Origin: Candidatus Microgenomates bacterium
GTDB taxonomy: Bacteria; Patescibacteriota; Microgenomatia; UBA8517
Length of the DNA stretch: 64,000 nucleotides
Direction of reading: 5' to 3'
Assembly (NCBI GenBank): GCA_049519355.1
Contig: JBEKQV010000001.1
Location: 315,946 to 379,945 of the forward strand
The notes under the pieces are model-generated. The model did not search any database, had not been told where the DNA came from, and saw nothing but the letters and a program-made list of their open reading frames with translations. Both the position numbers and the translations under genes were made by a program. How positions within the stretch are numbered: the first letter of the stretch is position 1; every line of letters starts with the position of its first letter. Positions 1 to 64,000 of this stretch are shown piece by piece.

Positions 1-680
1 AAACCAAATTTTTTTGCCAATTCTTTTCTGGCTTCAAGTTCTTTTTCGTAATTCTTGTCTTGCCAATGAGGAGTTGGAAGAGTTAGGGCAACGGGGAAGT
101 CAAATAAAATATCAATTTTTTCAGAATTTTTCTTTTTGTGGTCATGATCTATTTCTTCGTCCTTAAGATATCCTGTATATACCAGTATCTTCCGTCCTGG
201 AATCACGTTTTCTATAAACCTTTTACGGATTATAAAGGCAATTTCCTTTTTGTAATCCTCTGAGTGAAAAAAAGTATAATAAAGACTATCTTCCTTCCCA
301 TAGGGGATTGGTGAAAACGAACCCTTGCCCTGCACACTGGTAAAAACAAGGTCTTTATCGTAGAAAAACAGGAAACCTGGACAAAAATCAATTTCTGTGC
401 CTTGTGCGCCCCTAAATTCTTTCTCCCCACGGGCAAATCTACCTATCCTCTGTATCTCTTCTTTCGGCAGGTCTCCAAATTTTTTGTCACTATATTTTTT
501 GTCTATTCCTATAAACTTTCTCAGAATAGGCCGATCAAAAATTCTTTCATCTCCACGTCCAGGATGCAAAGAAAAGTGAGTTGTCGAATCCTCACCAAAT
601 CTCCGGAGCATTTCTTTACGTTGTGCGTACAAACCGTAGAAGAGAAACACAATTAATCCAAATATAACGTAGTAGATCAT
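1..680 (-). CDS. Hypothetical membrane-anchored protein; C-terminus cut by the window edge. N-terminal TM helix MIYYVIFGLIVFLFYGLY followed by a soluble domain.
   Basis: Translated by hand from the reverse strand: ATG at 680-678, open frame running to position 1 with no stop. Not in the ORF track because it is incomplete. Confidence 0.5.
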   Translation of the reverse strand, partial: MIYYVIFGLIVFLFYGLYAQRKEMLRRFGEDSTTHFSLHPGRGDERIFDRPILRKFIGIDKKYSDKKFGDLPKEEIQRIGRFARGEKEFRGAQGTEIDFCPGFLFFYDKDLVFTSVQGKGSFSPIPYGKEDSLYYTFFHSEDYKKEIAFIIRKRFIENVIPGRKILVYTGYLKDEEIDHDHKKKNSEKIDILFDFPVALTLPTPHWQDKNYEKELEARKELAKKFG

Positions 681-682
681 AT

Positions 683-700
683 TAATATTAATATTAATTT
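683..700. repeat. Short tandem repeat (ATATTA)x3 in the divergent intergenic region
   Basis: catATTAATATTAATATTAATttc, seen directly between the start of the minus-strand gene (680) and the plus-strand gene (801). Confidence 0.4.
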
Positions 701-800
701 CAGGCAGAATTGAGTAACTACCGCTATGATACTCCCTCTAACTACAAGATGACAAGGAGTCTGTCGAGAATGATACTAACAGTCTCTACTATTGGGAGTA

Positions 801-2000
801 ATGGGAAAAGCTATTAGTCATCAGTCGGTTCTTTTAAAATTCGGTCAAAAGTTGCAAAAGTTAAGGCAATCAAAAGGAATTACTCAGCAGGATGTTATTG
901 ATCGTGAAACTGGCAAAACAGGTAATTCAAATAATAATCCTTCTCCTAACCCTACTAATTCTATGGGTGGAAATTTACCGCCAGTCGGAGGGGGAACAAA
1001 TACCAAACTTCCTCAATCTACTCAGGCGGATGTGGAAAGTTTTAACAATGATGCCATGAATTTATCCCGACAAGCAATGTTGGCCACAGATCCTCAACAA
1101 AAAGCGACTCTAACTGCTCAATCACAAATTCTATCTAACATGGCGGAAGATAGACAAAGTGTTATGTCTTTCAATCCAATAATGGATACTTTGGCAAAAG
1201 TTCAGAAATTCTTGGGTGAATCACAAACCCTTCCATTAGCCAATTCTATATTGGGAAACTTTATTTTACCTATTCCTGGTGCAGGAGCTGGTGTAGGAGC
1301 TTATATTGGAGAAAAAGAACGGGAGATGCTTAGTCCTGGTGGATTGGAAGCTTTTTTAACTCCTCAAAATAGAATGATTGGCCAAGGAGCAACCATGATT
1401 GATCCACAAGCTCTAAAAACGGCCTTTACTTATGGAGTATTAGATTTACTTTTATATGGAGCTGGAAAATTATTACATCCCATACAAACAGTTGCTAAAT
1501 TAAGAGGTGCAGCCGCCGAAGCTGAAACTACCGGAACAGAAAATCTAGCCACTAAAATTGCAGGAGGTAGTTCGGGTGGAGCAAGAGTAATAAATGGGGA
1601 TGATATTGTTTCAGGTGTAAAAGATTGGGCGAACAACGTACCAGCATCAATGAGAGATCAGGCATTGAAATTTTCTCAGGATGTAGAAGATAAATATGCC
1701 GGAAATCAACTTAGTATAGACGATGGCCTTACGGAAAAAACGGCATCGTGGGGTAGAGGGTATACAAATGCTAACATTGAAGGAAGACCCACCGTGGCAG
1801 CAGGTGAAAGAGAGGTTGCAGACCAAATAAGCAAACAGCTTCCTGAAACCATTGCAAAATATGACAAAGTTCTTAGCATGATGTATTCAATTGCAAAACC
1901 TCTTGGAAAAGTAATACCAACCGTGGCTAGAGGAGCATTACAGGCATTAGGAATGGGAGGTGTTTATGAGGCTGGACATAAAGCAGGATTGTTGCCTTAA
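801..2000 (+). CDS. XRE-family helix-turn-helix N-terminal domain fused to a long Gly/Ala-rich C-terminal region of unknown function
   Basis: N-terminus FGQKLQKLRQSKGITQQDVIDRETGK matches the helix1-3 pattern of HTH_XRE regulators (LRxxRxxxGLTQxxL...IERG). The rest is low-complexity (GAGAGVGAYIG) with no recognisable domain. The ORF track starts at TTG 792; ATG 801 is more likely. Confidence 0.5.
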   Translation: MGKAISHQSVLLKFGQKLQKLRQSKGITQQDVIDRETGKTGNSNNNPSPNPTNSMGGNLPPVGGGTNTKLPQSTQADVESFNNDAMNLSRQAMLATDPQQKATLTAQSQILSNMAEDRQSVMSFNPIMDTLAKVQKFLGESQTLPLANSILGNFILPIPGAGAGVGAYIGEKEREMLSPGGLEAFLTPQNRMIGQGATMIDPQALKTAFTYGVLDLLLYGAGKLLHPIQTVAKLRGAAAEAETTGTENLATKIAGGSSGGARVINGDDIVSGVKDWANNVPASMRDQALKFSQDVEDKYAGNQLSIDDGLTEKTASWGRGYTNANIEGRPTVAAGEREVADQISKQLPETIAKYDKVLSMMYSIAKPLGKVIPTVARGALQALGMGGVYEAGHKAGLLP

Positions 2001-2268
2001 TGAATTTTTGAGGCCAAATTGAAAGCAACTGAGGCTATAATCAACCAAATAAATATCTCCAACATAAGTATATTATAATCCTATGTCAGACCTAGATGCA
2101 AATACAGCAAAAGCACTGAAAGTTCCGGCTTCTGATTTACTTCCTTTTTAGTTTCATTGTTATTTTATTGTTCTGAATAATCACCTCACACGTATAGTGG
2201 GAAAAAACTGAAGTTTTCTTAAGTCGTTCGTGCCTGTCACTCTAACCAAAAGTCGGGTTTTGCAAGAC

Positions 2269-2534
2269 TTTAACTTGGTTTATGGTTAATCTAATTTTTA
2301 TATGTGATAGACAACTCCTCTCAAAGCGTCCGAAAATTCGGATTCCGTAGCCTCATACCCATCTGCAAAAACTTAATTTTCTCGAATCGGTGACTCTTTC
2401 CTGTTATTGCCCTGTTCTGAGGATACTTTGACCTCGAACTTATACGAAAAAGTCTAGTAAAATCTAGTTTGTTTTGACTTGGTTTGTAGTCAATTTTAAC
2501 TTGGTTGCAGATTAGATTTTAACTTGCTCTGTAG
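2269..2534. repeat. Four copies of a direct repeat TTTWRACTTGSTYTRYAG inside a 0.9-kb non-coding region
   Basis: TTTAACTTGGTTTATGG (2269), TTTTGACTTGGTTTGTAG (2473), TTTTAACTTGGTTGCAG (2494), TTTTAACTTGCTCTGTAG (2517). The last three are nearly tandem. No ORF of 60 aa or more between 2001 and 2915. Confidence 0.45.
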
Positions 2535-2915
2535 TTAACCAGTTGACCGATTATCTACCGATTCTTTAGCTTCAGTAATCGGTGTAGGGAAACTCCTTTT
2601 TAGTTAGATTCATAATATTTTTTGATATATAGCGGATTATAATGAGACCAGTTCAAAGATGATTCTTGCTACATACAAGGTTCTCTGGAAAAAGAGAAAC
2701 TCCAAAATCTCAAAGCACCTAGCCTATCTAAAGAAAGTGGCAAAGACTTTGAAGATCACTAGGTGATTGGATGATCGTAATCAAATTGTTTTTCTGTTCC
2801 TTTACTGTTATTTACTCGTTTTTCAGGCTAGTAACTATCCCAATCTGTGATTGTTCACTTTGTAATTATTGATTATACTGTGATAAGATAGCCTGCTAAG
2901 TTAAAGCTAATTCTT

Positions 2916-3203
2916 ATGAATGATAACAATCCAAGCCCAAACCTCTCTCCAGACGAACTTACTCGAAAAGGTGAAGAAATATATCTAAACGATCTCAAAG
3001 ATAAATTAGAGCAGACCAATCGTGGTGAGTATGTTGTTATTGAGGTTGATAGTGGAAAATATTTTATAGATAAAGATGTAACAGTTGCTTTGGAAAAGGC
3101 TAAAACTGAGTATCCCCAAAAACTATTTTTTATTGTACAAATAGGCACTCTCCAGAGAAACACACTAAACTACAAACAAGCAAAAAATGAATGGTTATTT
3201 TGA
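2916..3203 (+). CDS. Small DUF5678-like protein (YVVIEVDSGKYFIDKD motif), partner of the downstream aspartic protease
   Basis: 95-aa ORF overlapping the next gene by 17 bp, so translationally coupled. The family assignment is from memory of the small-protein plus retropepsin pairing. Confidence 0.45.
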   Translation: MNDNNPSPNLSPDELTRKGEEIYLNDLKDKLEQTNRGEYVVIEVDSGKYFIDKDVTVALEKAKTEYPQKLFFIVQIGTLQRNTLNYKQAKNEWLF

Positions 3204-3597
3204 CGGCGAACGCATTTATGCGGACATTGAAATAAAAGGTGTTTTCTCTACACAAGCTACCAAATTGAAAGGTCAGATTGATACGGGTTATAGTGGCTAT
3301 CTTTCACTCCCATTTAACGAAGCATTTCCGTTAGGGCTTGTTCTTCAGGGAACGCAAGCATACACACTCGCAGACGGTTCACCTTCTTATAACTTTGTTT
3401 GTTTGGGAACGCTTATTGTAGATGGAAGAGAATTGGTAATTCCCGTAGATGTTTCTGCAAAAGCATCATTACTTATAGGAATTGGCCTTCTTGGTAAAAT
3501 CCAGAACAACTTACTAATAGACTTTGAAAACAAGAAAGTGCTGTTTAAAGAATTTAAGATAAAACCTCCCATTGCATCTAAACCTGTAGAGAAATAG
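3187..3597 (+). CDS. Retropepsin-like (clan AA) aspartic protease
   Basis: Active-site motif GQIDTGYSGYLSLP (hydrophobic-hydrophobic-D-T-G), about 136 aa. The size and glycine-rich flap region are typical of bacterial single-domain retropepsins. Confidence 0.6.
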   Translation: MNGYFDGERIYADIEIKGVFSTQATKLKGQIDTGYSGYLSLPFNEAFPLGLVLQGTQAYTLADGSPSYNFVCLGTLIVDGRELVIPVDVSAKASLLIGIGLLGKIQNNLLIDFENKKVLFKEFKIKPPIASKPVEK

Positions 3598-3697
3598 TTA
3601 AACGTTTATATTTGGAGCAATTGTTGAGTTTGTCGAGTAATTAGCTCAGGTGTGGAAGTTGTTTCACTCCAGTTAGTTGTGCTAAAATCGTCCCATT

Positions 3698-3718
3698 GAG
3701 CGAGCTGGATGGACACCC
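3698..3718 (-). repeat. Degenerate inverted copy of the 31-bp intergenic motif
   Basis: The reverse complement GGGTGTCCATCCAGCTCGCT shares TGTCCATC..AG..GCTCG with copies A-C (see features 4794, 5641, 6365). Confidence 0.3.
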
Positions 3719-3752
3719 TTTAAATGTTGTCCGTTTTTTCATATAGTACATA

Positions 3753-4271
3753 GTGATGGTTGTATATTCTTCAAAGAGAAATTGGACTGATGTTATTTGG
3801 CCCTTGATAATCTTCGTTATCAGTGCGGTTCTTATTTGGAGAAATTCGTGTTTAATATATCCAACGTCTTTTGGTTTAGCAGAATGTTACGCCTCATCGC
3901 TCAAAGAACATTTAATCGTAACAATATTATTGTTTGTTGTTGTATTTTTTTGTTTTATTCTTTACGAAGTATTTTGGAAAAAAGCTTATAAACTCGAATT
4001 GGATAGGGGGTTAATAAAGGAAACGTACGGTAAGGTGGTTAAACAGGCTGTTTTTAAATCCTTAGATTCATTAGATGGGACACAACTGCCTAGTAGAGGA
4101 AGAGGTAGTAATTTTTTCTTTGATTTTCATTTAACACTGGGAGATGGCTCAAAATCCGTTTTTACGACCCGAGGTCAGGCAAAATTACCATACGTTATTA
4201 AGGCTGTAAAGGAGATGTATCCAGAGACAAAGATAAGCGAAATTTTACAAAAGGAATCAGCCAATTTATAA
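3753..4271 (+). CDS. Hypothetical membrane protein (2 TM plus a C-terminal soluble domain)
   Basis: ORF track; hydrophobic segments LIIFVISAVLIW and ILLFVVVFFCFILY. Confidence 0.45.
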   Translation: MMVVYSSKRNWTDVIWPLIIFVISAVLIWRNSCLIYPTSFGLAECYASSLKEHLIVTILLFVVVFFCFILYEVFWKKAYKLELDRGLIKETYGKVVKQAVFKSLDSLDGTQLPSRGRGSNFFFDFHLTLGDGSKSVFTTRGQAKLPYVIKAVKEMYPETKISEILQKESANL

Positions 4272-4319
4272 ATTAATTTTTGAACCTGCCTATTAAGTGA
4301 ACTTGTGATTTTGAAGAAA

Positions 4320-4778
4320 CTACTTTTTAGAGAACCTCTTTTCTGCCTTTGATCCGGCAATCCAACCTACAATTATTGGTAAAACCCCAACGGCAAAATT
4401 AAAGTTTCCAGTCAAGAAATAGTTGACAACTATAATAATTAACTGAGAAATGAGGGCGACTCCCATGGACACATATAGTCCGGCATATCCTCGCCGCAAT
4501 CCCGTATTGAGTCCTTTCTTGAAGGATTCCTTTGCAGCTTTGTAACAGAAAAGGTAAACGAATGGAATAAATATTAGCTGGCTTATGATGGTGGAAGGAA
4601 TTAATAATGATTTAGTTACGTTTGCGTCTATAGATATGTGTTTAGTCAAACCTACGATAACCAGTATTATGAAAATGGTTGCATACTGTAAGCCATACTC
4701 GATAATAACCAGGAAAACTGCCCATTTTAGCATTAATAAAAATCTTTTTCCGTACATTACAAAAATTATAACCCCCAT
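4320..4778 (-). CDS. Hypothetical polytopic membrane protein
   Basis: ORF track; four hydrophobic helices. Confidence 0.5.
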   Translation of the reverse strand: MGVIIFVMYGKRFLLMLKWAVFLVIIEYGLQYATIFIILVIVGLTKHISIDANVTKSLLIPSTIISQLIFIPFVYLFCYKAAKESFKKGLNTGLRRGYAGLYVSMGVALISQLIIIVVNYFLTGNFNFAVGVLPIIVGWIAGSKAEKRFSKK

Positions 4779-4793
4779 TACCTAAAAGTGTAA

Positions 4794-4824
4794 TAGGTTC
4801 TTAATCTGTCCATCAGGCGGAGCC
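4794..4824 (+). repeat. 31-bp conserved intergenic motif, copy A
   Basis: TAGGTTCTTAATCTGTCCATCAGGCGGAGCC; lies 45 bp upstream of ATG 4869. Confidence 0.6.
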
Positions 4825-4868
4825 AATTGGTTTGAATATCGTGCTCGAATTGATATAATGTTCTTGAT

Positions 4869-5330
4869 ATGTCTGAAACGGTTGAATCACAAAATATTAG
4901 CGAAGTCGGTAGGGATAGCTTCGTTAGGTTTGTTGGGATTCTGAAGGATAGAGAGGGTCAAAAATACAATGCGGTAGGCTGGGAAGGAACGGGCAGTGAA
5001 TTGCAATCCCAAGTTGAAGGGGGTGCTTTGTGTCCTGCTTCATCTTTTGCCGTTGTAGCTGAAGGAATATTTAGATATAAATGGCAGGGTCCTCAAATGA
5101 AGGAGGATACAGACTCGTTGCGTGACCTTTCAAAAGCTTTGTTGGCGGGTTCGGAGATATATGGTCAGGCGGCCCAAATTGATGTGGCTGCAATTAAGGC
5201 CCAGATTAAAAAGTACGTTGAGTCGCACGGGGGAAGGTACGACGGCCAGACCGATTGGCAAGAGTTTATTAAAACTAGAGCTGTGAGATTGAAAAGTAAA
5301 GCAGATGCTATTGACGCAGCTGATATGTGA
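4869..5330 (+). CDS. Hypothetical soluble protein
   Basis: ORF track, 153 aa, no recognisable motif. Confidence 0.45.
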   Translation: MSETVESQNISEVGRDSFVRFVGILKDREGQKYNAVGWEGTGSELQSQVEGGALCPASSFAVVAEGIFRYKWQGPQMKEDTDSLRDLSKALLAGSEIYGQAAQIDVAAIKAQIKKYVESHGGRYDGQTDWQEFIKTRAVRLKSKADAIDAADM

Positions 5331-5389
5331 GCTATACACACCTTCTTTCCTCATATATTTAGTTGAATAGCAAAGTATAAAATATAACC

Positions 5390-5650
5390 ATGAAATCCAG
5401 AGTTGTTGTTATAGGGTCACTTATAGGTATTTTGGTTGGGATGGTTCTGGCCTTTTTATTTCCCAGCCTTCTACGTATAGGGTTAGAATTTAATAAAATA
5501 ATTAATAAGGGTTTAGGATACCCAAGTAATTTTTATTTGATAACCAGCGGTTCTGTCTATAATGCATATCCCACAGTCGTTTTAGTTTTCGGTTTAGTTG
5601 GAGCGGTTTTGGGTTTTGTCGCCTCCAAATTTACCCGTAATAGGTTCTGA
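5390..5650 (+). CDS. Small membrane protein (2 TM)
   Basis: ORF track; its last four codons plus the stop lie inside motif copy B. Confidence 0.4.
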   Translation: MKSRVVVIGSLIGILVGMVLAFLFPSLLRIGLEFNKIINKGLGYPSNFYLITSGSVYNAYPTVVLVFGLVGAVLGFVASKFTRNRF

Positions 5651-5672
5651 TACTGTCCATCAGGTGGAGCTC
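5641..5672 (+). repeat. 31-bp conserved intergenic motif, copy B. It contains the small hairpin CTGAT-ACTGTCC-ATCAG and is followed by a sigma70-like promoter.
   Basis: TAGGTTCTGATACTGTCCATCAGGTGGAGCT. Downstream comes TTGATG, a 17-bp spacer, then TAATAT before the PRTase gene. Confidence 0.6.
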
Positions 5673-5704
5673 GGAAAGTTTTCAATTGATGAAAAAAACT
5701 TTTC

Positions 5705-6367
5705 GTGTTAATATCCCGGGTAATGGCTACGGAGATCGGACAAAGAACACAAGATGCGAGACTCCAATTAAAAGAAACAATTTATGATGGTATTACTTAT
5801 GAATGTCCAACATGGGAACAGATGGGATTATTCAATTTTGATTTAGCAAAGCAGGTCATTCAGTGCAGCGAATCTTTTGATAGACTAATTGCCCTTGCAA
5901 GGGGAGGGTGGACTTGGGCAAAAGATTTTGCCGATGCTGTAAAAATTCCAGAGCTTTCTTCTATGAGAATAAAATCCTACTTAGGTGTTAATGAGTCAGG
6001 AGAACCAGAGATCACTCAACCATTAACAGATTCCATAGTTGGGGAAAACGTTCTTTTGTTTGATGAAGTTATTGATTCGGGTAAGACAATTAAAAAGACC
6101 CACGAATACTTAAAAATAATGGGAGCACGAAGCATACGAACAGCCACATTATGCTATAAACCTCATTCTGTAGTAACACCGGATTTTTATGCGTTTCGTA
6201 CTAGTGCGTGGGTTGTTTTTCCTCATGAGACCAGAGAATTTATTGACATCTCAACCAATAAATGGATGTCCGAAGGACTATCAATGGACGAAATTAAAAG
6301 TCGTTTAATTATGATAGGTGTCACTCCTGAACAGGTAGAACTTTATTGTTCCCTGATTGTAAAATAG
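5705..6367 (+). CDS. gpt: Purine phosphoribosyltransferase (xanthine-guanine PRTase-like)
   Basis: PRPP-binding motif VLLFDEVIDSGKT; N-terminal TWEQMGLFNFDLAKQV and C-terminal SAWVVFPHE resemble E. coli Gpt (TWDML... / TWIEQPWD). The true start is possibly ATG 5723. Confidence 0.65.
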   Translation: MLISRVMATEIGQRTQDARLQLKETIYDGITYECPTWEQMGLFNFDLAKQVIQCSESFDRLIALARGGWTWAKDFADAVKIPELSSMRIKSYLGVNESGEPEITQPLTDSIVGENVLLFDEVIDSGKTIKKTHEYLKIMGARSIRTATLCYKPHSVVTPDFYAFRTSAWVVFPHETREFIDISTNKWMSEGLSMDEIKSRLIMIGVTPEQVELYCSLIVK

Positions 6368-6395
6368 GTTCTGAATCTGTTGATCAGGTGAAGCC
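6365..6395 (+). repeat. 31-bp conserved intergenic motif, copy C
   Basis: TAGGTTCTGAATCTGTTGATCAGGTGAAGCC; starts at the TAG stop of the PRTase gene. Confidence 0.6.
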
Positions 6396-6432
6396 AGTTG
6401 TTTATTGCATGAATAGGGATCTTATCGGGTCC

Positions 6433-6891
6433 TTAATGAGTTTTGTTGGAAAACAGGGCAAAGAGTCTTTCAATAGCGTTTTTCTTTTCTGAGGCTTCTG
6501 GGGCAGGAGTTTGCCCGGTTTGAGGGGGATTTACGGCTTTGTGGAAAAAACTCATCGCTTTTTCGTGTTTTTGGATCTCTTGATGTTCTTTTTGTGCCTC
6601 GTGGAAAAATTTCATGGCTTCCTCGTGAGTTCTGGGCAGAGGGGGTTGCGGAGCATCTTCAACAAACGGCGGCACCTCCTTAACAAAAGGGGGGACATAT
6701 ACCTTCCCGGGTGGTTTTTCGGGTGTGGGCCAGCCGTTTTTTTGAACGTTGGCTAGAGATTTTTTGAGAGCATCAACATCAAGCCCTTTTTTTTCGGGGG
6801 CGGGAGCTTCGGTATTAACTTCTTTTGATTCTTCCACATAACGATTGTAGCTGACATTTTGAAGACATTGCAAGTTGAAATTATCTTGCAA
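6433..6891 (-). CDS. Hypothetical Pro-rich protein with an internal repeat (EAMKFFHEAQKEHQEIQKHEKAMSFFHKA)
   Basis: ORF track. TTG start, so the start is uncertain. A 14-bp perfect inverted repeat overlaps the start. Confidence 0.35.
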   Translation of the reverse strand: MQDNFNLQCLQNVSYNRYVEESKEVNTEAPAPEKKGLDVDALKKSLANVQKNGWPTPEKPPGKVYVPPFVKEVPPFVEDAPQPPLPRTHEEAMKFFHEAQKEHQEIQKHEKAMSFFHKAVNPPQTGQTPAPEASEKKNAIERLFALFSNKTH

Positions 6892-6898
6892 TGTCTTC
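6861..6898. other. Perfect 14-bp inverted repeat (hairpin) with a 10-nt loop
   Basis: GAAGACATTGCAAG ttgaaattat CTTGCAATGTCTTC, seen directly. No T-run follows on either strand. Confidence 0.5.
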
Positions 6899-6992
6899 CC
6901 TTTGGTGAGCTGAGATTTCTGCCGATTCTGTTTGTACTTTCAGGCAAATTGAAATTGTGGAGATTGTAGACTTTTAGTAAATCCTGTACGGA

Positions 6993-7358
6993 TTGCATTC
7001 TACAAGGGGAGCTTCGTTTCAGACTTTTTTTGCCAATATCGTAGACTCAAGAATCTATTGGGTATATGCTTGTCATATGGCCTCACCTGCACAAATAATT
7101 GCCTTAATTTTTGTTATTCTTGGACTTTTAAGTCTTATTCGCTGGTGGTGTATGGGATTTCCGAAAAAGAAATATCCATTATGGCCATTTGTACTGATAA
7201 TTCTCGCTGTGTGGGCCATTTTATTGCTTGTTGCATGGTTTACCAGCAGCCAATCGCAATTTAGGGAGTTTGTTGCGACCTGTAAAGGCTACCTAATAGG
7301 AATGTTTGTTATGTATATCGCAATGCGTGCTGCTGGGTGGAAAGGGGGTGAAAAATGA
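6993..7358 (+). CDS. Small membrane protein (start probably at the internal MASPAQII, 7078)
   Basis: ORF track; 2-3 TM helices; overlaps the next gene by ATGA. Confidence 0.4.
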   Translation: MHSTRGASFQTFFANIVDSRIYWVYACHMASPAQIIALIFVILGLLSLIRWWCMGFPKKKYPLWPFVLIILAVWAILLLVAWFTSSQSQFREFVATCKGYLIGMFVMYIAMRAAGWKGGEK

Positions 7359-7546
7359 AACTTAAGCATTTTGGGTTTTGGGATATTGGGCTGACAAAGT
7401 GGTCGGTGCTGTTTTTTACTCTATTTGTAGTTTCTGTCTGGCCGGCGTTTGCCCACTGGGTAGAAAGCATTAATTGGGTTTGGTTTTTGGTAATAGCATT
7501 GATCCTAGGTGCAAGACCTTTCCTGGATTTTTTAAAAAGTAATTGA
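7355..7546 (+). CDS. Small membrane protein (63 aa, 2 TM)
   Basis: ORF track; ATGA overlap with the upstream gene. Confidence 0.4.
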   Translation: MKLKHFGFWDIGLTKWSVLFFTLFVVSVWPAFAHWVESINWVWFLVIALILGARPFLDFLKSN

Positions 7547-7561
7547 GAGTACAATGTAATC

Positions 7562-7750
7562 ATGGGGCTTGCCACAAAACTTGTTATCTTTGCCGCAATT
7601 ATAATCTCCATCAATAATTTTGTGTTGTACTGGGCTATTAAAAATAACGGGATAAACTCGAAAGGGCATTCATTTGGCACAATAGTATTTTTGATCAGTC
7701 TTATCGAAATTGTGGCAATTGGAATTTATGGTTATATCCACTTAAAGTAA
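7562..7750 (+). CDS. Small membrane protein (62 aa, 2 TM)
   Basis: ORF track. Confidence 0.35.
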   Translation: MGLATKLVIFAAIIISINNFVLYWAIKNNGINSKGHSFGTIVFLISLIEIVAIGIYGYIHLK

Positions 7751-7803
7751 TTGCTACTCTCTCCATATATGTCGCTGCGTGACAAGATTTGGTAAAATAA
7801 CAT

Positions 7804-8136
7804 ATGGCTAATAAGAATATTGTTCGGCCAGCTCGCCACAAGGTTTCCGGCGGCGTGGTTCATAAACTGCCTGATGATCTGAAGAAAGTTTTGATCTCTG
7901 ATCCCAAAGCATTGGCAATATGGGAGAGTCTTACGCCTTTGGCCAGAAACGAATGGATTTGTTGGACAATTAATGTTAAAAAGCAGGAAACTAGGAGGGA
8001 TCATGTTAAAAGAGTGCAAAGTGAGCTTAAAGAAGGAATGCGCCGTCCTTGTTGTTGGATTGGTTGCATTCATAGGAAAGACAAACCACTGAGTCCCTCC
8101 GTACAATATGTACTGAGTAGACGGCAGGGGAGATGA
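7804..8136 (+). CDS. YdeI/OmpD-associated (OmdA) family protein
   Basis: Motif AIWESLTPLARNEWICWTINVKKQETRRDHVKRVQSELKEG matches the YdeI/OmpD-associated family pattern (WExLxPxxRREYIxWIxxAKKxETRxxRI). Confidence 0.5.
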   Translation: MANKNIVRPARHKVSGGVVHKLPDDLKKVLISDPKALAIWESLTPLARNEWICWTINVKKQETRRDHVKRVQSELKEGMRRPCCWIGCIHRKDKPLSPSVQYVLSRRQGR

Positions 8137-8206
8137 AAGGCTGCGCTCCTAACACTGGGTAAAAGAAGTCTATTAAAGGTGGTTGGGTAAATAGTATAAT
8201 GATTCC

Positions 8207-8593
8207 ATGATTAAGATAGCTGACAAAGGAAATACGGTTATAGAAATCGCAAGAGGGTCTCAAGAAAATTATGAACAATGGTCAGTATATCCTCATAAGG
8301 TAGACGATCCCACCTTTCAAAAACTTACGAATGAACAGCAGAATCTGGCAAAAGAATTAAGCATAACCGGAATCAGAAACAGAGAAGATCTTTTTAGTCA
8401 TTTAATGAATCAAGATATCGCGGAAGCGATTGCAAGACTTAATGATAATCTCAGTTCCCCAAGATTTAAAGGCCTTGGACTTGTTGCAAATAAAATAGGT
8501 ATTGAACCCACGGGCGAGATTGCACAGATATTGGAACAGAAATACGGAATTAAGTCGGTTGAAGGTGATACTCCTGCAGAAACAAAAGGTTAA
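8207..8593 (+). CDS. Hypothetical protein
   Basis: ORF track, 128 aa. Confidence 0.4.
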   Translation: MIKIADKGNTVIEIARGSQENYEQWSVYPHKVDDPTFQKLTNEQQNLAKELSITGIRNREDLFSHLMNQDIAEAIARLNDNLSSPRFKGLGLVANKIGIEPTGEIAQILEQKYGIKSVEGDTPAETKG

Positions 8594-8622
8594 TCTTTCT
8601 ATAAGTAGAAGGAGGGTAATTA

Positions 8623-9096
8623 TTACTTTTCCTTAGTCGAGGCGGCTTTCTTGGTTACTTTCTTGACTTTAGGGACTTTTACTTCTTTTATAACTTTTTC
8701 CTCTATAACTGAAGGTGCCTGGGCCACAGTCTCGATAATTTTGGGTTGCAAAAGGTTTAAGATTTTATCCAATTTAACATTTATAGCCTCGATCTGAGCT
8801 TTGCTTTGATCAAAACTTGGGGCTTGGGGTCTAAATTCGCTTCTTTCGGGACGTCTGGAATCAGACCTTCCACCGTTTATTTTCTCAAAACAGTCGCTGC
8901 AGTAAACCGGTTTGCCGTTTGTGGGTTTAAAAGGAACTTGGCATTCCTTGCCGCAGTTACTACAGATGGCTGAGAACATTTCTCTATTGCCTCCGAAAGA
9001 AGATCTTCCGCCTCTAAATCCACCTCTACCTCCACCACGGGAGAAACCACCACGGTATCCACCTGCGCTTCTATCATCTCTGTTGAAATTTCCCAT
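8623..9096 (-). CDS. CxxC-x17-CxxC zinc-ribbon protein with an N-terminal RGG/Gly-Arg-rich region
   Basis: CSNCGKECQVPFKPTNGKPVYCSDC has exactly 17 residues between the CxxC pairs; the N-terminus reads GGYRGGFSRGGGRGGFRGGR. Confidence 0.6.
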   Translation of the reverse strand: MGNFNRDDRSAGGYRGGFSRGGGRGGFRGGRSSFGGNREMFSAICSNCGKECQVPFKPTNGKPVYCSDCFEKINGGRSDSRRPERSEFRPQAPSFDQSKAQIEAINVKLDKILNLLQPKIIETVAQAPSVIEEKVIKEVKVPKVKKVTKKAASTKEK

Positions 9097-9155
9097 AGTC
9101 TGTATTATATCATACTTCTAGCCAATATTGTGAGCAATTTGGTTTGAGGCCTTTT

Positions 9156-9695
9156 TCAGGTTTTGGAGGCACCATTGAGCTCTTTGTCGAACTTCTCCTT
9201 GGATTCACCTATAATTTTATAAGCTTCCCTTTTCCCCACCCATCCTTTAATCTTTACCCACTTGTTTTCAAGCTTTTTATACGTTTCAAAGAAATTCTGA
9301 ACCTCTTTTTTAAAGTGGTCGGGTAGATCGGAGATCGCATCTATGTGCTTATTTCTAGGGTCTTTTTCTGCAACCGCCACAATTTTATAGTCTCTGCCGC
9401 TTTCGTCTTCCATATCCAGTACCCCAATAGGTTTGACCGAAACAACGCAACCGGGGAATACCGACTCAGAGATAATCACCAAGACGTCAAGGTGATCTCC
9501 GTCATCTGCTCTTGTTTCTGGAATAAAGCCATAATCGACCGGATAAAAAACCGAAGAGTAAAGGACTCTGTCCAGCCTGATCTCGTCTAATTTTTCATCA
9601 TACTCGTATTTGTTGTGGTTTCCTTTTGGGATTTCAACGACAGTGTTTATTATTTCGGGGGCTTTGTCTCCTAAAGTCAATTTTGAATACGCCAT
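9156..9695 (-). CDS. ppa: Inorganic pyrophosphatase
   Basis: DYGFIPETRADDGDHLDVLV and the other family I PPase signatures. Confidence 0.9.
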   Translation of the reverse strand: MAYSKLTLGDKAPEIINTVVEIPKGNHNKYEYDEKLDEIRLDRVLYSSVFYPVDYGFIPETRADDGDHLDVLVIISESVFPGCVVSVKPIGVLDMEDESGRDYKIVAVAEKDPRNKHIDAISDLPDHFKKEVQNFFETYKKLENKWVKIKGWVGKREAYKIIGESKEKFDKELNGASKT

Positions 9696-9728
9696 ATCAG
9701 AAGATATTAATGCAAACGACGTCTTTTT

Positions 9729-11441
9729 TCAATTAATCTTGGAGGTTTCTTGGGACTTGGCAGCCTTTATAAACGCCAGAAAGACAGGGTGTGGGGTTAA
9801 AGGCCGGCTGATATATTCCGGGTGGAACTGTGTCCCGATGAAGAAAGGATGATTTTTGAGTTCTATCGCTTCCACCAGTTTACCATCCGGGGATGTTCCG
9901 GAAATGATAAAACCCGCTTTTTCAAATTGCTTTTTATATAAGTTATTGAATTCGTATCTATGTCTGTGCCTTTCGAAGATAATCAGCCTTTTATCCGATT
10001 TAAATTTTGCCTGGGCACTGTCTTTTGGCTGAAACCAGGGGGCGTTATCAACATTTCCGTATTTTTTATAACAGTTTTCCAAGACCGTTCCGGGCGAAAT
10101 TATGCATGGCCAGGCGCCGAGTCTTATCGTTCCTCCATATTGATGCTTTGCCAGATATTCTTTCTGGTCTTCAATAACATGAATCACAGGATATTTTGTT
10201 TTTGGATCAACCTCGGAACTATTGGCACCCTTTAAATGGAGAACATCCCGTGCAAATTCTATTGTTGCCATTTGCATGCCGAAACAAAGTCCAAGGTACG
10301 GAATTTTATTTTCCCGGGCAAATTTTGCAGCCATTAATTTTCCTTCCGTGCCTCTGGAACCCCAGCCTTGCGGGACAATTATTCCACCAAATCCTTCTAA
10401 GGTCTTTTTGCCTGTTTCCAGTTCCTCGCTGTCTATCCAGGTTGTTTTTACGTTTACGCCTATAACTGAAGCCGCGTGTCTTAGGGATTCGATTACCGAA
10501 ACGTATGAATCGGCCAGTTGATATTCTCCGGTAACAAAGTATTTCCCGACGATGGCGATTTTAACATCCTTGGGATATTTTTTATTGATTCTCGCAGTCA
10601 TTTCCTGCCATTTTTTGATTGTATGATGCTTGTTGCTGGTAAGTCCCAGAAGCTTCAGGCAAGTCGAAGCCAAATGGTGGTGTGGTTTATGGAAAAGCTG
10701 CGGTACGTCATAAATCGTATTCAAATCCGGGACCGAAAATAATCTGTCGGGGGTGATATTGCAAAAAAGTGCGAGTTTGTCCAGACGTTTTTTATCAATC
10801 GGGAATTCGCTTCGGGCAACAATTATATCGGGTTGAATTCCCAGGCTGTTCAATACATGAACTGAGGTTTGGGCGGGTTTACTTTTTAGTTCTCCAACAT
10901 TGGCGAGGTAGGGGAGATAGGTTACGTGTAAGTGTATTACGTCTTTAGGGTATTTTAACTTAAGAATTCTTGCCGCTTCAAAGAAAATTCCGTTTTTATA
11001 TTCCCCTACAGTGCCTCCATATTCGACGATGACGATCTCGGCATTATTTACTTCTCCGGAAAGTTTTATTCTTCTGATGATTTCGTCGGTAACATGAGGA
11101 ATAACATCAACAGTGTCTCCGCCGTATTCAAACGATCTTTCCTTGCGGATTACTTCGCCATAGACCTGCCCGGCTGTAACATAGTTTTCTCTTCTGAGAT
11201 TCTCATGAACAAATCTTTCGTAATGACCTAAATCTTCATCTGTTTCCATCCCATCATGAGTTACAAAAACTTCCCCGTGCTCCTGTGGTCTAAGCGTTCC
11301 GGCATCAACATTAAAGTACATATCGACTTTTGTGGGGGTAACTTTATATCCGCGGGATTTTAGAAGGAGAGCTAAAGAGGAGACGGTAATGCCTTTACCT
11401 AGGCCTGAAACAACTCCGCCCGAGACGAAGATGAATTTCAT
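9729..11441 (-). CDS. pyrG: CTP synthase
   Basis: N-terminus MKFIFVSGGVVSGLGKGI; glutamine amidotransferase domain GLCFGMQ; 570 aa. Confidence 0.95.
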   Translation of the reverse strand: MKFIFVSGGVVSGLGKGITVSSLALLLKSRGYKVTPTKVDMYFNVDAGTLRPQEHGEVFVTHDGMETDEDLGHYERFVHENLRRENYVTAGQVYGEVIRKERSFEYGGDTVDVIPHVTDEIIRRIKLSGEVNNAEIVIVEYGGTVGEYKNGIFFEAARILKLKYPKDVIHLHVTYLPYLANVGELKSKPAQTSVHVLNSLGIQPDIIVARSEFPIDKKRLDKLALFCNITPDRLFSVPDLNTIYDVPQLFHKPHHHLASTCLKLLGLTSNKHHTIKKWQEMTARINKKYPKDVKIAIVGKYFVTGEYQLADSYVSVIESLRHAASVIGVNVKTTWIDSEELETGKKTLEGFGGIIVPQGWGSRGTEGKLMAAKFARENKIPYLGLCFGMQMATIEFARDVLHLKGANSSEVDPKTKYPVIHVIEDQKEYLAKHQYGGTIRLGAWPCIISPGTVLENCYKKYGNVDNAPWFQPKDSAQAKFKSDKRLIIFERHRHRYEFNNLYKKQFEKAGFIISGTSPDGKLVEAIELKNHPFFIGTQFHPEYISRPLTPHPVFLAFIKAAKSQETSKIN

Positions 11442-11529
11442 TTTTCAAATGAAATTCCATCACACGATGTCAACTTCATGAGTCGTATCATAAGCTAATT
11501 AAAAGCTCTTTTCAAATAGCAAAATATAC

Positions 11530-11913
11530 TTATTTTTCAACTTCAAACCAATCAATCGGAGTTTGTTCGTCCGGTTCGCCGTTATAATTAACCGTTATTT
11601 CCTCACCCTTTTTTATTGGTTTAATGGCTCTATAAACCATGGAAACTGTTTTGAAATTTTGTTTCCAGTCTGCGTTCGGATGATAGGAGTGATTGTAAAT
11701 TGAACCGTATCCCAAAATCAGGGATGCCCCGCGCGTGCTTCTCCAGGGGTAGATGTAATAATTTAAAGAGGTTTTTTCCAACTGCTTCCGTTCTTTGGTG
11801 TTAAAAGTAAGTACCGGACAGTTCTCAATCACATCACCGACTTTAAAATTGCGGGCGGCAAAAACCCCTCGACCCTTTTTTGCGACTCTCCTGACAACTA
11901 TGTTTTTCCTCAT
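11530..11913 (-). CDS. SET-domain protein (putative lysine methyltransferase)
   Basis: GRGVFAARNFKVGDVI ... NHSYHPN ... EEITVNY are the classic SET motifs (GxG, NHSCxPN, ELxxDY). Confidence 0.7.
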   Translation of the reverse strand: MRKNIVVRRVAKKGRGVFAARNFKVGDVIENCPVLTFNTKERKQLEKTSLNYYIYPWRSTRGASLILGYGSIYNHSYHPNADWKQNFKTVSMVYRAIKPIKKGEEITVNYNGEPDEQTPIDWFEVEK

Positions 11914-11937
11914 TTATGTATAATATCTTATCTTATT

Positions 11938-12921
11938 ATGAAAACTTGGCAAAGAATCAAGGACAATCCAAATCTTTTGAACCAATATCTGGTTCGGGAA
12001 AAAGTTATTGATACGATCCGCTATTTCTTTAAGTCTCAGGGCTTTCACGAAGTTTTTACTCCGGAGCTGGTTCCTGTTCCTTCCATTGAACCAAACTTGG
12101 AAGTTTTTGAAACCGAACTTAGAACATCTAAAGGATTGAAACGCCGAGGATTTCTAATTATGAGTCCGGAGTTTTCCATAAAGAAACTTTTGTCCGCGGG
12201 AGTAGGGAATTGTTTTGAAATTACAAGATGTTTTAGAAATGAAGAAGAAGTAAGTTCTCTCCACAACCCCGAATTTACGATGCTTGAGTGGTATAGGGTT
12301 CAGGCCGATTATACGGATGTAATGAAAGATTTTGAACAGCTTTTTACTAAGATTATTATGGAGGTTAATCCCAAGGTCGATTTATCGAAGTGGAAGTACC
12401 AGGGTGAAACCTATGATCTTTCGCTTCCTTGGCCGAGAATCAGTTTTGAAAGGGCTTTCGCCAAATTTGCCGGGAAAAAGATCGAGGATGTAAAAGATGA
12501 AGATTTTTATCAAATCTTCTTTAATGACATTGAGCCAAAATTAAGGGAAAGTGGAAGACCTGCAATTATTTACGATTATCCGATTTCACAGGCGGCTTTA
12601 TCCCGACCGAAGGCATCGGATCCTAGGTTTGCCGAAAGATTTGAAGTGTTTTTAGCAGGAGTTGAGCTGGGAAATTGCTTTTCGGAGCTGACAGACGCAG
12701 TGGAGCAAAAGAAGCGCTTTGAATCGGACTTGACTCTCCGCCGGGCCCAGCATAAATCGGATTATCCGATTGATGATGATCTGATAGATGCTCTCGAGGC
12801 GGGCTTGCCTCCGGTTTCGGGAATTGCAGTTGGAGTGGATAGACTTATTATGCTTGCCGCCGATGTTCCTTCAATTGCAGACACCTTATTTTTTCCGGGT
12901 AAGGAGCTATTTGACCTCTAA
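11938..12921 (+). CDS. epmA: Elongation factor P--(R)-beta-lysine ligase (class II LysRS paralog GenX/PoxA)
   Basis: Class II aaRS motifs FEITRCFRNE and GLPPVSGIAVGVDRL. It is a truncated LysRS-like protein of 327 aa located directly upstream of efp. Confidence 0.8.
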   Translation: MKTWQRIKDNPNLLNQYLVREKVIDTIRYFFKSQGFHEVFTPELVPVPSIEPNLEVFETELRTSKGLKRRGFLIMSPEFSIKKLLSAGVGNCFEITRCFRNEEEVSSLHNPEFTMLEWYRVQADYTDVMKDFEQLFTKIIMEVNPKVDLSKWKYQGETYDLSLPWPRISFERAFAKFAGKKIEDVKDEDFYQIFFNDIEPKLRESGRPAIIYDYPISQAALSRPKASDPRFAERFEVFLAGVELGNCFSELTDAVEQKKRFESDLTLRRAQHKSDYPIDDDLIDALEAGLPPVSGIAVGVDRLIMLAADVPSIADTLFFPGKELFDL

Positions 12922-12949
12922 GGCCTCCAGGCATTAAAATACGCGTGCG

Positions 12950-13516
12950 GTGGATACAATTAATGCGGGTAATATTACAAAAGGTAGCTTCATTATTTTT
13001 AAGGGAGCTCCGGTACTGATCACAAAGGCTGAATTTATGTCGCCCGGAAAGGGCTCTCCTGTTATGCGGATAAAGTTTAAGAATGTACAAACAGGTTCCG
13101 CGGGGGAGTTTACTTATAAAACAGCCGAGACAGTCGAGGTTGCGGAAGTTGAGAAAAAAGAAATGGAGTACCTCTATAGAGATGGTGATGACTTGGTATT
13201 TATGGATCCGAAATCTTATGATCAGGTTTCAATTCCTATGAGTTTAATTGAAGGACAATTTGGCTACTTAACCCCAAACCTTAAATGTTGGATTGTCTGG
13301 TATAAAGGCAAAGCCATTGGTGCGGCGCTTCCGACTCATGTAACTTTGCAAGTGACCGAATCCCCGGATGAGGTTGCCGGAAACCGTTCCAATGCTCCCA
13401 AAAAGACTGTGAAGTTGGAAACCGGAACCACGGCCCAAGTGCCGCTTTTTATCAAGGTCGGTGAAAAGGTTATGCTGGATACGGCAACCGGTGAATATTT
13501 GGGTAGGACAAAATAA
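12950..13516 (+). CDS. efp: Elongation factor P
   Basis: 188 aa, KOW-like N-terminus with the modified-lysine loop SPGKGSP; typical EF-P length. Confidence 0.9.
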   Translation: MDTINAGNITKGSFIIFKGAPVLITKAEFMSPGKGSPVMRIKFKNVQTGSAGEFTYKTAETVEVAEVEKKEMEYLYRDGDDLVFMDPKSYDQVSIPMSLIEGQFGYLTPNLKCWIVWYKGKAIGAALPTHVTLQVTESPDEVAGNRSNAPKKTVKLETGTTAQVPLFIKVGEKVMLDTATGEYLGRTK

Positions 13517-13562
13517 TTAAAATTTTCAGTGCTTCTTCAGGAAACGATGCTTTAATTTCTCA

Positions 13563-14096
13563 ATGGACGAAGTTAAAGAAGAAAATAAAGAAATATCCCC
13601 AAAATCCTCAAACTCTACATTGTATTTAGTTTTTGTAATTATTCTTTTAGTGGTTGCCGGCGGAGCGTTTTATTTCGGTAGAAAATCAGGTGAAGCAAAG
13701 ATGACTGCTTTTTATCAAAGCCAGCCAAAGCCTTCGGGAATGGGAATACCAAGACCTTCCGGTCCTCCAAATTTTAAAGGACAAAAATTATCTGATGTTC
13801 AAATGCTTTCCAGTGCAACTCTTATTTATCCTGGGGTTTCTAATACGGATGTTAATAGAACTCTTATTAATTGGACACTTTCGACTACGCAAAATTCGGA
13901 TGGCACAGTGACAGTGAAATTAACCCCTGCTGAGCCGGAGGCTACAGAGGGTGATACTACCCAGACTTTTACTGTCAAACCCGGTGATAAACTCTATTTT
14001 GACGACTTAAATCCAAACGATGACCAACCCGGAATGGATGTTAACACTCATGATGACCTGGGGATTTTAGTAGACAGCAACGGGATTATTCAATAA
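13563..14096 (+). CDS. Hypothetical membrane-anchored secreted protein
   Basis: ORF track; a single N-terminal TM. Confidence 0.4.
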   Translation: MDEVKEENKEISPKSSNSTLYLVFVIILLVVAGGAFYFGRKSGEAKMTAFYQSQPKPSGMGIPRPSGPPNFKGQKLSDVQMLSSATLIYPGVSNTDVNRTLINWTLSTTQNSDGTVTVKLTPAEPEATEGDTTQTFTVKPGDKLYFDDLNPNDDQPGMDVNTHDDLGILVDSNGIIQ

Positions 14097-14143
14097 CCAC
14101 AACTTTAAGCTTCAGTTGTTCCTTTAGAGTAAAATGATTACAA

Positions 14144-14383
14144 ATGTTAATTGAAGTTGTGGGGTGGATCGGGACCGCACTGATTTTGGCAGCCTACCTC
14201 TTGGTTTCTATAAAAAAGATTGGACCAACTTCAAAAACATATCAATCTTTGAATTTATTTGGAGCAATTGGAGTTGGTGTAAATTCATTAGTCCACAGAG
14301 CGCTTCCGTCGGTTGGAATTAATTTTGCCTGGATGTTAATAGCAATCTATGCGTTGGTAAGAAGCAGAAAAGAATTGAAGTAG
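14144..14383 (+). CDS. Small membrane protein (79 aa)
   Basis: ORF track. Confidence 0.4.
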   Translation: MLIEVVGWIGTALILAAYLLVSIKKIGPTSKTYQSLNLFGAIGVGVNSLVHRALPSVGINFAWMLIAIYALVRSRKELK

Positions 14384-14384
14384 A

Positions 14385-14849
14385 TTATGGTTTGGCCACA
14401 TGCCAGGTCCCATTAATTCCGTCTCCAGTCATATCTCCCGGAACTTGGTCGCCGGAGTAATAGTAAAGAGGGCGTCCTTTATATACGAATTGCATAGAAC
14501 CGGTTGGCCCGGCCGCGGTAGTAACTCCGGTTGGGAGATTGGTCGGTACAGTGGATGTTACATATGCCGGCCAAATCCCGGCGCACGTTCCAGTGCACGT
14601 ACTTACGCCTTTTGTATCGTTATCAAACACATAAAGTGTCATGCCGCTTGCTCCGACTAAGTAGTTGCCTTTTGCTCCCGACATTGTCGTAATAACATTT
14701 CCAGAAACAGGAGTGATAGGTGCGGTCGAACTGTTGGATGGAGAGATGCTATATGCACCCGAGAACAAAGCTTTGATTTGGTGTCTTCCCAAATATCCAA
14801 GAACTAAAACTACAATTATGACTGCAATCCAAACCCAAGCCTTTTTCAT
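14385..14849 (-). CDS. Secreted or lipoprotein of the COG4315 / Yx(FWY)xxD-repeat family
   Basis: GMTLYVFDNDT...CTGTCAGIWPAY and GRPLYYYSGDQ follow the repeat pattern GxxLYxFxxD...C..C...WP. Confidence 0.55.
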   Translation of the reverse strand: MKKAWVWIAVIIVVLVLGYLGRHQIKALFSGAYSISPSNSSTAPITPVSGNVITTMSGAKGNYLVGASGMTLYVFDNDTKGVSTCTGTCAGIWPAYVTSTVPTNLPTGVTTAAGPTGSMQFVYKGRPLYYYSGDQVPGDMTGDGINGTWHVAKP

Positions 14850-14902
14850 AACAATTGATGTTACAAATCCGTTACACTATTTGTCAAGTGATAGAATAAG
14901 TT

Positions 14903-15586
14903 GTGGTAAAAAGTCTTCATCAAAAAAATTCATGGATCCGTGATTTAATTCTTGGCGGACAGGACGGACTGGTAAATGTTTTGGGAATAATTTTGGGGGT
15001 TACGGCTGCAAACGGAACGCATCCTGTTATTGTTGCCGCATCGCTCGCCGCGGCATTCGCCGAAGCAGTTTCAATGGGAGCGGTTAACTATACATCAACT
15101 TTGGCTGAGCGTGACCATTACGCGAAAGAAAAGAATACCGAGTATTGGGAGATTGAGCATGAGCCGGATGAGGAAAGGGAGGAGATTAGAGCAATTTATT
15201 CCGCCAAAGGGTTTAAAGGAAGGAATCTGGAGATGGTTGTGAATACAATTACTCAAAATAAAGATAACTGGGCAAAAGTCATGATGGATGAAGAATTGAA
15301 ACTTCAGGAAGTAAGAACAGACAGAATTTTTAGTTCATCGTTCCTTGTTGGTTTTTCGACGGTTGTCGGTTCCATAATTCCGGTTTTACCGTATTTTGTT
15401 TTTCAGCCCAACCAGGCTTTACCGATAAGTTTGGTCTTAAGCAGCGTTGTTCTTTTTAGTGTAGGAGTTTATAAAGCTAAAACTTATGTCGGAAACTGGT
15501 GGAAAAGCGGATTACAAATGCTCCTTATTGGAATGGGTGCAGCCATAATCGGTTTTATTATTGGAAAGTTTTTCAGGGTAGATTAG
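14903..15586 (+). CDS. VIT1/CCC1-family iron/manganese transporter
   Basis: ILGGQDGLVNVLGIILGVTAA is the VIT-family signature; five TM helices; GTG start. Confidence 0.7.
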   Translation: MVKSLHQKNSWIRDLILGGQDGLVNVLGIILGVTAANGTHPVIVAASLAAAFAEAVSMGAVNYTSTLAERDHYAKEKNTEYWEIEHEPDEEREEIRAIYSAKGFKGRNLEMVVNTITQNKDNWAKVMMDEELKLQEVRTDRIFSSSFLVGFSTVVGSIIPVLPYFVFQPNQALPISLVLSSVVLFSVGVYKAKTYVGNWWKSGLQMLLIGMGAAIIGFIIGKFFRVD

Positions 15587-16674
15587 CTCTTCTTAATAAC
15601 ATAGAAAAAATCTTTACTGTAACCACTTAAGTAAGCTTTAGAACCGTCTTTAAGATCTTTGGTCAAGGTTGAAGTTTTGTATCCGCCTGTTCCGTTCGGT
15701 TCAAAAATGTTGAACCTAACCCAGAATGGATTAATATCTAGTTGGATGGCGTTGGTCGCTCCTGCCATTTTGAGCGCTTGGGCGAGCGACGAGGGGGAGA
15801 GGTTATTGCCTACCGCATAAATCAGATTTCCCTGAGCAGTCAGTCCAATTCCGCTTCTCCATGTAAAAATATCGGCATTAAACGTTCTACCCCAAAGCTT
15901 TTTGTTTAGTTCATTTAATGCAAAAACCTGTCCGTTCTGAACTAAAATGGGACAATTTTGTCTTATGAAGGCTATATTATTTCCAAGATTTTGCCCGGTG
16001 TAGTTGATAATTTTGAGTGTGCCATCAGTATAGCCAACCAAAGTTCCGACATTATTCTCCAGCGGAACGTATGTTTTATCCCCAACGACCATGCCGTAAG
16101 TCCCGTCCCTATATTGGAAGCCTCCGTCAAAGCCCGCGACCAGGTTGCCGCTTTGGACAGCGTTTTGGGGAATAATTCCCGGGCCAAAATTTCCAATCGG
16201 TCCTCCGGGTTGTTTTGTACCCGCAACTGCCACAAGATTCATCAGGCTCATATCCATTTGTACAAGTGTTACGTAGGCAAAAGGACGTGTCGGATCCGGG
16301 CGGACAAATGTATATGCCATCACTTCTTTTCCCGGAAAAAGTTTAAGAGGACGGTCATGCCAAATTCCCTCACCCGCTACATAGGGCAACCCCGTGGTAA
16401 TTGGAATAGGGGATATTGAGCTTTGGATACCGGGGTTTAGAAATTGCGGAGTGCTTCCTAAACCGGTCTTATCCGTAATTTGTTGAATTTTATCTGCAGT
16501 ATTGTAATAAGATTTCTCCAGGAGACCGACCGCCTTGTTTCCGAAAATGGGACGGAGGTAATTATCGGTGAAGGTTGCAGCAAAAGGCGTATCGAATCTA
16601 ACAATCGCAACTCCCGTTAAAAGTATGAGGAGGGTAATCAAACCGGCATATTTTAGGAATTTCTTAGTATTCAT
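15583..16674 (-). CDS. Phosphodiester glycosidase (NAGPA/DUF2233) family secreted protein
   Basis: N-terminal TM anchor; FDGGFQYRDGTYG and GSGIGLTAQGNLIY resemble the NAGPA-domain pattern. Confidence 0.45.
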   Translation of the reverse strand: MNTKKFLKYAGLITLLILLTGVAIVRFDTPFAATFTDNYLRPIFGNKAVGLLEKSYYNTADKIQQITDKTGLGSTPQFLNPGIQSSISPIPITTGLPYVAGEGIWHDRPLKLFPGKEVMAYTFVRPDPTRPFAYVTLVQMDMSLMNLVAVAGTKQPGGPIGNFGPGIIPQNAVQSGNLVAGFDGGFQYRDGTYGMVVGDKTYVPLENNVGTLVGYTDGTLKIINYTGQNLGNNIAFIRQNCPILVQNGQVFALNELNKKLWGRTFNADIFTWRSGIGLTAQGNLIYAVGNNLSPSSLAQALKMAGATNAIQLDINPFWVRFNIFEPNGTGGYKTSTLTKDLKDGSKAYLSGYSKDFFYVIKKS

Positions 16675-16741
16675 TCGAATATTATAATAACAGTTTCTTT
16701 AATATGGCTGAAGAGACAGTGAGGAAAAATATGGTGTAAAA

Positions 16742-17365
16742 TTGAGAGGTATGGCGATGCACAACTCCGAAACGGACTTTTTCGGGAAACAGGAAGGGGA
16801 GCGGATACTTTACGTGGTTAAACCTCACCCTTTATCACTTTTTTTCAAACTTCTTAAAGTTTATTTGATAGCGTTTGCTGTTTTTCTGGTTTTGGCAATT
16901 TTAGGGACACAACTTGTTTTTTTAAATTTGTTTTTGGTTGGAGGCCTAATCATTGCAGTACTCATTGCCGTTATTGGGACCAAGGTTATGACCGATTATC
17001 AAAAAAGAGATATGGCATATATTACCGATAGGCGTCTTATGAGGTTTGAACCGACGACCCTTTTTGCCACCAATCCGCGCTCTTTAACCTGGGACGAGGT
17101 GGTAAAGGTAAAAACTTATCCGCCCAACGCTCTTTTTAAACAGATGGCAATAGGAAACGTGGTTGTTCATGCCAGGACTCCGGCGAGACCCGATGAGCAT
17201 ATGCCCGGTGCGGTTGCGGCCGACGATATTGAACTAAAAGATGTTTATTATTATAAAGATCTGGGAAATTATATCGATAAAATTCTATTTACTTATAAGC
17301 AAAAACCTAAGGAGATGGAGCTAATCCATGCTTTTATCCCCAAGCCGAAAGGTGAGAGGTATTAA
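16742..17365 (+). CDS. Membrane protein with a bacterial PH-like (bPH_2) domain
   Basis: Two TM helices followed by ITDRRLMRFEP, which resembles YdbT-like bPH domains. Weak. Confidence 0.35.
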   Translation: MRGMAMHNSETDFFGKQEGERILYVVKPHPLSLFFKLLKVYLIAFAVFLVLAILGTQLVFLNLFLVGGLIIAVLIAVIGTKVMTDYQKRDMAYITDRRLMRFEPTTLFATNPRSLTWDEVVKVKTYPPNALFKQMAIGNVVVHARTPARPDEHMPGAVAADDIELKDVYYYKDLGNYIDKILFTYKQKPKEMELIHAFIPKPKGERY

Positions 17366-18345
17366 CAGCCCTCATAGACTCCATTGCAATAAGGACACCT
17401 GTCTCCGGACCTCATAAACATTCCCAGCCATTTTTTACAAGCTCCACAGTGTTTTATAAACTTTCCACCTGCTACTTCTGACCCTCCCGAAAACGCCTGA
17501 AATGCAGTTTGGTCTCCCCCGGCACAACTTTCGGACTTGTCGCCTATCATTTGCTCTTCTTCTGCGCGGCTTCTCAAGTAGTAATAATTTTCTTGAGGCG
17601 AATAGTTTGAAGAATATATTTCTCGGTGAATCATACTCAGCTTGGCATATGTGATAAGTTTAATTTTTAAATCATCACCATTTTCAACTTGCATTATTTG
17701 GTTTGTGTAAACGGAAATTTCTGCAAAAAGTAAGGGTAGTTGATCTTCCCTAAAAAATAGGGGGGAAGATCTCATTTGTTCAGCTGAATCCAGTTTTTGG
17801 ACGCCAATTTTGGCGGCAAAATTGTTAAAAATCGAAAGTAATGTTTTTGAGTCAATATCTATTAAAATTGCCCTTTTCAAAAGTATTTTTTCGTTTCCTG
17901 ATGAATAGCGAATTGTACCCAAATCAATTTTTGATACCGGATAAAATCTTTTTTCAGGAGGCAGATTTTCCGGAAAAGGAGCGCTGAACCAACCTTCAAC
18001 ACCATTTTTCTCTCTATTGGCCCATTCTTTGATTTCTTTAAAAGCGGAGTATTCAGGGCGACCTAGATAGGATTCCTTTTCGATTGATGCATCCACCTCA
18101 ATCCCGTCAAGCCTTGATATTTTTCCATCTCTGATAATTAGTATCCTTGGATCGGGAATCCGGTTGGTTTCGTGAGTTACCGCGCCGACATCTTCCACCG
18201 TTTCGGTTGGAGGGTCTGCTAGACACTTATCGATGAATTCTTGCTCCGATGATTGAGGAACTTGCTCTGAAACTAACCATACTGGAGAAACGGAAGATAT
18301 CTTAAATTCGTAGTCGGTCCCTGTTTGTAGTAAATCTGCTGACAT
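17362..18345 (-). CDS. Hypothetical protein with a C-terminal double-CxxC zinc ribbon
   Basis: The C-terminus reads HCGACKKW...CPYCNGVYEGC; no other recognisable domain. Confidence 0.45.
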   Translation of the reverse strand: MSADLLQTGTDYEFKISSVSPVWLVSEQVPQSSEQEFIDKCLADPPTETVEDVGAVTHETNRIPDPRILIIRDGKISRLDGIEVDASIEKESYLGRPEYSAFKEIKEWANREKNGVEGWFSAPFPENLPPEKRFYPVSKIDLGTIRYSSGNEKILLKRAILIDIDSKTLLSIFNNFAAKIGVQKLDSAEQMRSSPLFFREDQLPLLFAEISVYTNQIMQVENGDDLKIKLITYAKLSMIHREIYSSNYSPQENYYYLRSRAEEEQMIGDKSESCAGGDQTAFQAFSGGSEVAGGKFIKHCGACKKWLGMFMRSGDRCPYCNGVYEGC

Positions 18346-18536
18346 ATCCTGCTCGGGTTTAGTTGGGCTCTGGATATGACAGTAGCGGCACTTCTACGGA
18401 ATTCCGCCGTAATTCACCAATTGCCTAAATGTACTTTTAAGTTCGTTTTTGGTCAAGTAGTAGTTTGAGTTTCAAGGTACAACGAGCCCAGCGGAAAAAA
18501 TGCGTTAAATTTGCGGTAAATTTAAATTATTATTAT

Positions 18537-18565
18537 TTGACAAACAACCTTTTAAGTGCTATTTT
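18537..18565 (+). promoter_or_regulatory. Candidate sigma70-type promoter for the gene at 18575
   Basis: TTGACA (18537-18542), a 17-bp spacer, then TATTTT, about 10 bp upstream of the ATG. Confidence 0.3.
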
Positions 18566-18574
18566 GCGCTCAAT

Positions 18575-19012
18575 ATGCGAGGAAGAGATGTTTTAATAGC
18601 TTTTATAGTTCTTGTTGCGATTATCGCAGGGGTTCTCATTTTCGACAGAAAAATAAATATCAGTAAAACTTCATTGCCCACGGCCACTCCAACTATTCAG
18701 CAACAAATTGAAAGTAAATTTAATGGGCTAACTATTCCGGCAGGAACAGAACAAACCGAGCTTAAAGATGTATCTGGAGGACAGGGGATGGGAATTGCCA
18801 CACGTAATGAAATCCTGGCCGATTTGCCGACTCCGCCGGCGGGACAGTATTATCAGGGCTGGCTTGGCAACGGTGGAAAGCTCGTCTTATTGGGAATATT
18901 GAGAAACGCAAAAGGTGGTTGGATTTTGGATTATAATTCTTCAAACCTCCCTGGTTACAACCAAATTGTTGTGACTTTGGCCGGGAAGCATATCCTCGAA
19001 GGCTCTTTCTAG
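18575..19012 (+). CDS. Hypothetical membrane-anchored protein (possibly an anti-sigma RskA-like C-terminal domain)
   Basis: N-terminal TM; YYQGWLGNGGKLVLLG weakly resembles the RskA C-terminal domain. Confidence 0.4.
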   Translation: MRGRDVLIAFIVLVAIIAGVLIFDRKINISKTSLPTATPTIQQQIESKFNGLTIPAGTEQTELKDVSGGQGMGIATRNEILADLPTPPAGQYYQGWLGNGGKLVLLGILRNAKGGWILDYNSSNLPGYNQIVVTLAGKHILEGSF

Positions 19013-19058
19013 ACTAGGGCGTATCCATAATGTAATATAGGTTTAGGAGGTGATTTTT

Positions 19059-19313
19059 GTGCAGATTATTGTTTATTCAACAACAACATGTCCTTATTGC
19101 AAGATGCTTAAGGATTATTTAACAGAAAAGAAATTTGTATATACTGAAAAACTTGTAGATATGGATGAGGCTGCAAAAAACGAAATGATGGCTTCCTCAG
19201 GAGGATTTTTGGGGGTACCTTTTTCAATCATTTCTTTAGATAACGGAACGAAAGAAACTGTTTTAGGTTTTGACAAAGGTAAGATTGATAAAATTTTGGG
19301 AATCACAGCATGA
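19059..19313 (+). CDS. Glutaredoxin-like protein
   Basis: VQIIVYSTTTCPYC carries the CPYC active site. AGGAGG lies 8 nt upstream of GTG 19059; the ORF track start at 19050 overlaps that RBS. Confidence 0.7.
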   Translation: MQIIVYSTTTCPYCKMLKDYLTEKKFVYTEKLVDMDEAAKNEMMASSGGFLGVPFSIISLDNGTKETVLGFDKGKIDKILGITA

Positions 19314-19969
19314 TATTTGTTAATTACAAAACTTTTGAAGAAGGATCGGGCCAGAAGGCTATATCTTTAACCAAAATTTTGGAGGAAGTGGCACACGCAA
19401 GTCAGGTAAAGATTATTCCGGTTGTTCAAACAATAGATGCCGAGGCAGTTATTGCTGCAACAACCCTTGAAATTTGGATTCAGCATGTTGACCCCCTGAG
19501 TTATGGAGCCCACACCGGTTGGACGCTTCCCGACGAAGCCGCAAAAATTGGAGTATCCGGGGTTTTTCTGAACCATTCGGAACACAAGTTCGATAGTTTT
19601 GATGCACTTTACACGGCAAATGAAAAAGCAATGTCGGCAAACCTCAAAACGTTAATTTTTGCCGGTAGTCTAGACGAGCTCAAGAAGATTGCCGAGCTTG
19701 CTCCCACTTATGTTGCATACGAACCGCCTGAACTGGTGGGATCCACCACCACTTCTGTGGCCCGGGCCCAACCTGAGATTATTTCCAAAGCAAGTGAAAT
19801 TGCCACCTCAAGCGGAGAGCCGTTAATAGTTGGGGCAGGTGTGAGTTCTATGGAAGATGTCAAGAAAAGTCTGGAGCTTGGTGCGGTTGGGGTTGCCGTT
19901 GCAACGGCAGTTGTTAAGGCAACCGATCCAAAAGCAAAGTTAACCGAACTGACGGAAGGATTTAAGTAA
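19310..19969 (+). CDS. tpiA: Triose-phosphate isomerase, short archaeal-type
   Basis: 219 aa; MIFVNYK start, NHSEH (catalytic His), GAGVS near the C-terminus. The length matches archaeal-type TIM. Confidence 0.8.
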   Translation: MIFVNYKTFEEGSGQKAISLTKILEEVAHASQVKIIPVVQTIDAEAVIAATTLEIWIQHVDPLSYGAHTGWTLPDEAAKIGVSGVFLNHSEHKFDSFDALYTANEKAMSANLKTLIFAGSLDELKKIAELAPTYVAYEPPELVGSTTTSVARAQPEIISKASEIATSSGEPLIVGAGVSSMEDVKKSLELGAVGVAVATAVVKATDPKAKLTELTEGFK

Positions 19970-19973
19970 CAAT

Positions 19974-20423
19974 ATGAAAGTTTTCATTGGCGCAGATCAT
20001 AGAGGGTTTGAATTAAAAGAAAAAATTGTAAAGTGTCTTTTTGAACTGGAGTATGCCTGCCACGATGTGGGTGCATTTAAGCTTGATCCTGGTGATGATT
20101 TTACAAAATTCGCAGAAGAAGTATCTTCCCTTGTTGCCAATAACCATGGATCAAGAGGAATACTCCTTTGCGGGAGCGGAGTCGGGGTTGATGTCGTCGC
20201 CAATAAATTTGACGGGATTAGGGCCTCAATCGGGAAAAGTGTCCAGCAGGTAGAAGCCGGAAGAAATGATGACGATATGAATGTTCTGGTCATCGCTGCG
20301 GATTTCACCAGCGAAAAAGAAGCCAGAGCCATGCTCATTGCATTTCTGGAAACAAAATTCTCCGGTAAGGTAAGATTTGAGAAAAGACTTCAGGAGATTA
20401 AAGAGCTAGAGGCGAATAATTAA
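19974..20423 (+). CDS. rpiB: Ribose-5-phosphate isomerase B
   Basis: MKVFIGADHRGFELKEKI and GILLCGSGVGVDVVANK match the RpiB/LacAB family. Confidence 0.85.
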   Translation: MKVFIGADHRGFELKEKIVKCLFELEYACHDVGAFKLDPGDDFTKFAEEVSSLVANNHGSRGILLCGSGVGVDVVANKFDGIRASIGKSVQQVEAGRNDDDMNVLVIAADFTSEKEARAMLIAFLETKFSGKVRFEKRLQEIKELEANN

Positions 20424-20427
20424 AAAA

Positions 20428-21387
20428 ATGAATTTGCCCAAACCCACAGATCTAGATGTTTTAGGGAAAAGGGTCCTTCTTAGGCTGGACCTTGATACCA
20501 AACCTGACGAGAACGATTTAAGAATTAAAGCCGCCAAGGAAACTCTGGACTTTCTTTATTCACAGAAAGCAAACATTATTATCATTGCCCATAAAGGTAG
20601 ACCAGATGGAAAAGTTGATGAAAGTTTAAGTTTAAAACCATTCGGACCGCTTTTTTCCTATTGGGGAGCGGAAGTAAAAGAAAATCTGCGTTTTAATTCC
20701 GGGGAAGAAGCGAACGATACAACTTTTGCCAGGGAAATCGCGTCTTGGGGTGATATCTATATTAATGAGGCTTTTGCCTCATCTCACCGTGAGCATGCTT
20801 CAATAGTCGGTGTTCCCAAATTTCTGCCCCACGCGGCAGGATATCATTTTATTGCCGAAACCGAAAACTTAAGCAAAGTTTTTGAACCAAAACGTCCTTT
20901 AGTCTTTGTTATTAGTGGTGTTAAGAAGGATAAGCTATCGTATGTTAAAGAATTTGAAAAGTTTGCGGATAAAATTCTGGTTGGAGGACGCCTTCCCGAT
21001 TATATGGGCGATGAAAAATTAGTAAGTGTCAGAAGTAGGGGAGAAGCAGAAAAAGTAATTGTAGGAAATCTGATAATGGATAAAGAGGATATCACAATAC
21101 ATACAATTGAAAGGTTTGAAAAGGAAGTTGGAAAATCGGAAACGACTGTTATTTCGGGCCCTTTGGGGAAATACGAGGATGAAGGTCACCGTCAGGGGAC
21201 GGAACGAGTATTTAAAGCTGTGGCCGAATCGGGTGCATTCAAAATTGCCGGGGGAGGAGATACCGAAGCGGCACTTGATCTTTTGGGACTTCAAGATGAG
21301 TTTGATTGGGTATCAGTCGGTGGTGGGGCAATGCTTGAATTTTTGTCCAAGAGAACTCTTCCCGGAATTAGGGCTTTAGAACTTTGA
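20428..21387 (+). CDS. pgk: Phosphoglycerate kinase (short form)
   Basis: VLLRLDLD, NEAFASSHREHAS and IAGGGDT motifs. Confidence 0.85.
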   Translation: MNLPKPTDLDVLGKRVLLRLDLDTKPDENDLRIKAAKETLDFLYSQKANIIIIAHKGRPDGKVDESLSLKPFGPLFSYWGAEVKENLRFNSGEEANDTTFAREIASWGDIYINEAFASSHREHASIVGVPKFLPHAAGYHFIAETENLSKVFEPKRPLVFVISGVKKDKLSYVKEFEKFADKILVGGRLPDYMGDEKLVSVRSRGEAEKVIVGNLIMDKEDITIHTIERFEKEVGKSETTVISGPLGKYEDEGHRQGTERVFKAVAESGAFKIAGGGDTEAALDLLGLQDEFDWVSVGGGAMLEFLSKRTLPGIRALEL

Positions 21388-22456
21388 GAAGATTTTCTTC
21401 AGACGTCTGGCAATATTTAGCTAAAATTTTTAGATTTCTTTGGAATTTAGCCAATCTTTTAGGACTCTCTATTATTTCTTGGATGTTTTTTGTGGCGGCG
21501 ACAATTCTTTCTTCAACAAAACCCACTCCATACCTTTTGATAATTTCAAGATTTCCGTCTTCCTGCCCGGCAACGTGCGATATTGCAAAAAATGGGGTAA
21601 GAGTGGCTACGGATTCAAAGATGGTATTTGGTCCGGCTTTCCCGACAACAATATCAGCGGCCCTCATATATTTATGAATCTCTTTGGTGTAAGCAACTGC
21701 AATAATCTTTGGTCCTCCTATTTTTTCGGAAACCGATCTTAATGTGTGTACCGTATCCAAGAGTTGTTTATTGTTGCCGCACATAATAAGAACCTGAATA
21801 TCATATCTTGGACTTAAGAATGTTTTTACAATTTTCAAAACATGGTACGTTCCTTCGCTACCGCTTGTAATACATAAAGTAAATCTATTCGGGCTTAATC
21901 CTAGCTCTTTTCTCACACTACTCCTTTCCTTTTTTCCGATTTCATAGAACTTCTTTTCCGTGAACCAGCCGACCAACTGTCCATCTGCCTGGGGTTCAAA
22001 AGTTTTCAACTTTCTTAAAGAATATTCATCGAAGACCAGATTCTTAGTGTTTTCTGATATCAATATGCGGCTGAAGGTTAGAGGATCGGCCAAAACGTTT
22101 ATAAAACGGAAACTAAATTTATCTTTGAATGATTCGAGAGAAGAATTAAAAGCGAAATAAGTATTCATAACAATATTTGGTTTTGATCGTTTGATTACTG
22201 ACCTAATTTTTCCTTTATAACTTCTCTCTACATAGGAATCGAACAATTTTTTAAGAATTTTAATCTCGGAAAACCAGAAGACTATTTTAAATAAACTTGG
22301 GAAATATTTATAAATAAGCTCGTAAGAGACTTTAGAGAAAGGCTCGACACCAATTACCGCGAGATCGGTTTTGTATTTTTTTTCGGTAACTTCCCTAATT
22401 GATTTGGCAATACTTCCGTGTCCCCAATCCGTGGTAACGATCAATATTTTTTCCAT
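21368..22456 (-). CDS. Glycosyltransferase family 28 (MGDG synthase / MurG-like)
   Basis: N-terminus ILIVTTDWGHGSIAKSI; C-terminal GT28 domain with KAGPNTI, which resembles the MurG C-terminal G-loop. Confidence 0.55.
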   Translation of the reverse strand: MEKILIVTTDWGHGSIAKSIREVTEKKYKTDLAVIGVEPFSKVSYELIYKYFPSLFKIVFWFSEIKILKKLFDSYVERSYKGKIRSVIKRSKPNIVMNTYFAFNSSLESFKDKFSFRFINVLADPLTFSRILISENTKNLVFDEYSLRKLKTFEPQADGQLVGWFTEKKFYEIGKKERSSVRKELGLSPNRFTLCITSGSEGTYHVLKIVKTFLSPRYDIQVLIMCGNNKQLLDTVHTLRSVSEKIGGPKIIAVAYTKEIHKYMRAADIVVGKAGPNTIFESVATLTPFFAISHVAGQEDGNLEIIKRYGVGFVEERIVAATKNIQEIIESPKRLAKFQRNLKILAKYCQTSEENLLKVLKP

Positions 22457-22501
22457 CTTAACCTTAGTTGCCTTAAATTATATACTGATAAATACTGCCA
22501 T

Positions 22502-23608
22502 ATGACTAAAGTAGGAATTAATGGGTTTGGAAGAATTGGGAGGATTGCTTTTAGAATTGGAGTTCTAAAACACCTTGATGAAATAGAATTTGCTGCAATA
22601 AATACTTCGGGAAGTATGCTGGCTTCCGGTTGGGCGCACCTGACCAATTACGACACAATGTACCGTACATTTCAATACAGAGTGCAAAGTAACGACCTGA
22701 AAGATCCAAAGGTGGCCACAGATGAGGACCCTTTGATAGGGGAACTAATGGTTTCCGAAAAGAACGTCAAAGTTCCGATACTGGCACAGAGGGATCCCGC
22801 TAAGATTCCCTGGGGAAAGTACGGAGTGGACGTGGTTATCGAATCAACAGGTGTTTTTACAAAACAGGAAGACGCCATGAAACACGCGATAGGAGGAGCC
22901 AAAAAGGTAGTTATCTCGGCACCAGTCAAGGGAGGGAATGTTGCGACATATATTATTAGTGTTAATGAAACCGATAACCTGCCTCAGATACTTTCAAATT
23001 CTTCCTGCACAACAAATTGTGTAGCACCAGTTGCTTCAATACTTCACTCAAAGTTTGGGATTGAAAAGGCTTTGATGACCACGGTTCACAGCTATACCGA
23101 TGACCAGAATTTGCAGGATGGATCGCATAAAGATTTAAGACGGGCAAGAGCCGCTGCCCAGAATATTATTCCGACCTCAACAGGAGCCGCAATTTCCACA
23201 ACAGAGACGATTCCGGAGCTTAAAGGTCTATTTGACGGAATGAGTTTAAGGGTTCCCACAACCACAGGGTCGATTACTGATTTCGCGATTCTTCTTAAGA
23301 AAAATGTTACGGTGGAGGACATAAACAATGCATTTAAAGAGGCAATAGAAAACCCCTTATATAAGGGCATAGTTGCCGTAACTGAGGAACCTTTAGTTTC
23401 AAGTGACATCATCGGAAGAAGCGAGTCGGCAATAGTTGACCTAAGTTTAACGCAGGTGGTTGCGGGGAATCTAATCAAAGTTTTTGCCTGGTACGACAAT
23501 GAGTGGGGTTATGCCAACCGGTTGGTTGAACAGGTCATCAGAGTAGGAAGGACTTTGGATGGAGGGAAAGCCCCAACTGACCCCATAACCTTGTCTTTCA
23601 AGCAATGA
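22502..23608 (+). CDS. gap: Glyceraldehyde-3-phosphate dehydrogenase
   Basis: INGFGRIGR, SNSSCTTNC, WYDNEWGY. The true start is ATG 22502; the ORF-track N-terminal extension overlaps the divergent GT gene. Confidence 0.95.
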   Translation: MTKVGINGFGRIGRIAFRIGVLKHLDEIEFAAINTSGSMLASGWAHLTNYDTMYRTFQYRVQSNDLKDPKVATDEDPLIGELMVSEKNVKVPILAQRDPAKIPWGKYGVDVVIESTGVFTKQEDAMKHAIGGAKKVVISAPVKGGNVATYIISVNETDNLPQILSNSSCTTNCVAPVASILHSKFGIEKALMTTVHSYTDDQNLQDGSHKDLRRARAAAQNIIPTSTGAAISTTETIPELKGLFDGMSLRVPTTTGSITDFAILLKKNVTVEDINNAFKEAIENPLYKGIVAVTEEPLVSSDIIGRSESAIVDLSLTQVVAGNLIKVFAWYDNEWGYANRLVEQVIRVGRTLDGGKAPTDPITLSFKQ

Positions 23609-24069
23609 AAGAAGATCACGTTTCTGATTATAGCCAGATCACCGACCAGATTTTTATTGGTAGCGATTTATGTAAAGGACTAAGTTGTCCAATTCACGGA
23701 CCGGAATTTGAAAAACTAGGAATTTTGGTAGAACTTAATCTTTCTGTAGAGAAAAAAGAAACCCCGCCGGACGGAATCGATATTTATGCCTGGATTCCTG
23801 TTGCCGATAAACACGCACCGAGTCCTGAGCAACTCGATATCGGCACCTCAATTATTAATGAGGCGGTAATGAACGGAAAGCGGATTTATATACACTGCAA
23901 AAATGGCCATGGCAGAGCTCCGACAATGGTAGCTGCGTACTTTATAAGGTTTCAGGGTAAAATTGTCGACGAAGCGGTGGCGATGATTTTGCACCACCGG
24001 AATGAGGTGCATCTTGAGTTTGATCAAAGAGAAGCGTTGGGAAAGTTTGAAGAAAAATACAATAAATAA
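23605..24069 (+). CDS. Dual-specificity / tyrosine protein phosphatase
   Basis: The Cx5R P-loop HCKNGHGRAPTMVAAY. Confidence 0.75.
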   Translation: MKEDHVSDYSQITDQIFIGSDLCKGLSCPIHGPEFEKLGILVELNLSVEKKETPPDGIDIYAWIPVADKHAPSPEQLDIGTSIINEAVMNGKRIYIHCKNGHGRAPTMVAAYFIRFQGKIVDEAVAMILHHRNEVHLEFDQREALGKFEEKYNK

Positions 24070-24070
24070 A

Positions 24071-24745
24071 ATGGTTGATATTATTCCTTCGATTCTAACG
24101 GATAACCTGACAGACTTTGGTAACCGTCTAAAACGCATTGAGGAGGCAGTTGATTTGAATGGAGCTGCCATTTCCAAGATTCAAATTGATGTTATCGACG
24201 GAGTTTTTGTCAACAACAAAACAGTTGATCCCTCGCTTTTGGGGCAACCGGATACTGATTTGGGACTCGATTTTCACCTGATGGTTAAAGAGCCTGTTAA
24301 CTGGATTGAGAAATGTGCTAATACCGGAGCGGATAGAATAATCGGTCAGATAGAAATGATGCAAAGTCAGAAGGAATTTGTGGGTAGGGTAGCCGAAACC
24401 GGACTTTATGTGGGACTGGCGGTGGACTTAGACACGCCAATTACGAAACTTGATCCCGTTATTTTGACAAATGTAGATGTGGTTTTGGTTATGGCGGTTA
24501 AAGCGGGGTGGGGAGGACAGAAATTTGATGCTGGTGTTCTTCAGAAAATTAAAGATCTAGACGAAATAAGAGTCAGAGACTCTACTCCGTTTAAGATTTG
24601 TGTGGATGGAGGAGAAACAGAAGATGTTATCAATGTATCACACTTTGCCGGAGCGGATGAAATAGTTGTCGGAAAAAGACTATTTGTGGGTGACATCGCC
24701 GCAAATGTTAAGATGTTAATGGGTGCTGCAAGCAAGGAAAAATAA
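24071..24745 (+). CDS. rpe: Ribulose-phosphate 3-epimerase
   Basis: IIPSILTDNL and IQIDVIDGVFVNN (compare SILSAD / HxDVMDGxFVPN). Start at ATG 24071. Confidence 0.75.
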   Translation: MVDIIPSILTDNLTDFGNRLKRIEEAVDLNGAAISKIQIDVIDGVFVNNKTVDPSLLGQPDTDLGLDFHLMVKEPVNWIEKCANTGADRIIGQIEMMQSQKEFVGRVAETGLYVGLAVDLDTPITKLDPVILTNVDVVLVMAVKAGWGGQKFDAGVLQKIKDLDEIRVRDSTPFKICVDGGETEDVINVSHFAGADEIVVGKRLFVGDIAANVKMLMGAASKEK

Positions 24746-24746
24746 A

Positions 24747-25388
24747 ATGGAAGACAAAAAGTATTCCGAGAAAAAATTTATTAAGAACATAGCCTTTTTC
24801 GGCGATGCGGACATTTCCGAAGCGGATGAAACATACAAAGCAGCGTTTGATGTGGCGGAGGCTTTAGCAAAAGAAGGTTATATCATTGTTGACGGCGGAG
24901 GCCCCGGAGTGATGGAAGCAGCCACAAGCGGTGCCGTTAAAGGCGGAGGGAAAACTATTAGTGTAACTTTTGACCCCGTGAATGCTCCCGGTTATGAAGG
25001 CAAATATATCGGTAATGTTACGGATACGGAAGTTGTAACTACAAATTATATCGAAAGGATGTTTAAGCTTATGGAATATGGTGATATGTTTATTATTTTC
25101 AAAGGCGGAAGCGGAACTGTTTCGGAATTTGGCACGGCGTGGGTTTTGGCCAAACTTTATTACGGTCACCACAAACCGTTTATTCTTTACGGTGATTTCT
25201 GGATTGAAATAGTAGACGCATTTAGAAAAAATATGAATATTGACTCGAAGGAAATGTCGGTGTTTGAAATCTGCAGGAATGAAAATGAGGTTATTGCCAC
25301 AATCAGGAAATTTGAAGAGAAAATCGCGCAACGTAATCATGATGGGGATGATAGAGGCGATGAATACGACAAAGCGTTTACAAAATAA
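24747..25388 (+). CDS. LOG-family (TIGR00730) Rossmann-fold nucleotide-binding protein
   Basis: VDGGGPGVMEA and KGGSGTVSE motifs. Start at ATG 24747. Confidence 0.7.
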   Translation: MEDKKYSEKKFIKNIAFFGDADISEADETYKAAFDVAEALAKEGYIIVDGGGPGVMEAATSGAVKGGGKTISVTFDPVNAPGYEGKYIGNVTDTEVVTTNYIERMFKLMEYGDMFIIFKGGSGTVSEFGTAWVLAKLYYGHHKPFILYGDFWIEIVDAFRKNMNIDSKEMSVFEICRNENEVIATIRKFEEKIAQRNHDGDDRGDEYDKAFTK

Positions 25389-25394
25389 AAATAC

Positions 25395-26243
25395 ATGAAA
25401 CATACAGTAAAAGAACTTGAGATTATTGCCAATAATATTCGTGAAGATATTATTAATGAACTTGTGGCGGCCGGAAGCGGACATTCTGCCGGACCTCTTG
25501 GCATGGCAGATGTTTTTACCGCTCTTTATTTTGAAGTCATGGATTATGATGCCAAAAATCCTGAGCATCCGGGCCGTGACAGGCTTATTCTTTCCAATGG
25601 TCACATTTGTCCTGTCCGTTATGCTGCGATGGCCGAGGCGGGATTTTTTCCTAAAGAAGAACTTCTGACTCTCAGGAAACTCGGAACGCGTCTTCAGGGA
25701 CATCCGGAAAGGAAAAGGCTTCCCGGAGTTGAAACGACTTCGGGCCCTTTGGGTTCAGGTCTAGCTCAGGCAACAGGTTATGCATACGCGGCAAGAATGG
25801 ACGGCAGAAAGTTCAGGGTTTACTGCGTTTGTTCGGACGGTGAACACGAGGAGGGAAATCACTGGGAAGCCGTGATGTTTGCCGGAAAAAACAATCTAAG
25901 CAATCTTACGGCAATTGTTGACCGCAACAATATTCAGATTGATGGATTTACGGAGGATGTTATGCCGCTTGAGCCTCTCGTTGAAAAATATAAATCATTC
26001 AACTGGTCGGTAATTGAGGTTGACGGACATAATTTTCAGGAAATTGTAGACGCAGTTGGTCAGGCTAAAGCAATCCATGATAATCCGACAGTAATTATTG
26101 CCCATACAATTCCCGGTAAGGGAGTTAAGTTTATGGAAAATAAGTTTGAATGGCATGGTAAGCCTCCAAACAAAGAAGAGGCAAAAGTTGCACTAAACGA
26201 GCTAAGAACATTGGGAGGCAGAATTAAAAGTGAACACGAATGA
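25395..26243 (+). CDS. tktA: Transketolase, N-terminal subunit (split form)
   Basis: GSGHSAGPLG and GHPE motifs, TPP-binding domain, 282 aa. Confidence 0.9.
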   Translation: MKHTVKELEIIANNIREDIINELVAAGSGHSAGPLGMADVFTALYFEVMDYDAKNPEHPGRDRLILSNGHICPVRYAAMAEAGFFPKEELLTLRKLGTRLQGHPERKRLPGVETTSGPLGSGLAQATGYAYAARMDGRKFRVYCVCSDGEHEEGNHWEAVMFAGKNNLSNLTAIVDRNNIQIDGFTEDVMPLEPLVEKYKSFNWSVIEVDGHNFQEIVDAVGQAKAIHDNPTVIIAHTIPGKGVKFMENKFEWHGKPPNKEEAKVALNELRTLGGRIKSEHE

Positions 26244-27235
26244 TCAATCCAAGATCTAAATTATCGGAAAAAATTTTCGAGAAAGATATCACCGAGCAAC
26301 CCACACGGCAGGGTTACGGTGAAGGATTGGTTTTGGCAGGGGAGAAGGATGAAAAAGTGGTGGTTTTGTGTGCGGATCTAACCGAATCGACAAAGTCTCA
26401 TTTATTTAAAGCTAAATTTCCCGAAAGATTTGTTGAAGTCGGGGTTGCGGAGCAGGGGATGGCGACAATTGCCGCGGGAATGGCAAATTACGGAAAAATT
26501 CCTTTCATTTCTTCTTATGCGGCTTTTTCTCCGGGCAGAAATTGGGAACAAATCAGGACCACAATTGCCCTAAATGATGTTCCTGTAAAAATTGCTGGAG
26601 CTCATGCCGGAGTTTCCGTTGGACCCGATGGGGCAACGCACCAGATGCTTGAGGATATTGCCCTGATGCGGGCGATGCCGAATATGATTGTGATTTACCC
26701 GGCTGATTCTATTGAAGCCAAAAAAGCTACTATTGCGGCGGCTACTAACGGGAAACCCACTTATTTAAGATTTGCTCGCGAGAATACCCCCGTGTTTACC
26801 ACCGAGGAAACTCCTTTTGAAATCGGAAAAGCGGAAGTTCTTTGGGAAAGTAAGAGCCCGCAGGTTTCAATTATTGCCGCCGGCCCCTTGCTATATGAAG
26901 CTCTTTTGGCGGCCAAAGAATTGAAAAAAAGCGAAATCGAGGTTGAAGTTATAAACTGCCACACGATAAAACCAATTGATGAAAGGATAATTATTGCCTC
27001 GGTTAAGAAAAGCGGGGCGGTTGTAACAGTTGAGGAAGCACAAACGACAGGTGGACTTGGGGGAGCAGTTGCCGAGGTTTTGGCTAGGAATTTCCCGGTT
27101 CCAATGGAGTTTATCGGTATGCCGGATCACTTTGGTGAGTCAGGGCAACCTGACGAACTTCTTACAAAATATCATATGAAGTCGAAGGATATAATTGAGG
27201 CTGTTAAAAGAGTTATCGCAAGAAAGAATAGGTAA
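26240..27235 (+). CDS. tktB: Transketolase, C-terminal subunit (split form)
   Basis: Pyrimidine-binding and C-terminal domains; 4-bp overlap with the N-terminal subunit. Confidence 0.9.
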   Translation: MINPRSKLSEKIFEKDITEQPTRQGYGEGLVLAGEKDEKVVVLCADLTESTKSHLFKAKFPERFVEVGVAEQGMATIAAGMANYGKIPFISSYAAFSPGRNWEQIRTTIALNDVPVKIAGAHAGVSVGPDGATHQMLEDIALMRAMPNMIVIYPADSIEAKKATIAAATNGKPTYLRFARENTPVFTTEETPFEIGKAEVLWESKSPQVSIIAAGPLLYEALLAAKELKKSEIEVEVINCHTIKPIDERIIIASVKKSGAVVTVEEAQTTGGLGGAVAEVLARNFPVPMEFIGMPDHFGESGQPDELLTKYHMKSKDIIEAVKRVIARKNR

Positions 27236-27246
27236 GCCGGAAGGGG

Positions 27247-27507
27247 GTGAAAACAATGATTAAAGTACAGAAAAAAGACGGGAGTATGCAGGATTTTGAC
27301 CATATGAAGATTAAGAACGGCATTCTTGCATCAGGTGCTTCGGAGGAGCAGGCGGAAAGTATAACCATGCAAATTGAGTCATGGGCACCTACAGCCGCAT
27401 CAAACGGAGTAATTGGGGGTTCAGCTATCAGATCAAAAGTTCTGGAGATGTTAGGTGAAATGAATCCTGCCGCGAAAGCAACTTTTGAGAATTATAAGAA
27501 GGTCTAA
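27247..27507 (+). CDS. Stand-alone ATP-cone domain protein
   Basis: MIKVQKKDGSMQDFDHMKIKNGILASGASEEQAESI matches the ATP-cone pattern VIKRDGxxExFDxxKIxxAI. Confidence 0.55.
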   Translation: MKTMIKVQKKDGSMQDFDHMKIKNGILASGASEEQAESITMQIESWAPTAASNGVIGGSAIRSKVLEMLGEMNPAAKATFENYKKV

Positions 27508-27508
27508 T

Positions 27509-28459
27509 TTATTGAAGCCAGACCTCAGGACCGCTGCCGCTATATAGGGACGTCTTTATGACATGCACTCCGGGAGCAAGGAATAAACTTGCAACTACCG
27601 GAAAAGTGTAGTTCGAACCGGGAGAAATTTTAGATACGTAGCTGTCATAGTCGAGACTAATCAATTGGGAAGTTCCATTTACCAATGTTAGTTTTTGGTT
27701 TGCCGATATTATTACACAACGCGGGTTGGGAACATCCGGATTTAGAGTAACCGAAATTACATCTCCTTGAACACTGTTGCATGATGACGCAGCCGGTGCT
27801 TGTGAATCAGCCGGGATAAGGGACGTCTTACCTATAAACCTAAAAGTGGAGATAATTTGATCAAGAGCTTCTTTTGAGGAATCGTTTGTGTTTACACCTT
27901 CGTCGATTGAATATACGGAATTATTATAACTGACAAGATATAAATATTCTTTTCCCGGAAATTCCCATGGGGATTCATTTATATAGCCTTTGGCAAGCAC
28001 GTTGCCTATTGTGGTATCTGCAAGTCTTGTAAAACTCTGTTGAGTTAAAGTGTCGGTTTCTTTGGTATCTCCTATATTCATACTTAAAAGTACGTTGTAA
28101 TTAATTTGGCTTGGTTGTGAAGAATCGTTGGTTGTGATTGAAATATAACTGTCGATGGGCCCGCCCGGTTGGTTAGCGATTTTGTCTATTCTCACTTCGA
28201 GGATCGCTCCGCTTTTCGGATCGTAAGTTTGGTTGACTTCAAATCCTTGGGGGTAATTTATGGCAAATTGTAGCTTGTCAGTCATGAATGTTTTCCAACC
28301 GGCAGGTGCAGGTAAAACAGTTGGGAAAGAAATAGGCGAAGGAGACGCTATCACCAACGTCCGCACCCTTGGCCAGTAGTTTTTATAGCCAAAATACCCG
28401 ACAGCTGCTAAAGCTGCCAAAATTAGAATTATGATTACAACATTACCTTTTTGCTTCAT
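27509..28459 (-). CDS. Hypothetical membrane-anchored secreted protein
   Basis: ORF track; N-terminal TM. Confidence 0.45.
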   Translation of the reverse strand: MKQKGNVVIIILILAALAAVGYFGYKNYWPRVRTLVIASPSPISFPTVLPAPAGWKTFMTDKLQFAINYPQGFEVNQTYDPKSGAILEVRIDKIANQPGGPIDSYISITTNDSSQPSQINYNVLLSMNIGDTKETDTLTQQSFTRLADTTIGNVLAKGYINESPWEFPGKEYLYLVSYNNSVYSIDEGVNTNDSSKEALDQIISTFRFIGKTSLIPADSQAPAASSCNSVQGDVISVTLNPDVPNPRCVIISANQKLTLVNGTSQLISLDYDSYVSKISPGSNYTFPVVASLFLAPGVHVIKTSLYSGSGPEVWLQ

Positions 28460-28461
28460 TT

Positions 28462-29181
28462 TTAATATCCGGCGGGAATTGCCGAAGGTGGACCAGTAGG
28501 AACGGGAATGTTAGTTGACGCTGGGCTAGGTGAAGGAGAAATAAAGGTAAAAGTGGAAAGGATTTGGTCGAAGGTTGAATGATCCTGACCTATTCCTTGC
28601 AAAATAACGGCCAATTTTGGCGAGTAGAGATAATATTTCTTATAAATGTTCCAAGCGCCTTGGTAAGTTCTGACTACGGCCTGATTACCATTAATTGTTG
28701 TTACACTTTGCTTATCAAGAAAAGTTTGTTCTGGTGTATTTGGAATTATTTGCATGAACTGATCGATAGTCTGAATGTTGGATTTTACTTTGGTTATTTG
28801 AATTTGGTATCCTGACGTTCCGATTTTGAAATCAGATGTTTCTAAGTAGGCAACGTTTGCTGCGGAACTGGTGGCAATATTCATTTCTGGGGGATATTTG
28901 AAAGAAAAACCAGGATCTGTGTATATTTTCCAGTTCGCAGTTACGTCAGGAGAAGCTGAAGGAGCGGGAGAAGACTGAGTTTGATAGTTAGCCAGCATGC
29001 TTTTAAGTTGCTGATTTTGGTTGTAGAGAAATATAACAACACCTAAGGCCAGAAGAATAAAAACAGCAACACTTAGAGTTGTTATCCAATGTGTACTTTT
29101 TGATTCTTCTTTTTTAGGTTCAGGTGGAATCTGAGATTGGATAGGAGACATATTATTTAGTATTGGCTGTTGGGGCTCCAT
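28462..29181 (-). CDS. Hypothetical membrane-anchored secreted protein
   Basis: ORF track; TM near residues 37-55; same strand as, and adjacent to, the previous gene. Confidence 0.45.
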   Translation of the reverse strand: MEPQQPILNNMSPIQSQIPPEPKKEESKSTHWITTLSVAVFILLALGVVIFLYNQNQQLKSMLANYQTQSSPAPSASPDVTANWKIYTDPGFSFKYPPEMNIATSSAANVAYLETSDFKIGTSGYQIQITKVKSNIQTIDQFMQIIPNTPEQTFLDKQSVTTINGNQAVVRTYQGAWNIYKKYYLYSPKLAVILQGIGQDHSTFDQILSTFTFISPSPSPASTNIPVPTGPPSAIPAGY

Positions 29182-29216
29182 ACAAAATATTGTAAACTAA
29201 TAAAGGTAAAACTGCC

Positions 29217-30197
29217 ATGTACGAAACAATCCAAAAACTCCTAGCCTCGGGAAAGGGACTCCTTGCCGCTGACGAAAGTACTCACACTATTGAAAAACGG
29301 TTTGCTGCTTTGGGGTTAACTTCCACGCCGGAATTGAATAGAAAATACCGAGGGATGCTTTTTACGACTAATGGTGTTGAGGAATTTTTGGGGGGAATAA
29401 TAATGTTTGATGAAACAGTTAGACAAAAGAATGATGACGGAATTCTATTTCCCGAGTATCTAATAAATAAAGGAATTGTTCCCGGAATTAAGGTTGATGG
29501 AGGGCTTGAACCCTTTAACGGGACCGAGGAGCAAATAACTAAAAAACAGGTCGGTTTGGCCGATCGCTTGAAAGAATATTCCGGAATGGGGCTTGCCTTC
29601 ACTAAATGGAGGGGCGTATTTTTAATCTCCGACATTTTCCCGACGGATGCATTTTTGGAAGAAAATTTGGATAGGATGACTGAGTTTGCCAAAATTTCCC
29701 AGAAAGGTGGATTTGTTCCAATTGTTGAGCCTGAGGTTTTACTTGACGGAAATCATACAACTACTCGTTGTGAGGAGATAGAAACAAAAGTCCTGAAGCT
29801 TTTATTCGAAAAACTAAAAGCCGCAGGGGTAGACCTTACCAATGTTATTCTTAAAACAAGCATGGTTTTGCCGGGTAAGGAAAGCGGAGTTAAGGCGGAG
29901 CCCCTTGAGGTTGCCAATGCAACTTTAAGAACTCTTAAAAACTCTGTTCCTGAAGCGGTTCCTGGAATAGTTTTCCTTTCCGGTGGCCAAACACCAGATG
30001 AAGCTACGAACAATTTGAATGAGATTGTAAAATTAAAGGCGGACTCTCCTTGGCAGCTTTCATTTTCTTTTGCGAGAGCTTTGCAGGAAGAGGCGATGAG
30101 TGCTTGGGCGGGAAAGGATGAGAATGTTTCAAAGGCTCAGGAAATTCTTTACGCCCGAGCCAAAAAAGTTTCGTTGGCGAGGAAAGGAGAATTATAA
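29217..30197 (+). CDS. fba: Fructose-bisphosphate aldolase, class I (eukaryotic-type)
   Basis: GKGLLAADES, IVEPEVL and FLSGGQ motifs with the Schiff-base lysine region; 326 aa. Confidence 0.9.
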   Translation: MYETIQKLLASGKGLLAADESTHTIEKRFAALGLTSTPELNRKYRGMLFTTNGVEEFLGGIIMFDETVRQKNDDGILFPEYLINKGIVPGIKVDGGLEPFNGTEEQITKKQVGLADRLKEYSGMGLAFTKWRGVFLISDIFPTDAFLEENLDRMTEFAKISQKGGFVPIVEPEVLLDGNHTTTRCEEIETKVLKLLFEKLKAAGVDLTNVILKTSMVLPGKESGVKAEPLEVANATLRTLKNSVPEAVPGIVFLSGGQTPDEATNNLNEIVKLKADSPWQLSFSFARALQEEAMSAWAGKDENVSKAQEILYARAKKVSLARKGEL

Positions 30198-30199
30198 AA

Positions 30200-31195
30200 A
30201 TGAAACCCGACTTATTGAGTATAGGAGACGCGACAATCGATACTTTTATGACTCCGATTGAGAGCGAAACAATGTGCAAGCTCGATACAAAGGAGTGTCT
30301 GATTTGTTTTTCCTATGGCGATAAGATTCCCGTTAAGAATTTGGAATTTTCAGTCGGCGGAAATGCCGGCAATAATGCGGTCGGGGTTAAAAGACTTGGG
30401 GTAAATTCGGCGATAGTTTTGACTTTAGGTGATGACAATATAGGCAACATGATTGTCGATAAGCTTAAGGCGGAAGGAGTGGACCTCACCTACGTAATTC
30501 AACAACCTTCAACAACTACCAATTATTCAACAGTGATTAACTATTCCGGGGAAAGAACAATTTTTGTCTATCATGCCCCCAGAAGTTATGAGTTCCCAGT
30601 TGCCCTTCCTGTAACGCCTTGGGTTTATCTGACAAGTATGGGTGAAAGTTTTCGACCATTCTATAACCACATGACTGAGTGGTTAAAGAAAAATCCTACG
30701 GTGAAAATGGCATTTAACCCTGGAAGCTGGCAGCTTAGAGATGGATACGAATCGATTAAAGACGTCATGGGCCTAACTTATATGATTTATGTTAACAGGG
30801 AAGAAGCGGAAAAGCTGACCAACTTTGGTAAGTCGGAAGGAAAGGATAGGGAGATTTTGATTTCCCTTTCAAAACTTGGACCAAAAATCTCCGTGATTAC
30901 CGATGGTGGAGCGGGTGCCATGGCTTACGATTCAATAAACGGCAAGTTCATGAAAGTTGGGATTTTACCGGTTGATGCATATGAAAGAACGGGTGCGGGT
31001 GATGCTTTTGGTTCGGCGTCCCTTTCGGCCTTAATTCACGGTAAAACTCTTGATGAGGCATTGCTTTGGGGGACGGTGAATTCAGCCTCAGTGATTGGCT
31101 ATACCGGGCCGCAAAAAGGGCTTTTAAAGATTGAAGAAATGCCCGAGTGGCTTGAAAGGTGTAAGAGTAGCGGCGTGAATGTTGTACAATTTTAA
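30200..31195 (+). CDS. PfkB-family carbohydrate kinase (ribokinase-like)
   Basis: GGNAGNNAV region and TGAGDAF anion-hole motif. Confidence 0.8.
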   Translation: MKPDLLSIGDATIDTFMTPIESETMCKLDTKECLICFSYGDKIPVKNLEFSVGGNAGNNAVGVKRLGVNSAIVLTLGDDNIGNMIVDKLKAEGVDLTYVIQQPSTTTNYSTVINYSGERTIFVYHAPRSYEFPVALPVTPWVYLTSMGESFRPFYNHMTEWLKKNPTVKMAFNPGSWQLRDGYESIKDVMGLTYMIYVNREEAEKLTNFGKSEGKDREILISLSKLGPKISVITDGGAGAMAYDSINGKFMKVGILPVDAYERTGAGDAFGSASLSALIHGKTLDEALLWGTVNSASVIGYTGPQKGLLKIEEMPEWLERCKSSGVNVVQF

Positions 31196-31196
31196 T

Positions 31197-32186
31197 ATGG
31201 CGAAGATTTTTGTAACCAGAAAAATCCCCGGGGATAGTTTGGAAAAACTTAAAGCTTCCGGCAACGAAGTTACCGTTTCTGATGTAAACAGGCCCCTAAC
31301 CGCTGAGGAGCTTTTGGCGGGTATTAAAGGGGTTGATGCGGTTTTGAGCCTTCTTACCGACAAAATTGACGGAGATGTAATGGATGCGGCCGGACCTCAA
31401 CTTAAAATAATCAGCAATTATGCGGTTGGTTTTGACAATGTTGATACGGAGGCGGCTACGAAGAGGGGAATAATCGTTTGCAACACTCCTTCTGATGAGG
31501 TTAATGAGGCGGTTGCGGAACATACATGGGCACTTATTCTGGCTTTGGCACGGAGAATAATTGAATCGGATGAGGCAACGAGGGCAGGAGCTTATAAAGG
31601 TTGGGAACCCGATATTTTTATAGGTACAACACTTTTGGGTAAAACCTTGGGAATTATCGGGTTGGGGAGAATCGGTTCAATGGTTGCCAGACGTGCCCAA
31701 GGATATAAAATGACGCTTCTTTATAATAAACGCGAACCGGATCCTGCCGCCGAAGCTGAGCTTGGAGTTAAATTTGTTTCGCTTGATGAGCTTTTGAAGG
31801 AAAGTGATTTTGTGACACTCCACGTACCTTTGACTGACGAAACGCGCCATATGATTAATAAGGAGACACTAGCCAAAATGAAGACGGGTGCGTTTCTGGT
31901 TAATACTGCCCGCGGGCCGGTTGTTGACGAAAGGGATCTGGTTGATGCTATTCGAAGTGGACACTTGGGTGGAGCGGCTCTGGATGTTTTTGATAATGAA
32001 CCGAACATTGCCCCCGAGCTTATTGAAGCGCCGAATGTCATAACAACTCCGCATATTGCCTCTGCAACCTGGGAAGCCAGAAACAAAATGGGGGAGCAAG
32101 CGGTTGCTGCCATTATTAATACTCTCTCAGGTACAAAACCTCAAAACATGGTTGATGAAAAAGTGTGGGAAGTAAGAAGAAAATAG
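31197..32186 (+). CDS. D-isomer-specific 2-hydroxyacid dehydrogenase (glyoxylate/hydroxypyruvate reductase or PGDH-like)
   Basis: GIIGLGRIGSMVARRAQGY is the NAD-binding motif; catalytic R/E/H region. The start is probably ATG 31197, 2 bp after the pfkB stop. Confidence 0.85.
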   Translation: MAKIFVTRKIPGDSLEKLKASGNEVTVSDVNRPLTAEELLAGIKGVDAVLSLLTDKIDGDVMDAAGPQLKIISNYAVGFDNVDTEAATKRGIIVCNTPSDEVNEAVAEHTWALILALARRIIESDEATRAGAYKGWEPDIFIGTTLLGKTLGIIGLGRIGSMVARRAQGYKMTLLYNKREPDPAAEAELGVKFVSLDELLKESDFVTLHVPLTDETRHMINKETLAKMKTGAFLVNTARGPVVDERDLVDAIRSGHLGGAALDVFDNEPNIAPELIEAPNVITTPHIASATWEARNKMGEQAVAAIINTLSGTKPQNMVDEKVWEVRRK

Positions 32187-32207
32187 TTCTTTTTGGGTAA
32201 ATAAAAT

Positions 32208-32525
32208 ATGGCGCTTTTTAAGAAAAATGAGGAGTATGAAGATGATAGCGATTTTGATGAAGTTGAGGAAAAGGGAAACCGGAAGTTTACAAAGAACTTC
32301 AAAGATCTAAGCCCGAAGAACAGAAGGAAGAGGAAAGAACCTTCTAAACCCTGGGGTAAAAAAGAAAGATTGGTTGTACTTATTTTTTTGCTTTTGAGTG
32401 TTATTGTCTCGGCCGGATTGGCTTTAGGTATCGGAAAAGGTTGGAACGGCCTTAAGTTCCCTTCGTTTAATTTCTCGTCTTTGAACATTTTCAAAGAACA
32501 AACTATAATAATCGAGAAGAAATAA
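32208..32525 (+). CDS. Hypothetical membrane protein with a basic/acidic N-terminus
   Basis: ORF track; one TM. Confidence 0.4.
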   Translation: MALFKKNEEYEDDSDFDEVEEKGNRKFTKNFKDLSPKNRRKRKEPSKPWGKKERLVVLIFLLLSVIVSAGLALGIGKGWNGLKFPSFNFSSLNIFKEQTIIIEKK

Positions 32526-32527
32526 TT

Positions 32528-33193
32528 ATGAAAAAACTTTCATCACCTTTTGCCTTGATTAAGAAGTCAGTGGAGATTTTTGAAAAGAGGGAGAACCTCA
32601 TTTTTCTTATGGAAGTCTATCTACCGGTTGCGTTTTTCTCACTTCTTTCTGTTGCTCAAGATTATCTACCAGCATCAATTAAAAATTCGAATTCTGTTTG
32701 GTTGTCTATCGGAACTGGGGTTTTACAATTGATTTATCTTCTTGTTGGTGTTTTTGTCACCGCGTCGGCAATTACAGCTTTAGGAAAGGTAGTTGAAGGA
32801 GGAGAGTTATCCCTTCGGAAGACGTTTAGAGCCGGATGGAAAAAGTACTGGATTTTTCTTCTCTTGAGCATTGTTATAACTGCGCTTTATCTACTTGGCT
32901 TTGTACTTCTTATAGTTCCCGGGGTTCTGTTTGTTGTTTGGTTTGCTTTTAGCAAGTTTATTGCAATCGAAACGGGGTCAGGGATTAAGGAATCTTTACT
33001 TAAAAGCAAAACGTTGGTAAAAGGAATTTACTGGAAAACACTCGGCAGGCTTATAATTTTTGGTCTTTTTGCGGTTGTAATCGATGTAGTTCTGAGTGTA
33101 ATTCCTTATGGACTGGGTACTATTATTAGTAGCCTTTTGGGCGGACTTTTTATGCTCCCAACCTATCTTCTTTATAAGGAAATTAGTGGATAA
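32528..33193 (+). CDS. Hypothetical polytopic membrane protein
   Basis: ORF track; 4-5 TM helices. Confidence 0.45.
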   Translation: MKKLSSPFALIKKSVEIFEKRENLIFLMEVYLPVAFFSLLSVAQDYLPASIKNSNSVWLSIGTGVLQLIYLLVGVFVTASAITALGKVVEGGELSLRKTFRAGWKKYWIFLLLSIVITALYLLGFVLLIVPGVLFVVWFAFSKFIAIETGSGIKESLLKSKTLVKGIYWKTLGRLIIFGLFAVVIDVVLSVIPYGLGTIISSLLGGLFMLPTYLLYKEISG

Positions 33194-35546
33194 CCACTGT
33201 ACTTGCCCCGGTTTCAAGGATACTTTGTCCCGGCGCGGGAGTTGGACTGGACAACTTTTGGATTTGGTCAGGAGTGCAGGATTTGATCGGCTTGTCTTCA
33301 TCCAAAAACCATTCTTGTTTTGTAGGACAGCTGTCGCAGGGTAGGGTTGCGGTAAGAGAACAAATATTAATTTTGCTGACTCCGTCTGGGACTTTCCAAT
33401 CAATTGAGGGTTGTCCATTTAGAATTGCAGACATGATTTTATTCCAAATCGGCGCTGCCCCCGTTATTCCAGAGGCAATTCGGCTCATAGGAGAGTTATC
33501 GTTATTGCCGACCCATGTAAGTACCAGATAGTTTTGATTGTAGCCAATGGTCCAATTGTCCCGTAAGTCATTGCTGGTTCCGGTTTTAACGGCAACTTCA
33601 GGATGATCTTTAATAACTAGGGCCGAGTCATATCCGAACTCCGGTGCGCGTGCGATATTGTCCTTAAGAATATCGGTCAGTAAAAATGCAACCCTGGGAT
33701 CAACCACCTGGGTGGTTACGGGAGAGTTTTTCTCCAAAATCTTACCTTTATAATCCTTAACTTCCAAAATGGGCATTAGGTCCGGTCTTTTCCCTCCATC
33801 GGCTATGGTGGAATAGACTTTTGTCATATCGAGTGCCGTCACGGCGCCTCCTCCTAAAGTTAAAGAAAGCCCGTATTGAGACGGATCATCCCAGGTGGTA
33901 ATTCCCATCTCTTGTCCCTGGGTTACCATTTTGGTTACGCCGTAGCTTGCCAACACCTTTACGGCAGGAACATTACGGCTTTGGGCAAGGGCGCTCCGAA
34001 GAGGAATGGACCCAACAAATTTTCCGTCGTAGTTGACTGGGGTATAAGGAGTTGTTCCCGGTGTGACATAAGTTATAGGGGAGTCGTCAATTATTGTTGC
34101 CGGAGTGTATCCATGGGCGAGTGCATAAGCATAATTCACAACTTTTATTGAAGAACCCGGTTGTCTTAGACTAGTTGTAACATTAACGTTTCCGTCATCA
34201 GCAAGATCAAAATAATCTTTTGAACCGACCATCGCCAGAATTTCACCGGTTTGGGGATTAACTACGAGCGCGGCGCCGTTTCCGACGTTTAGTCCTTTCA
34301 GCTTTTCGACTTCACTTCCCACAACTTGCTCCGCGGTTTTTTGTATAGAAAGATCAAGGCTTGTTGTAACCTGCAAGCCTCCTTTTTCAACCATGTCTTC
34401 GCCATATTTGTCTACAAGAAGCTGTCTTATGTACATTACAAAGTGTGGAGCTTCTATCTGAGTTTTATTGGGAATAAATACTAATTTTTCATTTTCCGCT
34501 ACTGTTTCCTGCTCCTGGGTTATGAATTTATTTATAACCATCAGATGAAGGACTTCCCTTTGCCTTTGAATCGCAAGGCTGGGGTTGGCTCCGAAGGGAG
34601 AATAAGTTGTCGGGCTTTTGGGAAGGCCCGCCAAAAAAGCTGCCTCTGCCAGATCTAGTTCTCCGACATTTTTCCCGAAGTACGATTCGGAAGCTTCCTC
34701 GATTCCATAAGCGGTTCCTCCATAACTTACTTGGTTTAGATACATTTCTAATATCTGGTCTTTGGTATAAGTTGCTTCCACTTCGACAGACAGGATGAGT
34801 TCCTTTACCTTGCGGGTTATAGTTTTTTCGGGGCTAAGAAGCGTATTTTTAACAAGTTGTTGAGTAATAGTTGAACCTCCTTGTAAGGAGCCGGTTTGGA
34901 TATCCTGCACAAATGCCCTAAACATTCCTTTAACGGAAAAACCGGGGTTGGAATAAAACTCGGCATCTTCCGCCGCAAGAGTTGCCAATCTGACTTGGAG
35001 TGGAATTTTGGTTAAGGGGACAATCGTTCTGTTTTGATCTTTATAAATCGTGTATAAAAGGTTGCCGTTTCTATCGAAGATCTTTGTTGAAACAGCCGGT
35101 TGCCTCGACTGGAGTTCGCTGGGGGAGGGAAGTCCACGGAAAATTGCAAAATATGAATAAGATATTAGAAAGACAACGGCTACTGAGACAACAATTATTC
35201 TGATCCTGACTTTGAGCTGAAGTTTTTGTAAACGGGTTAGTTTTCTAACAAAAAACTTTTTTAATTTTGACAGAATTTTAAGCTCAAACAGACTGATTTT
35301 AAGCTCTTCCAGTTTCAGAACCGGTTGGATTTTGGGTAGCTTCAGTTTTGATAATGTTACTTTGGGCAGTTTCAGCCTCGGAAAACTAAATCGCTGATAA
35401 ATTATTTTTGATTTCGATTTCTTTCTCTTTTTACCCAGATGAGTGGCTGTATAAATAAGTAAAGTTATTACCAAGACAAGACGAGATAATAGGAAGTAAA
35501 ACGGTTTACCTACTGCAATCAGAAAACGTTTGATAGCCTTCGTCAT
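33183..35546 (-). CDS. Class A penicillin-binding protein (PBP1A family; transglycosylase plus transpeptidase) with a Lys/Leu-repeat N-terminal tail
   Basis: GT51 motif QGGSTITQQLVKN and transpeptidase domain. The N-terminal roughly 110 aa are repetitive (KLKLPKIQPVLKLEELKISLFELKILSKLKK). Confidence 0.9.
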   Translation of the reverse strand: MTKAIKRFLIAVGKPFYFLLSRLVLVITLLIYTATHLGKKRKKSKSKIIYQRFSFPRLKLPKVTLSKLKLPKIQPVLKLEELKISLFELKILSKLKKFFVRKLTRLQKLQLKVRIRIIVVSVAVVFLISYSYFAIFRGLPSPSELQSRQPAVSTKIFDRNGNLLYTIYKDQNRTIVPLTKIPLQVRLATLAAEDAEFYSNPGFSVKGMFRAFVQDIQTGSLQGGSTITQQLVKNTLLSPEKTITRKVKELILSVEVEATYTKDQILEMYLNQVSYGGTAYGIEEASESYFGKNVGELDLAEAAFLAGLPKSPTTYSPFGANPSLAIQRQREVLHLMVINKFITQEQETVAENEKLVFIPNKTQIEAPHFVMYIRQLLVDKYGEDMVEKGGLQVTTSLDLSIQKTAEQVVGSEVEKLKGLNVGNGAALVVNPQTGEILAMVGSKDYFDLADDGNVNVTTSLRQPGSSIKVVNYAYALAHGYTPATIIDDSPITYVTPGTTPYTPVNYDGKFVGSIPLRSALAQSRNVPAVKVLASYGVTKMVTQGQEMGITTWDDPSQYGLSLTLGGGAVTALDMTKVYSTIADGGKRPDLMPILEVKDYKGKILEKNSPVTTQVVDPRVAFLLTDILKDNIARAPEFGYDSALVIKDHPEVAVKTGTSNDLRDNWTIGYNQNYLVLTWVGNNDNSPMSRIASGITGAAPIWNKIMSAILNGQPSIDWKVPDGVSKINICSLTATLPCDSCPTKQEWFLDEDKPIKSCTPDQIQKLSSPTPAPGQSILETGASTVVIH

Positions 35547-35589
35547 TTTGTTGCGAATTGTAGCAGTTAATTAGGCAGAAAGACAGGAC

Positions 35590-37839
35590 TTAGGGTGTCG
35601 GGGGCGGGGTTGACGTTTGAGGCAGAGGGTAGTTTAGAGTTGCCGATTCCGAGGCAATCGGACAATTAAGACAATACAAAGTTCCGTCGGGATCCGTGTA
35701 GGTTGGGTGATTTTCGGTATGGGTCTGATCGGGAGGATCGTTTGGTCCCGCAAGTTGCCCCGTTGCATTATTTACGAGGATGTCCTGATTAACAACATTT
35801 GAAGCCGTTGGAACGGTTCCTGCCAGGAAATATTCGAATCTTGTTGGGCATCCGGGGTTTGCCGGGTCAGGATTTGGGGGAAGCCCACCCGTGTCGGCAC
35901 AAATTGTTGCACCGACTACGCCGTCAGGTTGTGCAGGCCAGGCCTGACCTTTTTCATTTGGATCGTAAGCTCCGCTACCGGCCTTATCTAAAACTGCTTT
36001 CATTACTTTATTCCAAATGGGCGATGCACCCGAAATTCCTGAAACCGCTCCGCTCATTGGTGTGTTATCGTTATTGCCGACCCAGGTAACGACTACGGCG
36101 TCTGCTGTGTATCCTATCGTCCAATTATCGCGCCTGTCGTTTGTGGTCCCCGTTTTTACGGAAACTTCGGGATGCCCGGTAACATTCAGGTAGGATGAAG
36201 TTCCGAAAGCAGCGCTTCTGGCGTTATTATCCAGAAGTATATGAGATATCAAGAAGGTTAAGGTCGGATCAAGTACGCGTGTGCCGGTGAGAGTATTTTT
36301 TGTCGGGTCGTACTGCTGGAGAACGTTTCCCTTCCAGTCGGTAACTTTGGTGATGGCCACAAGCGGTTGTTCGATTCCCTGATTGGCAAAAACGCCGTAA
36401 GCTACTGCCATATCATAGGGTCTGACTTCCAGTCCTCCCAGTGTTGCCGAAAGACCATATCCGCCGGGATCTGTAAGTGTTGTAAGTCCCATCTTTTTTG
36501 CAAAATCTATAAAGTTTTCGACTCCGTTTAGAGCTAAGACTTTAACTGCGGGAATGTTGTATGAATTTCCCAATGCAAAACGTGCCTCAACCAGGCCGTG
36601 GAAGGTGTTGTCATAATTTATGGGGCAATACAGTGGCTGTCCTGCGACATTGAAACAGGTAGGTACGTCAGCGAGAGCCGTTGCCGGTGTGATTTTTTCA
36701 TCTTTCAGTGCAAGAACATAGTTTAGAGGTTTAATTGAACTTCCGGGTTGACGTGATGCGAGAGTTACATTTACTTTGCCGTCTTCGTCGGTTGCAAAAT
36801 AATCTTTTGAACCGACCATTGCCAGAATTTCACCGGTTGACGGACGGGTTACGATGACGGCGCCATTTCCCACATTCTGTTTTTTGAGTTTACCGACCTC
36901 GGTGGCAACCGCGGCCTGTGCCAGGTTTTGGATATCAAGGTCAAGGGTTGTATAAACCCGAAGCCCGCCCTGTTCAACCATCTTATCCCCGTACTCGTTG
37001 GCGAGTTGTTCTTTTATCCAGAGCGCAAAATGAGGAGCCTGTGGCGGCGAGATTGTTGTGTAAACCAAAGGTTCTTTATCTGCTTGGTTTGCCTGATCCT
37101 GAGTAATGTATTTATTGGTAACCATTTGCTTAAGAACTTCTTCCTGTCGGCCCTTGGCAAGTTCAGGATGCGCTCCAAAAGGAGAGTAAGTTGAAGGCGC
37201 CTGGGGAAGTCCTGCCAGAAGCGCCGATTGGGCGAGGTCCAAGTCTTTTGCTGGTTTATTAAAATATGTTTCACTGGCCGCTTCGATTCCGTAAGCTGTT
37301 CCTCCGTAAGGGATTGTGTTTAAGTAATTTTCCAAAATCTGATCTTTTGTGTAGACTCCTTCAACAATTACCGTCAGAACCAGCTCCTGGGCCTTCCGCC
37401 TGACTGTTCTTTCATTGGTTAGAAGTACATTTTTAACGAGTTGTTGGGTTATGGTTGAACCCCCCTGGAGCTGGCCTTTAAAAACGGTATTAAAAAGTGC
37501 TCTGACAATTCCGGTGATTGAAAAGCCTTCGTTCTGGTAGAAGTTTTTATCTTCTATTGATATAGTCGCCTCTTTAAAATAGGTTGGCATTTCAGATAAG
37601 GGGATTGGGGTTCTTTTTTTATCGGTATAAATTTCATAAATTAATTTTCCGTTTCTGTCAAAAATTTTTGTTGATACCGGCTGACTATTGGAAGAAAGAC
37701 CGGTAGGGAGTGGAATTCCCCAAAAAAGATAAATTCCGACTCCCAATATAAGCCCCCAATAAACCAGGAATTTTATTCCGTGGGCGTTTGTGAATAAATT
37801 TTTAATCTTAGTTCCGATAAAAGAAAAGAATTTTTTCAT
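35590..37839 (-). CDS. Class A penicillin-binding protein (PBP1A family), second tandem paralog
   Basis: LQGGSTITQQLVKN; same architecture, with a short N-terminal cytoplasmic tail plus TM. Confidence 0.9.
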   Translation of the reverse strand: MKKFFSFIGTKIKNLFTNAHGIKFLVYWGLILGVGIYLFWGIPLPTGLSSNSQPVSTKIFDRNGKLIYEIYTDKKRTPIPLSEMPTYFKEATISIEDKNFYQNEGFSITGIVRALFNTVFKGQLQGGSTITQQLVKNVLLTNERTVRRKAQELVLTVIVEGVYTKDQILENYLNTIPYGGTAYGIEAASETYFNKPAKDLDLAQSALLAGLPQAPSTYSPFGAHPELAKGRQEEVLKQMVTNKYITQDQANQADKEPLVYTTISPPQAPHFALWIKEQLANEYGDKMVEQGGLRVYTTLDLDIQNLAQAAVATEVGKLKKQNVGNGAVIVTRPSTGEILAMVGSKDYFATDEDGKVNVTLASRQPGSSIKPLNYVLALKDEKITPATALADVPTCFNVAGQPLYCPINYDNTFHGLVEARFALGNSYNIPAVKVLALNGVENFIDFAKKMGLTTLTDPGGYGLSATLGGLEVRPYDMAVAYGVFANQGIEQPLVAITKVTDWKGNVLQQYDPTKNTLTGTRVLDPTLTFLISHILLDNNARSAAFGTSSYLNVTGHPEVSVKTGTTNDRRDNWTIGYTADAVVVTWVGNNDNTPMSGAVSGISGASPIWNKVMKAVLDKAGSGAYDPNEKGQAWPAQPDGVVGATICADTGGLPPNPDPANPGCPTRFEYFLAGTVPTASNVVNQDILVNNATGQLAGPNDPPDQTHTENHPTYTDPDGTLYCLNCPIASESATLNYPLPQTSTPPPTP

Positions 37840-37902
37840 TAGAAGGAGAATTATACTTTATACATTAAGTATACCTCAAACTTTTTTGCTAAAATAAAAT
37901 AT

Positions 37903-38415
37903 ATGGAGAAATTACCAGAACTTGAGGAAAAGGTTTGGTGGAGTTATCTGGGAAGCGATTTGCAAAAACTTATTGTTGCTTCGGAATTTATTTATGAAGC
38001 GGTTGAAAGTTGGGGAGCGGATTTGCCAGGTGGAAAAAGAGAATTTGACGATTACTCTTTTGTTGTTTTTCCTGCAGCCAAAGCTTACGAGGGTTTCTTA
38101 AAGAAGCTTTTTTTAGATCTAAAATTTATTTCTGAAGAAGATTACTATGGTAAACATTTTAGGATCGGTAAAGCCTTAAATCCGTCTCTCCCCAAAGAGC
38201 TGAAACGCGAGGGTGTTTACGAAAAAATAGTTCAATTTTGCCAAGGGCAGACTCTAGCCGATAACTTATGGAATACCTGGAGGCTTTCCAGAAACCTGAC
38301 TTTCCATTGGTTTCCGAATGAAAAAAATGCCATAACTCTTAAAGAAGCCGGGGACAGGATAGAGATGATATTGGGAGCGGTTGATGAAGCTTATAAAGAG
38401 TGTAAGATGAAATAA
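37903..38415 (+). CDS. Hypothetical protein with a C-terminal Rx4H (HEPN-like) motif
   Basis: WRLSRNLTFHWFP contains R-N-L-T-F-H, the Rx4-6H signature of HEPN RNases. No other recognisable domain, so the call is tentative. Confidence 0.35.
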   Translation: MEKLPELEEKVWWSYLGSDLQKLIVASEFIYEAVESWGADLPGGKREFDDYSFVVFPAAKAYEGFLKKLFLDLKFISEEDYYGKHFRIGKALNPSLPKELKREGVYEKIVQFCQGQTLADNLWNTWRLSRNLTFHWFPNEKNAITLKEAGDRIEMILGAVDEAYKECKMK

Positions 38416-38418
38416 GGG

Positions 38419-39066
38419 ATGAAAAGTAAGACCACAGTAATTAAGAACATCACTATATATAGTACCTATCTTATTGTTGTTTGGGCCTTTTACCGTTTTC
38501 TTTTCCAACTTCCCGACAACATTGAGGAGCTTGTGGTTAAACCGATTTTATGGCTGGTTCCGATCTTCATCATAATGAGGAAAGAAGGTTTTGGACTTTC
38601 TTCTTTAGGAATAACTTTTAAGAACTTTTTCTCTTCAGTTTATCTTTCTGTAGCCCTCGGGGTTATTTTTCTGGCTGAGGGACTACTCACGAATTTCCTG
38701 AAATACGGTGGTTTTCATTTTGGTGCGAATATCGGCAGTACGCCCCTTATCATAACCTTAGGTCTTTCCTTTGCCACAGCCATTTCCGAGGAGACAGCAT
38801 TCAGAGGTTATATTTTTGGCAGGCTCTGGTTTGTGTTGAAGAATGAATTAAGCGCGAATACTATTACAACTATTCTTTGGACAGCAATCCATATTCCGAT
38901 TGCCTTTTTTGTTTTGAACTATACTTTGCCGCAGGGAATAATATACCTGATTCTCACAGCCATTTTCGGATTCGGTTCAGCGTACATTTTTGCCAGAACC
39001 AAAAACATCACCGGTTCAATTCTTCTTCATGTTCTTTGGGAATGGCCAATTATTCTTTTTCGATGA
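38419..39066 (+). CDS. CPBP-family (CAAX protease / Abi) intramembrane metalloprotease
   Basis: SEETAFRGY (EExxxR motif) and LHVLWE (HxxxN/D-like second motif); six TM helices. Confidence 0.75.
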   Translation: MKSKTTVIKNITIYSTYLIVVWAFYRFLFQLPDNIEELVVKPILWLVPIFIIMRKEGFGLSSLGITFKNFFSSVYLSVALGVIFLAEGLLTNFLKYGGFHFGANIGSTPLIITLGLSFATAISEETAFRGYIFGRLWFVLKNELSANTITTILWTAIHIPIAFFVLNYTLPQGIIYLILTAIFGFGSAYIFARTKNITGSILLHVLWEWPIILFR

Positions 39067-39107
39067 CTTGACCAAATAGGGTAGTTGGAAGTAGGATTGT
39101 ATCTGCC

Positions 39108-39734
39108 TTGATAAAAAAATATTTGTTCGGACTTGGTGTTTTTGTCTTTGCCTTCGCCATTCTTTCCATTTCTATTTTGCAGTCCTCTTCGATCTCTTAT
39201 TCCTTTGTTCAGGTAACTCCACTGCCTTCAGTGTTGGGGACTGAAGTGCCTGAGATAAATTACAATCTTCCTTTTCAGGGAACGGTTTTGCCTGATAACC
39301 CCCTCTGGGATCTCAAGGCATTGAGGGATAAGATTTGGTATTTTATTAGTCCATCACCGCTAAAAAAAGCCGAACTGGCACTACTTTTTTCCGATCAAAG
39401 ACTTGCCGCAGCACAAACGCTTTTTGAAAAGAATAAACCCGACGTAGCCATATCGACACTGACAAAGGGAGAGAAGTATTTAGCAATTGCAACCAGCCAG
39501 GAAACACTTGCCAGGAGTAAAGGAATGGACACTACGGCATTCTTAAATCAATTGGTCGTGTCGGCGCTTAAGCATAGAGAAGTAATCGAAAGTTTGATAC
39601 CTTTGGCTCCGGAGGAAGGAAAACCTGTTGTAATTAAAGCCGAGAATTATTCAAAAGATGCTTATAAAGCGGCGAGAGATGCACTTTACTCCAAGGGATT
39701 GCCCGTACCAATTGATCCGTTTGGTGGGGACTAA
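39108..39734 (+). CDS. DUF5667-like secreted protein
   Basis: N-terminal TM; the LPDNPLWDLK motif resembles the DUF5667 signature. TTG start. Confidence 0.45.
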   Translation: MIKKYLFGLGVFVFAFAILSISILQSSSISYSFVQVTPLPSVLGTEVPEINYNLPFQGTVLPDNPLWDLKALRDKIWYFISPSPLKKAELALLFSDQRLAAAQTLFEKNKPDVAISTLTKGEKYLAIATSQETLARSKGMDTTAFLNQLVVSALKHREVIESLIPLAPEEGKPVVIKAENYSKDAYKAARDALYSKGLPVPIDPFGGD

Positions 39735-39980
39735 TTGACATTAACGCTTCATTTTTTTATACCTTTTTTTTGGGTCAAAAAAATATCAATAAATAATTTC
39801 CGCAAAAACTACAGGAATTATCAAAACCCTCAGCCGTGAGCCATGCCTGAGTTGATATATTTTGATTAAAATCTTACCAGTTGACAGTCTAGGGGTAGTG
39901 TTTGAAAATCAGTCCAATCACTAATTGTAGAGTTTTTACTTTACATGTGTGAAAGAGTTTTCTGCCGTTTTTTTACTAAT

Positions 39981-40421
39981 ATGAAATGTCCATTTTGCGG
40001 GGCGGCAGACACGAGCGTTTTAGAAAGCAGAACCATTGAAGAAGGTGGCTCTATAAGACGGAGAAGGGAATGTGGAAAATGCGGTAAGCGTTTTACAACA
40101 ACAGAAGAAGTAAAGAAAAGTTTTCTCTGGGTAATCAAAAAGGACGGCAGGCGCGAGGTTTTTGAAAAAGAAAAGATTAAAGCCGGTATCTTGAGAGCAA
40201 TTGAAAAGCGGCCGGTTTCGCTGGATCTTGTCGATGATATAGTTGAGCAGGTAGAAAGAGAAATGCTACGAAGTGAGAAGCAGGAAATTCCAAGCCGGGT
40301 TATAGGAAACGCAGTACTTAAGAGATTAAAGAAAGTTGACAAAGTCGCCTGGTTGAGATTTGCTAGCGTGTATCTGGAATTTGAGGATTTAAGTGATTTT
40401 GAGAAATTAATTGAGAAATAA
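39981..40421 (+). CDS. nrdR: Transcriptional repressor NrdR
   Basis: MKCPFCG...CGKCGKRFTT zinc ribbon plus an ATP cone (VIKKDGRREVFEKEKI). Start at ATG 39981. Confidence 0.9.
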   Translation: MKCPFCGAADTSVLESRTIEEGGSIRRRRECGKCGKRFTTTEEVKKSFLWVIKKDGRREVFEKEKIKAGILRAIEKRPVSLDLVDDIVEQVEREMLRSEKQEIPSRVIGNAVLKRLKKVDKVAWLRFASVYLEFEDLSDFEKLIEK

Positions 40422-40428
40422 AAATAAA

Positions 40429-42885
40429 ATGGAACTGCAAACCGTAAAAAAAACTACAAAAGCCAAAAAACAGAAATTTATCTATAAGAATGGTGAAACG
40501 AAAGTTTCTATTGAAAATCTGATTGCCCCTTCATATGAGGAAATTATGGCGGAAGTCCATAAAAAAATTGGTGAGAGACCTGAAATGGATTCCGCTCTTC
40601 AAAAAGGGAATTGGACCGAGCAGGCACTAAAAGTTTTGGGAGAAAGATACTTGGTTAAAAATGAGAAACTGGAACCAATCGAAACACCCGAACAAATGGT
40701 TTGGAGAGTTGCTTGGGAGATAGCCTCCGCCGAGGCAAGATGGGGAGTTAAGAAAAAAGAAGTGGAAGTACTTGCAAAAGAATTTTATAACCTTATGGCA
40801 TCACGACAGTTTTTGCCTAATTCACCAACTCTTATGAACGCAGGAACAGGAAACGGGCTTCAGTATTCCGCCTGTTTTGTTTTGCCCGTAGAGGATTCAA
40901 TGGAGGGAATATTTGATGCTCTTAAATACCAGGCGATAATTCATAAAACCGGGGGCGGAACAGGATTTTCTTTTAGCCGCCTTCGTCCTAACGGTTCGAT
41001 TGTAAAGACTTCTTCGGGGACGGCTTCCGGACCTGTATCTTTTATGAGGATTTTTGATGCTGCCACAAACGAAGTTAAGCAGGGAGGAAAAAGAAGAGGG
41101 GCAAATATGGGGATACTTCGGGTGGACCACCCCGATATTTTGGAGTTTATTCATTGTAAGGAAGAGGGCGGAATAACCAATTTCAATATTTCTGTTGCCA
41201 TCACCGATAAATTTATAGATGCTTACTATAAAGATGAGGATTATGAGCTGATCAACCCTAAGACAAAAGAAGTTGCCGGAACTCTTTCGGCCAGGCGTGT
41301 CTTTGACGAAATTGCGGACGGAGCTTGGAGAACCGGGGACCCTGGGTTGATTTTTGTGGATAGGATAAATGCCAGTACAGCAAATCCTGTTCCGGCTCTG
41401 GGACCGATAGAGTCAACTAACCCTTGCGGAGAACAACCTCTTTATCCGTATGATGCTTGCAACCTCGGCAGTATTTTTCTTACTTATTTTGTCAAAGAAG
41501 CCGGTGGAAAAAAAGAAGTTGATTGGTCGAAACTCAAAAAGGTAACCCATCAAGCCGTTCGTTTTTTGGATAATGTTATTGAAGTTAATCCATACCCACT
41601 GGATCAAATCCGGAAAACCGTTTTCAATAGCCGTCGAATCGGTTTGGGTGTAGGGGGTTGGGCCGATATGTTAATAAGTCTCGGCATTCCTTACGATAGC
41701 GACGAGGCAATGAAACTCGGAGAGAAAATTATGAAAGTAATTCAGGAAGAGGCGGTTGACGAATCCAGAATTTTGGCAAAAACCCGCGGACCGTTTCTTC
41801 TCTGGCCGGTTTCAATTTATAGGGAAGAGGTTCCCAGACGGAATTCAACCGTTACAACAATTGCGCCGACGGGGACGATCTCAATAATTGCCGGAGCAAG
41901 TAGTGGAATTGAACCACTTTTTGCAATTGCGTTTCAGCATATTGTTAAAGATAAACATTTGGATAGAAAACTTTCTTTTGTAAATCCGGAATTCGAAAAA
42001 GTGGCTAAAGAAAAAGGTTTTTGGTCAGAAGATCTAATGACCAGGGTTTCCGAGAAGGGAGTGATAAGAGACATAGAGGAGATTCCTGAAGATGTAAGGG
42101 CGGTTTTTGGTACAGCTCACGAAATTGATATTGACTGGCACGTAAGAACACAGTCTGTTTTTCAGAAATACACGGAGAATGCCGTAAGTAAAACAATAAA
42201 TCTTAGACATGACGCAACAGTTGACGATGTCAAAAAAGCTTACCTTTTGGCTTGGGAAACAAACTGCAAAGGGATCACAATTTTTAGAGACGGCAGTAAA
42301 AATACCCAGGTTCTAAACCTTGGGGTGAGCGATAAAGCAAAAACTGAAAATGAAGCGCCGGTTCAAACGCAAGTGATTCAAGAAAGACCCCTTAAGGTTG
42401 AAGGCGCAACTTATAGAATTGTGACTCCTCTGGGAAGCGCGTTTATTACTGTCAATCAGGACCCCGCCGGAAATCCGTTTGAAGTTTTCATAACCATCGG
42501 TAAAGCCGGAAGCGAAGTCGCCGCTATGGCTGAGGCACTCGGAAGAATGATCTCCACAACACTTAGGTTTGGGAATCACTTGCCGCCGCGCGAGAGAGCT
42601 AGAGAGATTGTCGATCAGTTGAAAGGCATCGGCGGCGGTCGTTCGGTAGGATTTGGTCCGAATAAAGTCAGATCCCTTCCCGATGCGGTCGCAAAGGCAC
42701 TTTCACTTCACTTTGGATTTGGAAATGGGGAAACCCAACACCAAGTTCCTCAACAAGTTGAAGCGGTTCCGGTAGAGCCAGAAATGGAAAAAGTTGGTGA
42801 TATTTGTCCTTCCTGCGGCAGCCCAGCACTTGTTTATGAAGAGGGCTGTGCTAAATGCCATGCTTGTGGGCACTCGGAATGCTAA
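40429..42885 (+). CDS. nrdJ: Ribonucleotide reductase, class II (adenosylcobalamin-dependent)
   Basis: About 820 aa; active-site region NPCGEQ; C-terminal Zn ribbon CPSCGSPALVYEEGCAKCHACGHSEC, typical of class II RNRs. Confidence 0.9.
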   Translation: MELQTVKKTTKAKKQKFIYKNGETKVSIENLIAPSYEEIMAEVHKKIGERPEMDSALQKGNWTEQALKVLGERYLVKNEKLEPIETPEQMVWRVAWEIASAEARWGVKKKEVEVLAKEFYNLMASRQFLPNSPTLMNAGTGNGLQYSACFVLPVEDSMEGIFDALKYQAIIHKTGGGTGFSFSRLRPNGSIVKTSSGTASGPVSFMRIFDAATNEVKQGGKRRGANMGILRVDHPDILEFIHCKEEGGITNFNISVAITDKFIDAYYKDEDYELINPKTKEVAGTLSARRVFDEIADGAWRTGDPGLIFVDRINASTANPVPALGPIESTNPCGEQPLYPYDACNLGSIFLTYFVKEAGGKKEVDWSKLKKVTHQAVRFLDNVIEVNPYPLDQIRKTVFNSRRIGLGVGGWADMLISLGIPYDSDEAMKLGEKIMKVIQEEAVDESRILAKTRGPFLLWPVSIYREEVPRRNSTVTTIAPTGTISIIAGASSGIEPLFAIAFQHIVKDKHLDRKLSFVNPEFEKVAKEKGFWSEDLMTRVSEKGVIRDIEEIPEDVRAVFGTAHEIDIDWHVRTQSVFQKYTENAVSKTINLRHDATVDDVKKAYLLAWETNCKGITIFRDGSKNTQVLNLGVSDKAKTENEAPVQTQVIQERPLKVEGATYRIVTPLGSAFITVNQDPAGNPFEVFITIGKAGSEVAAMAEALGRMISTTLRFGNHLPPRERAREIVDQLKGIGGGRSVGFGPNKVRSLPDAVAKALSLHFGFGNGETQHQVPQQVEAVPVEPEMEKVGDICPSCGSPALVYEEGCAKCHACGHSEC

Positions 42886-42919
42886 GCGGAGCTTTTCACC
42901 CGACGTGGTAAAATAGGCC

Positions 42920-43426
42920 GTGCCGATTTACACAAAAATAGGGGATAAAGGCGAGACCAGGGTTTTTGATCCAAAAACAAAAAAGCTGATTCCCATTTCC
43001 AAGACTTCAAAAAAAATTGATACGATAGGAACTATCGATGAGCTGAATTCACTCCTTGGGGTTATCGGGGGATTAACCAATATCCAATCGGACCTTTTTA
43101 CTATTAACGCAATTCTGGCCGGAACTAAACTCCAGTTTTCAAAAGCCAAGACAAAAAAACTGGAAAAAGAAATTGATAAGCTTGAGGGAATTTTGCCGGT
43201 TCAAAAAAACTTTATTTATTATGGCGGCACTCCTAAGGCTACGTTTCTTTTTTTTGCCCGTTCGGTTGCCAGACGTGCGGAAAGGTCATTGGTGGAGTTG
43301 GCCAAAGAGGAAAAAATCCCCGAGGCAATCGCGGTTTACTTTAACCGTTTGTCCGACTACCTTTTTATAAAAGCCAGAGAGATAAACTTTACTTCCGGTA
43401 TCTCAGAAAAGGCTTGGAGGAGATAG
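42920..43426 (+). CDS. ATP:cob(I)alamin adenosyltransferase, PduO-type
   Basis: N-terminus MPIYTKIGDKGETRVF matches the PduO-type signature (MxIYTKTGDxGxT). Confidence 0.85.
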   Translation: MPIYTKIGDKGETRVFDPKTKKLIPISKTSKKIDTIGTIDELNSLLGVIGGLTNIQSDLFTINAILAGTKLQFSKAKTKKLEKEIDKLEGILPVQKNFIYYGGTPKATFLFFARSVARRAERSLVELAKEEKIPEAIAVYFNRLSDYLFIKAREINFTSGISEKAWRR

Positions 43427-43451
43427 TTAACTGATATACAATGAATTTACT

Positions 43452-43796
43452 ATGGCGGGTACACCAGAAATTCAAAGCGCTAAACCGGAAATTCAGGAGG
43501 TAAATAAAGAAGCGGAGTTTATAGTTCCCGAAACCCTTCAAAACTCCGGTGTACAGGTTGTCCAAAAAACTTTTAAAGCTCAGGTTAAAGACGGCAAGGG
43601 GCAGCCTCTTATCCAAACTCCGCCGACACAAGTTATCACAGTTCAGCCGCCTTACGACCAGACAACTTTGGTAAAACAGTCAAAGGCTTCAACTTCGTCA
43701 TCGCTAACCTGGCTATCCGCGTTCTGGATTAGAATTATTAAAAAAGCTCTCCATTTTGGCTGGAAGATAGTAGGAAAGGATCAAAATGTTTCTTGA
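43452..43796 (+). CDS. Hypothetical protein (with a C-terminal amphipathic/TM segment)
   Basis: ORF track; overlaps the start of the downstream ATPase. Confidence 0.4.
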   Translation: MAGTPEIQSAKPEIQEVNKEAEFIVPETLQNSGVQVVQKTFKAQVKDGKGQPLIQTPPTQVITVQPPYDQTTLVKQSKASTSSSLTWLSAFWIRIIKKALHFGWKIVGKDQNVS

Positions 43797-46119
43797 GAAT
43801 ATTAATTTTACAGGCATAATATTTGCGGCGGTTGGTATTGCCGTATTTGTTTTTTTGCTGGTTGCTGTGGGGTACGCCGTTTTTATTTATTTCAAAAATA
43901 GGGATAGGGAGGAAAATTCTATTGACTCGGTTCTTCTTCAAGTTGCGGTTCCTAGGAACAACGAAATCAAGATTGATGTTATGGAGCAGCTTTTTTCGTC
44001 AATTTACTCGATGAAAAAAGGAGGTTGGAAGCAAAAGTTTTCGGTCCAGCCTGCCATTTCTTTTGAAATTGTGGCACGTTTAGAAGATATTCGTTTTTAT
44101 GTCTGGGCGCCGAAAAAACTTAAGGATCTTATCGAGAAACAAATAAATGGAGCTTACCCCGATGCCGATATTATTGAGGTTGATGAATACAATCTATTTA
44201 CCAAAAATGGGCATGTCGCTTACAAGTCATATCAACTTGGCAAAAGTAATTTTTATCCTCTTAAGACTTTTAAGGACCTTCCGACCGACCCAATGCTTGG
44301 AATTACTTCCGCTCTTGCCAAAATGGGACCCGATGAGGGGGCTGCGATTCAGATATTGATTTCGCCGGCGGAAAGTACGTGGCAAAAAGAGGGAAGTCAT
44401 TTTATAAGTGAAACAAAAAAACAGGAAAGCGATCCGGAAAAGGCGAAGTTTTCCACACCTGCAAAAACTTTGGAGGCGGTAGAAAATAAAGTTGCCAAGC
44501 TGGGTTTTGAGACTTCCATTCGTGTTGTTGCGGTTTCGACGGATGACGCTTCCGCGAAAAATCACATATCCAATATAGGAGGCGCATTGGCACAGTTTGC
44601 GGGGGACCTTAATAGCCTTAAAAGCCGAAAAATTTACAGGAAGGGAGCGTTTATGGAAGATTTTCTTTACAGGTATCAACCGATGTTCAATCTATTCGGT
44701 AACCACCGTTCCATTCTTAACTCGGAAGAGCTGGCTACAGTTTTTCACTTCCCGAATAAACAAATTACAACACCTCACATCTTTTGGCTGAATTCCAAAA
44801 CCGCCCCGGCACCTTCGCAAATACCGACTGAAGGGCTTTACCTGGGAGTGAGCGCTTACAGGGGAATCAAGAGACAGGTTTATATCGGCAACGAGGACAG
44901 GATGAGGCATATTTACGTAATTGGAAAAACCGGAACCGGAAAGTCCGAACTTCTCAAAGACATGATTCTTCAGGATATAAGAGCTGGAAAGGGACTTTGT
45001 TTTATGGACCCACACGGAGATGCGCTCCAAGACATAATGAAGCTTATTCCTCCTGAGAGGGCCGAAGATGTCATTTACTTTAACCCCAGCGATACCGAGC
45101 GGCCAATGGGTCTTAATCTTCTGGAGGCAAAGACAGAAGATGAAAAGCATTTTGCGGCAACCGCAGTAATCAACATGATGTACAAACTTTTCGACCCTTA
45201 TAAAACTGGAATTGTGGGACCAAGGTTTGAGCACGGCGTCAGGAATGCAATGCTTACTGCAATGGCCGAGCCGGGTAATACTTTCGTTGAGGTTATGAGA
45301 ATTATGACGGATGCCAAGTTTGTTCAAGAACTTCTTCCCAAAGTAACTGACCCAATGGTCAGGCGCTACTGGACCGACCAAATTGCCCAGACAGCAGACT
45401 TCCACAAGTCCGAGGTTTTGGATTATACGGTTTCCAAGTTTGGCCGCTTTGTCACAAACAGGGTAATAAGAAATATTGTTGGACAATCGGTTTCGTCGTT
45501 TAATTTCAGGGACATAATGGATAATGGAAAAATCTTACTTATTAATTTGGCGAAAGGAGAACTCGGTGAGGAAAACAGCAATTTCTTAGGTTTAATTCTT
45601 GTTCCGAGAATTCTTATGGCGGCAATGAGCAGGGCGGATGTTCCTGAATCCCAGAGACGGGATTTTTATTTGTATGTTGACGAGTTCCAAAATTTTGCTA
45701 CCCCCGACTTTGCCGTGATTCTATCTGAGGCAAGAAAGTATAGACTCGGACTTTGTGTCGCCAATCAGTTTATTGGACAAGTTGAAGAAGAGGTTAAAAA
45801 TGCAGTTTTTGGCAATGTCGGAACAATTATTTCCTTCCGTGTAGGAGTAACCGATGCCAATTATCTTCAGCACGAATTCACACCCACTTTTGCGGAGGAT
45901 GATCTTCTCAATGTCGAAAGATATCACGCCTATGTCAAAACGACGGTAAACAACGAACCGGTTCCTCCTTTCTCGCTCGATTTAACCAAGGACATAACTA
46001 AGATCAAAGCTGCCCAAAGCGATAGGGTTGCCGAAATTATCACCGAAATGAGCAGACTCAAATATGGACGTGACGTAAAACTTGTTGAAGCGGAGATGGA
46101 AAGAAGGGCAAGGCTGTGA
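43786..46119 (+). CDS. Membrane-anchored VirD4/TraG/TraD-like type IV coupling-protein ATPase (AAA_10 / TrwB-like)
   Basis: Two N-terminal TM helices; Walker A VIGKTGTGKSELLKDM; Walker B LYVDEFQNF; GLCFMDPHGD. Overall layout as in T4CP/TraD proteins. No other T4SS genes in the window. Confidence 0.6.
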   Translation: MFLENINFTGIIFAAVGIAVFVFLLVAVGYAVFIYFKNRDREENSIDSVLLQVAVPRNNEIKIDVMEQLFSSIYSMKKGGWKQKFSVQPAISFEIVARLEDIRFYVWAPKKLKDLIEKQINGAYPDADIIEVDEYNLFTKNGHVAYKSYQLGKSNFYPLKTFKDLPTDPMLGITSALAKMGPDEGAAIQILISPAESTWQKEGSHFISETKKQESDPEKAKFSTPAKTLEAVENKVAKLGFETSIRVVAVSTDDASAKNHISNIGGALAQFAGDLNSLKSRKIYRKGAFMEDFLYRYQPMFNLFGNHRSILNSEELATVFHFPNKQITTPHIFWLNSKTAPAPSQIPTEGLYLGVSAYRGIKRQVYIGNEDRMRHIYVIGKTGTGKSELLKDMILQDIRAGKGLCFMDPHGDALQDIMKLIPPERAEDVIYFNPSDTERPMGLNLLEAKTEDEKHFAATAVINMMYKLFDPYKTGIVGPRFEHGVRNAMLTAMAEPGNTFVEVMRIMTDAKFVQELLPKVTDPMVRRYWTDQIAQTADFHKSEVLDYTVSKFGRFVTNRVIRNIVGQSVSSFNFRDIMDNGKILLINLAKGELGEENSNFLGLILVPRILMAAMSRADVPESQRRDFYLYVDEFQNFATPDFAVILSEARKYRLGLCVANQFIGQVEEEVKNAVFGNVGTIISFRVGVTDANYLQHEFTPTFAEDDLLNVERYHAYVKTTVNNEPVPPFSLDLTKDITKIKAAQSDRVAEIITEMSRLKYGRDVKLVEAEMERRARL

Positions 46120-46133
46120 TATTCTTCTAACAT

Positions 46134-46976
46134 ATGAACGTAGGGGTAATCGGTTACGGATATGTCGGTAGGGCAACGGGGGAGGGATTTGCAACCAACT
46201 CCGGGAATAAAATCTTCTGGTACGATAAATTTAAGGAAAGTCAAAATACACTTTCTGAGGTTTTGGAAAAAAGCGACTTTATTTTCGTTTGTGTTCCAAC
46301 TCCTATTTTTGCCGATTACTCAGGTATGGATATGAGTATAGTTGAAGGTGTGATTGATGAGGTCGCGCCTAAGATATCGGGGACCGATAAAATCTTGATT
46401 ATTAAATCAACCTCACTTCCTGGAACAACCAGGAAAATGGCCGAAAAATATCCTGAGGTAAATTTTGTGATGAACCCTGAGTTTCTGACTCAAAAAAACG
46501 CCAACACCGATTTTCTAAAACCTTTTAGAACGGTAATCGGGTCGGAAAGCCGTGATGTAGGGGACAGGGTGGTTAAACTTTATTCGACAATATTACCTGA
46601 AAATCAGAAATATTTTATTACGGATACTACAAGCGCCGAGCTTGCCAAATACATGAGTAATCTAATCTTAGCCTCAAAAGTTCTTTTGGGAAACGAATTT
46701 TACGATCTTGCCCAAAAAGTTGGGGCAAATTATTTGGATGTTAGTTCAATTGTCGAGGCGGATCCGAGAGTAGGGACTTTTCTTGGAGTCCCCGGCTGGG
46801 ATGGTGACAGAGGTTTTGGACAGGCTTGTTTTCCTAAAGATATGGTAGGAATATTGGGTTTTGCGAAAAAAATTGGGGTTGACATGTCCGCACTAGACGC
46901 CGTTTGGAAGAAAAACCTCAAAATCAGAAAACACAGAGATTGGGAAGATTTACCCCAGGCCTTCAAGAAAAAGTAA
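46134..46976 (+). CDS. UDP-glucose/GDP-mannose dehydrogenase family protein lacking the C-terminal UDP-binding domain (possibly truncated)
   Basis: NAD-binding VGVIGYGYVG and catalytic-Cys motif GFGQACFPKD (compare GGSCFPKD). Only 280 aa against a typical 390-440. The stop lies 8 bp before the tRNA. Confidence 0.65.
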   Translation: MNVGVIGYGYVGRATGEGFATNSGNKIFWYDKFKESQNTLSEVLEKSDFIFVCVPTPIFADYSGMDMSIVEGVIDEVAPKISGTDKILIIKSTSLPGTTRKMAEKYPEVNFVMNPEFLTQKNANTDFLKPFRTVIGSESRDVGDRVVKLYSTILPENQKYFITDTTSAELAKYMSNLILASKVLLGNEFYDLAQKVGANYLDVSSIVEADPRVGTFLGVPGWDGDRGFGQACFPKDMVGILGFAKKIGVDMSALDAVWKKNLKIRKHRDWEDLPQAFKKK

Positions 46977-46984
46977 CTTCTTTG

Positions 46985-47057
46985 TGGGTGCGCATGGATT
47001 CGGACCATGGACATCTACTTTATAAGAGTAGCGCTCTACCGCTGAGCTACGCACCCT
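46985..47057 (-). tRNA. tRNA-Ile with anticodon UAU (gene TAT)
   Basis: Hand-folded cloverleaf: acceptor GGGTGCG/CGCACCC, D-arm GCTC-AGCGGTA-GAGC, anticodon arm CTACT-CTTATAA-AGTAG (U33, anticodon UAU, A37), T-arm CATGG-TCCGAAT-CCATG, discriminator A. Confidence 0.65.
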
Positions 47058-47091
47058 GAAAGCTCATACGTATTATAGCAAAGAAGTATTC

Positions 47092-47991
47092 TTACAGCTC
47101 TACGAGGGTTTGCTTTTTGCCGGGTTCGGTTATTTGGGCAAGTTCCAAGTACCTTTCGGTTGTGGAAAGGCGCTTGTGACCCGTAACCTGGGAAAGTAGC
47201 ACGATATCGACTCCGGCCTTAAGGTTTTCAACAATAAAGGTGGTTCTCAAGTCGTTTACTGAATAGTTTGGAAGCTCAGCCTTTTGAATATACCTGGCGA
47301 TTGAGGCCCTGATATTTCTGACAGCCAAAGGCTTTCCGTTTTTGCTTATAAAGACATGGAGAGATTCCGGTTTGGGTCTAATTGCTATATAAGCATTTAA
47401 AACCTCCGTGGCGGGTTTATTAATAGGAATATTTCTTTCCGGTTGCGTGGCGTAAGCTTCAACTTTGATTGAGTCCTTGCCAACATTTGCAATTTTAAGG
47501 CCGGCAACCTCGGAAATTCTAAGGCCGGTCTGCAAGATAAGTTCAATTATGGCTGCAATTCTGGTATCGTTTCTGACAACGTCCCTCAAAGCTCTGTATT
47601 CAAGCTGGGTAAGGAACTTGGGGAGAATGTTTTCAATCTTAGGATGAGCAACAGATGCCGAAACATCCGAGGTGACCACGTTTTCAGAGATCATCCATCT
47701 GAAGAAGGTTTTGACGGCATTTAGCTTTCTGCTAACCGATTTGGGGGTATATTTGTCAGCCAATAAGGTATCGCGGAAGCTGTCAAGATCGTCCGGGCGA
47801 ACCTGTTCAGGTAGAACTTTTTGCCTCTTGATAAGAAAATCCACTAACTGCTCAAGGTCGCTTCTGTATGCGAGAATAGTCGCAGGAGAGCGCCCTTTTG
47901 ACTTAAGGGATTCTATAAACTTAGGGAGCAGGTTTTTAACGGGTTCTTGTGTCATACTATTAACTAGGTCATTATTATAGCCCAAATTCAC
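47092..47991 (-). CDS. Tyrosine recombinase, XerC/XerD family
   Basis: N-terminal SAM-like core-binding domain; catalytic R in TGLRISE; H-x-x-R...Y in GHKRLSTTERY. Confidence 0.8.
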   Translation of the reverse strand: MNLGYNNDLVNSMTQEPVKNLLPKFIESLKSKGRSPATILAYRSDLEQLVDFLIKRQKVLPEQVRPDDLDSFRDTLLADKYTPKSVSRKLNAVKTFFRWMISENVVTSDVSASVAHPKIENILPKFLTQLEYRALRDVVRNDTRIAAIIELILQTGLRISEVAGLKIANVGKDSIKVEAYATQPERNIPINKPATEVLNAYIAIRPKPESLHVFISKNGKPLAVRNIRASIARYIQKAELPNYSVNDLRTTFIVENLKAGVDIVLLSQVTGHKRLSTTERYLELAQITEPGKKQTLVEL

Positions 47992-48017
47992 CGTATGTCA
48001 ACATATTACAGGATGAT

Positions 48018-48404
48018 ATGAGAAGAATAGCGGAAAACCTCAAAATTAAGGCTAAAAAGCTCTTTGGGCTGGCTGTGTGGGTGCTGGCTGTACTTCTTCT
48101 AATATCGACGGTAAAAAACATAACTAAAGTAGCGAGCGTCCGGAGCGCTGTTGAGGCTGAGAAGGAAAAAGTGGCAAAAATGGAAGCGGATAATCAAAAA
48201 CTTCAGGCTCAGATTGCACAGACTCAGGGCTCGGAATTTATTGAAAAACAGATTCGGGATGAGCTTGGGCTTGCCAAGCCCGGGGAGGCGATTGTGGTGT
48301 TGCCGGATGAGGCTACACTCAGGCAACTTGCACCCCAAACGCCCGTTGAGGAGGAGTCCCTGCCTGATCCTAACTGGGTAAAGTGGGAGAAGTTATTCTT
48401 TTAA
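48018..48404 (+). CDS. ftsB: Septum formation initiator (FtsB/DivIC family)
   Basis: TM, then a coiled coil (KEKVAKMEADNQKLQAQIAQ), then DELGLAKPGE, the DivIC/FtsB signature. Confidence 0.6.
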   Translation: MRRIAENLKIKAKKLFGLAVWVLAVLLLISTVKNITKVASVRSAVEAEKEKVAKMEADNQKLQAQIAQTQGSEFIEKQIRDELGLAKPGEAIVVLPDEATLRQLAPQTPVEEESLPDPNWVKWEKLFF

Positions 48405-48410
48405 ATCTTG

Positions 48411-48480
48411 TTGCGGGGCTGGGAGTTGAACCCAGCCTGCGAGATTATGAGCCTCACGTGCAGCCGTACACTACCCCGCA
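48411..48480 (-). tRNA. tRNA with anticodon CAU (elongator Met or Ile2-lysidine type)
   Basis: Acceptor TGCGGGG/CCCCGCA, anticodon loop CTCATAA, T-arm CTGGG-TTCAACT-CCCAG. The D-arm is short (6-nt loop) and the anticodon stem has two G-U pairs. Confidence 0.5.
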
Positions 48481-48530
48481 TATATACTAACGAGAGCAAT
48501 TATAGCATAAAAATGTTAAAATACGCTTGA

Positions 48531-48604
48531 GCCAAGGTAGCTCAGTCGGTAAGAGCGCGGCATTCATAACGCCGAGGTCGAGAGTCCGATTCTCTCCCTT
48601 GGCA
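48531..48604 (+). tRNA. tRNA with anticodon CAU (Met or Ile2-lysidine type; not an initiator, since G1-C72 is paired)
   Basis: Acceptor GCCAAGG/CCTTGGC, D-arm GCTC-AGTCGGTAA-GAGC, anticodon arm CGGCA-TTCATAA-CGCCG (A31-C39 mismatch), T-arm GAGAG-TCCGATT-CTCTC, discriminator A. Confidence 0.7.
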
Positions 48605-48616
48605 CTAAGCAAATAT

Positions 48617-49603
48617 ATGGATAAAAAACGGGTATTTTCCGGTACAAGAGCCACAGGCAAACTGCACTTGGGTAATTATCTGGGTGCGGTCAAGGGTTAT
48701 TTGGCTTTGGCTAATGATCCTGCCTATGAAACCATCTTTATGGTTATGGATTTGCATGCCGTAACCACCCCATACGATAAAGAAAAGCTCGCAGATAACA
48801 CCAGGAACGTAATAATGGATTATCTCGCCTGCGGAATTGATCCGGCTAAATCAATCATTACTGCTCAATCGTTAGTACCGGAACATGCATATTTGGCGGA
48901 CCTTCTCTCCACGGAGATATCGGTTGCCAGGATGCAGCACTTACCTACATTTAAGGAAAAGGTGGCCCAACACCCAAATAATGTGACCATGGCGCTTCTT
49001 AACTACCCTGTTTTGATGGCTGCGGACATCTTGCTTTATAAAGCCTCCTTAGTTCCTGTCGGAATCGACCAGGAGCCGCACTTGGAAGTGGCCCGCGAAA
49101 TTGCAAGGAAGATGAACGAGAAGTATGGGACTGATTTTCCAGAGCCTAAAAGATTTGCAACAAAGGGCGAATATGTGCCTTCTCTAACGGGGGAGGGAAA
49201 GATGAGTAAGTCTGTTGAAGGAAGTTATATTAATTTAACGGATAGTCTTGATGAAATAAAAAAGAAACTTTCGGGAGCTCCAACTGACTCTGGAAAGGGT
49301 GATAAGGTTCCGAAAAAAGGAGGAGTGGCCAACCTTTTGCAATTCGTCGGGCTTTTTGAGGGAGAGGAAAAAAGAAAGAAATACGAGAAAGATTATCTGG
49401 GTGGAGGAATCAGATACGGCGAGTTGAAGGCGGAGTTGGCGGAAGCAATTTATAAGGAACTCGAACCGATTCAAAAGCAGAGGAAAGTTTACGAAAATGA
49501 TCCTTTATTGGTGGACAGGATTATAAAAGAAGGTGCCAAAAAAGCAGAAAAAATTGCCTCAGCAACTTTGCAGGAAGTGAAAGATAAAATGGGCTTCATA
49601 TAA
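48617..49603 (+). CDS. trpS: Tryptophan--tRNA ligase
   Basis: TGKLHLGNYLG (HIGH-type) and KMSKS motifs. True start ATG 48617; the ORF-track N-terminal extension overlaps the tRNA. Confidence 0.9.
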   Translation: MDKKRVFSGTRATGKLHLGNYLGAVKGYLALANDPAYETIFMVMDLHAVTTPYDKEKLADNTRNVIMDYLACGIDPAKSIITAQSLVPEHAYLADLLSTEISVARMQHLPTFKEKVAQHPNNVTMALLNYPVLMAADILLYKASLVPVGIDQEPHLEVAREIARKMNEKYGTDFPEPKRFATKGEYVPSLTGEGKMSKSVEGSYINLTDSLDEIKKKLSGAPTDSGKGDKVPKKGGVANLLQFVGLFEGEEKRKKYEKDYLGGGIRYGELKAELAEAIYKELEPIQKQRKVYENDPLLVDRIIKEGAKKAEKIASATLQEVKDKMGFI

Positions 49604-49604
49604 A

Positions 49605-49955
49605 ATGGACGCGATAAATTTCGATGAGTTCTCAAAAGTAGATATAAGAATAGGTACCGTCATTGAAGCGGAAGTGCCTGAGTGGAGTCATTGGGTTATC
49701 CGAATGGAAGTTGACCTAGGCCCCGAAATCGGAAAAAAGAAAGCCTTTTCCGGCATCAAAAAATTTTTTGAGCCGAAAGATCTTGTTGGGAAGCAGTTTC
49801 CGTTTGTTGTTAATCTTGAGCCGAAAAAGATTGGTCCTGAGCACGAACTATCCGAAGTAATGATGATTATGGCAGTTCCAGCCGAAGACGAAGAAACTCC
49901 AACAGTTCTTTTTAGACTCCTCAAAAAGGTTCCAGATGGGACAAAAGTGAGATGA
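49605..49955 (+). CDS. tRNA-binding (EMAP/Myf/CsaA-like OB-fold) domain protein
   Basis: FSKVDIRIGTVIEAE ... VVNLEPKKIG matches the tRNA-binding domain pattern FxKxDLRVGxI...aNLkPrKxxG. Confidence 0.75.
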   Translation: MDAINFDEFSKVDIRIGTVIEAEVPEWSHWVIRMEVDLGPEIGKKKAFSGIKKFFEPKDLVGKQFPFVVNLEPKKIGPEHELSEVMMIMAVPAEDEETPTVLFRLLKKVPDGTKVR

Positions 49956-49975
49956 TAGTGTAAAATTGACGCCGT

Positions 49976-51862
49976 ATGTATCCTACCAATATGTTTAATC
50001 AAGATTCGGAAAAGAAACCCGCGAAAGGCAAGAACGGGCTTCAGTTTAAGATGAAAATCAATCTTTGGACGATTGTAATCGCAATCCTGATTATCTTTTT
50101 TGTAATTCCGGGAATAATCGCCGCCGTTCAAAGCGGCGTTACCTCCACGAAAGAGAATATTTCTCAGGTATTAACCGATATCAAATCAGGCAAGGTGAGT
50201 AAGATTTCTGTTGATGGCGCCGATTTGACAATAACTTATAAAGACGGAAGCACAAAAACTTCCACAAAAGAAGATGCAGAAAACTTTTCCGACCTCCTCA
50301 AAAATTCGGGAATTGATCCCGCAACTGTAAATTATGAAGTTGTTGACCAATCTTTTGCTAAAGTGGCGGGGGATATTGCAGGGGTTGTATTGCCCCTCAT
50401 TTTAATTGGTGTATTTTTCTACTTTATAATGAGGGCTCAAAACAAGGGAGCCCAGGATATCTTCTCTTTCGGAAGAAGCAAGGCCAAACTCTTTGCCAAA
50501 GGGAGGCAAAACGTAACTTTTGCCGATGTCGCCGGAGTTGATGAGGCTAAAAAGGAACTTGAAGAACTTGTCGACTTTCTGAAAAACCCGGCAAAATATA
50601 GAAAAATCGGAGCCAGAACCCCAAAAGGTGCGCTTCTTGTCGGTCCTTCCGGAGTTGGTAAAACACTTTTGGCAAAGGCTGTCGCCGGTGAAGCCGGTGT
50701 GCCGTTTTTCAGCATGGCGGGAAGTGAATTTATGGAGATGCTTGTTGGAGTTGGAGCCAGCCGTGCAAGGGATTTATTTAGCCAGGCAAAAGCTGCAGCA
50801 CCTTCAATTATTTTTATAGATGAAATTGATGCGATTGGTAGACAAAGGGGGAGAGGAATGATGGGTGGGCATGATGAGCGTGAGCAAACACTAAACCAGA
50901 TATTGGTTGAAATGGACGGATTTACTCCAAACGATAATGTCATTGTTATTGCTGCAACCAACCGTGGAGATCTTTTGGATCCGGCACTTCTCCGGCCGGG
51001 AAGATTCGACAGAAGAATTGTTCTGGATATGCCTGACAAAGAGGGAAGATTAGCAATTCTTAGAATTCATGCCAAGGGTAAAAAATTTGCCAGGGGAATT
51101 GATTGGGGAAGGGTTGCCGATAGGACAGTAGGTTTTTCTGGAGCGGATCTTGAAAACATGCTTAACGAGGCTGCAATAGGGGCTGCCAGAAACAATAAAG
51201 ACGAGATTTCGATGGCTGAGCTGGAAGAGTCGGCAACTAAAGTTAAGCTTGGGCCCGCAAAAAAGAGGCTCCAAAGTGATGAGGACAAGAAGCTTACCGC
51301 TTACCATGAAGCCGGGCATGCAATCGTCACACACTTCTTAAAAAATACTGATCCGGTGCAAAGAATCTCTATCGTTGCCCGCGGAATGAGCTTGGGCCAC
51401 ACTTTAATTCCTCCAACTGGTGATAGAACTCATGAGACAAAATCACGTCTTCTTGAGCAGATTACGGCCATGCTCGGAGGCCGTGCCGCCGAGGGTGTTG
51501 TCTTTGATGAACTCACGAGCGGGGCAGCGAACGATATTGCCCAGGCCACAAAGATTGCCAAGGCGATGGTCGTGGAGTTTGGGATGAGTGATCTTGGACC
51601 AATCAACCTTGGGCCGGATATGGGAATGGGAGATTTTGGACAGTTGGAATGGTATGAACAAGCCCAGAACTCGCCGGCGTTTATGGAAAAGATTGATGCC
51701 GAAACTAAGCGGATTCTGGATGCGGGATATAAGGCTGCGGTAAAAATCATTAAGGAGAAAAGGAAGCTTCTTGATAAAGTTTCTGATACTTTGATTAAGA
51801 GAGAAACTTTGGATGGTGACGACTTCGAAAAGATTGTTGGTAAAAAACCCCGGCAAGATTGA
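49976..51862 (+). CDS. ftsH: ATP-dependent zinc metalloprotease FtsH
   Basis: N-terminal TMs, AAA Walker A GPSGVGKT, second region of homology, zinc motif HEAGHAIV. Confidence 0.95.
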   Translation: MYPTNMFNQDSEKKPAKGKNGLQFKMKINLWTIVIAILIIFFVIPGIIAAVQSGVTSTKENISQVLTDIKSGKVSKISVDGADLTITYKDGSTKTSTKEDAENFSDLLKNSGIDPATVNYEVVDQSFAKVAGDIAGVVLPLILIGVFFYFIMRAQNKGAQDIFSFGRSKAKLFAKGRQNVTFADVAGVDEAKKELEELVDFLKNPAKYRKIGARTPKGALLVGPSGVGKTLLAKAVAGEAGVPFFSMAGSEFMEMLVGVGASRARDLFSQAKAAAPSIIFIDEIDAIGRQRGRGMMGGHDEREQTLNQILVEMDGFTPNDNVIVIAATNRGDLLDPALLRPGRFDRRIVLDMPDKEGRLAILRIHAKGKKFARGIDWGRVADRTVGFSGADLENMLNEAAIGAARNNKDEISMAELEESATKVKLGPAKKRLQSDEDKKLTAYHEAGHAIVTHFLKNTDPVQRISIVARGMSLGHTLIPPTGDRTHETKSRLLEQITAMLGGRAAEGVVFDELTSGAANDIAQATKIAKAMVVEFGMSDLGPINLGPDMGMGDFGQLEWYEQAQNSPAFMEKIDAETKRILDAGYKAAVKIIKEKRKLLDKVSDTLIKRETLDGDDFEKIVGKKPRQD

Positions 51863-51882
51863 ACTTCTGATACAATACATTT

Positions 51883-52773
51883 GTGGGAAAACTAGTTCTG
51901 ATTGACGGAAATGCGATTCTTCACCGGGCTTTCCATGCCATGCCACCGCTCACTACAAGCTCTGGGGAGCCAATCAATGCCGTTTACGGGCTTATCTCGA
52001 TGTTTCTTCGGGTAGTCCAGGATCTTAAGCCTGATGCAATTGCAGTAGCATTTGATGAGAAGGCCGAAACTTTTCGTCAAAAAGAGTTTAAGAGTTATCA
52101 GGCGCAACGCCCGCCCTTAGCTGATGAACTTTCTTCTCAGTTTGGAAAAGCGCGGGAGTTTTTCGAAGCGGCAAGAGTTCCTGTTTATTCAAAGCCTGGG
52201 TACGAGGCGGATGATGTAATAGGAACCATTGCCGAGAAAGCAAAAGAAGATGTAGTGGTGGTGACGGGGGACAGGGATATCCTTCAACTTATTGATAAGA
52301 AGATTAAACTCTACATGCCTGTTGTGGGACTAACTAACGCCAAACTTTACGATTCTGAAGCCGCAAGAGAGAGGATGGGAGTTCCGCCGAACCAGATTCC
52401 GGATTATAAAGCGCTGGTTGGAGACCCCTCTGATAATTATCCGGGGGTTGCGGGAATTGGACCGGTAACGGCGGAAAAACTTCTCGAGAAGTATAAAAGC
52501 ATTGATAATATTTATGCTCATTTGCAGGATATAGAGCCGAAAACAAGGCAGAAATTGGAGATTAAAAAGGAAGACGCAAAACTCTTCCTTAAACTTGCAA
52601 CCATAATTAGAGATGTTCCGATAGACATTAATTATGAGGACATGGAAAAGTGGAAAATTGACAATCCGAAGGTCTTGGAGCTTTTTGAAAAATTCGGTTT
52701 TAAGACTTTGACGGAACGGATTAAAAAAGTCGGAAAAGAAATTGATGAGGAAAAACAAGGAGCACTTTTTTAA
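51883..52773 (+). CDS. 5'-3' exonuclease (stand-alone Pol I-type FEN domain)
   Basis: LVLIDGNAILHRAF, YEADDVIGT and the H3TH region GDPSDNYPGVAGIGPVTA. Confidence 0.85.
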   Translation: MGKLVLIDGNAILHRAFHAMPPLTTSSGEPINAVYGLISMFLRVVQDLKPDAIAVAFDEKAETFRQKEFKSYQAQRPPLADELSSQFGKAREFFEAARVPVYSKPGYEADDVIGTIAEKAKEDVVVVTGDRDILQLIDKKIKLYMPVVGLTNAKLYDSEAARERMGVPPNQIPDYKALVGDPSDNYPGVAGIGPVTAEKLLEKYKSIDNIYAHLQDIEPKTRQKLEIKKEDAKLFLKLATIIRDVPIDINYEDMEKWKIDNPKVLELFEKFGFKTLTERIKKVGKEIDEEKQGALF

Positions 52774-53880
52774 ATGCGGATAGCACTGGTCCATGACTAT
52801 ATAAAAGAATTTGGGGGAGCGGAAAGAGTTCTTAAAACTCTTAGTGAAATGTTTCCCGATGCTCCGATTTACACTGCTTTTAGAGTTAAAGGTTCTACTG
52901 CCGATAGAGAGTTTAAAAATAGAAAAATAATTGAGAGTAAATTTGCCCCTATTCTTAAAGTTGGAAATCTTTATTCACCTCTGAGGTTTTTAATCCCTGC
53001 GATTTGGGGAAGTTTTGATTTATCCGAATATGATTTGGTTATAACTTCATCAAGTTGGTATATTACGAGGGGATTTAAAGTCGGCAAAAATACCAAGGTC
53101 ATTTGTTATTGTCATACCCCTCCAAGATGGCTTTATGGTTATGAGACTTCGGTTGGTTTTACAAAATATTGGCCGGTAAAAATTTATTCGGCAATTGTCG
53201 GCCACTTTATGATGATGTACGATTTTGAAACTGCACAGAAAGTTGATTACTTCATCGCAAATTCTAAAAACGTCCAAGCAAGGATAGAGAAGTTTTATAG
53301 GCGGGATTCAAAGGTTATTTATCCCCCGGTCGAAGTGACGGAAATCGAAAAGGTAACGAGGAATTTAGAAAAAGAAAATTATTTTTTAATCGTTTCAAGG
53401 TTGGTTGGAGCAAAGGGGTTGGAGGAAGCATCGGTTCTTGCCAAGAAGCTTAATTTTGAACTTAGAATTATCGGAGAATCTCACGGATTTTCGGAAGTGG
53501 AAAGGCATTTAAAGAACCTTTCCGGTGGGAACGTAAAACTTTTGGGAAGGCTGAAGGACCCTGAGCTTTACCGGATTTTGGGGAAAGCCAAAGGACTTAT
53601 TGCATTGGCGAAAGATGAGGATTTTGGGATTACGGTGGTTGAGGCGCAAGCGGCAGGAACTCCCGTTATTGCCTTTAATGGAGGAGGATTTAAAGAATCC
53701 GTTATTGATGGGGCTACCGGCATTTTGATTGATGAAATTTCCGAAAAATCATTAGGCGAAGCGGTCCAAAAGATCGAAAAGACGAAGTGGAATAAGAAAG
53801 CTTTGGTTAAAAATGTCGGGAGATTTTCCAAGGAAAGATTCAAGAAAGAAATGCTGGAATTTATTACAAAATATGCCTGA
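52774..53880 (+). CDS. Glycosyltransferase family 4
   Basis: The EX7E region EDFGITVVEAQAAGTPVIA. Confidence 0.8.
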   Translation: MRIALVHDYIKEFGGAERVLKTLSEMFPDAPIYTAFRVKGSTADREFKNRKIIESKFAPILKVGNLYSPLRFLIPAIWGSFDLSEYDLVITSSSWYITRGFKVGKNTKVICYCHTPPRWLYGYETSVGFTKYWPVKIYSAIVGHFMMMYDFETAQKVDYFIANSKNVQARIEKFYRRDSKVIYPPVEVTEIEKVTRNLEKENYFLIVSRLVGAKGLEEASVLAKKLNFELRIIGESHGFSEVERHLKNLSGGNVKLLGRLKDPELYRILGKAKGLIALAKDEDFGITVVEAQAAGTPVIAFNGGGFKESVIDGATGILIDEISEKSLGEAVQKIEKTKWNKKALVKNVGRFSKERFKKEMLEFITKYA

Positions 53881-54742
53881 ATTACCTGAAGTCGAAGCAA
53901 TAAAATTACAACTGGGAAAGTTTATGAAAGGACATAAAATTGTGTCCGTTGAAGTTAGAAATAGAAAAACTTTTCAGGGAGACGAGAAAAAAATTATCGG
54001 AGGGAAAGTTACCGGTACCAGGCGGTTTGGAAAAGTTTCCGTAATGGACCTTGATAACGGATATTCGATTTTGACTCACGTAAAGCTCACCGGACAATAT
54101 ATTTATAGGGGACCGAATTTGCCAAAACCGGGACAATTATCATCAAAAGTTATCGGCGGAATTCCGGGACCGCACACGATGGTAATTTTCAATCTGGATA
54201 GGAGAGGCGAGCTCTACTATAACGACGTCAGGAGATTTGGATGGATTAGGGTTGAGAAAACCGAAGACGTGGTAAAAGAAAAGTTTATCGTAAAACTGGG
54301 ACCGGAACCTCCCGTTACAAAAAGCTTTACTGGAAAAGAGCTAACTCCGGATCTTTTCGCCGAAATTCTTTCCAAATCGGTTAGGCCGATAAAAATAGTT
54401 TTAATGGATCAAACCAAGATTGGGGGAGTGGGAAATATTTATGCTAACGATGCTTTGTGGCTTGCTAGGATTGATCCCAAATCTCCTGCAAAAGATTTAG
54501 ACGGGAAATCGGCCCGAAAACTTTATGATGCAATCCTTTCCGTACTTAAAGAGGGGATAAAGTATGGCGGTGCAAGTGAGTTGGCATTTGTTACTCCCGA
54601 CGGAACTGAAGGGGATTATCAAAAACATACGCTAGCTTACGGTCATGAAGGCGAGGTTTGCGAACGTTGTCATAAAGCGACTTTCAAAAAATTCTTTCTT
54701 GGCGGTAGAGGCACATACTATTGCCCTGTTTGTCAGGTATAA
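53873..54742 (+). CDS. mutM: Formamidopyrimidine-DNA glycosylase / endonuclease VIII (Fpg/Nei family)
   Basis: N-terminal MPELPEVE (catalytic P2/E3) and C-terminal zinc finger CERCHKATFKK...YYCPVCQ. Start at ATG 53873, overlapping the upstream stop. Confidence 0.85.
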   Translation: MPELPEVEAIKLQLGKFMKGHKIVSVEVRNRKTFQGDEKKIIGGKVTGTRRFGKVSVMDLDNGYSILTHVKLTGQYIYRGPNLPKPGQLSSKVIGGIPGPHTMVIFNLDRRGELYYNDVRRFGWIRVEKTEDVVKEKFIVKLGPEPPVTKSFTGKELTPDLFAEILSKSVRPIKIVLMDQTKIGGVGNIYANDALWLARIDPKSPAKDLDGKSARKLYDAILSVLKEGIKYGGASELAFVTPDGTEGDYQKHTLAYGHEGEVCERCHKATFKKFFLGGRGTYYCPVCQV

Positions 54743-54754
54743 TAACTAATTGAT

Positions 54755-55351
54755 ATGGTTCAAAGTGCAGCAATATTTAGACTCCTGTTCACATATAGTT
54801 ATTTAATTCTTTTTCCTTTAGTCGTTATCGAAGGGCCTATTGTTACGATTATCGCCGGTTTTTTAGTTTCCCTTGGTTTCATGGATTTTATTCCTACTTA
54901 TTTGACAGTTATATCGGGTGATTTGGTAGGAGACTTCTTATACTATTCTGCAGGACGCTGGTGGCTGAATAAAACTTACAAAGGGGTTTTGAGATTCTTC
55001 AACGTAAATATCAATTTTGTTCATAAACTTGAAAACGCGTTAAGAAAAAATAAAGGTCCCTTTCTTTTTTTTGGTAAGCTTTCTCACGCCATCGGAGGAA
55101 TTATTCTTTTTGCCGCCGGTTCGGTCGGTATTCCTGTGGGAGATTTTCTTTGGTTCAATTTTCTGGCAACACTTCCCAAATCTTTGATTCTTATCCTTGT
55201 CGGATACTATTTCGGTAGCACTGTAAGTAATTTCAAGAGATATGTCGATATTACGGCTTTGGGACTTTTTGTTTTTACACTGGTACTCATCGGAATATAT
55301 TTTGCGGTTACTTATTTCTCCAATAAATATTTGAGTAAACTTGAAAAATAA
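54755..55351 (+). CDS. DedA/VTT-family membrane protein
   Basis: Polytopic membrane protein with a VTT-like core (FFGKLSHAIGGIILFAAG). Confidence 0.6.
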   Translation: MVQSAAIFRLLFTYSYLILFPLVVIEGPIVTIIAGFLVSLGFMDFIPTYLTVISGDLVGDFLYYSAGRWWLNKTYKGVLRFFNVNINFVHKLENALRKNKGPFLFFGKLSHAIGGIILFAAGSVGIPVGDFLWFNFLATLPKSLILILVGYYFGSTVSNFKRYVDITALGLFVFTLVLIGIYFAVTYFSNKYLSKLEK

Positions 55352-55352
55352 T

Positions 55353-56108
55353 TTAGTTTTTTGTGGGGATTTCTCTGATTGCAGGTGCCGCTCCGATTAC
55401 TTTCTTTTTTGCAATCCGATTTAGCGTATATCCGAAGAGTCTATACCAGAGGTTGTAAAGAAGAATATTTTTCCAAACGTTTCTGGTTTTTCTGGCGGAG
55501 GTGAAGCATTTTACTTTCGGATCGATAATTACTTTACCTATATCCAGAAATTTCTGAAGTAAATATTGCTGATCCCCCATTTCTATCAGATATGGAGGAT
55601 ACCCGCCGATGATGTTGAGAGATTGCCGTTTGAATGCAAAATTTGCCGCGTAGACAATAGGAAATCTTTTGGTGTATTTTTGTAAAAATAGATTTATTTC
55701 CTGGCCTAGGCCGATTACCATATCAAAAAAGGGCGTTGCATTGGAATAATAAATCCAGCCTACCAGAGCAACTAATTCCGGATTTTTGTCAAAATCAGAC
55801 TTAATGTATTTCAGCCAATTTGGAGGATAAGTCGTGTCCGCATCTGCGGAAACGATTATTTCACCTTTAGCCAATTTAACTCCTGAAGTTCTTGCTAAAA
55901 TCACCGATTTATTTCTTTCTTTAATTACCCGGACGGGATAGGTTTTTGCTATTTTTGATGTGGCGTCTGTCGAGGCGTTGTCGACAACGATAACCTCAAA
56001 AAATTTTTTGTCTAATGATTGAAGTGAAATGGAATCAAGACATCTGCCGATCGAAGATTGTTCATTGTGGGCGGGGATGATGACAGAAATCAATAAATTT
56101 TTCTGCAT
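55353..56108 (-). CDS. Glycosyltransferase family 2
   Basis: ISVIIPAHNEQSSIGRCLDSI and DADTTYPPNW (DxD). True start ATG at 56108; the ORF-track extension to 56303 overlaps recF. Confidence 0.75.
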   Translation of the reverse strand: MQKNLLISVIIPAHNEQSSIGRCLDSISLQSLDKKFFEVIVVDNASTDATSKIAKTYPVRVIKERNKSVILARTSGVKLAKGEIIVSADADTTYPPNWLKYIKSDFDKNPELVALVGWIYYSNATPFFDMVIGLGQEINLFLQKYTKRFPIVYAANFAFKRQSLNIIGGYPPYLIEMGDQQYLLQKFLDIGKVIIDPKVKCFTSARKTRNVWKNILLYNLWYRLFGYTLNRIAKKKVIGAAPAIREIPTKN

Positions 56109-56148
56109 AACTAGATATTGTATTTGATTATTGTACAATTGGCTAACT

Positions 56149-57231
56149 ATGATTGGGAAAGTCTCTTTGAAGGATTTTAGGAGCTTTACTTCGAAGGCCA
56201 TTGAATTTTCGGAAAAAATTACTTTAATCACCGGACCTAACGCTTCCGGGAAGACCAATATTCTCGAATCGCTCTTTTTGCTTTCCACAGGCAGAAGTTT
56301 CAAAGCCAGGGTAGAAGAAGAAATGGTTAATTATAAAAAGGATATTTCAAGGGTTAAGGGGGTCCTGCCGGGACTGACGGGTCCTGTCGGGAGCTCGTCG
56401 GGTCATCCGTCACTCGAAGTTATTTTAACTCGGGGGATGATTGATATTGGGGCGGATAGACCGGAAAAAGTTGCGCGGAAGAAACTTTTGGTAAACGGAG
56501 TTCCAAAACGTCTGGTTGATTTTGCGGGAAACTTTAAGGTAGTTCTTTTTGGTCCATGGGATCTTGATTTGGTTACCGAATCTCCGTCATTAAGAAGAAG
56601 GTTTTTGGATACGGTATTGTCCCAAGTTGATAGGGAATATCGGAGGAGTATTCTTTCCTACGAAAAGGGCGTAAGACAAAGAAACAGACTTCTATTCCGG
56701 ATCCGGGAGGAAGGACTTTCGCGTTCACAGCTTCTTTTTTGGAATCAGTTATTGATTAAGAACGGAAATTACATAACCGAAAAAAGGGAGGAGTTAATTG
56801 ATTTTATAAACGGATCTGGATTTCAGATTAACGGCTCAAAACTTAAGTTGATTTATGACAAGAGTATTATTTCGGACGGCAGGCTTGAACAGTATAAAGA
56901 GGAAGAAGTTGCAGCGGCAACGACCCTTGTGGGGCCTCACCGGGACGATTTTATTTTCGAAGAAGGTATACGAGATTTGGCGAGCTACGGAAGTAGGGGG
57001 GAGCAAAGAATGGGCGTTTTGTGGCTAAAAATGGCGGAATTGTCGTTTATCGAGGAAAGAACAGGCGAGCGTCCAACTCTTCTTCTTGATGATATTTTTT
57101 CGGAATTGGATCCGGAACATCGGGACAGCGTAATAGGGATAACAAAAAATCAGCAAACAATTATTACGACAGCCGACCCGCGCTTTGTAGGTGAATTGAA
57201 AAAAGTGGAAAAAGTTGAGTTAATGAAATAA
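56149..57231 (+). CDS. recF: DNA replication and repair protein RecF
   Basis: Walker A GPNASGKTNILESL and the C-terminal signature/D-loop LLLDDIFSELD. Start ATG 56149. Confidence 0.85.
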   Translation: MIGKVSLKDFRSFTSKAIEFSEKITLITGPNASGKTNILESLFLLSTGRSFKARVEEEMVNYKKDISRVKGVLPGLTGPVGSSSGHPSLEVILTRGMIDIGADRPEKVARKKLLVNGVPKRLVDFAGNFKVVLFGPWDLDLVTESPSLRRRFLDTVLSQVDREYRRSILSYEKGVRQRNRLLFRIREEGLSRSQLLFWNQLLIKNGNYITEKREELIDFINGSGFQINGSKLKLIYDKSIISDGRLEQYKEEEVAAATTLVGPHRDDFIFEEGIRDLASYGSRGEQRMGVLWLKMAELSFIEERTGERPTLLLDDIFSELDPEHRDSVIGITKNQQTIITTADPRFVGELKKVEKVELMK

Positions 57232-57240
57232 AATTAATAT

Positions 57241-57513
57241 ATGGCAGAACATCACAGGCATTCTCCGGCTCCTAAAGAACAGATGTCGATGGATGAATAT
57301 TTGGAACAACAGCGCGGGGGTCAAACGCCGGCAGGCCAGGGTGAGAAAAAGACTGTTACATTAGCCTCGGATACTGTTTCTGTCGGTGGTTTAGTACCGG
57401 TGGAGAAAAAAGAGGAGAAAGAGGCTAAAACAGAAAGCGATTTTCAGAGCAATATTGACAGAAGAAGGCAGAGAGATGATGAGTTTCTGAGAAACGGATC
57501 GGGTTCCACTTAA
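57241..57513 (+). CDS. Hypothetical small charged protein
   Basis: ORF track, 90 aa, low complexity. Confidence 0.3.
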   Translation: MAEHHRHSPAPKEQMSMDEYLEQQRGGQTPAGQGEKKTVTLASDTVSVGGLVPVEKKEEKEAKTESDFQSNIDRRRQRDDEFLRNGSGST

Positions 57514-57556
57514 TCTCCTTGTTTTTTCCGCAAAAAATGCGTTAATATAGGCTTGT

Positions 57557-58621
57557 ATGTATTCTCCAAAATACGTTATTTCAAATAGGGTCTTGAAGAA
57601 TGTCGGCTCGATCGAAGCCAGTAAAGAAGTTATTGAAAATGCTCCTTTGGTTCCTTCATTTGCCAAACAGTTTGCATCAGATGCCCAAGTCCGTACTATT
57701 CATCACGGAACCCACATTGAAGGAAACGACTTAACTCTATATCAAACCAAAAAGATTTTGGAGGGACAGGAAGTTTATGCCAGGGCCCGTGATATCCAAG
57801 AAGTAGTTAATTACAGAAATGTTATGCAGCTACTGGATGAGCTTGCTGTTAAAAGGGGAGGCTATGATGCCAACATGCTTAGGGATATTCATAGGGCTAC
57901 GGTTGACAGGATTGTTGTGCCGGAAAAAGTTGGAGTTTTCCGGACCACGGAAGTTGTGGTTAAGGAAGAGGGAACCGGAAAAGTTATTTTTCAACCGCCT
58001 CCTTCCCACGAAGTTCCATATCTTTTGGAAGATTTTTTTGAATGGCTGAATGACGCCTCGGCGCGCGAAATACATCCTATTCTTAGAGCCGGAATAGCAC
58101 ACTATATTTTGGTTGCGATTCACCCCTTTGTCGAAGGAAATGGCCGGACCGTCAGGGCTTTTGCCTCCCTTATTTTGATGCGCGAAGGATATGACATCAA
58201 AAAATTCTTTTCTCTTGAGGAGCATTTTGATGAAGATCCTGCCGCTTATTATGAAGCTCTAGGGGAGGTTGACCGGCAGTCCCCGAATATAGGCTCTAGG
58301 GAACTTACTCCGTGGCTCGAATATTTTACCGGAGTTGTTGCAATTGAGCTGACCAAAATAAAGGATAAAGTCAGAAAGCTTTCGGTCGACTCCCGGCTTA
58401 AGGTTAAGTTTGGTGAGCAGGTGGCACTAACCGAGAGGCAAATGCGTTTGATAGAGTATATTTCGGATCAGGGCTCGGGTAGTATGGGAGAACTTTCTAA
58501 AGTCTTGCCTATGGTTTCCGAAGATACGATTTTGAGGGAAATCAGAGATCTTATGGAAAAAGGAATTCTTAAAAAGACTGGGACAACTAAAGCTTCAAAG
58601 TATGTAATTGCGGGTAAATAG
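57557..58621 (+). CDS. Fic/DOC family protein (putative AMPylase) with a C-terminal winged-helix domain
   Basis: The Fic motif HPFVEGNGRTVRA (HPFx[DE]GNGR). N-terminal GTHIEGN resembles the inhibitory-helix region of class II Fic proteins. Confidence 0.85.
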   Translation: MYSPKYVISNRVLKNVGSIEASKEVIENAPLVPSFAKQFASDAQVRTIHHGTHIEGNDLTLYQTKKILEGQEVYARARDIQEVVNYRNVMQLLDELAVKRGGYDANMLRDIHRATVDRIVVPEKVGVFRTTEVVVKEEGTGKVIFQPPPSHEVPYLLEDFFEWLNDASAREIHPILRAGIAHYILVAIHPFVEGNGRTVRAFASLILMREGYDIKKFFSLEEHFDEDPAAYYEALGEVDRQSPNIGSRELTPWLEYFTGVVAIELTKIKDKVRKLSVDSRLKVKFGEQVALTERQMRLIEYISDQGSGSMGELSKVLPMVSEDTILREIRDLMEKGILKKTGTTKASKYVIAGK

Positions 58622-58690
58622 TACTTCACTTTTATTGTCGGGTGTATAATCGGCTCAGCGTTTAGACAACCTACCTGAAAGGAGACCTGC

Positions 58691-58879
58691 ATGACTGTTT
58701 TTTTGGCTGTATTAGGGGTAGTTCTAATTGCTGGGGGAGGGGTGCTGTCGGGATTAGCCAAGAAGCCGCGGTTGGCGGCGGGGGATAGGGTATGCCTGGA
58801 GTCCATCAAGGCTTTCCTCTTTGTTTCGGGAGGAGTGGCACTTGGAGCTGCTGCAGCCCTTTTTTTGCTAGGGAAATAG
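58691..58879 (+). CDS. Small hydrophobic protein (62 aa, 2 TM)
   Basis: ORF track; locally higher GC; the only ORF in a 390-bp gap. Confidence 0.3.
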   Translation: MTVFLAVLGVVLIAGGGVLSGLAKKPRLAAGDRVCLESIKAFLFVSGGVALGAAAALFLLGK

Positions 58880-58921
58880 CAGTCTCGGACAATACAGGTA
58901 TTGCCTATGGCAAAGTAAGAC

Positions 58922-58982
58922 GGGTGGGGCAGATGTCTCGGAAAAATAATATATAAACCCGAGACATACTTTAACCCCACCC
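58922..58982. other. Long imperfect double-stem hairpin in the intergenic region
   Basis: GGGTGGGG-cag-ATGTCTCGG-(17-nt AT-rich loop)-CCGAGACAT-actttaa-CCCCACCC; a third GTCTCGG copy lies at 58883. Confidence 0.45.
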
Positions 58983-59007
58983 AGAAATTTTAGATATATA
59001 ATAGGGT

Positions 59008-60696
59008 ATGCAATTTAAGGATTTGGCAGTATATCTGGAAAGGCTTGAAAAGACTTCTTCACGGCTTGAAATTACAAGAATTTTGACCGAGCTTTATAAG
59101 GCTTCAAGTACCTCCGAAGTTGACAAAGTTACATATTTATCACTTGGCATTTTGGCACCGAATTATGAGGGAGTGATCCTTAATCTGGCGGAACGGATGA
59201 TGATCAGGGTTTTGGCAAAGGCATATGGTTTAACCGAGGAAAAAGTTGAATCCGAATATAAAAAATCGGGGGATGTTGGTGATACCGCCCAAAAATTGGC
59301 CGGCGGAAGAGGAAGCAACAAATCCGTTACGGATGTATATGAAAAATTATTGGAAATTGCCGCGGATAATGGGGAAGGATCGCAGGAACGCAAAATTGAA
59401 AAGACGGCAGAACTTCTTAAAAGTCTTGACCCTCTTTCGGTTCGTTTTGTTTCCAGGATTCCCATAGGACGCCTTCGGCTCGGATTTTCTGAAAAGACTG
59501 TAATAGATGCCCTCTCGTCAGTAGGTCATTTTTCTTCCAAAGAGATAGAAGATGCTTATAACATCAGACCCGATATTGGTTATATTGCGAGGCTGGTTAA
59601 GGAGGGAAACCTTAAAAGTGCCAAACCGGAAGTCGGAGTTCCTGTAGTTCCGATGCTTGCCCAGCGTCTTAACTCGGTAACGGAGATGATCAAAAAGATG
59701 GGTGAGGTCTCGGTTGAACCAAAGTTTGACGGGCTCAGAATTTTTATTCACTATCGTAAAAAAGGTGATTTTATCAAAATCTTTACCAGAAATATGAATG
59801 CAATTCCTTTGGAAACTTTTCCTGAACTTAAAGAAGTCGGCAAGTTTATTAAGGTTCAGGAAGTGATTTTGGATTCCGAAGCAATTGGGGTTGACCCCAA
59901 ACGCGAAATGTTTTTGGATTTCCAAAAAACAATTCAGAGAAGAAGAAAGCACGAGATAGCCAAAAATGCATCGGAAATTCCGCTCCAATTCCAGGTTTTT
60001 GATATTCTTCTGGTCGATGGCCGCAGCATGATTAACGAGCCATATATTAAAAGGAGGGAAGAGCTTAAAAAGGCAGTTATAAGCGGCAGTATTTTACGGG
60101 TTGATGAAAATACTGTTACGTCCGATCCTGGAGTGATTAAATCGATGCACCAGAAATATTTGAAAATGGGACTTGAAGGTGTGGTTGTTAAAAAGGCAAA
60201 TGGATTTTATGTTTCGGGCAGGGCCGGATGGAACTGGGTCAAGATGAAGGAAGAAGAGGGGAGGCAAGGGAGACTTTCCGATACTGTCGACTGTGTAGTC
60301 ATGGGTTACACCAGGGGACTAGGGAAGAGAGTAGGGTTTGGAGTAGGGCAGTTTCTGGCGGGGATTAAGGACGGAGACGTTTTTAAGACGGTTACAAAAG
60401 TCGGGACAGGTTTAACGGATGAGCAATTTAGGGAACTCAAGACACGTTTAACAAAGATTCAGGTAGGCCAAAAGCCAAAAGAATATGAAGTTAATAAAGA
60501 TCTGTTTCCTGATTTCTGGGTTGAACCGGAAGTGGTAGTCGAGCTTGCAGCCGATGAGATTACGATTAGTCCAAAACACACGGCCGGTTATGCCTTAAGA
60601 TTTCCCCGATTAATCCGCTTTCGTGATGACAAGAGTGCTGAGGATGCAACTACGGCTCGCGAGCTCAATCAGATTTTCAAGCTTCAGAAAAAATAA
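59008..60696 (+). CDS. ATP-dependent DNA ligase (archaeal/eukaryotic Lig type)
   Basis: Motif I KxDG in VEPKFDGLRIF, an adenylation plus OB-fold domain layout, and 562 aa. Confidence 0.9.
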   Translation: MQFKDLAVYLERLEKTSSRLEITRILTELYKASSTSEVDKVTYLSLGILAPNYEGVILNLAERMMIRVLAKAYGLTEEKVESEYKKSGDVGDTAQKLAGGRGSNKSVTDVYEKLLEIAADNGEGSQERKIEKTAELLKSLDPLSVRFVSRIPIGRLRLGFSEKTVIDALSSVGHFSSKEIEDAYNIRPDIGYIARLVKEGNLKSAKPEVGVPVVPMLAQRLNSVTEMIKKMGEVSVEPKFDGLRIFIHYRKKGDFIKIFTRNMNAIPLETFPELKEVGKFIKVQEVILDSEAIGVDPKREMFLDFQKTIQRRRKHEIAKNASEIPLQFQVFDILLVDGRSMINEPYIKRREELKKAVISGSILRVDENTVTSDPGVIKSMHQKYLKMGLEGVVVKKANGFYVSGRAGWNWVKMKEEEGRQGRLSDTVDCVVMGYTRGLGKRVGFGVGQFLAGIKDGDVFKTVTKVGTGLTDEQFRELKTRLTKIQVGQKPKEYEVNKDLFPDFWVEPEVVVELAADEITISPKHTAGYALRFPRLIRFRDDKSAEDATTARELNQIFKLQKK

Positions 60697-60760
60697 TCAG
60701 TCCTTGACCAAAGTATTATTATTGTGAAAAGATGAAAGTGTAGAAAGAGGGTGATTATTT

Positions 60761-61081
60761 ATGGCAGGAACAGGTCTTAAAAAAACAACCGCAGGAGCAC
60801 TAGCTTACGTTTTAGGTCCCATAACCGGAATAATTTTTCTGTTGATTGAAAAAGATCCATTTGTCAGATTCCACGCAATGCAATCCACAGTGGTATTTGT
60901 GTTTTTATTTGTTTTGCAATGGATTTTGGGAATTACAATTATTCTTTTTCCTTTGGCAGCGCTCGTCGGCCTTGTCGCTTTTATACTTTGGCTTATACTT
61001 ATCTACAAAGCTTGGCAAGGTGAGCAGTGGGAGGTACCGGTGCTCGGTAAGATTTCCAAAAATTTGCTCAAGAAAGCTTGA
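60761..61081 (+). CDS. Small membrane protein, DUF4870-like
   Basis: ALAYVLGPITGIIFLLIEKDPFVRFHAMQS resembles the DUF4870 N-terminal motif; two TM. Confidence 0.45.
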   Translation: MAGTGLKKTTAGALAYVLGPITGIIFLLIEKDPFVRFHAMQSTVVFVFLFVLQWILGITIILFPLAALVGLVAFILWLILIYKAWQGEQWEVPVLGKISKNLLKKA

Positions 61082-61086
61082 ACTCT

Positions 61087-61557
61087 ATGAGACTTTTGGT
61101 AGGGCTGGGCAACCCGGGGAGGCAGTATGTAAATACACGTCATAACGCCGGGTTTTTTGTGGCAGACAGTCTTTACAGCCGGAAAGTTCCTGCCGGTTTT
61201 GTAATTAAGAAATCAGATGTTTTCATGAACGAATCTGGTGTTTTTGTTAAAAAACTGGTTGATCAATATAAACTTGAACCTTCTAACTTATATATCGCCC
61301 ATGACGACCTCGATATTCCACTTGGGGCGTATAAAATTCAGCTTGGTGTTGGGCCCAAAGTCCATAACGGGGTTAATTCAGTTGAGGAGGAACTCGGGAC
61401 GAAAGATTTTTGGAGAGTCCGTATAGGAGTGGATAATCGAAAGCCGGATGACAGAACTTCCGGGGAGGAATATGTACTTCAAGATTTTACCGCTGAGGAG
61501 CGAAAAGCTCTGGACGGGGTTATCCAAGAAATATGCAAAAAGTTGGTGACATTATAA
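61087..61557 (+). CDS. pth: Peptidyl-tRNA hydrolase
   Basis: MRLLVGLGNPGRQYVNTRHNAGFF is the Pth signature. Start ATG 61087. Confidence 0.9.
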   Translation: MRLLVGLGNPGRQYVNTRHNAGFFVADSLYSRKVPAGFVIKKSDVFMNESGVFVKKLVDQYKLEPSNLYIAHDDLDIPLGAYKIQLGVGPKVHNGVNSVEEELGTKDFWRVRIGVDNRKPDDRTSGEEYVLQDFTAEERKALDGVIQEICKKLVTL

Positions 61558-61814
61558 ACGAATACAAACTAGACGATACGGACAAGTACGTCAGTAGGGA
61601 ATTTCAGAAATATGCTTACGATCTGGCGGAAGAACTCGGGGATATGCAGCATAAATCCCTTTATATGAAGCTTGCTAAGGAAACCCCGCGGGGACTTCTT
61701 GATTCCGCTAGAAGCTTTGTCAAAGATGCTCAAAATGCCAGGAGTAAAGGACGTTTGTTTATGTGGAAACTAAAGCAATTAAAAGATGAGTCAAAAAATA
61801 AAAAGATTAAATAA
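61533..61814 (+). CDS. Hypothetical protein
   Basis: ORF track; overlaps the pth 3' end by 25 bp and the mpg 5' end; uncertain. Confidence 0.3.
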   Translation: MQKVGDIINEYKLDDTDKYVSREFQKYAYDLAEELGDMQHKSLYMKLAKETPRGLLDSARSFVKDAQNARSKGRLFMWKLKQLKDESKNKKIK

Positions 61815-62325
61815 GGAGTTCTTTAAAAGAGGCGCGAAAGAAGTCGCAAAAGATCTTCTTGGTAAAAAACTTGTCAGAATTCTTCCGAATAGACGTAGGA
61901 AAGAGGGGATAATAACCGAAACTGAAGCTTACGTTGGAATATTAGACAAAGCCAGCCATTCCTTTGGAGGAAGAAGGACTAAAAGGAATGAGGTAATGTA
62001 CGGAGAAGCGGGGAGAGTTTATGTATATTTTACATACGGAATGCATTGGTTGCTGAACTTTGTGGTATCTAAAAAAGATAATCCCCAGGCGGTTTTAATT
62101 AGAAGTCTGGATATGGTAACAGGTCCTGCAAGGCTAACAAAATATTTGGGAATTGATAAAAGTTTCTATGGGGAGGATTTGACTAAAAGTGAAAGAATTT
62201 GGGTTGAAGCTACGGGGAATATTGTTAAAAAGGGCGATATTAAAAAACTGCCGAGAATTGGAGTAAACTATGCTGGAAGTTGGAAGGCTAAACTTTTAAG
62301 GTTTTTGTATGCAGAAAAAAAGTAA
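61786..62325 (+). CDS. mpg: DNA-3-methyladenine glycosylase (Mpg/AAG family)
   Basis: EVAKDLLGKKLV...GIITETEAYVG..DKASHSFGGRRTKRNEVMYGEAGRVYVYFTYGMHWLLNFV matches the AAG family. Confidence 0.8.
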   Translation: MSQKIKRLNKEFFKRGAKEVAKDLLGKKLVRILPNRRRKEGIITETEAYVGILDKASHSFGGRRTKRNEVMYGEAGRVYVYFTYGMHWLLNFVVSKKDNPQAVLIRSLDMVTGPARLTKYLGIDKSFYGEDLTKSERIWVEATGNIVKKGDIKKLPRIGVNYAGSWKAKLLRFLYAEKK

Positions 62326-62620
62326 TTTTTTTCAACAGGTTTACGATGAGGTCAAGAAAATTCCGGAAGGGAAGGTTATGACTTATGGTCAAGTCGCTTC
62401 AAGGCTCGGAACTCGGGATGCCAGGCGGGTTGGCCATGCCCTCCATGCGAATAAGGATAGAAGTTGTCCTTGTCACCGTGTAGTAAACAAAGAAGGTCGG
62501 GTTGCTCCTTCATACGCGTTCGGTGGCCACCACGAGCAAAGAAACAGGCTTATTGCCGAAGGAGTCAAGTTTTTGGACGAGATGCGGGTGGACCTTGATA
62601 AGTGCGGCTGCAAAGATTAA
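62309..62620 (+). CDS. ogt: Methylated-DNA--protein-cysteine methyltransferase, DNA-binding domain only (Ogt/MGMT family, short form)
   Basis: FFQQVYDEVKKIPEGKVMTYGQVA ... CPCHRVV (PCHR active-site cysteine present); 103 aa. Confidence 0.8.
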   Translation: MQKKSNFFQQVYDEVKKIPEGKVMTYGQVASRLGTRDARRVGHALHANKDRSCPCHRVVNKEGRVAPSYAFGGHHEQRNRLIAEGVKFLDEMRVDLDKCGCKD

Positions 62621-62646
62621 TGCTAGAATAGATAAGTATTACTGCC

Positions 62647-63180
62647 ATGCGCCGCGAACTTTTTATTCACCTTGCTTATTGGTTTTCTTTCTTTATTTTT
62701 ATTTCATTGTTCCGGCATTTTTTATCACTATCCTATTGGCCATTTTGGGTGGGAGGTTTGGTTGGAGTATTTTTGCCGGATATAGATCACCTCATTTATA
62801 TATTTTTCTTGAGTCCTCAAGAACTAACTTCACAGAGAATGAATTTTCTGCTTGGTAGAAAGGAGATTAAAAGATCGATTGAGCTTCTTTATGAAACGAG
62901 GAGTGAAAGAAGGGGACTAATTTTCCATACATTTTTTTTCCAGATAATTCTTCTTATCCTGACCTTTTGGCTTCTCAGTTCTTCGGCTTCGCTTTTTGGC
63001 AAAGGATTGGTGCTTTCATTTGCTCTTCATATAAGTATTGATCAGGTTACTGATCTGGTTGATACAAAAAGTTTGAGTAACTGGACAAAAATTTTTCCGA
63101 TAAATCTTACCTACCCGATGGCGGAACTTTACACAATTAGCGGAATTATTCTTCTTAGTGTCATGGGATTTTTAATTTAA
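62647..63180 (+). CDS. Hypothetical polytopic membrane protein
   Basis: ORF track; 5 TM. Confidence 0.4.
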   Translation: MRRELFIHLAYWFSFFIFISLFRHFLSLSYWPFWVGGLVGVFLPDIDHLIYIFFLSPQELTSQRMNFLLGRKEIKRSIELLYETRSERRGLIFHTFFFQIILLILTFWLLSSSASLFGKGLVLSFALHISIDQVTDLVDTKSLSNWTKIFPINLTYPMAELYTISGIILLSVMGFLI

Positions 63181-63258
63181 GCAAATCTTCAGAGTTATTT
63201 AAGATAATAAAAAAATTGGTACTTGGCAGAAATTATTTCTTGTCCTAGTATCACTCAT

Positions 63259-64000
63259 ATGAATTCAATGCTTGAAGCGGCTCTAACTCAAATTAAAGAA
63301 ACTTCGACTATTTTGGAAGGGGATTATCCGGACAAAAAAAGATTTAAAAAGGCTATTGAGGCGGTTCTAACTCCCCAAAGGGTTGTAAAAGGAAAAGTTT
63401 CAATTAAGGTTGTAAGTGGTAAAAGAAAAATATTTCAGGCTTTCAGGATTGAACACAATGATGCACGCGGTCCTTTCAAGGGCGGAATAAGATTTCACCC
63501 GAATGTCAATGAAGATGAGGTGCGGGCGCTTTCGACTCTAATGAGTTTGAAATGCGCTGTCGCAGGAATTCCTTATGGAGGGGCTAAGGGGGGAATTGTT
63601 GTTGATCCTTCGAAGCTTACAAAAGAAGAATTGAAGAACCTGTCGGTTGAATATGCAAAATTTATTACCCCCTATATCGGACCTTGGAAGGATGTTCCGG
63701 CCCCGGATGTAAATACTGATGGGCAGATTATGTCCTGGATGCTTGAGACCTATGAGAAGAAAATCGGATATCAAGCACCGGCGACGTTTACAGGTAAACC
63801 GATCGAGCTGGGCGGCTCTCTAGGCAGGACAGAAGCGACAGGGCAGGGTGGAGTCTATGTTCTTACGGCTTACGCTAAGGCCAAGAAAATAAATATCAAA
63901 ACCTCGACGGTTGCGGTTCAGGGTTTTGGAAACGTCGGCAGTTATTTTGTAAAATTTGCATCCGAAGCAGGGTTCAAAATTGTGGCAGTATCGGATTCTT
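63259..64000 (+). CDS. gdhA: Glutamate dehydrogenase (Glu/Leu/Phe/Val DH family), 3' end beyond the window
   Basis: Hand translation: MNSMLEAALTQIKE ... KCAVAGIPYGGAKGG ... QGFGNVGSY. Not in the ORF track because it has no stop in the window. Confidence 0.85.
   Translation, partial: MNSMLEAALTQIKETSTILEGDYPDKKRFKKAIEAVLTPQRVVKGKVSIKVVSGKRKIFQAFRIEHNDARGPFKGGIRFHPNVNEDEVRALSTLMSLKCAVAGIPYGGAKGGIVVDPSKLTKEELKNLSVEYAKFITPYIGPWKDVPAPDVNTDGQIMSWMLETYEKKIGYQAPATFTGKPIELGGSLGRTEATGQGGVYVLTAYAKAKKINIKTSTVAVQGFGNVGSYFVKFASEAGFKIVAVSDS

Follow-up and report, generated by a model that had tools for sequence, protein, structure and literature searches.

Intergenic gaps in a Candidatus Microgenomates (CPR) genome are typically very short, and one of 0.9 kb that carries four similar direct repeats raises two questions: what this DNA is, and whether the repeats are sites for a protein. 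The locus was analysed within a window, by which we mean the whole 64,000-nt stretch of chromosome to which all positions refer; some of the searches covered 73 kb.

A non-coding gap in a compact genome

Positions 2001–2915, no strand assigned: non-coding gap of 915 nt (35% G+C), longer than any other in the window.

The ORF-free gap described by the original prediction is real. It contains no ORF of at least 60 aa, whichever stop codons are read as sense, and is the largest gap in a window for which a greedy gene model gives a median intergenic distance of 27 nt. Within 2001–2872 the only ORFs of at least 30 aa lie at 2659–2766 (35 aa) and 2771–2872 (33 aa), and the longest stop-free stretch in the gap spans 65 codons. 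Stop-codon recoding of the kind found in some phages was ruled out, as no long frame opens in the gap; TGA, TAG and TAA were each taken as sense in turn, and each of the three occurs 4–14 times in every frame. No gene has been called in the gap in any of 8 assemblies. Eight independent metagenome assemblies give the same sequence apart from a single mismatch, and this agreement indicates that neither the gap nor its repeats are an assembly artefact.

A phased array of 22-nt repeats

Positions 2269–2290, plus strand: repeat unit 1, TTTAACTTGGTTTATGGTTAAT, with the dyad TTAAC-N10-GTTAA.
Positions 2473–2494, plus strand: repeat unit 2, TTTGACTTGGTTTGTAGTCAAT, with the dyad TTGACT-N8-AGTCAA.
Positions 2495–2516, plus strand: repeat unit 3, TTTAACTTGGTTGCAGATTAGA, with the conserved head and no dyad.
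Positions 2518–2539, plus strand: repeat unit 4, TTTAACTTGCTCTGTAGTTAAC, with the dyad TTAACT-N8-AGTTAA.

Four direct repeats of about 17 bp had been proposed, three of them nearly tandem. The four copies are indeed present, but a 17-nt consensus recovers only three of them at up to two mismatches, and a better description of the repeat is a 22-nt unit in which a head of 9 nt is conserved. The copies share 73–82% identity with the reference copy and are spaced by 204, 22 and 23 nt. All four occurrences of the 9-mer TTTRACTTG in the 64 kb fall in the gap. A weight matrix scores the four copies at 25.8–31.7 bits, against 15.0 for the next best site on either strand of the 73 kb; the 22-nt motif is absent from the rest of these 73 kb. 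A pattern made of two units matched IMG/VR at 62 places, all of them single chance matches without the dyad or additional copies.

The arrangement is not random. When arrays of at least three phased copies were sought across the window, this array was the only one found, and any array at all appeared in just 1 of 100 dinucleotide shuffles, in keeping with the iteron- or binding-site-type layout first suggested. The dyad TTRAC-N10-GTYAA is present in three units, versus 0.38 expected, a count reached in none of 100 shuffles. In unit 2 both half-sites carry a substitution relative to the remaining units, A to G in one and T to C in the other, which preserves the symmetry. Deviations are concentrated outside the head (1 of 36 positions in the 9-nt head versus 13 of 52 elsewhere in the unit; Fisher p = 0.006, for a head register picked after the data had been seen). 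A CRISPR array was rejected as an identity for the repeats, since the units abut with 0–1 nt between them.

The array also lies within a larger, old direct duplication, of segments about 140 nt long.

Positions 2151–2289, plus strand: duplication segment A, with two YTGTTMT words 12 nt apart and repeat unit 1 at its end.
Positions 2396–2538, plus strand: duplication segment B, laid out as segment A but with the unit triplicated.

Local alignment of the two segments gives a score of 48, compared with 23.7 ± 3.5 (maximum 38) for 300 shuffles. Two further features are found on the 3' side of the array.

Positions 2546–2583, no strand assigned: 8-bp inverted repeat, ACCGATTA / TAATCGGT, immediately 3' of the array, with a second ACCGATT at 2557–2563 (read from the sequence).
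Positions 2595–2645, no strand assigned: the gap's AT-richest stretch, about 55 nt 3' of the array (exact coordinates read from the sequence).

A weak hairpin is predicted to pair 2557–2563 with 2577–2583. The AT-richest 50 nt in the gap have an AT fraction of 0.80, corresponding to the 99.5th percentile of the window; in a profile with a step of 25 the peak is 0.76 and starts at 2601.

Signals for transcription, RNA structure and replication

Positions 2872–2899, minus strand: promoter-like match TTAGCA-16-TATAAT, agreeing with the consensus at 10 of 12 positions.

This match is the best of the region and is directed leftward into the gap; the total number of promoter-like matches in the region does not exceed the shuffle expectation. 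No terminator-like site was found in the gap region. Such a promoter, together with tandem repeats that lie upstream of a small gene pair, could conceivably belong to a gene for an RNA built of repeats, as are type III antitoxins with ToxI-like tandem repeats, or for a large structured RNA of the kind borne by phages. The array region does fold slightly better than its shuffles (z = −2.3 to −3.0), but z-scores are near 0 over the rest of the gap, with no significant fold outside the repeats; the hairpins of the individual units are weak (0 to −3 kcal/mol) and unit 3 is unable to form one. The Rfam scan proposed for this hypothesis returned only noise, both for the whole window at the gathering score and for the gap at E up to 10. 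The units measure 22 nt and only three are tandem, and the neighbours include no ToxN-like gene and give no PADLOC match, which together with the missing terminator makes an RNA gene highly improbable. For a ToxIN-like type III toxin–antitoxin system in particular, rejection follows from the 22-nt units, where tandem repeats of about 34–37 nt would be expected, the lack of a terminator-like site and the distance of 377 nt to the next gene, itself without a PADLOC match. More generally, PADLOC defence-system models gave nothing relevant on the neighbouring proteins.

No DnaA box with up to one mismatch occurs within the gap. A chromosomal oriC was discarded on this ground and on that of the skew, which is near 0 and not negative in 2 kb of the left host flank.

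The upstream ORF is a chimera

Positions 801–2000, plus strand: chimeric 399-aa ORF, the start of an XRE repressor joined to the C-terminal part of a phage protein.

The gap directly follows an ORF that had been taken for an HTH (XRE-like) fusion protein, with the repeats as its regulatory hub. BLASTP aligns residues 13–32 of this ORF with the XRE protein of a related element, L101, at 55% identity, and aligns 361 residues at 45% identity with P0002, a 619-aa phage protein. The latter homology relates residues 21–375 to the C-terminal part of P0002 (259–596). The contig encoding P0002 (L010) is that of a phage, with SU10-adaptor, Laminin_G_3, SLT and CHAP genes. The N-terminal portion of XRE-type repressor origin amounts to about 30 residues; of the XRE domain itself the first 20–25 or so are retained, which take in helix 1 and the beginning of helix 2, and the recognition helix is missing. 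The two parts meet at a microhomology, GIT.(Q/E)DV, that is common to both parents. By these alignments the supposed fusion protein is a deletion chimera, a scar and not a regulator.

The adjacency of the gene to the gap, and the resemblance of its residues 6–32 to the beginning of an XRE/C-protein HTH domain, are what suggest that its product binds the repeats. A PADLOC 'control protein' match is likewise confined to positions 6–30. However, no Pfam HTH domain is matched at E up to 10, where the intact relative matches HTH_3 at 3.6e-16, and what follows the truncated helices is a phage-protein fragment. Moreover, the intact XRE protein of L101 has other candidate operators (TAAWCATTTTACAT, present twice). 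Regulation of the hub type is scarcely credible for such a protein.

The phage parent bears on another possibility, namely that the gap is a decayed remnant of lysis or late genes, such as those located 3' of the homologous gene in intact phages, and that the repeats within it are incidental. On contig L010, SLT, CHAP and other genes come after the gene for the 399-aa protein's homologue; these are missing here, and the island in which the gap lies has undergone deletions. Against this, tblastn with all proteins of L010 and of L011 found no match in the gap. Comparison of the gap with 1 Mb of fetched loci by tblastx and blastn returned nothing, and blastn against phage and plasmid collections gave no match; in these sets the gap shows no trace of a pseudogene. 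The short stop-free stretches noted above also speak against decayed genes, which would moreover leave the phased array unexplained, and we give this origin only a slim chance.

The downstream gene pair appears unrelated to the gap

Positions 2916–3597, plus strand: overlapping genes for a 95-aa protein and a 136-aa, clan AA aspartic-protease-like protein, forming a mobile two-gene module.

The pair begins right after the gap and on the same strand, and the gap could in principle be its upstream control region or long 5' leader, with the repeats as operators for the pair's own product. Homologous pairs were identified in four other, unrelated genomes, where they stand behind housekeeping genes with upstream gaps of 0–324 nt and without the motif. 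The start codon is 377 nt beyond the end of the array, and a DNA-binding domain was detected in neither protein. A leader or operator function for the pair is thus very unlikely, and the link that had been drawn between gap and pair falls away; judged from these homologues, the two seem to be neighbours without connection. As to the labels given to the pair, DUF5678 was not reproduced by Pfam, and retropepsin is weakly supported, by a match to the clan AA protease model TIGR03698 (E 8.6e-7) that is below its cutoff. Nothing usable was found in the literature on DUF5678 or on CPR prophages with serine recombinases.

The gap lies in a decaying prophage island

The gap is located inside a low-GC island of about 12 kb, with a G+C fraction of 0.33–0.40 inside and 0.40–0.45 outside. 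It begins about 7.1 kb before the window, at a tRNA-Asn gene that is overlapped by the 3' end of a large serine recombinase gene. The recombinase (534 aa) contains the Resolvase and Recombinase domains (PF00239 and PF07508) and matches the phrog_95 integrase at 1.4e-66. Its position at one end of the island, next to the target gene, is that expected of a large-serine-recombinase element, and relatives adjoin tRNA-Asn or tRNA-Leu. From G+C alone, we infer a right border near window position 4800. No attR in the form of a second tRNA-Asn fragment was found in the 73 kb, and two 9-mers of the gap (2398–2406 and 2411–2419) match the attL region at chance level.

The island encodes an AAA_25/RecA-like helicase whose C-terminal tail is winged-helix-like, a protein with a CHC2 primase zinc finger, and an excisionase-like HTH_17 protein. 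The primase zinc-finger protein lacks a catalytic domain, and the replication module is inverted with respect to relatives. The helicase and primase genes are 4.8–5.9 kb from the array, next to which there is no initiator-like or regulator gene, its neighbours being the phage-protein chimera and the protease-like pair.

The suggestion of an iteron set belonging to an integrated element fits this context, as the serine-recombinase element lies directly upstream and the gap is within its low-GC island. The best explanation of the gap is that it is non-coding DNA within a partly deleted, rearranged prophage island of the Candidatus Microgenomates chromosome. Gap and repeats are most probably an ordinary mobile-element relic and not a new kind of system. 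The island resembles cryptic or grounded remnants of prophages at tRNA genes in its integrase by a tRNA gene, its low G+C, its chimeric and truncated genes, its lost distal att site and its orphan non-coding stretches. What sets it apart is that its integrase is a large serine and not a tyrosine recombinase, and that it resides in a CPR bacterium.

The array is absent from related elements

The gap and the motif are both missing from intact relatives, represented by a full prophage and a circular element of 9.2 kb. Relatives of the helicase are encoded in a full prophage with a Laminin_G_3 module in which a Laminin_G_3 protein of 1215–1220 aa is followed by a 268-aa gene; the module is of the same kind as that of phage contig L010, which encodes the 399-aa protein's homologue. 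Neither an exact TTTRACTTG nor a cluster occurs in L101 (a complete circle), L112, L117 or L118, and there is no comparable array in these four or in L113, L098, L010 and L011. The helicases of the relatives that lack the array are nevertheless 64–80% identical to that of the island, and in its C-terminal tail the L101 helicase reaches about 80% identity (compared by eye on ORF translations). Since the array is absent from L101, L112, L117 and L118, it is not a conserved origin of the element family.

All genomes that carry the locus are clonal, with 100% identity over 21 kb, and so give no sign of selection on the array. Synteny was not found in sister genera; a genome scan anchored on the phosphoribosyltransferase gave relatives at the level of Levybacteria only.

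Comparison with known iteron and operator systems

Iteron origins include the R6K gamma ori and pSC101 (iteron period of about 22 bp) and RK2 oriV; in the lambda ori, four dyad-containing iterons are followed by an AT-rich region. The array in the gap resembles these in having three tandem direct repeats with a 22–23-bp period (at 2473, 2495 and 2518, within the range of 17–22-bp repeats at approximately whole helical turns), partial dyads and an extra distant copy. An AT-rich stretch is likewise located about 55 nt 3' of it, and the host element encodes a helicase and a primase-type protein. Unlike iteron origins, however, the array adjoins no initiator (Rep) gene, is accompanied by no DnaA box and comprises 3+1 copies only. 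It is also missing from the 9.2-kb circular relative and from others with similar helicases; in the eight loci examined, no array is conserved even by position.

In the satellite phage P4, crr consists of two direct repeats of about 120 bp with iterons bound by the alpha primase-helicase, and lies about 4.5 kb from ori. The iteron-bearing segments of the gap are similarly duplicated in direct orientation, several kb from the gene for a helicase/primase with a winged-helix-like tail. In contrast to P4, the element has no second iteron cluster that could be the ori proper; its helicase is AAA_25/RecA-like and not P4 alpha, and the motif is unrelated.

The lambdoid operators OR1–3 and OL1–3 each comprise three dyad-symmetric repressor sites with a 23–24-bp period. 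Three tandem sites at 22–23 bp, two of them with a clear dyad (units 2 and 4), and one more distant site are present in the gap, at a locus that formerly held an XRE-type repressor gene. The array nonetheless lacks flanking divergent promoters and regulator genes, the truncated XRE gene being 1.5 kb upstream. The half-site centres are about 14 bp apart, which exceeds the distance typical of HTH dimers, and the candidate operators of the related XRE gene that is still intact are not the same.

Origin and possible role of the array

In the favoured history, a deletion brought together the 5' end of the XRE repressor gene of the element and the 3' part of a gene from a phage, and the gap comes after the resulting chimera. 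A segmental duplication of about 245 nt, followed by local triplication, created the cluster of units. These are best taken as putative DNA sites for a sequence-specific DNA-binding protein: with TTTRACTTG recurring every 22–23 bp, or about two helical turns, the three tandem sites would lie on roughly one face of the helix, each unit offering a partial dyad, with the fourth site 204 bp upstream. The array may once have been part of the control or origin region of a phage whose genes have since been deleted. We tentatively favour the view that it is an iteron- or operator-like protein-binding cluster, either a relic or possibly still active, a view that we put forward as quite possibly, though short of probably, correct.

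The main rival to a binding array is neutral duplication in junk DNA. The gap would then be a functionless relic of decayed phage DNA in which segmental duplication, and slippage or unequal recombination, triplicated a 22–23-nt unit that nothing binds. The decay of the island, evident in the chimeric ORF, the primase zinc finger without its catalytic domain, the inverted replication module and the missing attR tRNA-Asn fragment, agrees with such a history, as do the restriction of the motif to this element among its relatives and the lack of an adjacent cognate gene; two duplication events suffice to derive all four units. Drift, however, should spread changes evenly, yet they are few in the head and many in the remainder of the unit, and the dyad has been kept in three units, in one of them with both half-sites altered. 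Binding sites would be expected to lie about two helical turns apart, as the units do, and pure junk of 0.9 kb should be short-lived in a CPR genome in which gaps are so small. We regard neutral duplication as unlikely, but as an explanation to be taken seriously.

A more specific form of the binding-site reading is that the array is a working cis-acting site for replication or maintenance, serving as an origin or as an enhancer in the manner of P4 crr. Its partner would be an island-specific protein for which searches of family libraries and of the related elements detected no homologues, for example the 223-aa protein or the zinc-ribbon-like 204-aa protein. We consider this doubtful. If true, a phage or plasmid of Microgenomates would have a candidate cis-acting replication element defined by its sequence; a limited literature search found none described.

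A decaying prophage island explains the odd gap in a very compact CPR genome, and the main value of this result is a corrected annotation. To our knowledge, neither defined cis-acting sites nor genetic tools exist for Candidatus Microgenomates, and if the array turned out to work as an origin or operator, it would offer a handle on the replication or control of mobile elements in these bacteria. The element family may be of greater value than the gap itself, as it comprises serine-recombinase elements at tRNA genes, among them a full prophage, a circle of 9.2 kb and short remnants.

The gap and its coding status

The gap (window 2001-2915) is the longest in the window, where the median intergenic distance under a greedy gene model is 27 nt, and both its unusual length and its lack of any ORF of at least 60 aa agree with the original prediction. 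Only two ORFs of at least 30 aa are present, at 2659-2766 (35 aa) and 2771-2872 (33 aa), and their number and length are at chance level for AT-rich sequence. The two lie in tandem; the 35-aa peptide is very basic, and the 33-aa peptide is hydrophobic and Cys-rich, with AGGTGA four nucleotides 5' of its ATG. In all eight independent assemblies, gene callers left the gap empty. Reading TGA, TAG or TAA as sense yields no long frame: all six frames contain 4-14 stops of every type, which excludes a gene recoded in the manner of some phages.

No translated or nucleotide similarity was found between the gap and the genes that follow the homologue of the upstream 399-aa protein in two fetched loci (L010 and L011), although these donors are only ~45% identical and old pseudogenes would escape such a comparison. 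Comparison with all fetched loci and with the GenBank phage and PLSDB plasmid collections likewise gave no translated or nucleotide similarity. That the gap represents pseudogene remains is improbable, and this would leave its repeat array unexplained. Other readings of the gap carry smaller weights.

The surrounding island

Exact-protein look-ups in JGI, ENA and Logan assemblies recovered the locus and extended it upstream by up to 10 kb. The copies are identical over 21 kb, save one mismatch in one contig, and the population carrying the locus is clonal. The additional sequence contains the following features (L094 is an extended contig in which position equals window plus 9200).

Features upstream of the window
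L094 2040-10100: integrated element, just upstream of the window
L094 2040-2112: tRNA-Asn
L094 2073-3677, minus strand: large serine recombinase, 534 aa, with Resolvase and Recombinase domains
Within the element: AAA_25 helicase, matching phage primase/helicase families
Within the element: CHC2 primase zinc-finger protein with no catalytic domain
Within the element: HTH_17 excisionase-like protein, 59 aa

The recombinase matches the phrog_95 integrase (1.4e-66), and the 3' end of its ORF overlaps the 3' half of the tRNA-Asn, with the stop codon in the anticodon loop. Several other proteins of the element have no family match. In the fetched locus L096 (5754-6362, minus strand), the sole recognisable part of a 202-aa protein is a CHC2 DnaG-type zinc finger, located at the very C-terminus; the gene overlaps the helicase gene start and encodes no TOPRIM or catalytic primase domain.

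The left host flank has a G+C content of 0.43-0.45; between the tRNA and approximately window 4800 the value is 0.33-0.40, and beyond that point 0.40-0.43. The gap falls within this low-GC island. The island is a prophage that has been rearranged and is decaying, and the gap is a non-coding part of it.

The repeat array

The four direct repeats of the original prediction were recovered by a repeat finder as a four-member family of 22-nt units at 2269, 2473, 2495 and 2518 (spacings of 204, 22 and 23 nt; 73-82% identity to the reference copy). The word TTTRACTTG occurs four times in 64 kb, always within these units. With a weight matrix built from the units and scanned over both strands of the window and 9.2 kb upstream, the units score 25.8-31.7 bits and the next best site 15.0. 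It is the only phased array of at least three copies in the whole window, where each copy had to agree with the next at 10 or more of 12 positions and the spacing, within 15-40 nt, had to be near-constant; such an array arose in one of 100 dinucleotide-preserving shuffles. The internal dyad TTRAC-N10-GTYAA is present in three units, against 0.38 expected, and no shuffle reached three. In unit 2 both half-sites are altered together (TTGAC/GTCAA versus TTAAC/GTTAA). Deviations from the consensus number 1/36 in the first nine bases versus 13/52 in the other thirteen (Fisher p = 0.006, with the register picked post hoc). The repeat family is non-random: the array is phased, locally unique and statistically supported, and its units have a partial dyad and a 9-bp head that is conserved.

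The unit at 2269 does not stand alone: a local alignment of segments 2151-2289 and 2396-2538 scores 48 (shuffles 23.7 +/- 3.5, maximum 38), and both segments have two YTGTTMT words 12 nt apart at the start and a unit at the end. The four units thus go back to a segmental duplication of ~245 nt and a local triplication. Neutral duplication in junk DNA might by itself have given the array, a reading we consider somewhat less likely than protein-binding sites.

Features directly downstream of the array
2546-2583: 8-bp inverted repeat ACCGATTA/TAATCGGT, directly 3' of the array
Near 2595-2645: AT-richest stretch of the gap, after the inverted repeat

With 0.80 AT, the AT-richest 50-nt segment of the gap stands at the 99.5th percentile for the whole window. 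The gap also holds, at 2398-2419, TTCCTGTTA, which matches the anticodon arm of the left-junction tRNA-Asn, and, 4 nt away, CCTGTTCTG, which in reverse complement gives the 9 nt immediately 3' of that tRNA. Neither match exceeds chance (E = 22 for each), and the estimated p for the pairing is 0.1-0.2. An old attachment site might conceivably have left this pair.

RNA and transcription signals

At the gathering score, Rfam identified three tRNAs in the whole window and otherwise nothing; within the gap, no credible match appeared at E up to 10. Sliding-window folding of both strands gave z ~ 0 in the gap but -2.4 to -3.0 over the array, an effect of the unit dyads. The hairpins that single units can form are weak (0 to -3 kcal/mol), and unit 3 has no hairpin. 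A search for terminator-like sites found none, and promoter-like matches are not above the expected count, the best (2899-2872, minus strand) being directed into the gap.

Elsewhere in the window, a tRNA-Ile with anticodon TAT (UAU) lies at 46984-47056, near two tRNA-Met(CAT) genes (48410-48480 and 48531-48605). Most bacteria use a TilS-modified CAU tRNA in place of tRNA-Ile(UAU).

The flanking genes

A search of 5.8 billion proteins gave only three homologues of the 399-aa protein encoded directly upstream of the gap. Two diverged homologues (619 and 641 aa) match it via their C-terminal 340-370 residues, and one of these is encoded in a phage contig with SU10-adaptor, Laminin_G_3 (1215 aa), SLT and CHAP genes. 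Residues 13-32 share 55% identity with the N-terminus of a 73-aa XRE protein from a related element, and the junction is at a GIT.(Q/E)DV stretch common to both parents. The protein has no Pfam HTH at E up to 10, whereas the intact relative matches HTH_3 at 3.6e-16, and the PADLOC XRE-type "control protein" model covers positions 6-30 only. The "HTH fusion protein" is a deletion scar without a recognition helix. The proposal that the repeats form its binding hub fails, because a protein lacking that helix cannot be the binder.

The 95-aa and 136-aa genes downstream occur together in other CPR genomes, where the preceding gene is a radical-SAM gene, a phosphatase, Ddl or metK. By the NCBI name of the 136-aa protein, the organism studied here is a Candidatus Microgenomates bacterium. 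The 136-aa protein matches the clan AA aspartic protease TIGR03698 at 8.6e-7, below the family cutoff; the DUF5678 label was not reproduced by Pfam. Upstream of the homologous pairs the gaps measure 0-324 nt and the array motif is absent; the gap is no feature of the pair. In L121, one such locus, a G+C-rich region of 324 nt with palindromes (1858-2182) separates divergent metK and a homologous 94-aa/140-aa pair.

Relatives of the element

The helicase has many homologues in Patescibacteria. In loci L113/L115 a 79%-identical helicase lies within a full prophage, ordered as SecA, then recombinase, CAP and HTH_17, further on the helicase, then Laminin_G_3 (1220 aa) and later a 268-aa gene. The succession of a 1215-1220-aa Laminin_G_3 and a 268-aa gene is common to this prophage and the phage contig with the chimera homologue. 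Locus L112 has the same site and host but only a remnant: downstream of secA, ~7 kb from recombinase to helicase is followed by ClpB, versus the full prophage with its Laminin_G_3 structural module in L113 (the two assemblies compared at positions 5974-21044). The two are a natural deletion series of a CPR phage family, in which deletion derivatives are therefore common.

Contig L101 (1-9302) has an exact 127-nt terminal overlap and hence corresponds to a circular element of 9,175 bp. Its helicase is 80% identical to that of the window element (the C-terminal winged-helix-like tail likewise ~80%, compared by eye in ORF translations). Also present are HTH_17, an intact XRE gene and a different, 522-aa serine recombinase. 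Between the last two, an inverted repeat at 5640-5695 (27-nt arms, 2-nt centre) is a textbook-looking candidate attP. Relatives of the recombinase adjoin tRNA-Asn (L103) or tRNA-Leu (L107-L109).

No long gap, exact TTTRACTTG or comparable array occurs in L112, L113/L115, L101, L103 or L107-L109, in spite of the close similarity of the L101 helicase tail. The array is therefore not the conserved origin of this element family, but this island could still have a module of its own that included it. A viral contig, L098, encodes a primase-helicase 35% identical to the element's helicase and has a 1.2-kb stretch (3212-4387) without an ORF of at least 50 aa, with no repeat array or Rfam match.

Origin and meaning of the array

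A tandem or nested insertion at the tRNA-Asn may plausibly have come first. A later deletion would have taken one attR and the left part of the older prophage, producing the XRE::phage-protein chimera and leaving the gap as orphaned non-coding DNA of the older phage. The array geometry resembles that of iterons or tripartite operators (22-23 bp period, extra distal copy, AT-rich stretch nearby). We tentatively regard the array as candidate protein-binding sites, relic or active. We infer that a DNA-binding protein recognises, or once recognised, the units, which were probably part of the region that controlled the deleted phage genes or served as the origin of that phage.

The array is a familiar kind of feature in a familiar setting, a cryptic prophage, and its interest lies only in the host being a CPR bacterium. 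In CPR bacteria, serine-recombinase elements whose targets seem to be tRNA genes may merit separate study.

Follow-up and report, generated by a model that had tools for sequence, protein, structure and literature searches.

Three short direct repeats lie between small genes in a 64,000 nt stretch of DNA from a Candidatus Microgenomates bacterium (the window), which raises the question of what kind of element they are: a shared operator or promoter, a REP/MITE-like repeat, or a site at which gene cassettes are recombined, as had variously been proposed from a reading of the sequence alone. CPR/Patescibacteria have tiny genomes, and the routes by which they gain genes are little known.

Repeats and gene blocks in the window

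The three direct 31 bp copies described by the sequence-only reading, at 4794-4824, 5641-5671 and 6365-6395 on the plus strand, were borne out, each having two or three mismatches to the consensus; they are beyond chance expectation, in that 100 shuffled sequences gave no match to the consensus at all. The conserved block reaches 3 nt further left ([GA]TAA/AAA) in all three copies, hence the units, here termed type 1, are placed at 4791-4824 (copy A, +; TAATAGGTTCTTAATCTGTCCATCAGGCGGAGCC), 5638-5671 (copy B, +; TAATAGGTTCTGATACTGTCCATCAGGTGGAGCT) and 6362-6395 (copy C, +; AAATAGGTTCTGAATCTGTTGATCAGGTGAAGCC). The 'inverted degenerate copy' that had been placed at 3698-3718 proved to share just one 8-mer with the motif in inverted orientation. 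Instead, 3675-3715 (+) is a fourth relative of the 31 bp motif, in direct orientation and named type 2, which consists of a core, AAAATCGTCCCATTGAGCGAGC (3684-3705), followed by a right arm, TGGATGGACAC (nhmmer E = 9e-6). These four are the members of the motif family in the 64 kb window, and all of them fall within 2.7 kb.

The motif copies are intergenic, as had been stated, with B and C touching the stop codons of upstream co-oriented ORFs: copy B overlaps the TGA of an 86 aa ORF (5390-5650), and copy C begins at the TAG of a phosphoribosyltransferase (PRTase) gene (5723-6367). The claim that every copy starts at or overlaps a stop codon is correct for these two but not for copy A, which has no co-oriented ORF upstream and separates two divergently transcribed genes, 4320-4778 (-) and 4869-5330 (+). 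The ORFs beside the copies are not paralogous, hence a coding 3' end common to related genes, an alternative named in the sequence-only reading, is ruled out as the source of the motif.

Each of the three type 1 copies bounds a block with one or two genes. Between the type 2 element and copy A are two cassette genes, one encoding a hypothetical membrane protein of 171-172 aa (3753-4271, +) and the other a multi-pass membrane protein of 152 aa (4320-4778, -); the former is preceded by TTTAAA-17-TATAGT (3719-3747), and appears to be leaderless or nearly so. Copies A and B surround a two-gene cassette (4869-5650, +), encoding a 153 aa hypothetical protein (4869-5330) and an 86 aa membrane protein (5390-5650), whilst the block between B and C has a single cassette gene, encoding a PRTase-family protein, 214 aa as called (5723-6367, +; Pfam PF00156, E = 9e-20). 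The first gene past copy C (6433-6891, -) is convergent. The family of the 153 aa protein is rare, comprising 11 clusters, and again adjoins related sites in another genome, L042.

A low-GC island beside tRNA-Asn and the arrays of other genomes

Contigs of the same species (L028-L030) extend the window leftward (a window position being the L028 position minus 9200), and provide key context that the coordinates of the sequence-only reading had missed, namely a tRNA-Asn and a large serine recombinase (LSR) island around 7-9 kb to the left. The tRNA-Asn gene (L028 2040-2112, +) is approximately 7.1 kb left of the window and 10.8-13.5 kb upstream of the motif copies, with which it is co-oriented. 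Together with the LSR, a 534 aa protein with Pfam Resolvase and Recombinase domains, it forms the left end of the island (about -7160 to -5523 in window coordinates). The 3' end of the LSR gene overlaps the 3' half of the tRNA-Asn in antisense as far as the anticodon loop, its stop codon being inside the anticodon arm (checked in L028 and L036), and the ORFs of LSR homologues in L033, L034, L038 and L039 likewise overlap the 3' half of a tRNA-Asn with their 3' ends. Homologues of the LSR number over 2,700 at E <= 1e-20, and among the matches listed the closest are in Patescibacteria-type MAGs; a literature search found no description of serine-recombinase elements at tRNA genes in CPR bacteria.

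From the LSR, a low-GC island of around 11 kb, with genes for a helicase, a primase zinc-ribbon, an HTH_17 and an XRE-like protein, extends into the window as far as the type 2 element. Its distal part occupies positions 1-3674, including a 399 aa XRE-like/low-complexity protein (801-2000) and small genes at 2916-3203 and 3187-3597. The GC content is 0.33-0.40 over L028 2000-14000, compared with 0.42-0.45 outside, and is low from the tRNA to copy A. The backbone genes of this island are common to other recombinase islands, and in L033 a type 2 element is also found at the distal end of such an island; the type 2 site at 3675-3715 is likely to be the distal junction (attR-type) of the island in the window species. 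Type 2 and the recombinase-side flank, joined by hand, give CGTCC-N18-GGACG with 9 of 14 pairs complementary and the centre at G|A of GAGC; a reconstructed attB, also assembled by hand, is symmetric about a different centre. Local alignment found no second tRNA copy at the right end of the island. No recombinase island was found that ends in a type 1 copy, and the far ends of four others (L034, L036, L038 and L039) had no recognisable type 1 or type 2 site, even when searched by regular expression.

The motif family is present in at least eight further Microgenomates/Gottesmanbacteria-like genomes, at one locus, with the full-length copies in each array sharing one direction; in a complete Gottesmanbacteria chromosome of 1.09 Mb, exact matches are confined to one 8 kb block. 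The window, L008, L010, L016 and L017 have 24-mers in common without a mismatch, whereas their flanking proteins are just 46-81% identical. The type 2 core recurs unchanged in three other genomes, L015 and L017 among them, and L002 and both L010 copies deviate from it by no more than two bases. Copies are spaced 273-1110 bp apart. The genes between them, which can be on either strand (L008 1968-2279 (-), L016 5519-5740 (-) and window 4320-4778 (-)), differ among the window, L002, L008, L010, L015, L016 and L017. The anchors pyrG, a 62 aa gene and yqfO are conserved, with the gene content beside them differing between genomes. The cassette-like organisation suggested for the window is among the ideas that fit best: the bounded blocks vary in their genes and gene orientation between genomes and the copies keep one polarity. 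This single polarity is not absolute, since L017 has, at the end of a contig, a type 1-like copy that is reversed (2611-2634).

Other Microgenomates-like genomes repeat this layout, in which a tRNA-Asn is followed first by variable DNA and then by copies of type 1 or type 2 in a common direction. The copies are co-oriented with the tRNA in the window species and three more (L017, L033 and L041). In L017, the tRNA-Asn (1585-1513) is followed by type 2 at 1049 and type 1 at 674; L041 has an intron-bearing tRNA-Asn (8841-9176), then a diverged type 1 copy at 11466. The L033 array runs from a tRNA-Asn through the recombinase island and two type 2 copies to a tRNA-Asn 3' remnant, and in L016 a tRNA-Asn 3' fragment stands directly before three type 1 copies. 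No tRNA-Asn was detected within 10 kb upstream of type 1 or type 2 copies in the complete Gottesmanbacteria genome. A topoisomerase IB is encoded 1.4 kb from the array in L008, and there is a weak rve_3 match in L016. Matches from the collection scan in L001, L003, L005, L006, L009, L012 and L013 were attributed to chance, that in L004 is the anticodon arm of a tRNA-Glu and that in L007 belongs to a different, longer repeat. Viral contigs scanned for both site types and the recombinase gave no matches. The scan of metagenomes missed JGI contigs that demonstrably have the motif (e.g. Ga0187849_1003485, L021), hence absence from the metagenome collection is weak evidence.

The repeats and the 3' part of the tRNA share a 3' end, ...GG.GGAGC, and a flank, YAGATRGGMAC. 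The remnant at the end of the L033 array (514-477) is unmistakably the 3' part of tRNA-Asn, which it matches with p < 0.0005. Type 1 in turn resembles this remnant (p = 0.0002), L017 208-177 (p = 0.004) and the type 2 of L033 (p = 0.009); its similarity to intact tRNA-Asn (p = 0.1-0.28) is not significant on sequence alone. The link between type 1 and tRNA-Asn would run via these intermediates and the genomic context. The left modules (the tRNA 3' end, type 1, type 2 and a 'type 3') pair freely with the right modules, TAGATAGGCAC..., CAATTG... and AAnTAGCCTCAA..., at ...GAGC|, and the homology between L015 and L002 around yqfO extends from GGAGC to the end of the next motif copy.

Promoters, hairpins and recombination

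Many copies are immediately upstream of promoter-like boxes. Those noted earlier after copies A (TTGAAT-16-TATAAT, 4832-4859) and B (TTGATG-17-TAATAT, by eye) are both present, but the count of promoter-like sites in the region is that expected from shuffled sequences, a lack of enrichment that also weighs against the view of the motif as a locus-specific cis-regulatory DNA element. In that account, which we consider unlikely, the copies would be binding sites for a regulator before promoters near pyrG and ppa, and their likeness to tRNA-Asn would be a coincidence. A co-oriented gene does lie within 20-55 nt downstream of about two thirds of the copies, with a -10-like box between, the right arms often open with a -35-like hexamer 3-5 nt past GAGC (TTGACA, TAGGCA or TTAGCC), and the variable centre between conserved arms is reminiscent of dimer-binding sites. 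However, there is no co-oriented downstream gene at copy C of the window, at L008 1923, at L016 5454 or at L042 1910 and 743, the distance from motif to -10 box varies from around 10 to 38 nt, and the right arms in L033 are terminator-like hairpins, not promoters. Nor would this account explain why polarity relative to tRNA-Asn is fixed, why tRNA remnants occur in the arrays or why there is a recombinase island. Because approximately one third of copies across genomes lack a co-oriented downstream gene, and the distance to the -10 box varies, the general promoter or operator role first envisaged for the motif is not supported.

The hairpin CTGAT-n7-ATCAG, which the sequence-only reading had ascribed to each copy, is intact only in copy B, with copies A and C having CTTAA and CTGAA, respectively. 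Folding energies are no better than those of shuffled sequences on either strand (z from -1.3 to +0.1), and there is no T-run after the hairpin. We consider it very unlikely that the motif acts at the RNA level, as a tRNA-like or T-arm-like hairpin serving as a terminator, processing signal or stabiliser at mRNA 3' ends, a role suggested by the positions of copies B and C, the L002 copy, L008 1923 and L016 5454 and 6062, which start at or within about 25 nt past a co-oriented stop codon. Nearly every copy has the four CUGA/UCAG base pairs, but this count of pairs is equalled by 61 of 500 shuffles; there is no covariation in 17 copies, the pairs being invariant and a fifth pair broken in eight of them. 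Copy A is without a stem, the copies in divergent intergenic regions (window A and L008 2333) follow no co-oriented gene, and an Rfam covariance-model search found no match at the motif, either at gathering thresholds or at E <= 5.

We think it moderately probable that the 31-34 bp motif and its type 2 relative are attachment-site-type repeats of a genomic island anchored at tRNA-Asn, and place similar confidence in their having arisen from successive integrations at that gene and bounding cargo or remnant cassettes. The locus is most likely a familiar kind of genomic island in an unfamiliar lineage, an uncultured Microgenomates (CPR) bacterium. Mobile elements would have integrated one after another into the tRNA-Asn, each bringing its own tRNA-like 3' segment and shifting earlier elements and their junction repeats downstream; the older elements may have shrunk to small cargo blocks with their own promoters, or may always have been such. 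The motif would then be a shortened and diverged segment of tRNA-Asn, from the anticodon loop (GTTAA becoming GTAA) to the 3' end (...GGAGC). The repeat left behind by a large serine recombinase is normally just 2 bp long, hence long direct repeats require a tRNA-like replacement segment, and it is plausible that the element carries one.

The strong conservation of the motif between genomes suggests that it is still recognised by a recombinase, or has spread horizontally with the elements; being far better conserved than a decaying scar, it appears to have some present-day function. Its simplest recogniser would be the serine recombinase family present in the same array, with strand exchange perhaps occurring either in the anticodon loop that forms the left edge, at the end of the recombinase ORF, or at the right edge (GAGC|, where the modules recombine).

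The conservation of the sites, the small size of the units, with one or two genes each, and the recombination of left and right modules at the GAGC| junction could also reflect an active cassette system, integron-like in its working but made of other parts, although we regard this as rather unlikely. Type 1 and type 2 would then be dedicated recombination sites, and single-gene cassettes of 0.3-1 kb with their own promoters would be inserted, excised and shuffled by a trans-acting recombinase, not being leftovers of larger elements; this recombinase could belong to the LSR family, or be a tyrosine recombinase, as yet unseen, that acts on the CTGA-N9-TCAG dyad. Also consistent with such movement, yqfO lies between sites in L002 and L015 and in a site-free operon in L041, and the 153 aa gene adjoins related sites in two genomes, with its orientation relative to them reversed between the two. 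However, contigs of the window species (up to 30 collection blocks) are identical in arrangement, with no mobility observed and no empty site, excision product, circular junction or cassette polymorphism found, no recombinase consistently adjoins the arrays, and several cassette genes, such as yqfO and the PRTase, are housekeeping-like. A previously undescribed CPR cassette exchange, in which genes are captured, stacked and swapped between pseudo-tRNA sites by a tRNA-Asn-targeting LSR family, is similarly doubtful.

Attachment-type repeats remain our preferred reading, and the locus represents a tRNA-Asn integration hot spot in Microgenomates, characterised by an LSR element family, conserved pseudo-tRNA junction sequences and fast-changing small gene blocks between them. 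If the sites are only scars, this is an ordinary genomic island, the junctions of which explain the repeats. If they are active, they reveal a channel for gene flux in these bacteria, together with a recombinase and site pair testable as a genetic tool; were the cassette exchange to be real, it would amount to a platform for gene capture that is integron-like yet assembled from wholly different components.

Comparison with known systems

The earlier suggestion of an attC-like site is best retained only in part: a recombination site is the idea that fits best, but the motif has no defining feature of attC. The architecture R''-L''...L'-R', with R' = GTTRRRY and a length of 57-141 bp, is absent from a motif of 31-34 bp with a single dyad of 4-5 bp, in which the only GTT precedes CTGA, not RRRY. 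Neither the 20 ORFs searched in the window (792-14096) nor 10 others, from L002, L008 and L016, gave a Phage_integrase-type Pfam match, and the IntI/attI/Pc platform is absent, the sole recombinase being the serine recombinase approximately 10 kb away. The arrays resemble integrons in having one site per small cassette, a single site orientation and content that varies between relatives, but here the cassettes appear to carry their own promoters and the genes are on either strand.

As short (around 35 bp) intergenic imperfect palindromes, preceded by a [GA]TAG-like tetranucleotide and often found past stop codons, the copies are also similar to REP/BIME sequences. REPs, however, have tens to hundreds of dispersed copies, often in alternating orientation, whereas these arrays have one to four copies, all direct and at a single locus, and no RAYT gene was seen; since the copies are not dispersed, the proposal of a REP/MITE-like element is rejected. 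A CRISPR array, with repeats of 28-37 bp and spacers of around 30-40 bp, is ruled out by the gene-bearing spacing of 273-1110 bp. The motif is not a chromosomal dif site, as GC skew is positive throughout 3-64 kb, with no switch at the site; its position at 54% of the complete chromosome is uninformative without the origin. Like dif/IMEX/pdif sites, it is around 28-31 bp long with conserved arms and a variable centre, and its direct repeats bound inserted modules, but its sequence is unlike known dif and it is accompanied by a tRNA gene and a serine recombinase instead of Xer.

Closer parallels are found among islands with target-derived repeats. Staphylococcal SCC composite islands use the CcrAB large serine recombinases, and the direct repeats of their integration site lie at the 3' end of rlmH; they form tandem arrays of elements and recombinase-less pseudo-elements, with short direct repeats of the target 3' end between units. 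LSR use, tandem arrays and short direct repeats between units are common to both systems. The SCC target, however, is a protein gene, the repeats are approximately 15-18 bp and the elements many kb long, whereas here the target is a tRNA, and the bacteria and recombinases are unrelated to the staphylococcal ones.

The tycheposons of Prochlorococcus have partial-tRNA repeats, with successive integrations pushing older elements inward and leaving degenerate remnants (10.1101/2020.12.28.424599), and a minority of them use large serine recombinases (Hackl et al., 10.1101/2020.12.28.424599). They share with this island an intact tRNA gene at one end with the integrase adjoining it, co-oriented repeats between neighbouring elements, putatively derived from part of the tRNA in the present case, cargo genes left behind and replication genes (primase and helicase). 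The system described here differs in its host, a CPR (Microgenomates) lineage, in its units, for the most part one gene of 0.3-1 kb equipped with promoter-like boxes of its own, and in its repeats, which are two to three distinct, shortened and strongly conserved types instead of faithful partial copies of the tRNA.

Four related repeats and their distribution

The sequence-only reading had reported three direct copies of a 31-bp motif, and these are present on the forward strand at 4794-4824, 5641-5671 and 6365-6395, each with two or three mismatches to a consensus that found no match in 100 dinucleotide-preserving shuffles. The motif is conserved for 3 bases further to the left, giving units at 4791-4824 (copy A), 5638-5671 (copy B) and 6362-6395 (copy C), here termed type 1. 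A weaker inverted copy, proposed at 3698-3718, was not supported; this region is a direct-orientation relative, termed type 2, the core of which, AAAATCGTCCCATTGAGCGAGC (3684-3705), recurs unchanged in two other genomes and almost unchanged in another two. With a profile of both types, exactly four family members are found in the 64-kb window, at 3675-3715, 4791-4832, 5638-5675 and 6362-6403. The association of each copy with a stop codon holds for B, which overlaps the TGA of an 86-aa ORF (5390-5650), and for C, which starts at the TAG of a phosphoribosyltransferase gene and is followed by a convergent gene (6433-6891), but not for A, which sits in the gap between two diverging genes, 4320-4778(-) and 4869-5330(+). 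Since the neighbouring ORFs are not paralogous to one another, the motif does not represent a coding end that they share. The repeated motif is real and can now be largely explained.

The family was sought with a single exact-pattern scan of each collection, genomic and metagenomic, and then with local fuzzy scans. The metagenome contig scan missed JGI contigs with exact pattern matches (Ga0187849_1003485, or L021, and Ga0208687_1000043, or L020), hence it covered the known contigs incompletely. Members were found in a complete Gottesmanbacteria chromosome (L002/L040), a Patescibacteria MAG (L008, three copies) and the metagenome contigs L010, L011 (two copies), L015 (two), L016 (three) and L017. 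The remaining matches were dismissed as chance, as a tRNA-Glu anticodon arm (L004) or as a different repeat (L007); the last, in a Peregrinibacteria MAG, has two copies of around 100 nt or longer (1699-1790 and 4034-4125) containing AAGGTTCTGATTCTGTTCATCAGG, outside which they are unrelated to the family.

Identical 24-mers are shared between genomes whose neighbouring proteins have only 46-81% identity, and therefore the motif is either constrained or moving horizontally. Full-length copies within each array are direct repeats spaced 273-1110 bp apart; the one copy in the opposite orientation is a partial type 1-like sequence at a contig end (L017 2611-2634). The genes between copies are found on either strand (minus-strand examples being L008 1968-2279, L016 5519-5740 and window 4320-4778). 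As the complete 1.09-Mb chromosome has an exact match in only one 8-kb block, the element is locus-specific, not dispersed. Contig L042 carries another relative, GTTCTAAACTCGTACCATTGAGTCCGC(ATCGC)AAATTAG..., intermediate between types 1 and 2, in three minus-strand copies (1910, 1518 and 743), which adjoin ppa and a homologue of the 153-aa cassette protein of the window.

The window has other features of note. A tRNA-Ile with the anticodon TAT is predicted at 46984-47056(-) (ARAGORN; Rfam 70.7 bits), beside two tRNA-Met(CAT) genes (48410-48605); Ile-UAU tRNAs are uncommon in bacteria. A 137-nt direct repeat of 74% identity (34177-34313 and 36764-36900) falls within adjacent large minus-strand ORFs (33183-35546 and 35590-37839), which are probably tandem paralogues. 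A truncated class II aaRS-like gene (11938-12921; Pfam tRNA-synt_2, 327 aa) adjoins the EF-P gene (12950-13516), an arrangement that would be expected of an EpmA/PoxA-type EF-P modification enzyme.

The tRNA-Asn gene and its recombinase island

The DNA to the left of the window is covered by same-species contigs, among them L028, the positions of which become window positions when 9200 is subtracted. L028 carries a tRNA-Asn(GTT) gene on the motif strand (2040-2112), overlapped by a minus-strand gene (2073-3677) for a 534-aa large serine recombinase (LSR) with Resolvase and Recombinase domains, the stop codon of which lies in the tRNA anticodon loop. Further along, the island encodes an AAA_25 helicase, a DnaG-type zinc-ribbon protein, hypothetical proteins and, as called in some strain contigs, an HTH_17/MerR protein. 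It extends into the window, where a 399-aa protein with an XRE-like N-terminus is encoded at 801-2000; GC content is 0.33-0.40 from the tRNA to around window position 4800, and 0.42-0.45 outside. After the island come the type 2 site and then the three type 1 copies, all in the orientation of the tRNA.

At E <= 1e-20 the LSR has over 2,700 homologues, the best-scoring of which come, by source name, mostly from Patescibacteria-type MAGs. Antisense overlap of an LSR homologue with the 3' half of tRNA-Asn recurs in five further genomes (L033, L034, L036, L038 and L039). The overlap is therefore present in 6/6 genomes and comprises the last 12 or so LSR codons (L028 2073-2112 and equivalents); the stop was located in two, in the anticodon loop in L028 and the anticodon stem in L036. 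At least three of the five, plus the 1.13-Mb contig L041, have a group I intron in the tRNA-Asn anticodon loop (RF00028, 61-95 bits; L033 11613-11842(-), L036 11655-11862(-), L039 10582-10790(-) and L041 8802-9130(+)), and another was discerned by eye in L034 (around 11840-11630(-)). ARAGORN misses the intron-bearing genes; those of the window species and L038 are intron-less. The recombinase island of L036, another CPR genome, also contains a LOOT RNA (RF03000, 77.8 bits; 8259-8369(-)).

Similar arrays are found beside tRNA-Asn elsewhere. On L017, tRNA-Asn (1585-1513, minus strand) is followed by co-oriented type 2 (1049) and type 1 (674) sites and a tRNA-3'-like fragment (208-177). In L033, the intron-bearing tRNA-Asn is succeeded by an 8.5-kb recombinase island, type 2 (3088), four genes, type 2 (1028), one gene and an element at 514-477. 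This last is unmistakably what is left of a tRNA-Asn, spanning anticodon stem to 3' end but lacking the T-arm (p < 0.0005 against tRNA-Asn; 16/16 positions identical to the 3' end of the L034 tRNA). Such a layout is as expected under repeated integration at the tRNA, with the original 3' part pushed to the far end. On L041, the intron-bearing gene (8841-9176) precedes a co-oriented, diverged type 1 copy at 11466, and on L016 a tRNA-Asn 3' fragment (5120-5148) lies immediately ahead of three type 1 copies. In L040, tRNA-Asn was not detected within 10 kb upstream of the type 1 and type 2 copies. The whole L016 block of fragment and cassettes is bracketed by a direct repeat of around 100 bp (5018-5115 and 6118-6215), a duplication of the 5' portion of a small ORF (VPNxVLHSYLSGYFNDTTPEAV...), as if it might have inserted there through homologous (Campbell-type) recombination.

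Origin and possible functions of the motif

Type 1 does not significantly resemble intact tRNA-Asn (p = 0.1-0.28), whilst it does resemble the L033 remnant (p = 0.0002), the L017 fragment (p = 0.004) and L033 type 2 (p = 0.009), the last of which itself matches tRNA-Asn (p = 0.009); the relation of type 1 to the tRNA thus appears to run via intermediates. When aligned, the motif's GTAA falls on GT(T)AA of the anticodon loop, TAGGTTC on the 3' strand of the anticodon stem plus the variable loop, and ...GG.GGAGC on the 3' strand of the acceptor stem; thus conservation begins, on the left, at the position where the LSR ORF terminates. Every site type ends in ...GAGC, followed by one of a limited set of right modules (e.g. 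TAGATAGGCAC..., CAATTG... and AAnTAGCCTCAA...), which are also found after tRNA-Asn itself and in varied combinations with left modules. Homology between L015 and L002 around yqfO starts exactly at GGAGC and extends to where the next motif copy finishes. A 'type 3' left module upstream of yqfO (L040 9860-9957, corresponding to L002 about 7220-7123, minus strand) contains GCGGGATTTGAACC, the reverse complement of a T-arm; its other strand looks like a broken tRNA, with no ARAGORN or Rfam call (E <= 1).

No copy, on either strand, folds more stably than its shuffles, and Rfam detects nothing at the motif at gathering thresholds or E <= 5. In an alignment of 17 copies, four base pairs (CUGA/UCAG) hardly vary and a fifth is broken in 8/17; a covarying hairpin was rejected, there being a single double change and an equally good outcome in 61/500 shuffles. 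A terminus (dif) site was likewise rejected, with no GC-skew switch at the motif. An integron was rejected too, as no tyrosine recombinase domain was found among 20 window ORFs and 10 ORFs of related loci. The motif does not qualify as an integron, REP element, CRISPR array, dif site or member of any Rfam family.

A mere scar would not account for how well the motif is conserved, and hence two alternatives are retained: that the arrays are an active cassette platform, to which we give a modest chance, and that the motif has a locus-specific regulatory role. Promoter-like boxes do follow copy A (TTGAAT-16-TATAAT, 4832-4859) and the type 2 site (3719-3747), although such matches are no commoner in this region than in shuffles, and the motif is not reliably linked to promoters. 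The regulatory role is weakened by the lack of a co-oriented gene downstream of window copy C, L008 1923, L016 5454 and L042 743 and 1910, by variable spacing between motif and -10 box, and by the terminator-like right arms in L033.

Boxes resembling -10 elements lie only 5-9 nt ahead of start codons, without a Shine-Dalgarno sequence, at window 3742-3758, 4854-4871 and 5709-5725, upstream of yqfO in L015 and L002, and at L008 2390-2406; this arrangement suggests that cassette-gene mRNAs may be leaderless or nearly so. A promoter module of around 45 nt (GCTAGATAGGCAC-N16/17-TATACT-N6-ATG) is conserved in L002, L010 and L015, where it is reused before unrelated genes.

A probable tRNA-anchored island and its analogues

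The best-supported interpretation is a genomic island anchored on tRNA-Asn; as att-type repeats, the motif copies would mark the junctions between elements that integrated in succession, or between their cargo remnants. The tRNA, recombinase and island, the common polarity of the repeats at a single locus, the variable content between them and the tRNA remnants in the arrays are all directly observed. The repeats would have arisen through integration, presumably catalysed by an enzyme of the serine recombinase family, and the sites may still be recognised today. Crossover could fall in the anticodon loop, leaving the LSR ORF entirely within the element, or at GAGC|, the point of module recombination; a circularised element would show a junction such as type 2|AGAACAGGACG. 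Mobility was not observed, the arrangement being the same in all same-species contigs read, from up to 30 collection blocks. Among the recombinase islands found, none ends in type 1, and four (L034, L036, L038 and L039) have no recognisable far-end sites.

On this reading the locus belongs to an already known kind, the tRNA-anchored island with att repeats. Tycheposon islands are its closest described analogue, and the SCC composite islands of staphylococci a second. It differs from both in that its diverged repeats form conserved types, its units are very small, its lineage is CPR and its activity is putative. In the tycheposons of Prochlorococcus, partial-tRNA repeats separate adjacent elements, successive integrations push older elements inward, degenerate remnants are present, and large serine recombinases occur in a minority of elements (10.1101/2020.12.28.424599).

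Follow-up and report, generated by a model that had tools for sequence, protein, structure and literature searches.

The window analysed here, a stretch of 64 kb that represents 7.6% of a contig of 846,396 bp, contains three tRNA genes according to ARAGORN. One of them specifies a tRNA-Ile with the anticodon UAU and the other two carry the anticodon CAU. These genes, together with a recombinase gene and a candidate promoter, are arranged as follows.

46985–47056, minus strand: tRNA-Ile(UAU) gene, 72 nt (ARAGORN and Rfam)
47022–47024, minus strand: anticodon U34-A35-U36, read directly from 47024 to 47022 and complementary to the AUA codon
47092–47991, minus strand: Xer-type tyrosine recombinase (Pfam Phage_integrase and SAM-like N-terminal domain)
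47974–48001, minus strand: predicted sigma-70-like promoter, TTGACA-16-TATAAT (12/12 in a consensus scan)
48411–48480, minus strand: initiator-type tRNA(CAU) (ARAGORN; Rfam, 46.6 bits)
48531–48604, plus strand: elongator-type tRNA-Met(CAU) (Rfam, 65.1 bits)

A tRNA-Ile with a UAU anticodon had been proposed at this position in a preliminary description of the window on the basis of a hand-folded cloverleaf, and two programs returned the same anticodon in an intact tRNA gene rather than a pseudogene. ARAGORN reports tRNA-Ile with the anticodon tat at 46984–47056(-), and the Rfam model RF00005 aligns over its full length (1–71) to 46985–47056(-), scoring 70.7 bits (E = 1.9e-13) where the gathering score is 29. 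Of the coordinates given previously, 46985–47057, the start is correct and the end lies one base too far; the strand had been left implicit. Read from the minus strand in the 5′ to 3′ direction, the molecule consists of the acceptor strand GGGUGCG, the dinucleotide UA, the D-arm GCUC-AGCGGUA-GAGC, a single G, the anticodon arm CUACU-CUUAUAA-AGUAG, the segment AUGUC, the T-arm CAUGG-UCCGAAU-CCAUG with C at position 55, the complementary acceptor strand CGCACCC and the discriminator base A73. The unconstrained minimum free energy fold of the 72 nt is a cloverleaf (z = -2.9 compared to shuffled sequences), and the 5-bp anticodon stem CUACU/AGUAG with the loop CUUAUAA and the order U33-UAU-A37 had been drawn correctly by hand. 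The loop reads C32-U33-U34-A35-U36-A37-A38 and is closed by the pair U31-A39. The CCA end is not encoded, the 3′ flank being ...CACCCA followed by CAAAG. Among the identity elements of E. coli tRNA-Ile, A73, A37, A38 and U12-A23 are present, while C4-G69 and C29-G41 are absent.

A tRNA gene with the anticodon tat was also found in seven related genomes (loci L002, L003, L004, L006, L007, L008 and L011), in each case at the syntenic site beside the gene of tryptophanyl-tRNA synthetase (TrpRS) and at a distance of 1.3–3.2 kb from the CAU tRNA gene(s) located there. The relatives identified by means of TrpRS (57–84% identity) are metagenome-assembled GTDB genomes named Candidatus Woesebacteria, Candidatus Microgenomates or Patescibacteria group, apart from a few that bear evidently wrong automatic labels. 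Homologs of the ribonucleotide reductase were obtained from close Woesebacteria/Microgenomates relatives only (73–100% identity) and are useless as an outgroup. Both sets of homologs place the host in the class Microgenomatia. In an alignment of the tRNA-Ile(UAU) genes from the window and the seven relatives, with a mean column identity of 78%, standard base pairs occupy 99.4% of the pair cells and compensatory, two-sided changes are found at 13 of the 21 base pairs, distributed over all four helices. The covariation values were reached by none of 500 shuffles, and controls with slid alignments were all far lower. The loop CUUAUAA and the pair U31-A39 are invariant in all eight orthologs, and pair 3-70 is G3-C70 in five genomes and A3-U70 in three. 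The sequence of the window gene recurs identically in eight further assemblies from other samples (JGI, Logan, ENA). The tRNA-Ile(UAU) is a canonical cloverleaf tRNA which is under purifying selection and syntenic in related species.

Position 55 of the T-loop is near-universally U, present as pseudouridine. The C55 of the window tRNA-Ile(UAU), its sole difference from the ortholog at locus L007, is fixed in eight independent assemblies and could weaken the tRNA. C55 also occurs in the tRNA-Met of the window genome and of loci L002 and L007, and in the initiator of locus L011; the initiator of locus L005 has the T-loop CGCAACU.

Initiator and elongator tRNA-Met are both indispensable to every cell. 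The two CAU tRNAs located ~1.4 kb from tRNA-Ile(UAU), mentioned in the preliminary description, are genuine according to ARAGORN and Rfam and were classified by comparison with the E. coli initiator, tRNA-Met and tRNA-Ile2, whose reference sequences matched annotated genomes at 100% identity. The tRNA at 48411–48480(-) differs at 21 positions from the initiator, at 28 from tRNA-Ile2 and at 31 from tRNA-Met. It has the acceptor stem UGCGGGG/CCCCGCA followed by A73, in which a U1-A72 pair replaces the C1×A72 mismatch, and is nearly invariant among the relatives, the ortholog at locus L009 carrying the canonical C1×A72 mismatch. Besides U1-A72, this initiator deviates from the bacterial rules by U11-A24 in place of A11-U24, and its anticodon stem contains one of the three canonical G-C pairs (G30-C40).

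The tRNA at 48531–48604(+) has C3-G70, A4-U69 and A5-U68. The window gene itself is marginal, with 23 differences to E. coli tRNA-Met versus 25 to tRNA-Ile2, and a direct BLAST comparison of the CAU tRNA with E. coli gave a weak match to tRNA-Met (E = 7). Among ten syntenic orthologs, nine resemble E. coli tRNA-Met more than tRNA-Ile2, the clearest case being that of locus L005 with 12 versus 21 differences. According to Silva et al. 2006 (PMC1635315), tRNA-Ile2 is distinguished by C4-G69 together with C5-G68, or by a 3-70 pair other than C-G, and G3-C70 or A3-U70 marks a tRNA-Ile and acts as negative discriminator for Met and fMet tRNAs. The window gene and its ten orthologs all have C3-G70, and C4-G69 or C5-G68 occurs in none of them, so that by these criteria the elongator follows the Met and not the Ile2 pattern. 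Acceptor features of tRNA-Ile2 are absent from both CAU tRNAs of the window and from the ten elongator orthologs. Judged by these sequence features, the two CAU tRNAs are shown to be initiator and elongator tRNA-Met, and neither is tRNA-Ile2. With the three genes classified in this manner, the local set comprises an initiator, an elongator tRNA-Met and an AUA-reading tRNA-Ile.

How AUA can be read without AUG being read too is a long-standing question of the genetic code, which nearly all bacteria answer with the essential enzyme TilS. We looked for the components of this lysidine system in the window with about 20 kb of flanks and in related loci. A scan for the PP-loop motif SGGxDS revealed no TilS-like open reading frame in the window and 26 related loci (~455 kb), and the best tblastn match of E. 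coli TilS to the window and related loci had an E-value of 3.5. Neither tilS nor ileS was found in ca. 5 kb of annotated right flank, taken from a 10.9-kb contig of another sample. No isoleucyl-tRNA synthetase (IleRS) is present among the large open reading frames of the window and all related loci, the only large class I synthetase found being a LeuRS-like frame at locus L012. In Mycoplasma genomes, tilS is located between pth and ftsH (Silva et al. 2006, PMC1635315). In the window, the slot upstream of ftsH is occupied by the genes of TrpRS and of a small protein with a tRNA-binding domain, and pth (61078–61557) has no adjacent tilS.

A broader view is offered by Table S2 of PMC13011429 (mSystems 2026), which gives ARAGORN counts of tRNA genes per amino acid for 95 complete Patescibacteria genomes; ARAGORN labels every CAU tRNA as Met. 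All 12 Microgenomatia have at least two Ile and at most two Met (CAU) tRNAs, and two of each are counted in the Dojkabacteria (all 7), WWE3, UBA1384 and Doudnabacteria, whereby an Ile count of two could also stand for two GAU genes, as the table does not distinguish anticodons. Nearly all Saccharimonadia, all JAEDAM01, Kazan-3B-28 and three Gracilibacteria have three CAU tRNAs (four in two genomes) and mostly one Ile tRNA, and in Paceibacteria and ABY1 both counts are mixed (PMC13011429). It would appear that the four tRNAs of the AUN box are usually kept and that one CAU tRNA is swapped for one tRNA with an Ile anticodon; this reading of Table S2 is that of the present analysis, and the swap is not discussed in PMC13011429. 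As initiator and elongator tRNA-Met are both needed, a genome in which two CAU tRNAs are counted lacks tRNA-Ile2(CAU) and hence a substrate for TilS. Two Ile tRNAs are then most naturally read as GAU plus UAU, since UAU genes were observed in eight Woesebacteria/Microgenomates genomes. The counts therefore suggest that a UAU tRNA has taken over from the lysidine tRNA in entire classes within the Candidate Phyla Radiation (CPR). In its full extent, this proposal states that UAU tRNAs decode AUA in the Microgenomatia including the Woesebacteria, the Dojkabacteria, WWE3, UBA1384 as well as a large part of ABY1 and Paceibacteria, which have discarded TilS, lysidine and tRNA-Ile2(CAU), and that Saccharimonadia and Absconditabacteria keep them; we consider the odds of its being correct slightly better than even. 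The UAU tRNA had initially been called rare in bacteria, which is true with respect to the few genomes known to possess it but not within the host phylum, where by the published counts it appears to be class-wide.

The lack of an Ile2-like CAU tRNA in the local set, the lack of a TilS-like frame in the searched DNA and the published counts together favour a loss of tilS, and tRNA-Ile2(CAU) and TilS have most likely disappeared from this lineage, as far as can be judged from the sequences. The alternative that survives best is a redundant decoder, in which tilS and tRNA-Ile2(CAU) persist elsewhere in the genome and the UAU tRNA serves as a second reader of AUA, a state that Taniguchi et al. place midway in their evolutionary scheme. 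LAU and UAU decoders indeed occur side by side in some bacteria (Taniguchi et al. 2013, PMC3575796), and 7.6% of the contig leaves ample space for further genes. However, at most two CAU tRNAs are found in 12 of 12 complete Microgenomatia (PMC13011429), which leaves none for tRNA-Ile2, and the local pair is accounted for as fMet and Met tRNA. The TilS search in the window and the 26 related loci and the occupation of the slot upstream of ftsH by TrpRS and the tRNA-binding protein also speak against it, and a genome of ~0.85 Mb is unlikely to maintain a redundant system. We regard coexistence of the two decoders as unlikely. The preferred interpretation is that a functional, chromosomally inherited tRNA-Ile(UAU) decodes AUA as isoleucine in these Woesebacteria/Microgenomates of the CPR and replaces tRNA-Ile2(CAU) and TilS, to which we assign a probability of roughly 80%.

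The use of the AUA codon was analysed in the 67 non-overlapping open reading frames of the window. Of the 1350 Ile codons, 325 are AUA (24%), corresponding to 17.8 per 1000 codons, a usage classed as high in the scheme of Muraski et al. 2025. Its share among AUU, AUC and AUA (24%) equals that of GUA among GUU, GUC and GUA, and the TilS-bearing Bacteroides fragilis with 44% GC uses AUA at a similar 16.8 per 1000. Being predicted by composition and matched by B. fragilis, the AUA frequency does not discriminate between decoding systems; AUA is freely used, and an AUA bias was rejected as a criterion. The genome had also been described as AT-rich, which holds only in a mild to moderate sense, as the GC content ranges from 37 to 45% along the window and amounts to ~41–42% overall.

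The meaning of AUA was approached by aligning the window genes with their orthologs in loci L002–L012 and recording, for every window codon, its counterpart in the relatives. AUA gave 563 aligned sites, at which the relatives have AUU 193, AUA 118 and AUC 73 times; by amino acid, these sites correspond to I at 68%, V at 13%, L at 7% and M at 4%. The respective values are I 66%, V 14%, L 8% and M 2% for 1504 AUU sites and I 69%, V 10%, L 7% and M 3% for 568 AUC sites, whereas the 738 AUG sites face M at 71%. As the AUA sites share their profile with the AUU and AUC sites and differ from the AUG sites, AUA acts as a synonym of the other isoleucine codons. A comparison with distant TrpRS homologs from Chloroflexi and Bacteroidia was uninformative, the AUA codons being too few and at variable positions.

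These data bear on a second alternative, a code change or ambiguous decoding, by which the UAU tRNA would be charged not with isoleucine but with another amino acid, e.g. methionine, or would also read AUG to a significant extent. AUA means methionine in many mitochondria, altered codes are present in some CPR lineages, and wobble pairing of an unmodified U34 with G is possible in principle. However, AUA sites face AUU or AUC at 47% of the aligned positions and AUG at only ~4%, with the profile of ordinary isoleucine codons, and the G3-C70 or A3-U70 acceptor pair is a negative discriminator for Met tRNAs (Silva et al.). We consider this possibility very improbable, and on the evidence of the aligned codons a code change appears excluded for practical purposes. 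The alternative AUA-decoding strategy postulated in the preliminary description is thus well supported by a conserved UAU tRNA and by an AUA codon that is frequent and behaves as an isoleucine codon.

The surroundings of the tRNA-Ile(UAU) gene consist of housekeeping genes, namely those of a class II ribonucleotide reductase with NrdR, UDP-glucose dehydrogenase, the Xer-type recombinase, DivIC, TrpRS, FtsH, a 5′-3′ exonuclease and Fpg. The recombinase gene is located directly upstream of the tRNA on the same strand with a gap of 35 nt, and its product is 62–89% identical in the syntenic relatives with a UAU tRNA. An exact copy of this protein is recorded on a single contig, ENA ERZ27249956 k141_495298, which is the metagenomic contig of 846,396 bp that contains the window (bases 315,313–379,312). 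The order of the genes for ribonucleotide reductase, a DUF8128/TrwB-like protein, UDP-glucose dehydrogenase, DivIC, TrpRS, the tRNA-binding protein and FtsH is kept in the UAU-carrying relatives. Given this conserved neighbourhood, the gene of the “phage integrase” family is best understood as a chromosomal Xer-type recombinase and not as a sign of a genomic island. An origin from a phage or mobile element was also considered and rejected; a phage collection matched the window only by a weak similarity to ftsH, and the context of the recombinase is conserved and chromosomal. The weakest alternative, which takes tRNA-Ile(UAU) for a pseudogene, a fortuitous tRNA-like fold or the cargo of a mobile element, could invoke the adjacent tyrosine recombinase, a TrwB/TraG-like ATPase 0.9 kb away and the unusual C55, but is hardly credible in view of the conserved gene order, the compensatory evolution in four stems with an invariant anticodon loop, the Rfam score and the want of any substantial match to phage records.

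Under the preferred interpretation of tRNA-Ile(UAU) as the AUA decoder, the following scenario may be envisaged. The predicted promoter at 48001–47974(-) lies upstream of the pair formed by recombinase and tRNA-Ile(UAU), the recombinase being called with 287 aa in other assemblies, from a start downstream of this promoter. We infer from this arrangement that the two genes may be co-transcribed, the tRNA being transcribed with or just after the recombinase gene. The transcript would subsequently be trimmed and provided with CCA post-transcriptionally. IleRS would charge the product, in which A73, A37 and A38 are present, and A37, following U36, is probably modified to t6A. For the acceptance of U34, the synthetase might have a changed residue where E. 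coli has Trp905, or might be of the eukaryote type. On the ribosome, U34 would pair with the third-position A of AUA. Misreading of AUG might be avoided either, as in Mycoplasma mobile, by an unmodified U34 combined with discrimination on the ribosome, or by a modification of U34.

The bacterial tRNA-Ile(UAU) of the M. mobile type is already known, and the Woesebacterium gene adds a member to this kind. The tRNA-Ile2(UAU) of M. mobile is likewise a DNA-encoded AUA decoder with a UAU anticodon in a small genome (PMC3575796, PMC1635315). M. mobile has lost tRNA-Ile2(CAU) and tilS (PMC3575796, PMC1635315), the same arrangement that we infer for the Woesebacterium. In M. mobile it was established experimentally that U34 is unmodified, that Arg865 of IleRS is needed and that the ribosome rejects AUG (PMC3575796). 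M. mobile is furthermore a single species in the Tenericutes, while the Woesebacterium gene is conserved across a clade and, judged by the tRNA counts, across CPR classes; C55 in the T-loop also sets the window copy apart. In Bifidobacterium and Neorickettsia a UAU tRNA likewise stands in for the lysidine system and tilS is absent; their IleRS is of the eukaryote/archaeal type (PMC3575796). The authors of tRNAscan-SE 2.0 reported 17 bacterial genomes with tRNA-Ile3(UAU), and tRNADB-CE holds 19 species.

In the archaea Nanoarchaeum equitans and Korarchaeum cryptofilum, i.e. in reduced or deep-branching uncultured lineages, tRNA-Ile3(UAU) replaces the tRNA with the modified cytidine agmatidine. 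Nanoarchaeum parallels the CPR in its small genome and episymbiotic lifestyle. However, these cases belong to another domain and the lost system is that of TiaS, not TilS. The canonical pair of tRNA-Ile2(CAU) and TilS performs the same job, namely reading AUA as isoleucine without reading AUG, and the UAU tRNAs share G3-C70 or A3-U70 with tRNA-Ile2(CAU), some UAU orthologs having C4-G69 and C5-G68 as well. The difference is that UAU is encoded and the conversion of C34 to lysidine becomes unnecessary; no tilS gene was found in the searched sequence. A suppressor of a tilS deletion in Bacillus subtilis (Fabret 2011; Koehrer 2014, PMC3919564) likewise sustains AUA decoding without TilS by a tRNA-Ile with U34, but that suppressor is a laboratory mutant of another tRNA gene, whereas the Woesebacterium gene is natural and conserved. 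A literature search retrieved no paper that connects lysidine or tilS with Patescibacteria or the Candidate Phyla Radiation. The presence of UAU tRNAs in this radiation, which published tables contain implicitly, therefore seems to be undescribed.

Fewer than 20 genomes of naturally occurring bacteria with a UAU tRNA in this role are known, from Mycoplasma, Bifidobacterium and Neorickettsia, and the Woesebacteria would extend this list by a large radiation of uncultured organisms. Such genomes will be mis-scored by annotation and completeness tools in which tilS or tRNA-Ile2 is expected, and antibacterials targeted at TilS would miss such organisms. The distribution would also provide a phylogenetic marker that splits the Patescibacteria into “lysidine” and “UAU” classes, and would supply many natural variants of IleRS and the ribosome for studies on U34 acceptance and AUG misreading. 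If the class-wide replacement holds true, the CPR would be by far the largest bacterial radiation without lysidine, and a clade-wide adaptation for the discrimination between AUA and AUG would be implied, residing in IleRS, in the ribosome or in a modification of U34.

The chromosomal surroundings of tRNA-Ile(UAU), a presumed AUA decoder, include the following features of the window:

11938-12921 (+), class II synthetase-like paralog (PF00152, tRNA-synt_2)
12950-13516 (+), EF-P, directly adjoining the paralog
43786-46119 (+), DUF8128 protein of 777 aa, showing a faint ATPase signature of the TrwB/TraG coupling-protein type
47092-47991 (-), Xer-type tyrosine recombinase, adjoining tRNA-Ile(UAU)
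47974-48001 (-), sigma-70 promoter with a perfect 12/12 consensus, overlapping the 299-aa start call of the recombinase
49605-49955 (+), free-standing tRNA-binding-domain protein of 116 aa (PF01588, Trbp111/CsaA-like)

The recombinase shares 62-89% identity with its counterparts in the relatives bearing the UAU tRNA and is a conserved chromosomal gene. In other assemblies it is called at 287 aa, a length consistent with translation starting downstream of the sigma-70 promoter. The PF01588 protein lies between TrpRS and FtsH, a position kept in relatives. The DUF8128 protein adjoins UDP-glucose dehydrogenase in all relatives at 71-85% identity; it is a core gene and not a leftover of conjugation. 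The class II ribonucleotide reductase of the window (40429-42885) is free of an intein; intein and LAGLIDADG domains occur in some Microgenomates homologs of ca. 1200 aa (proteins P0065 and P0109; 1492-3963 of the syntenic locus L007 is also listed). The arrangement of the synthetase-like paralog (314-327 aa) and EF-P recalls the lysyl transferase of EF-P, EpmA/PoxA. In a CPR genome this would not be expected.

Published per-genome ARAGORN counts, given per amino acid, divide Patescibacteria into two groups (PMC13011429 Table S2): one Ile and three CAU tRNAs are found in most Saccharimonadia, JAEDAM01 and Kazan-3B-28, two of each in Microgenomatia, Dojkabacteria, WWE3, UBA1384 and many Paceibacteria and ABY1. 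The split is left uncommented there. Four complete Microgenomatia genomes are credited with only one CAU tRNA (PMC13011429 Table S2), perhaps because ARAGORN sometimes overlooks atypical initiators such as that of the window. By its sequence, this initiator tRNA (48411-48480(-)) is atypical among bacteria: U1-A72 replaces the C1xA72 mismatch and U11-A24 the initiator-specific A11-U24; of the three canonical G-C pairs of the anticodon stem, only G30-C40 is kept; the D-loop comprises 6 nt, and with Rfam the tRNA scores only 46.6 bits. The sequence is nearly invariant among Woesebacteria relatives; C1xA72 is retained in the more distant relative L009.

Position 55 of the tRNA T-loop is near-universally U (pseudouridine 55). 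In tRNA-Ile(UAU) (46985-47056(-); T-loop UCCGAAU) it is C, fixed across 8 independent assemblies; C55 is the single difference recorded between the L007 ortholog and the window tRNA. C55 is likewise present in elongator tRNA-Met of the window (48531-48604(+)) and of the related loci L002 and L007, and in the L011 initiator; the L005 initiator has the T-loop CGCAACU. Together, these unusual T-loops suggest that the T54/psi55 constraint is relaxed in the clade, possibly by loss of TruB or TrmA.
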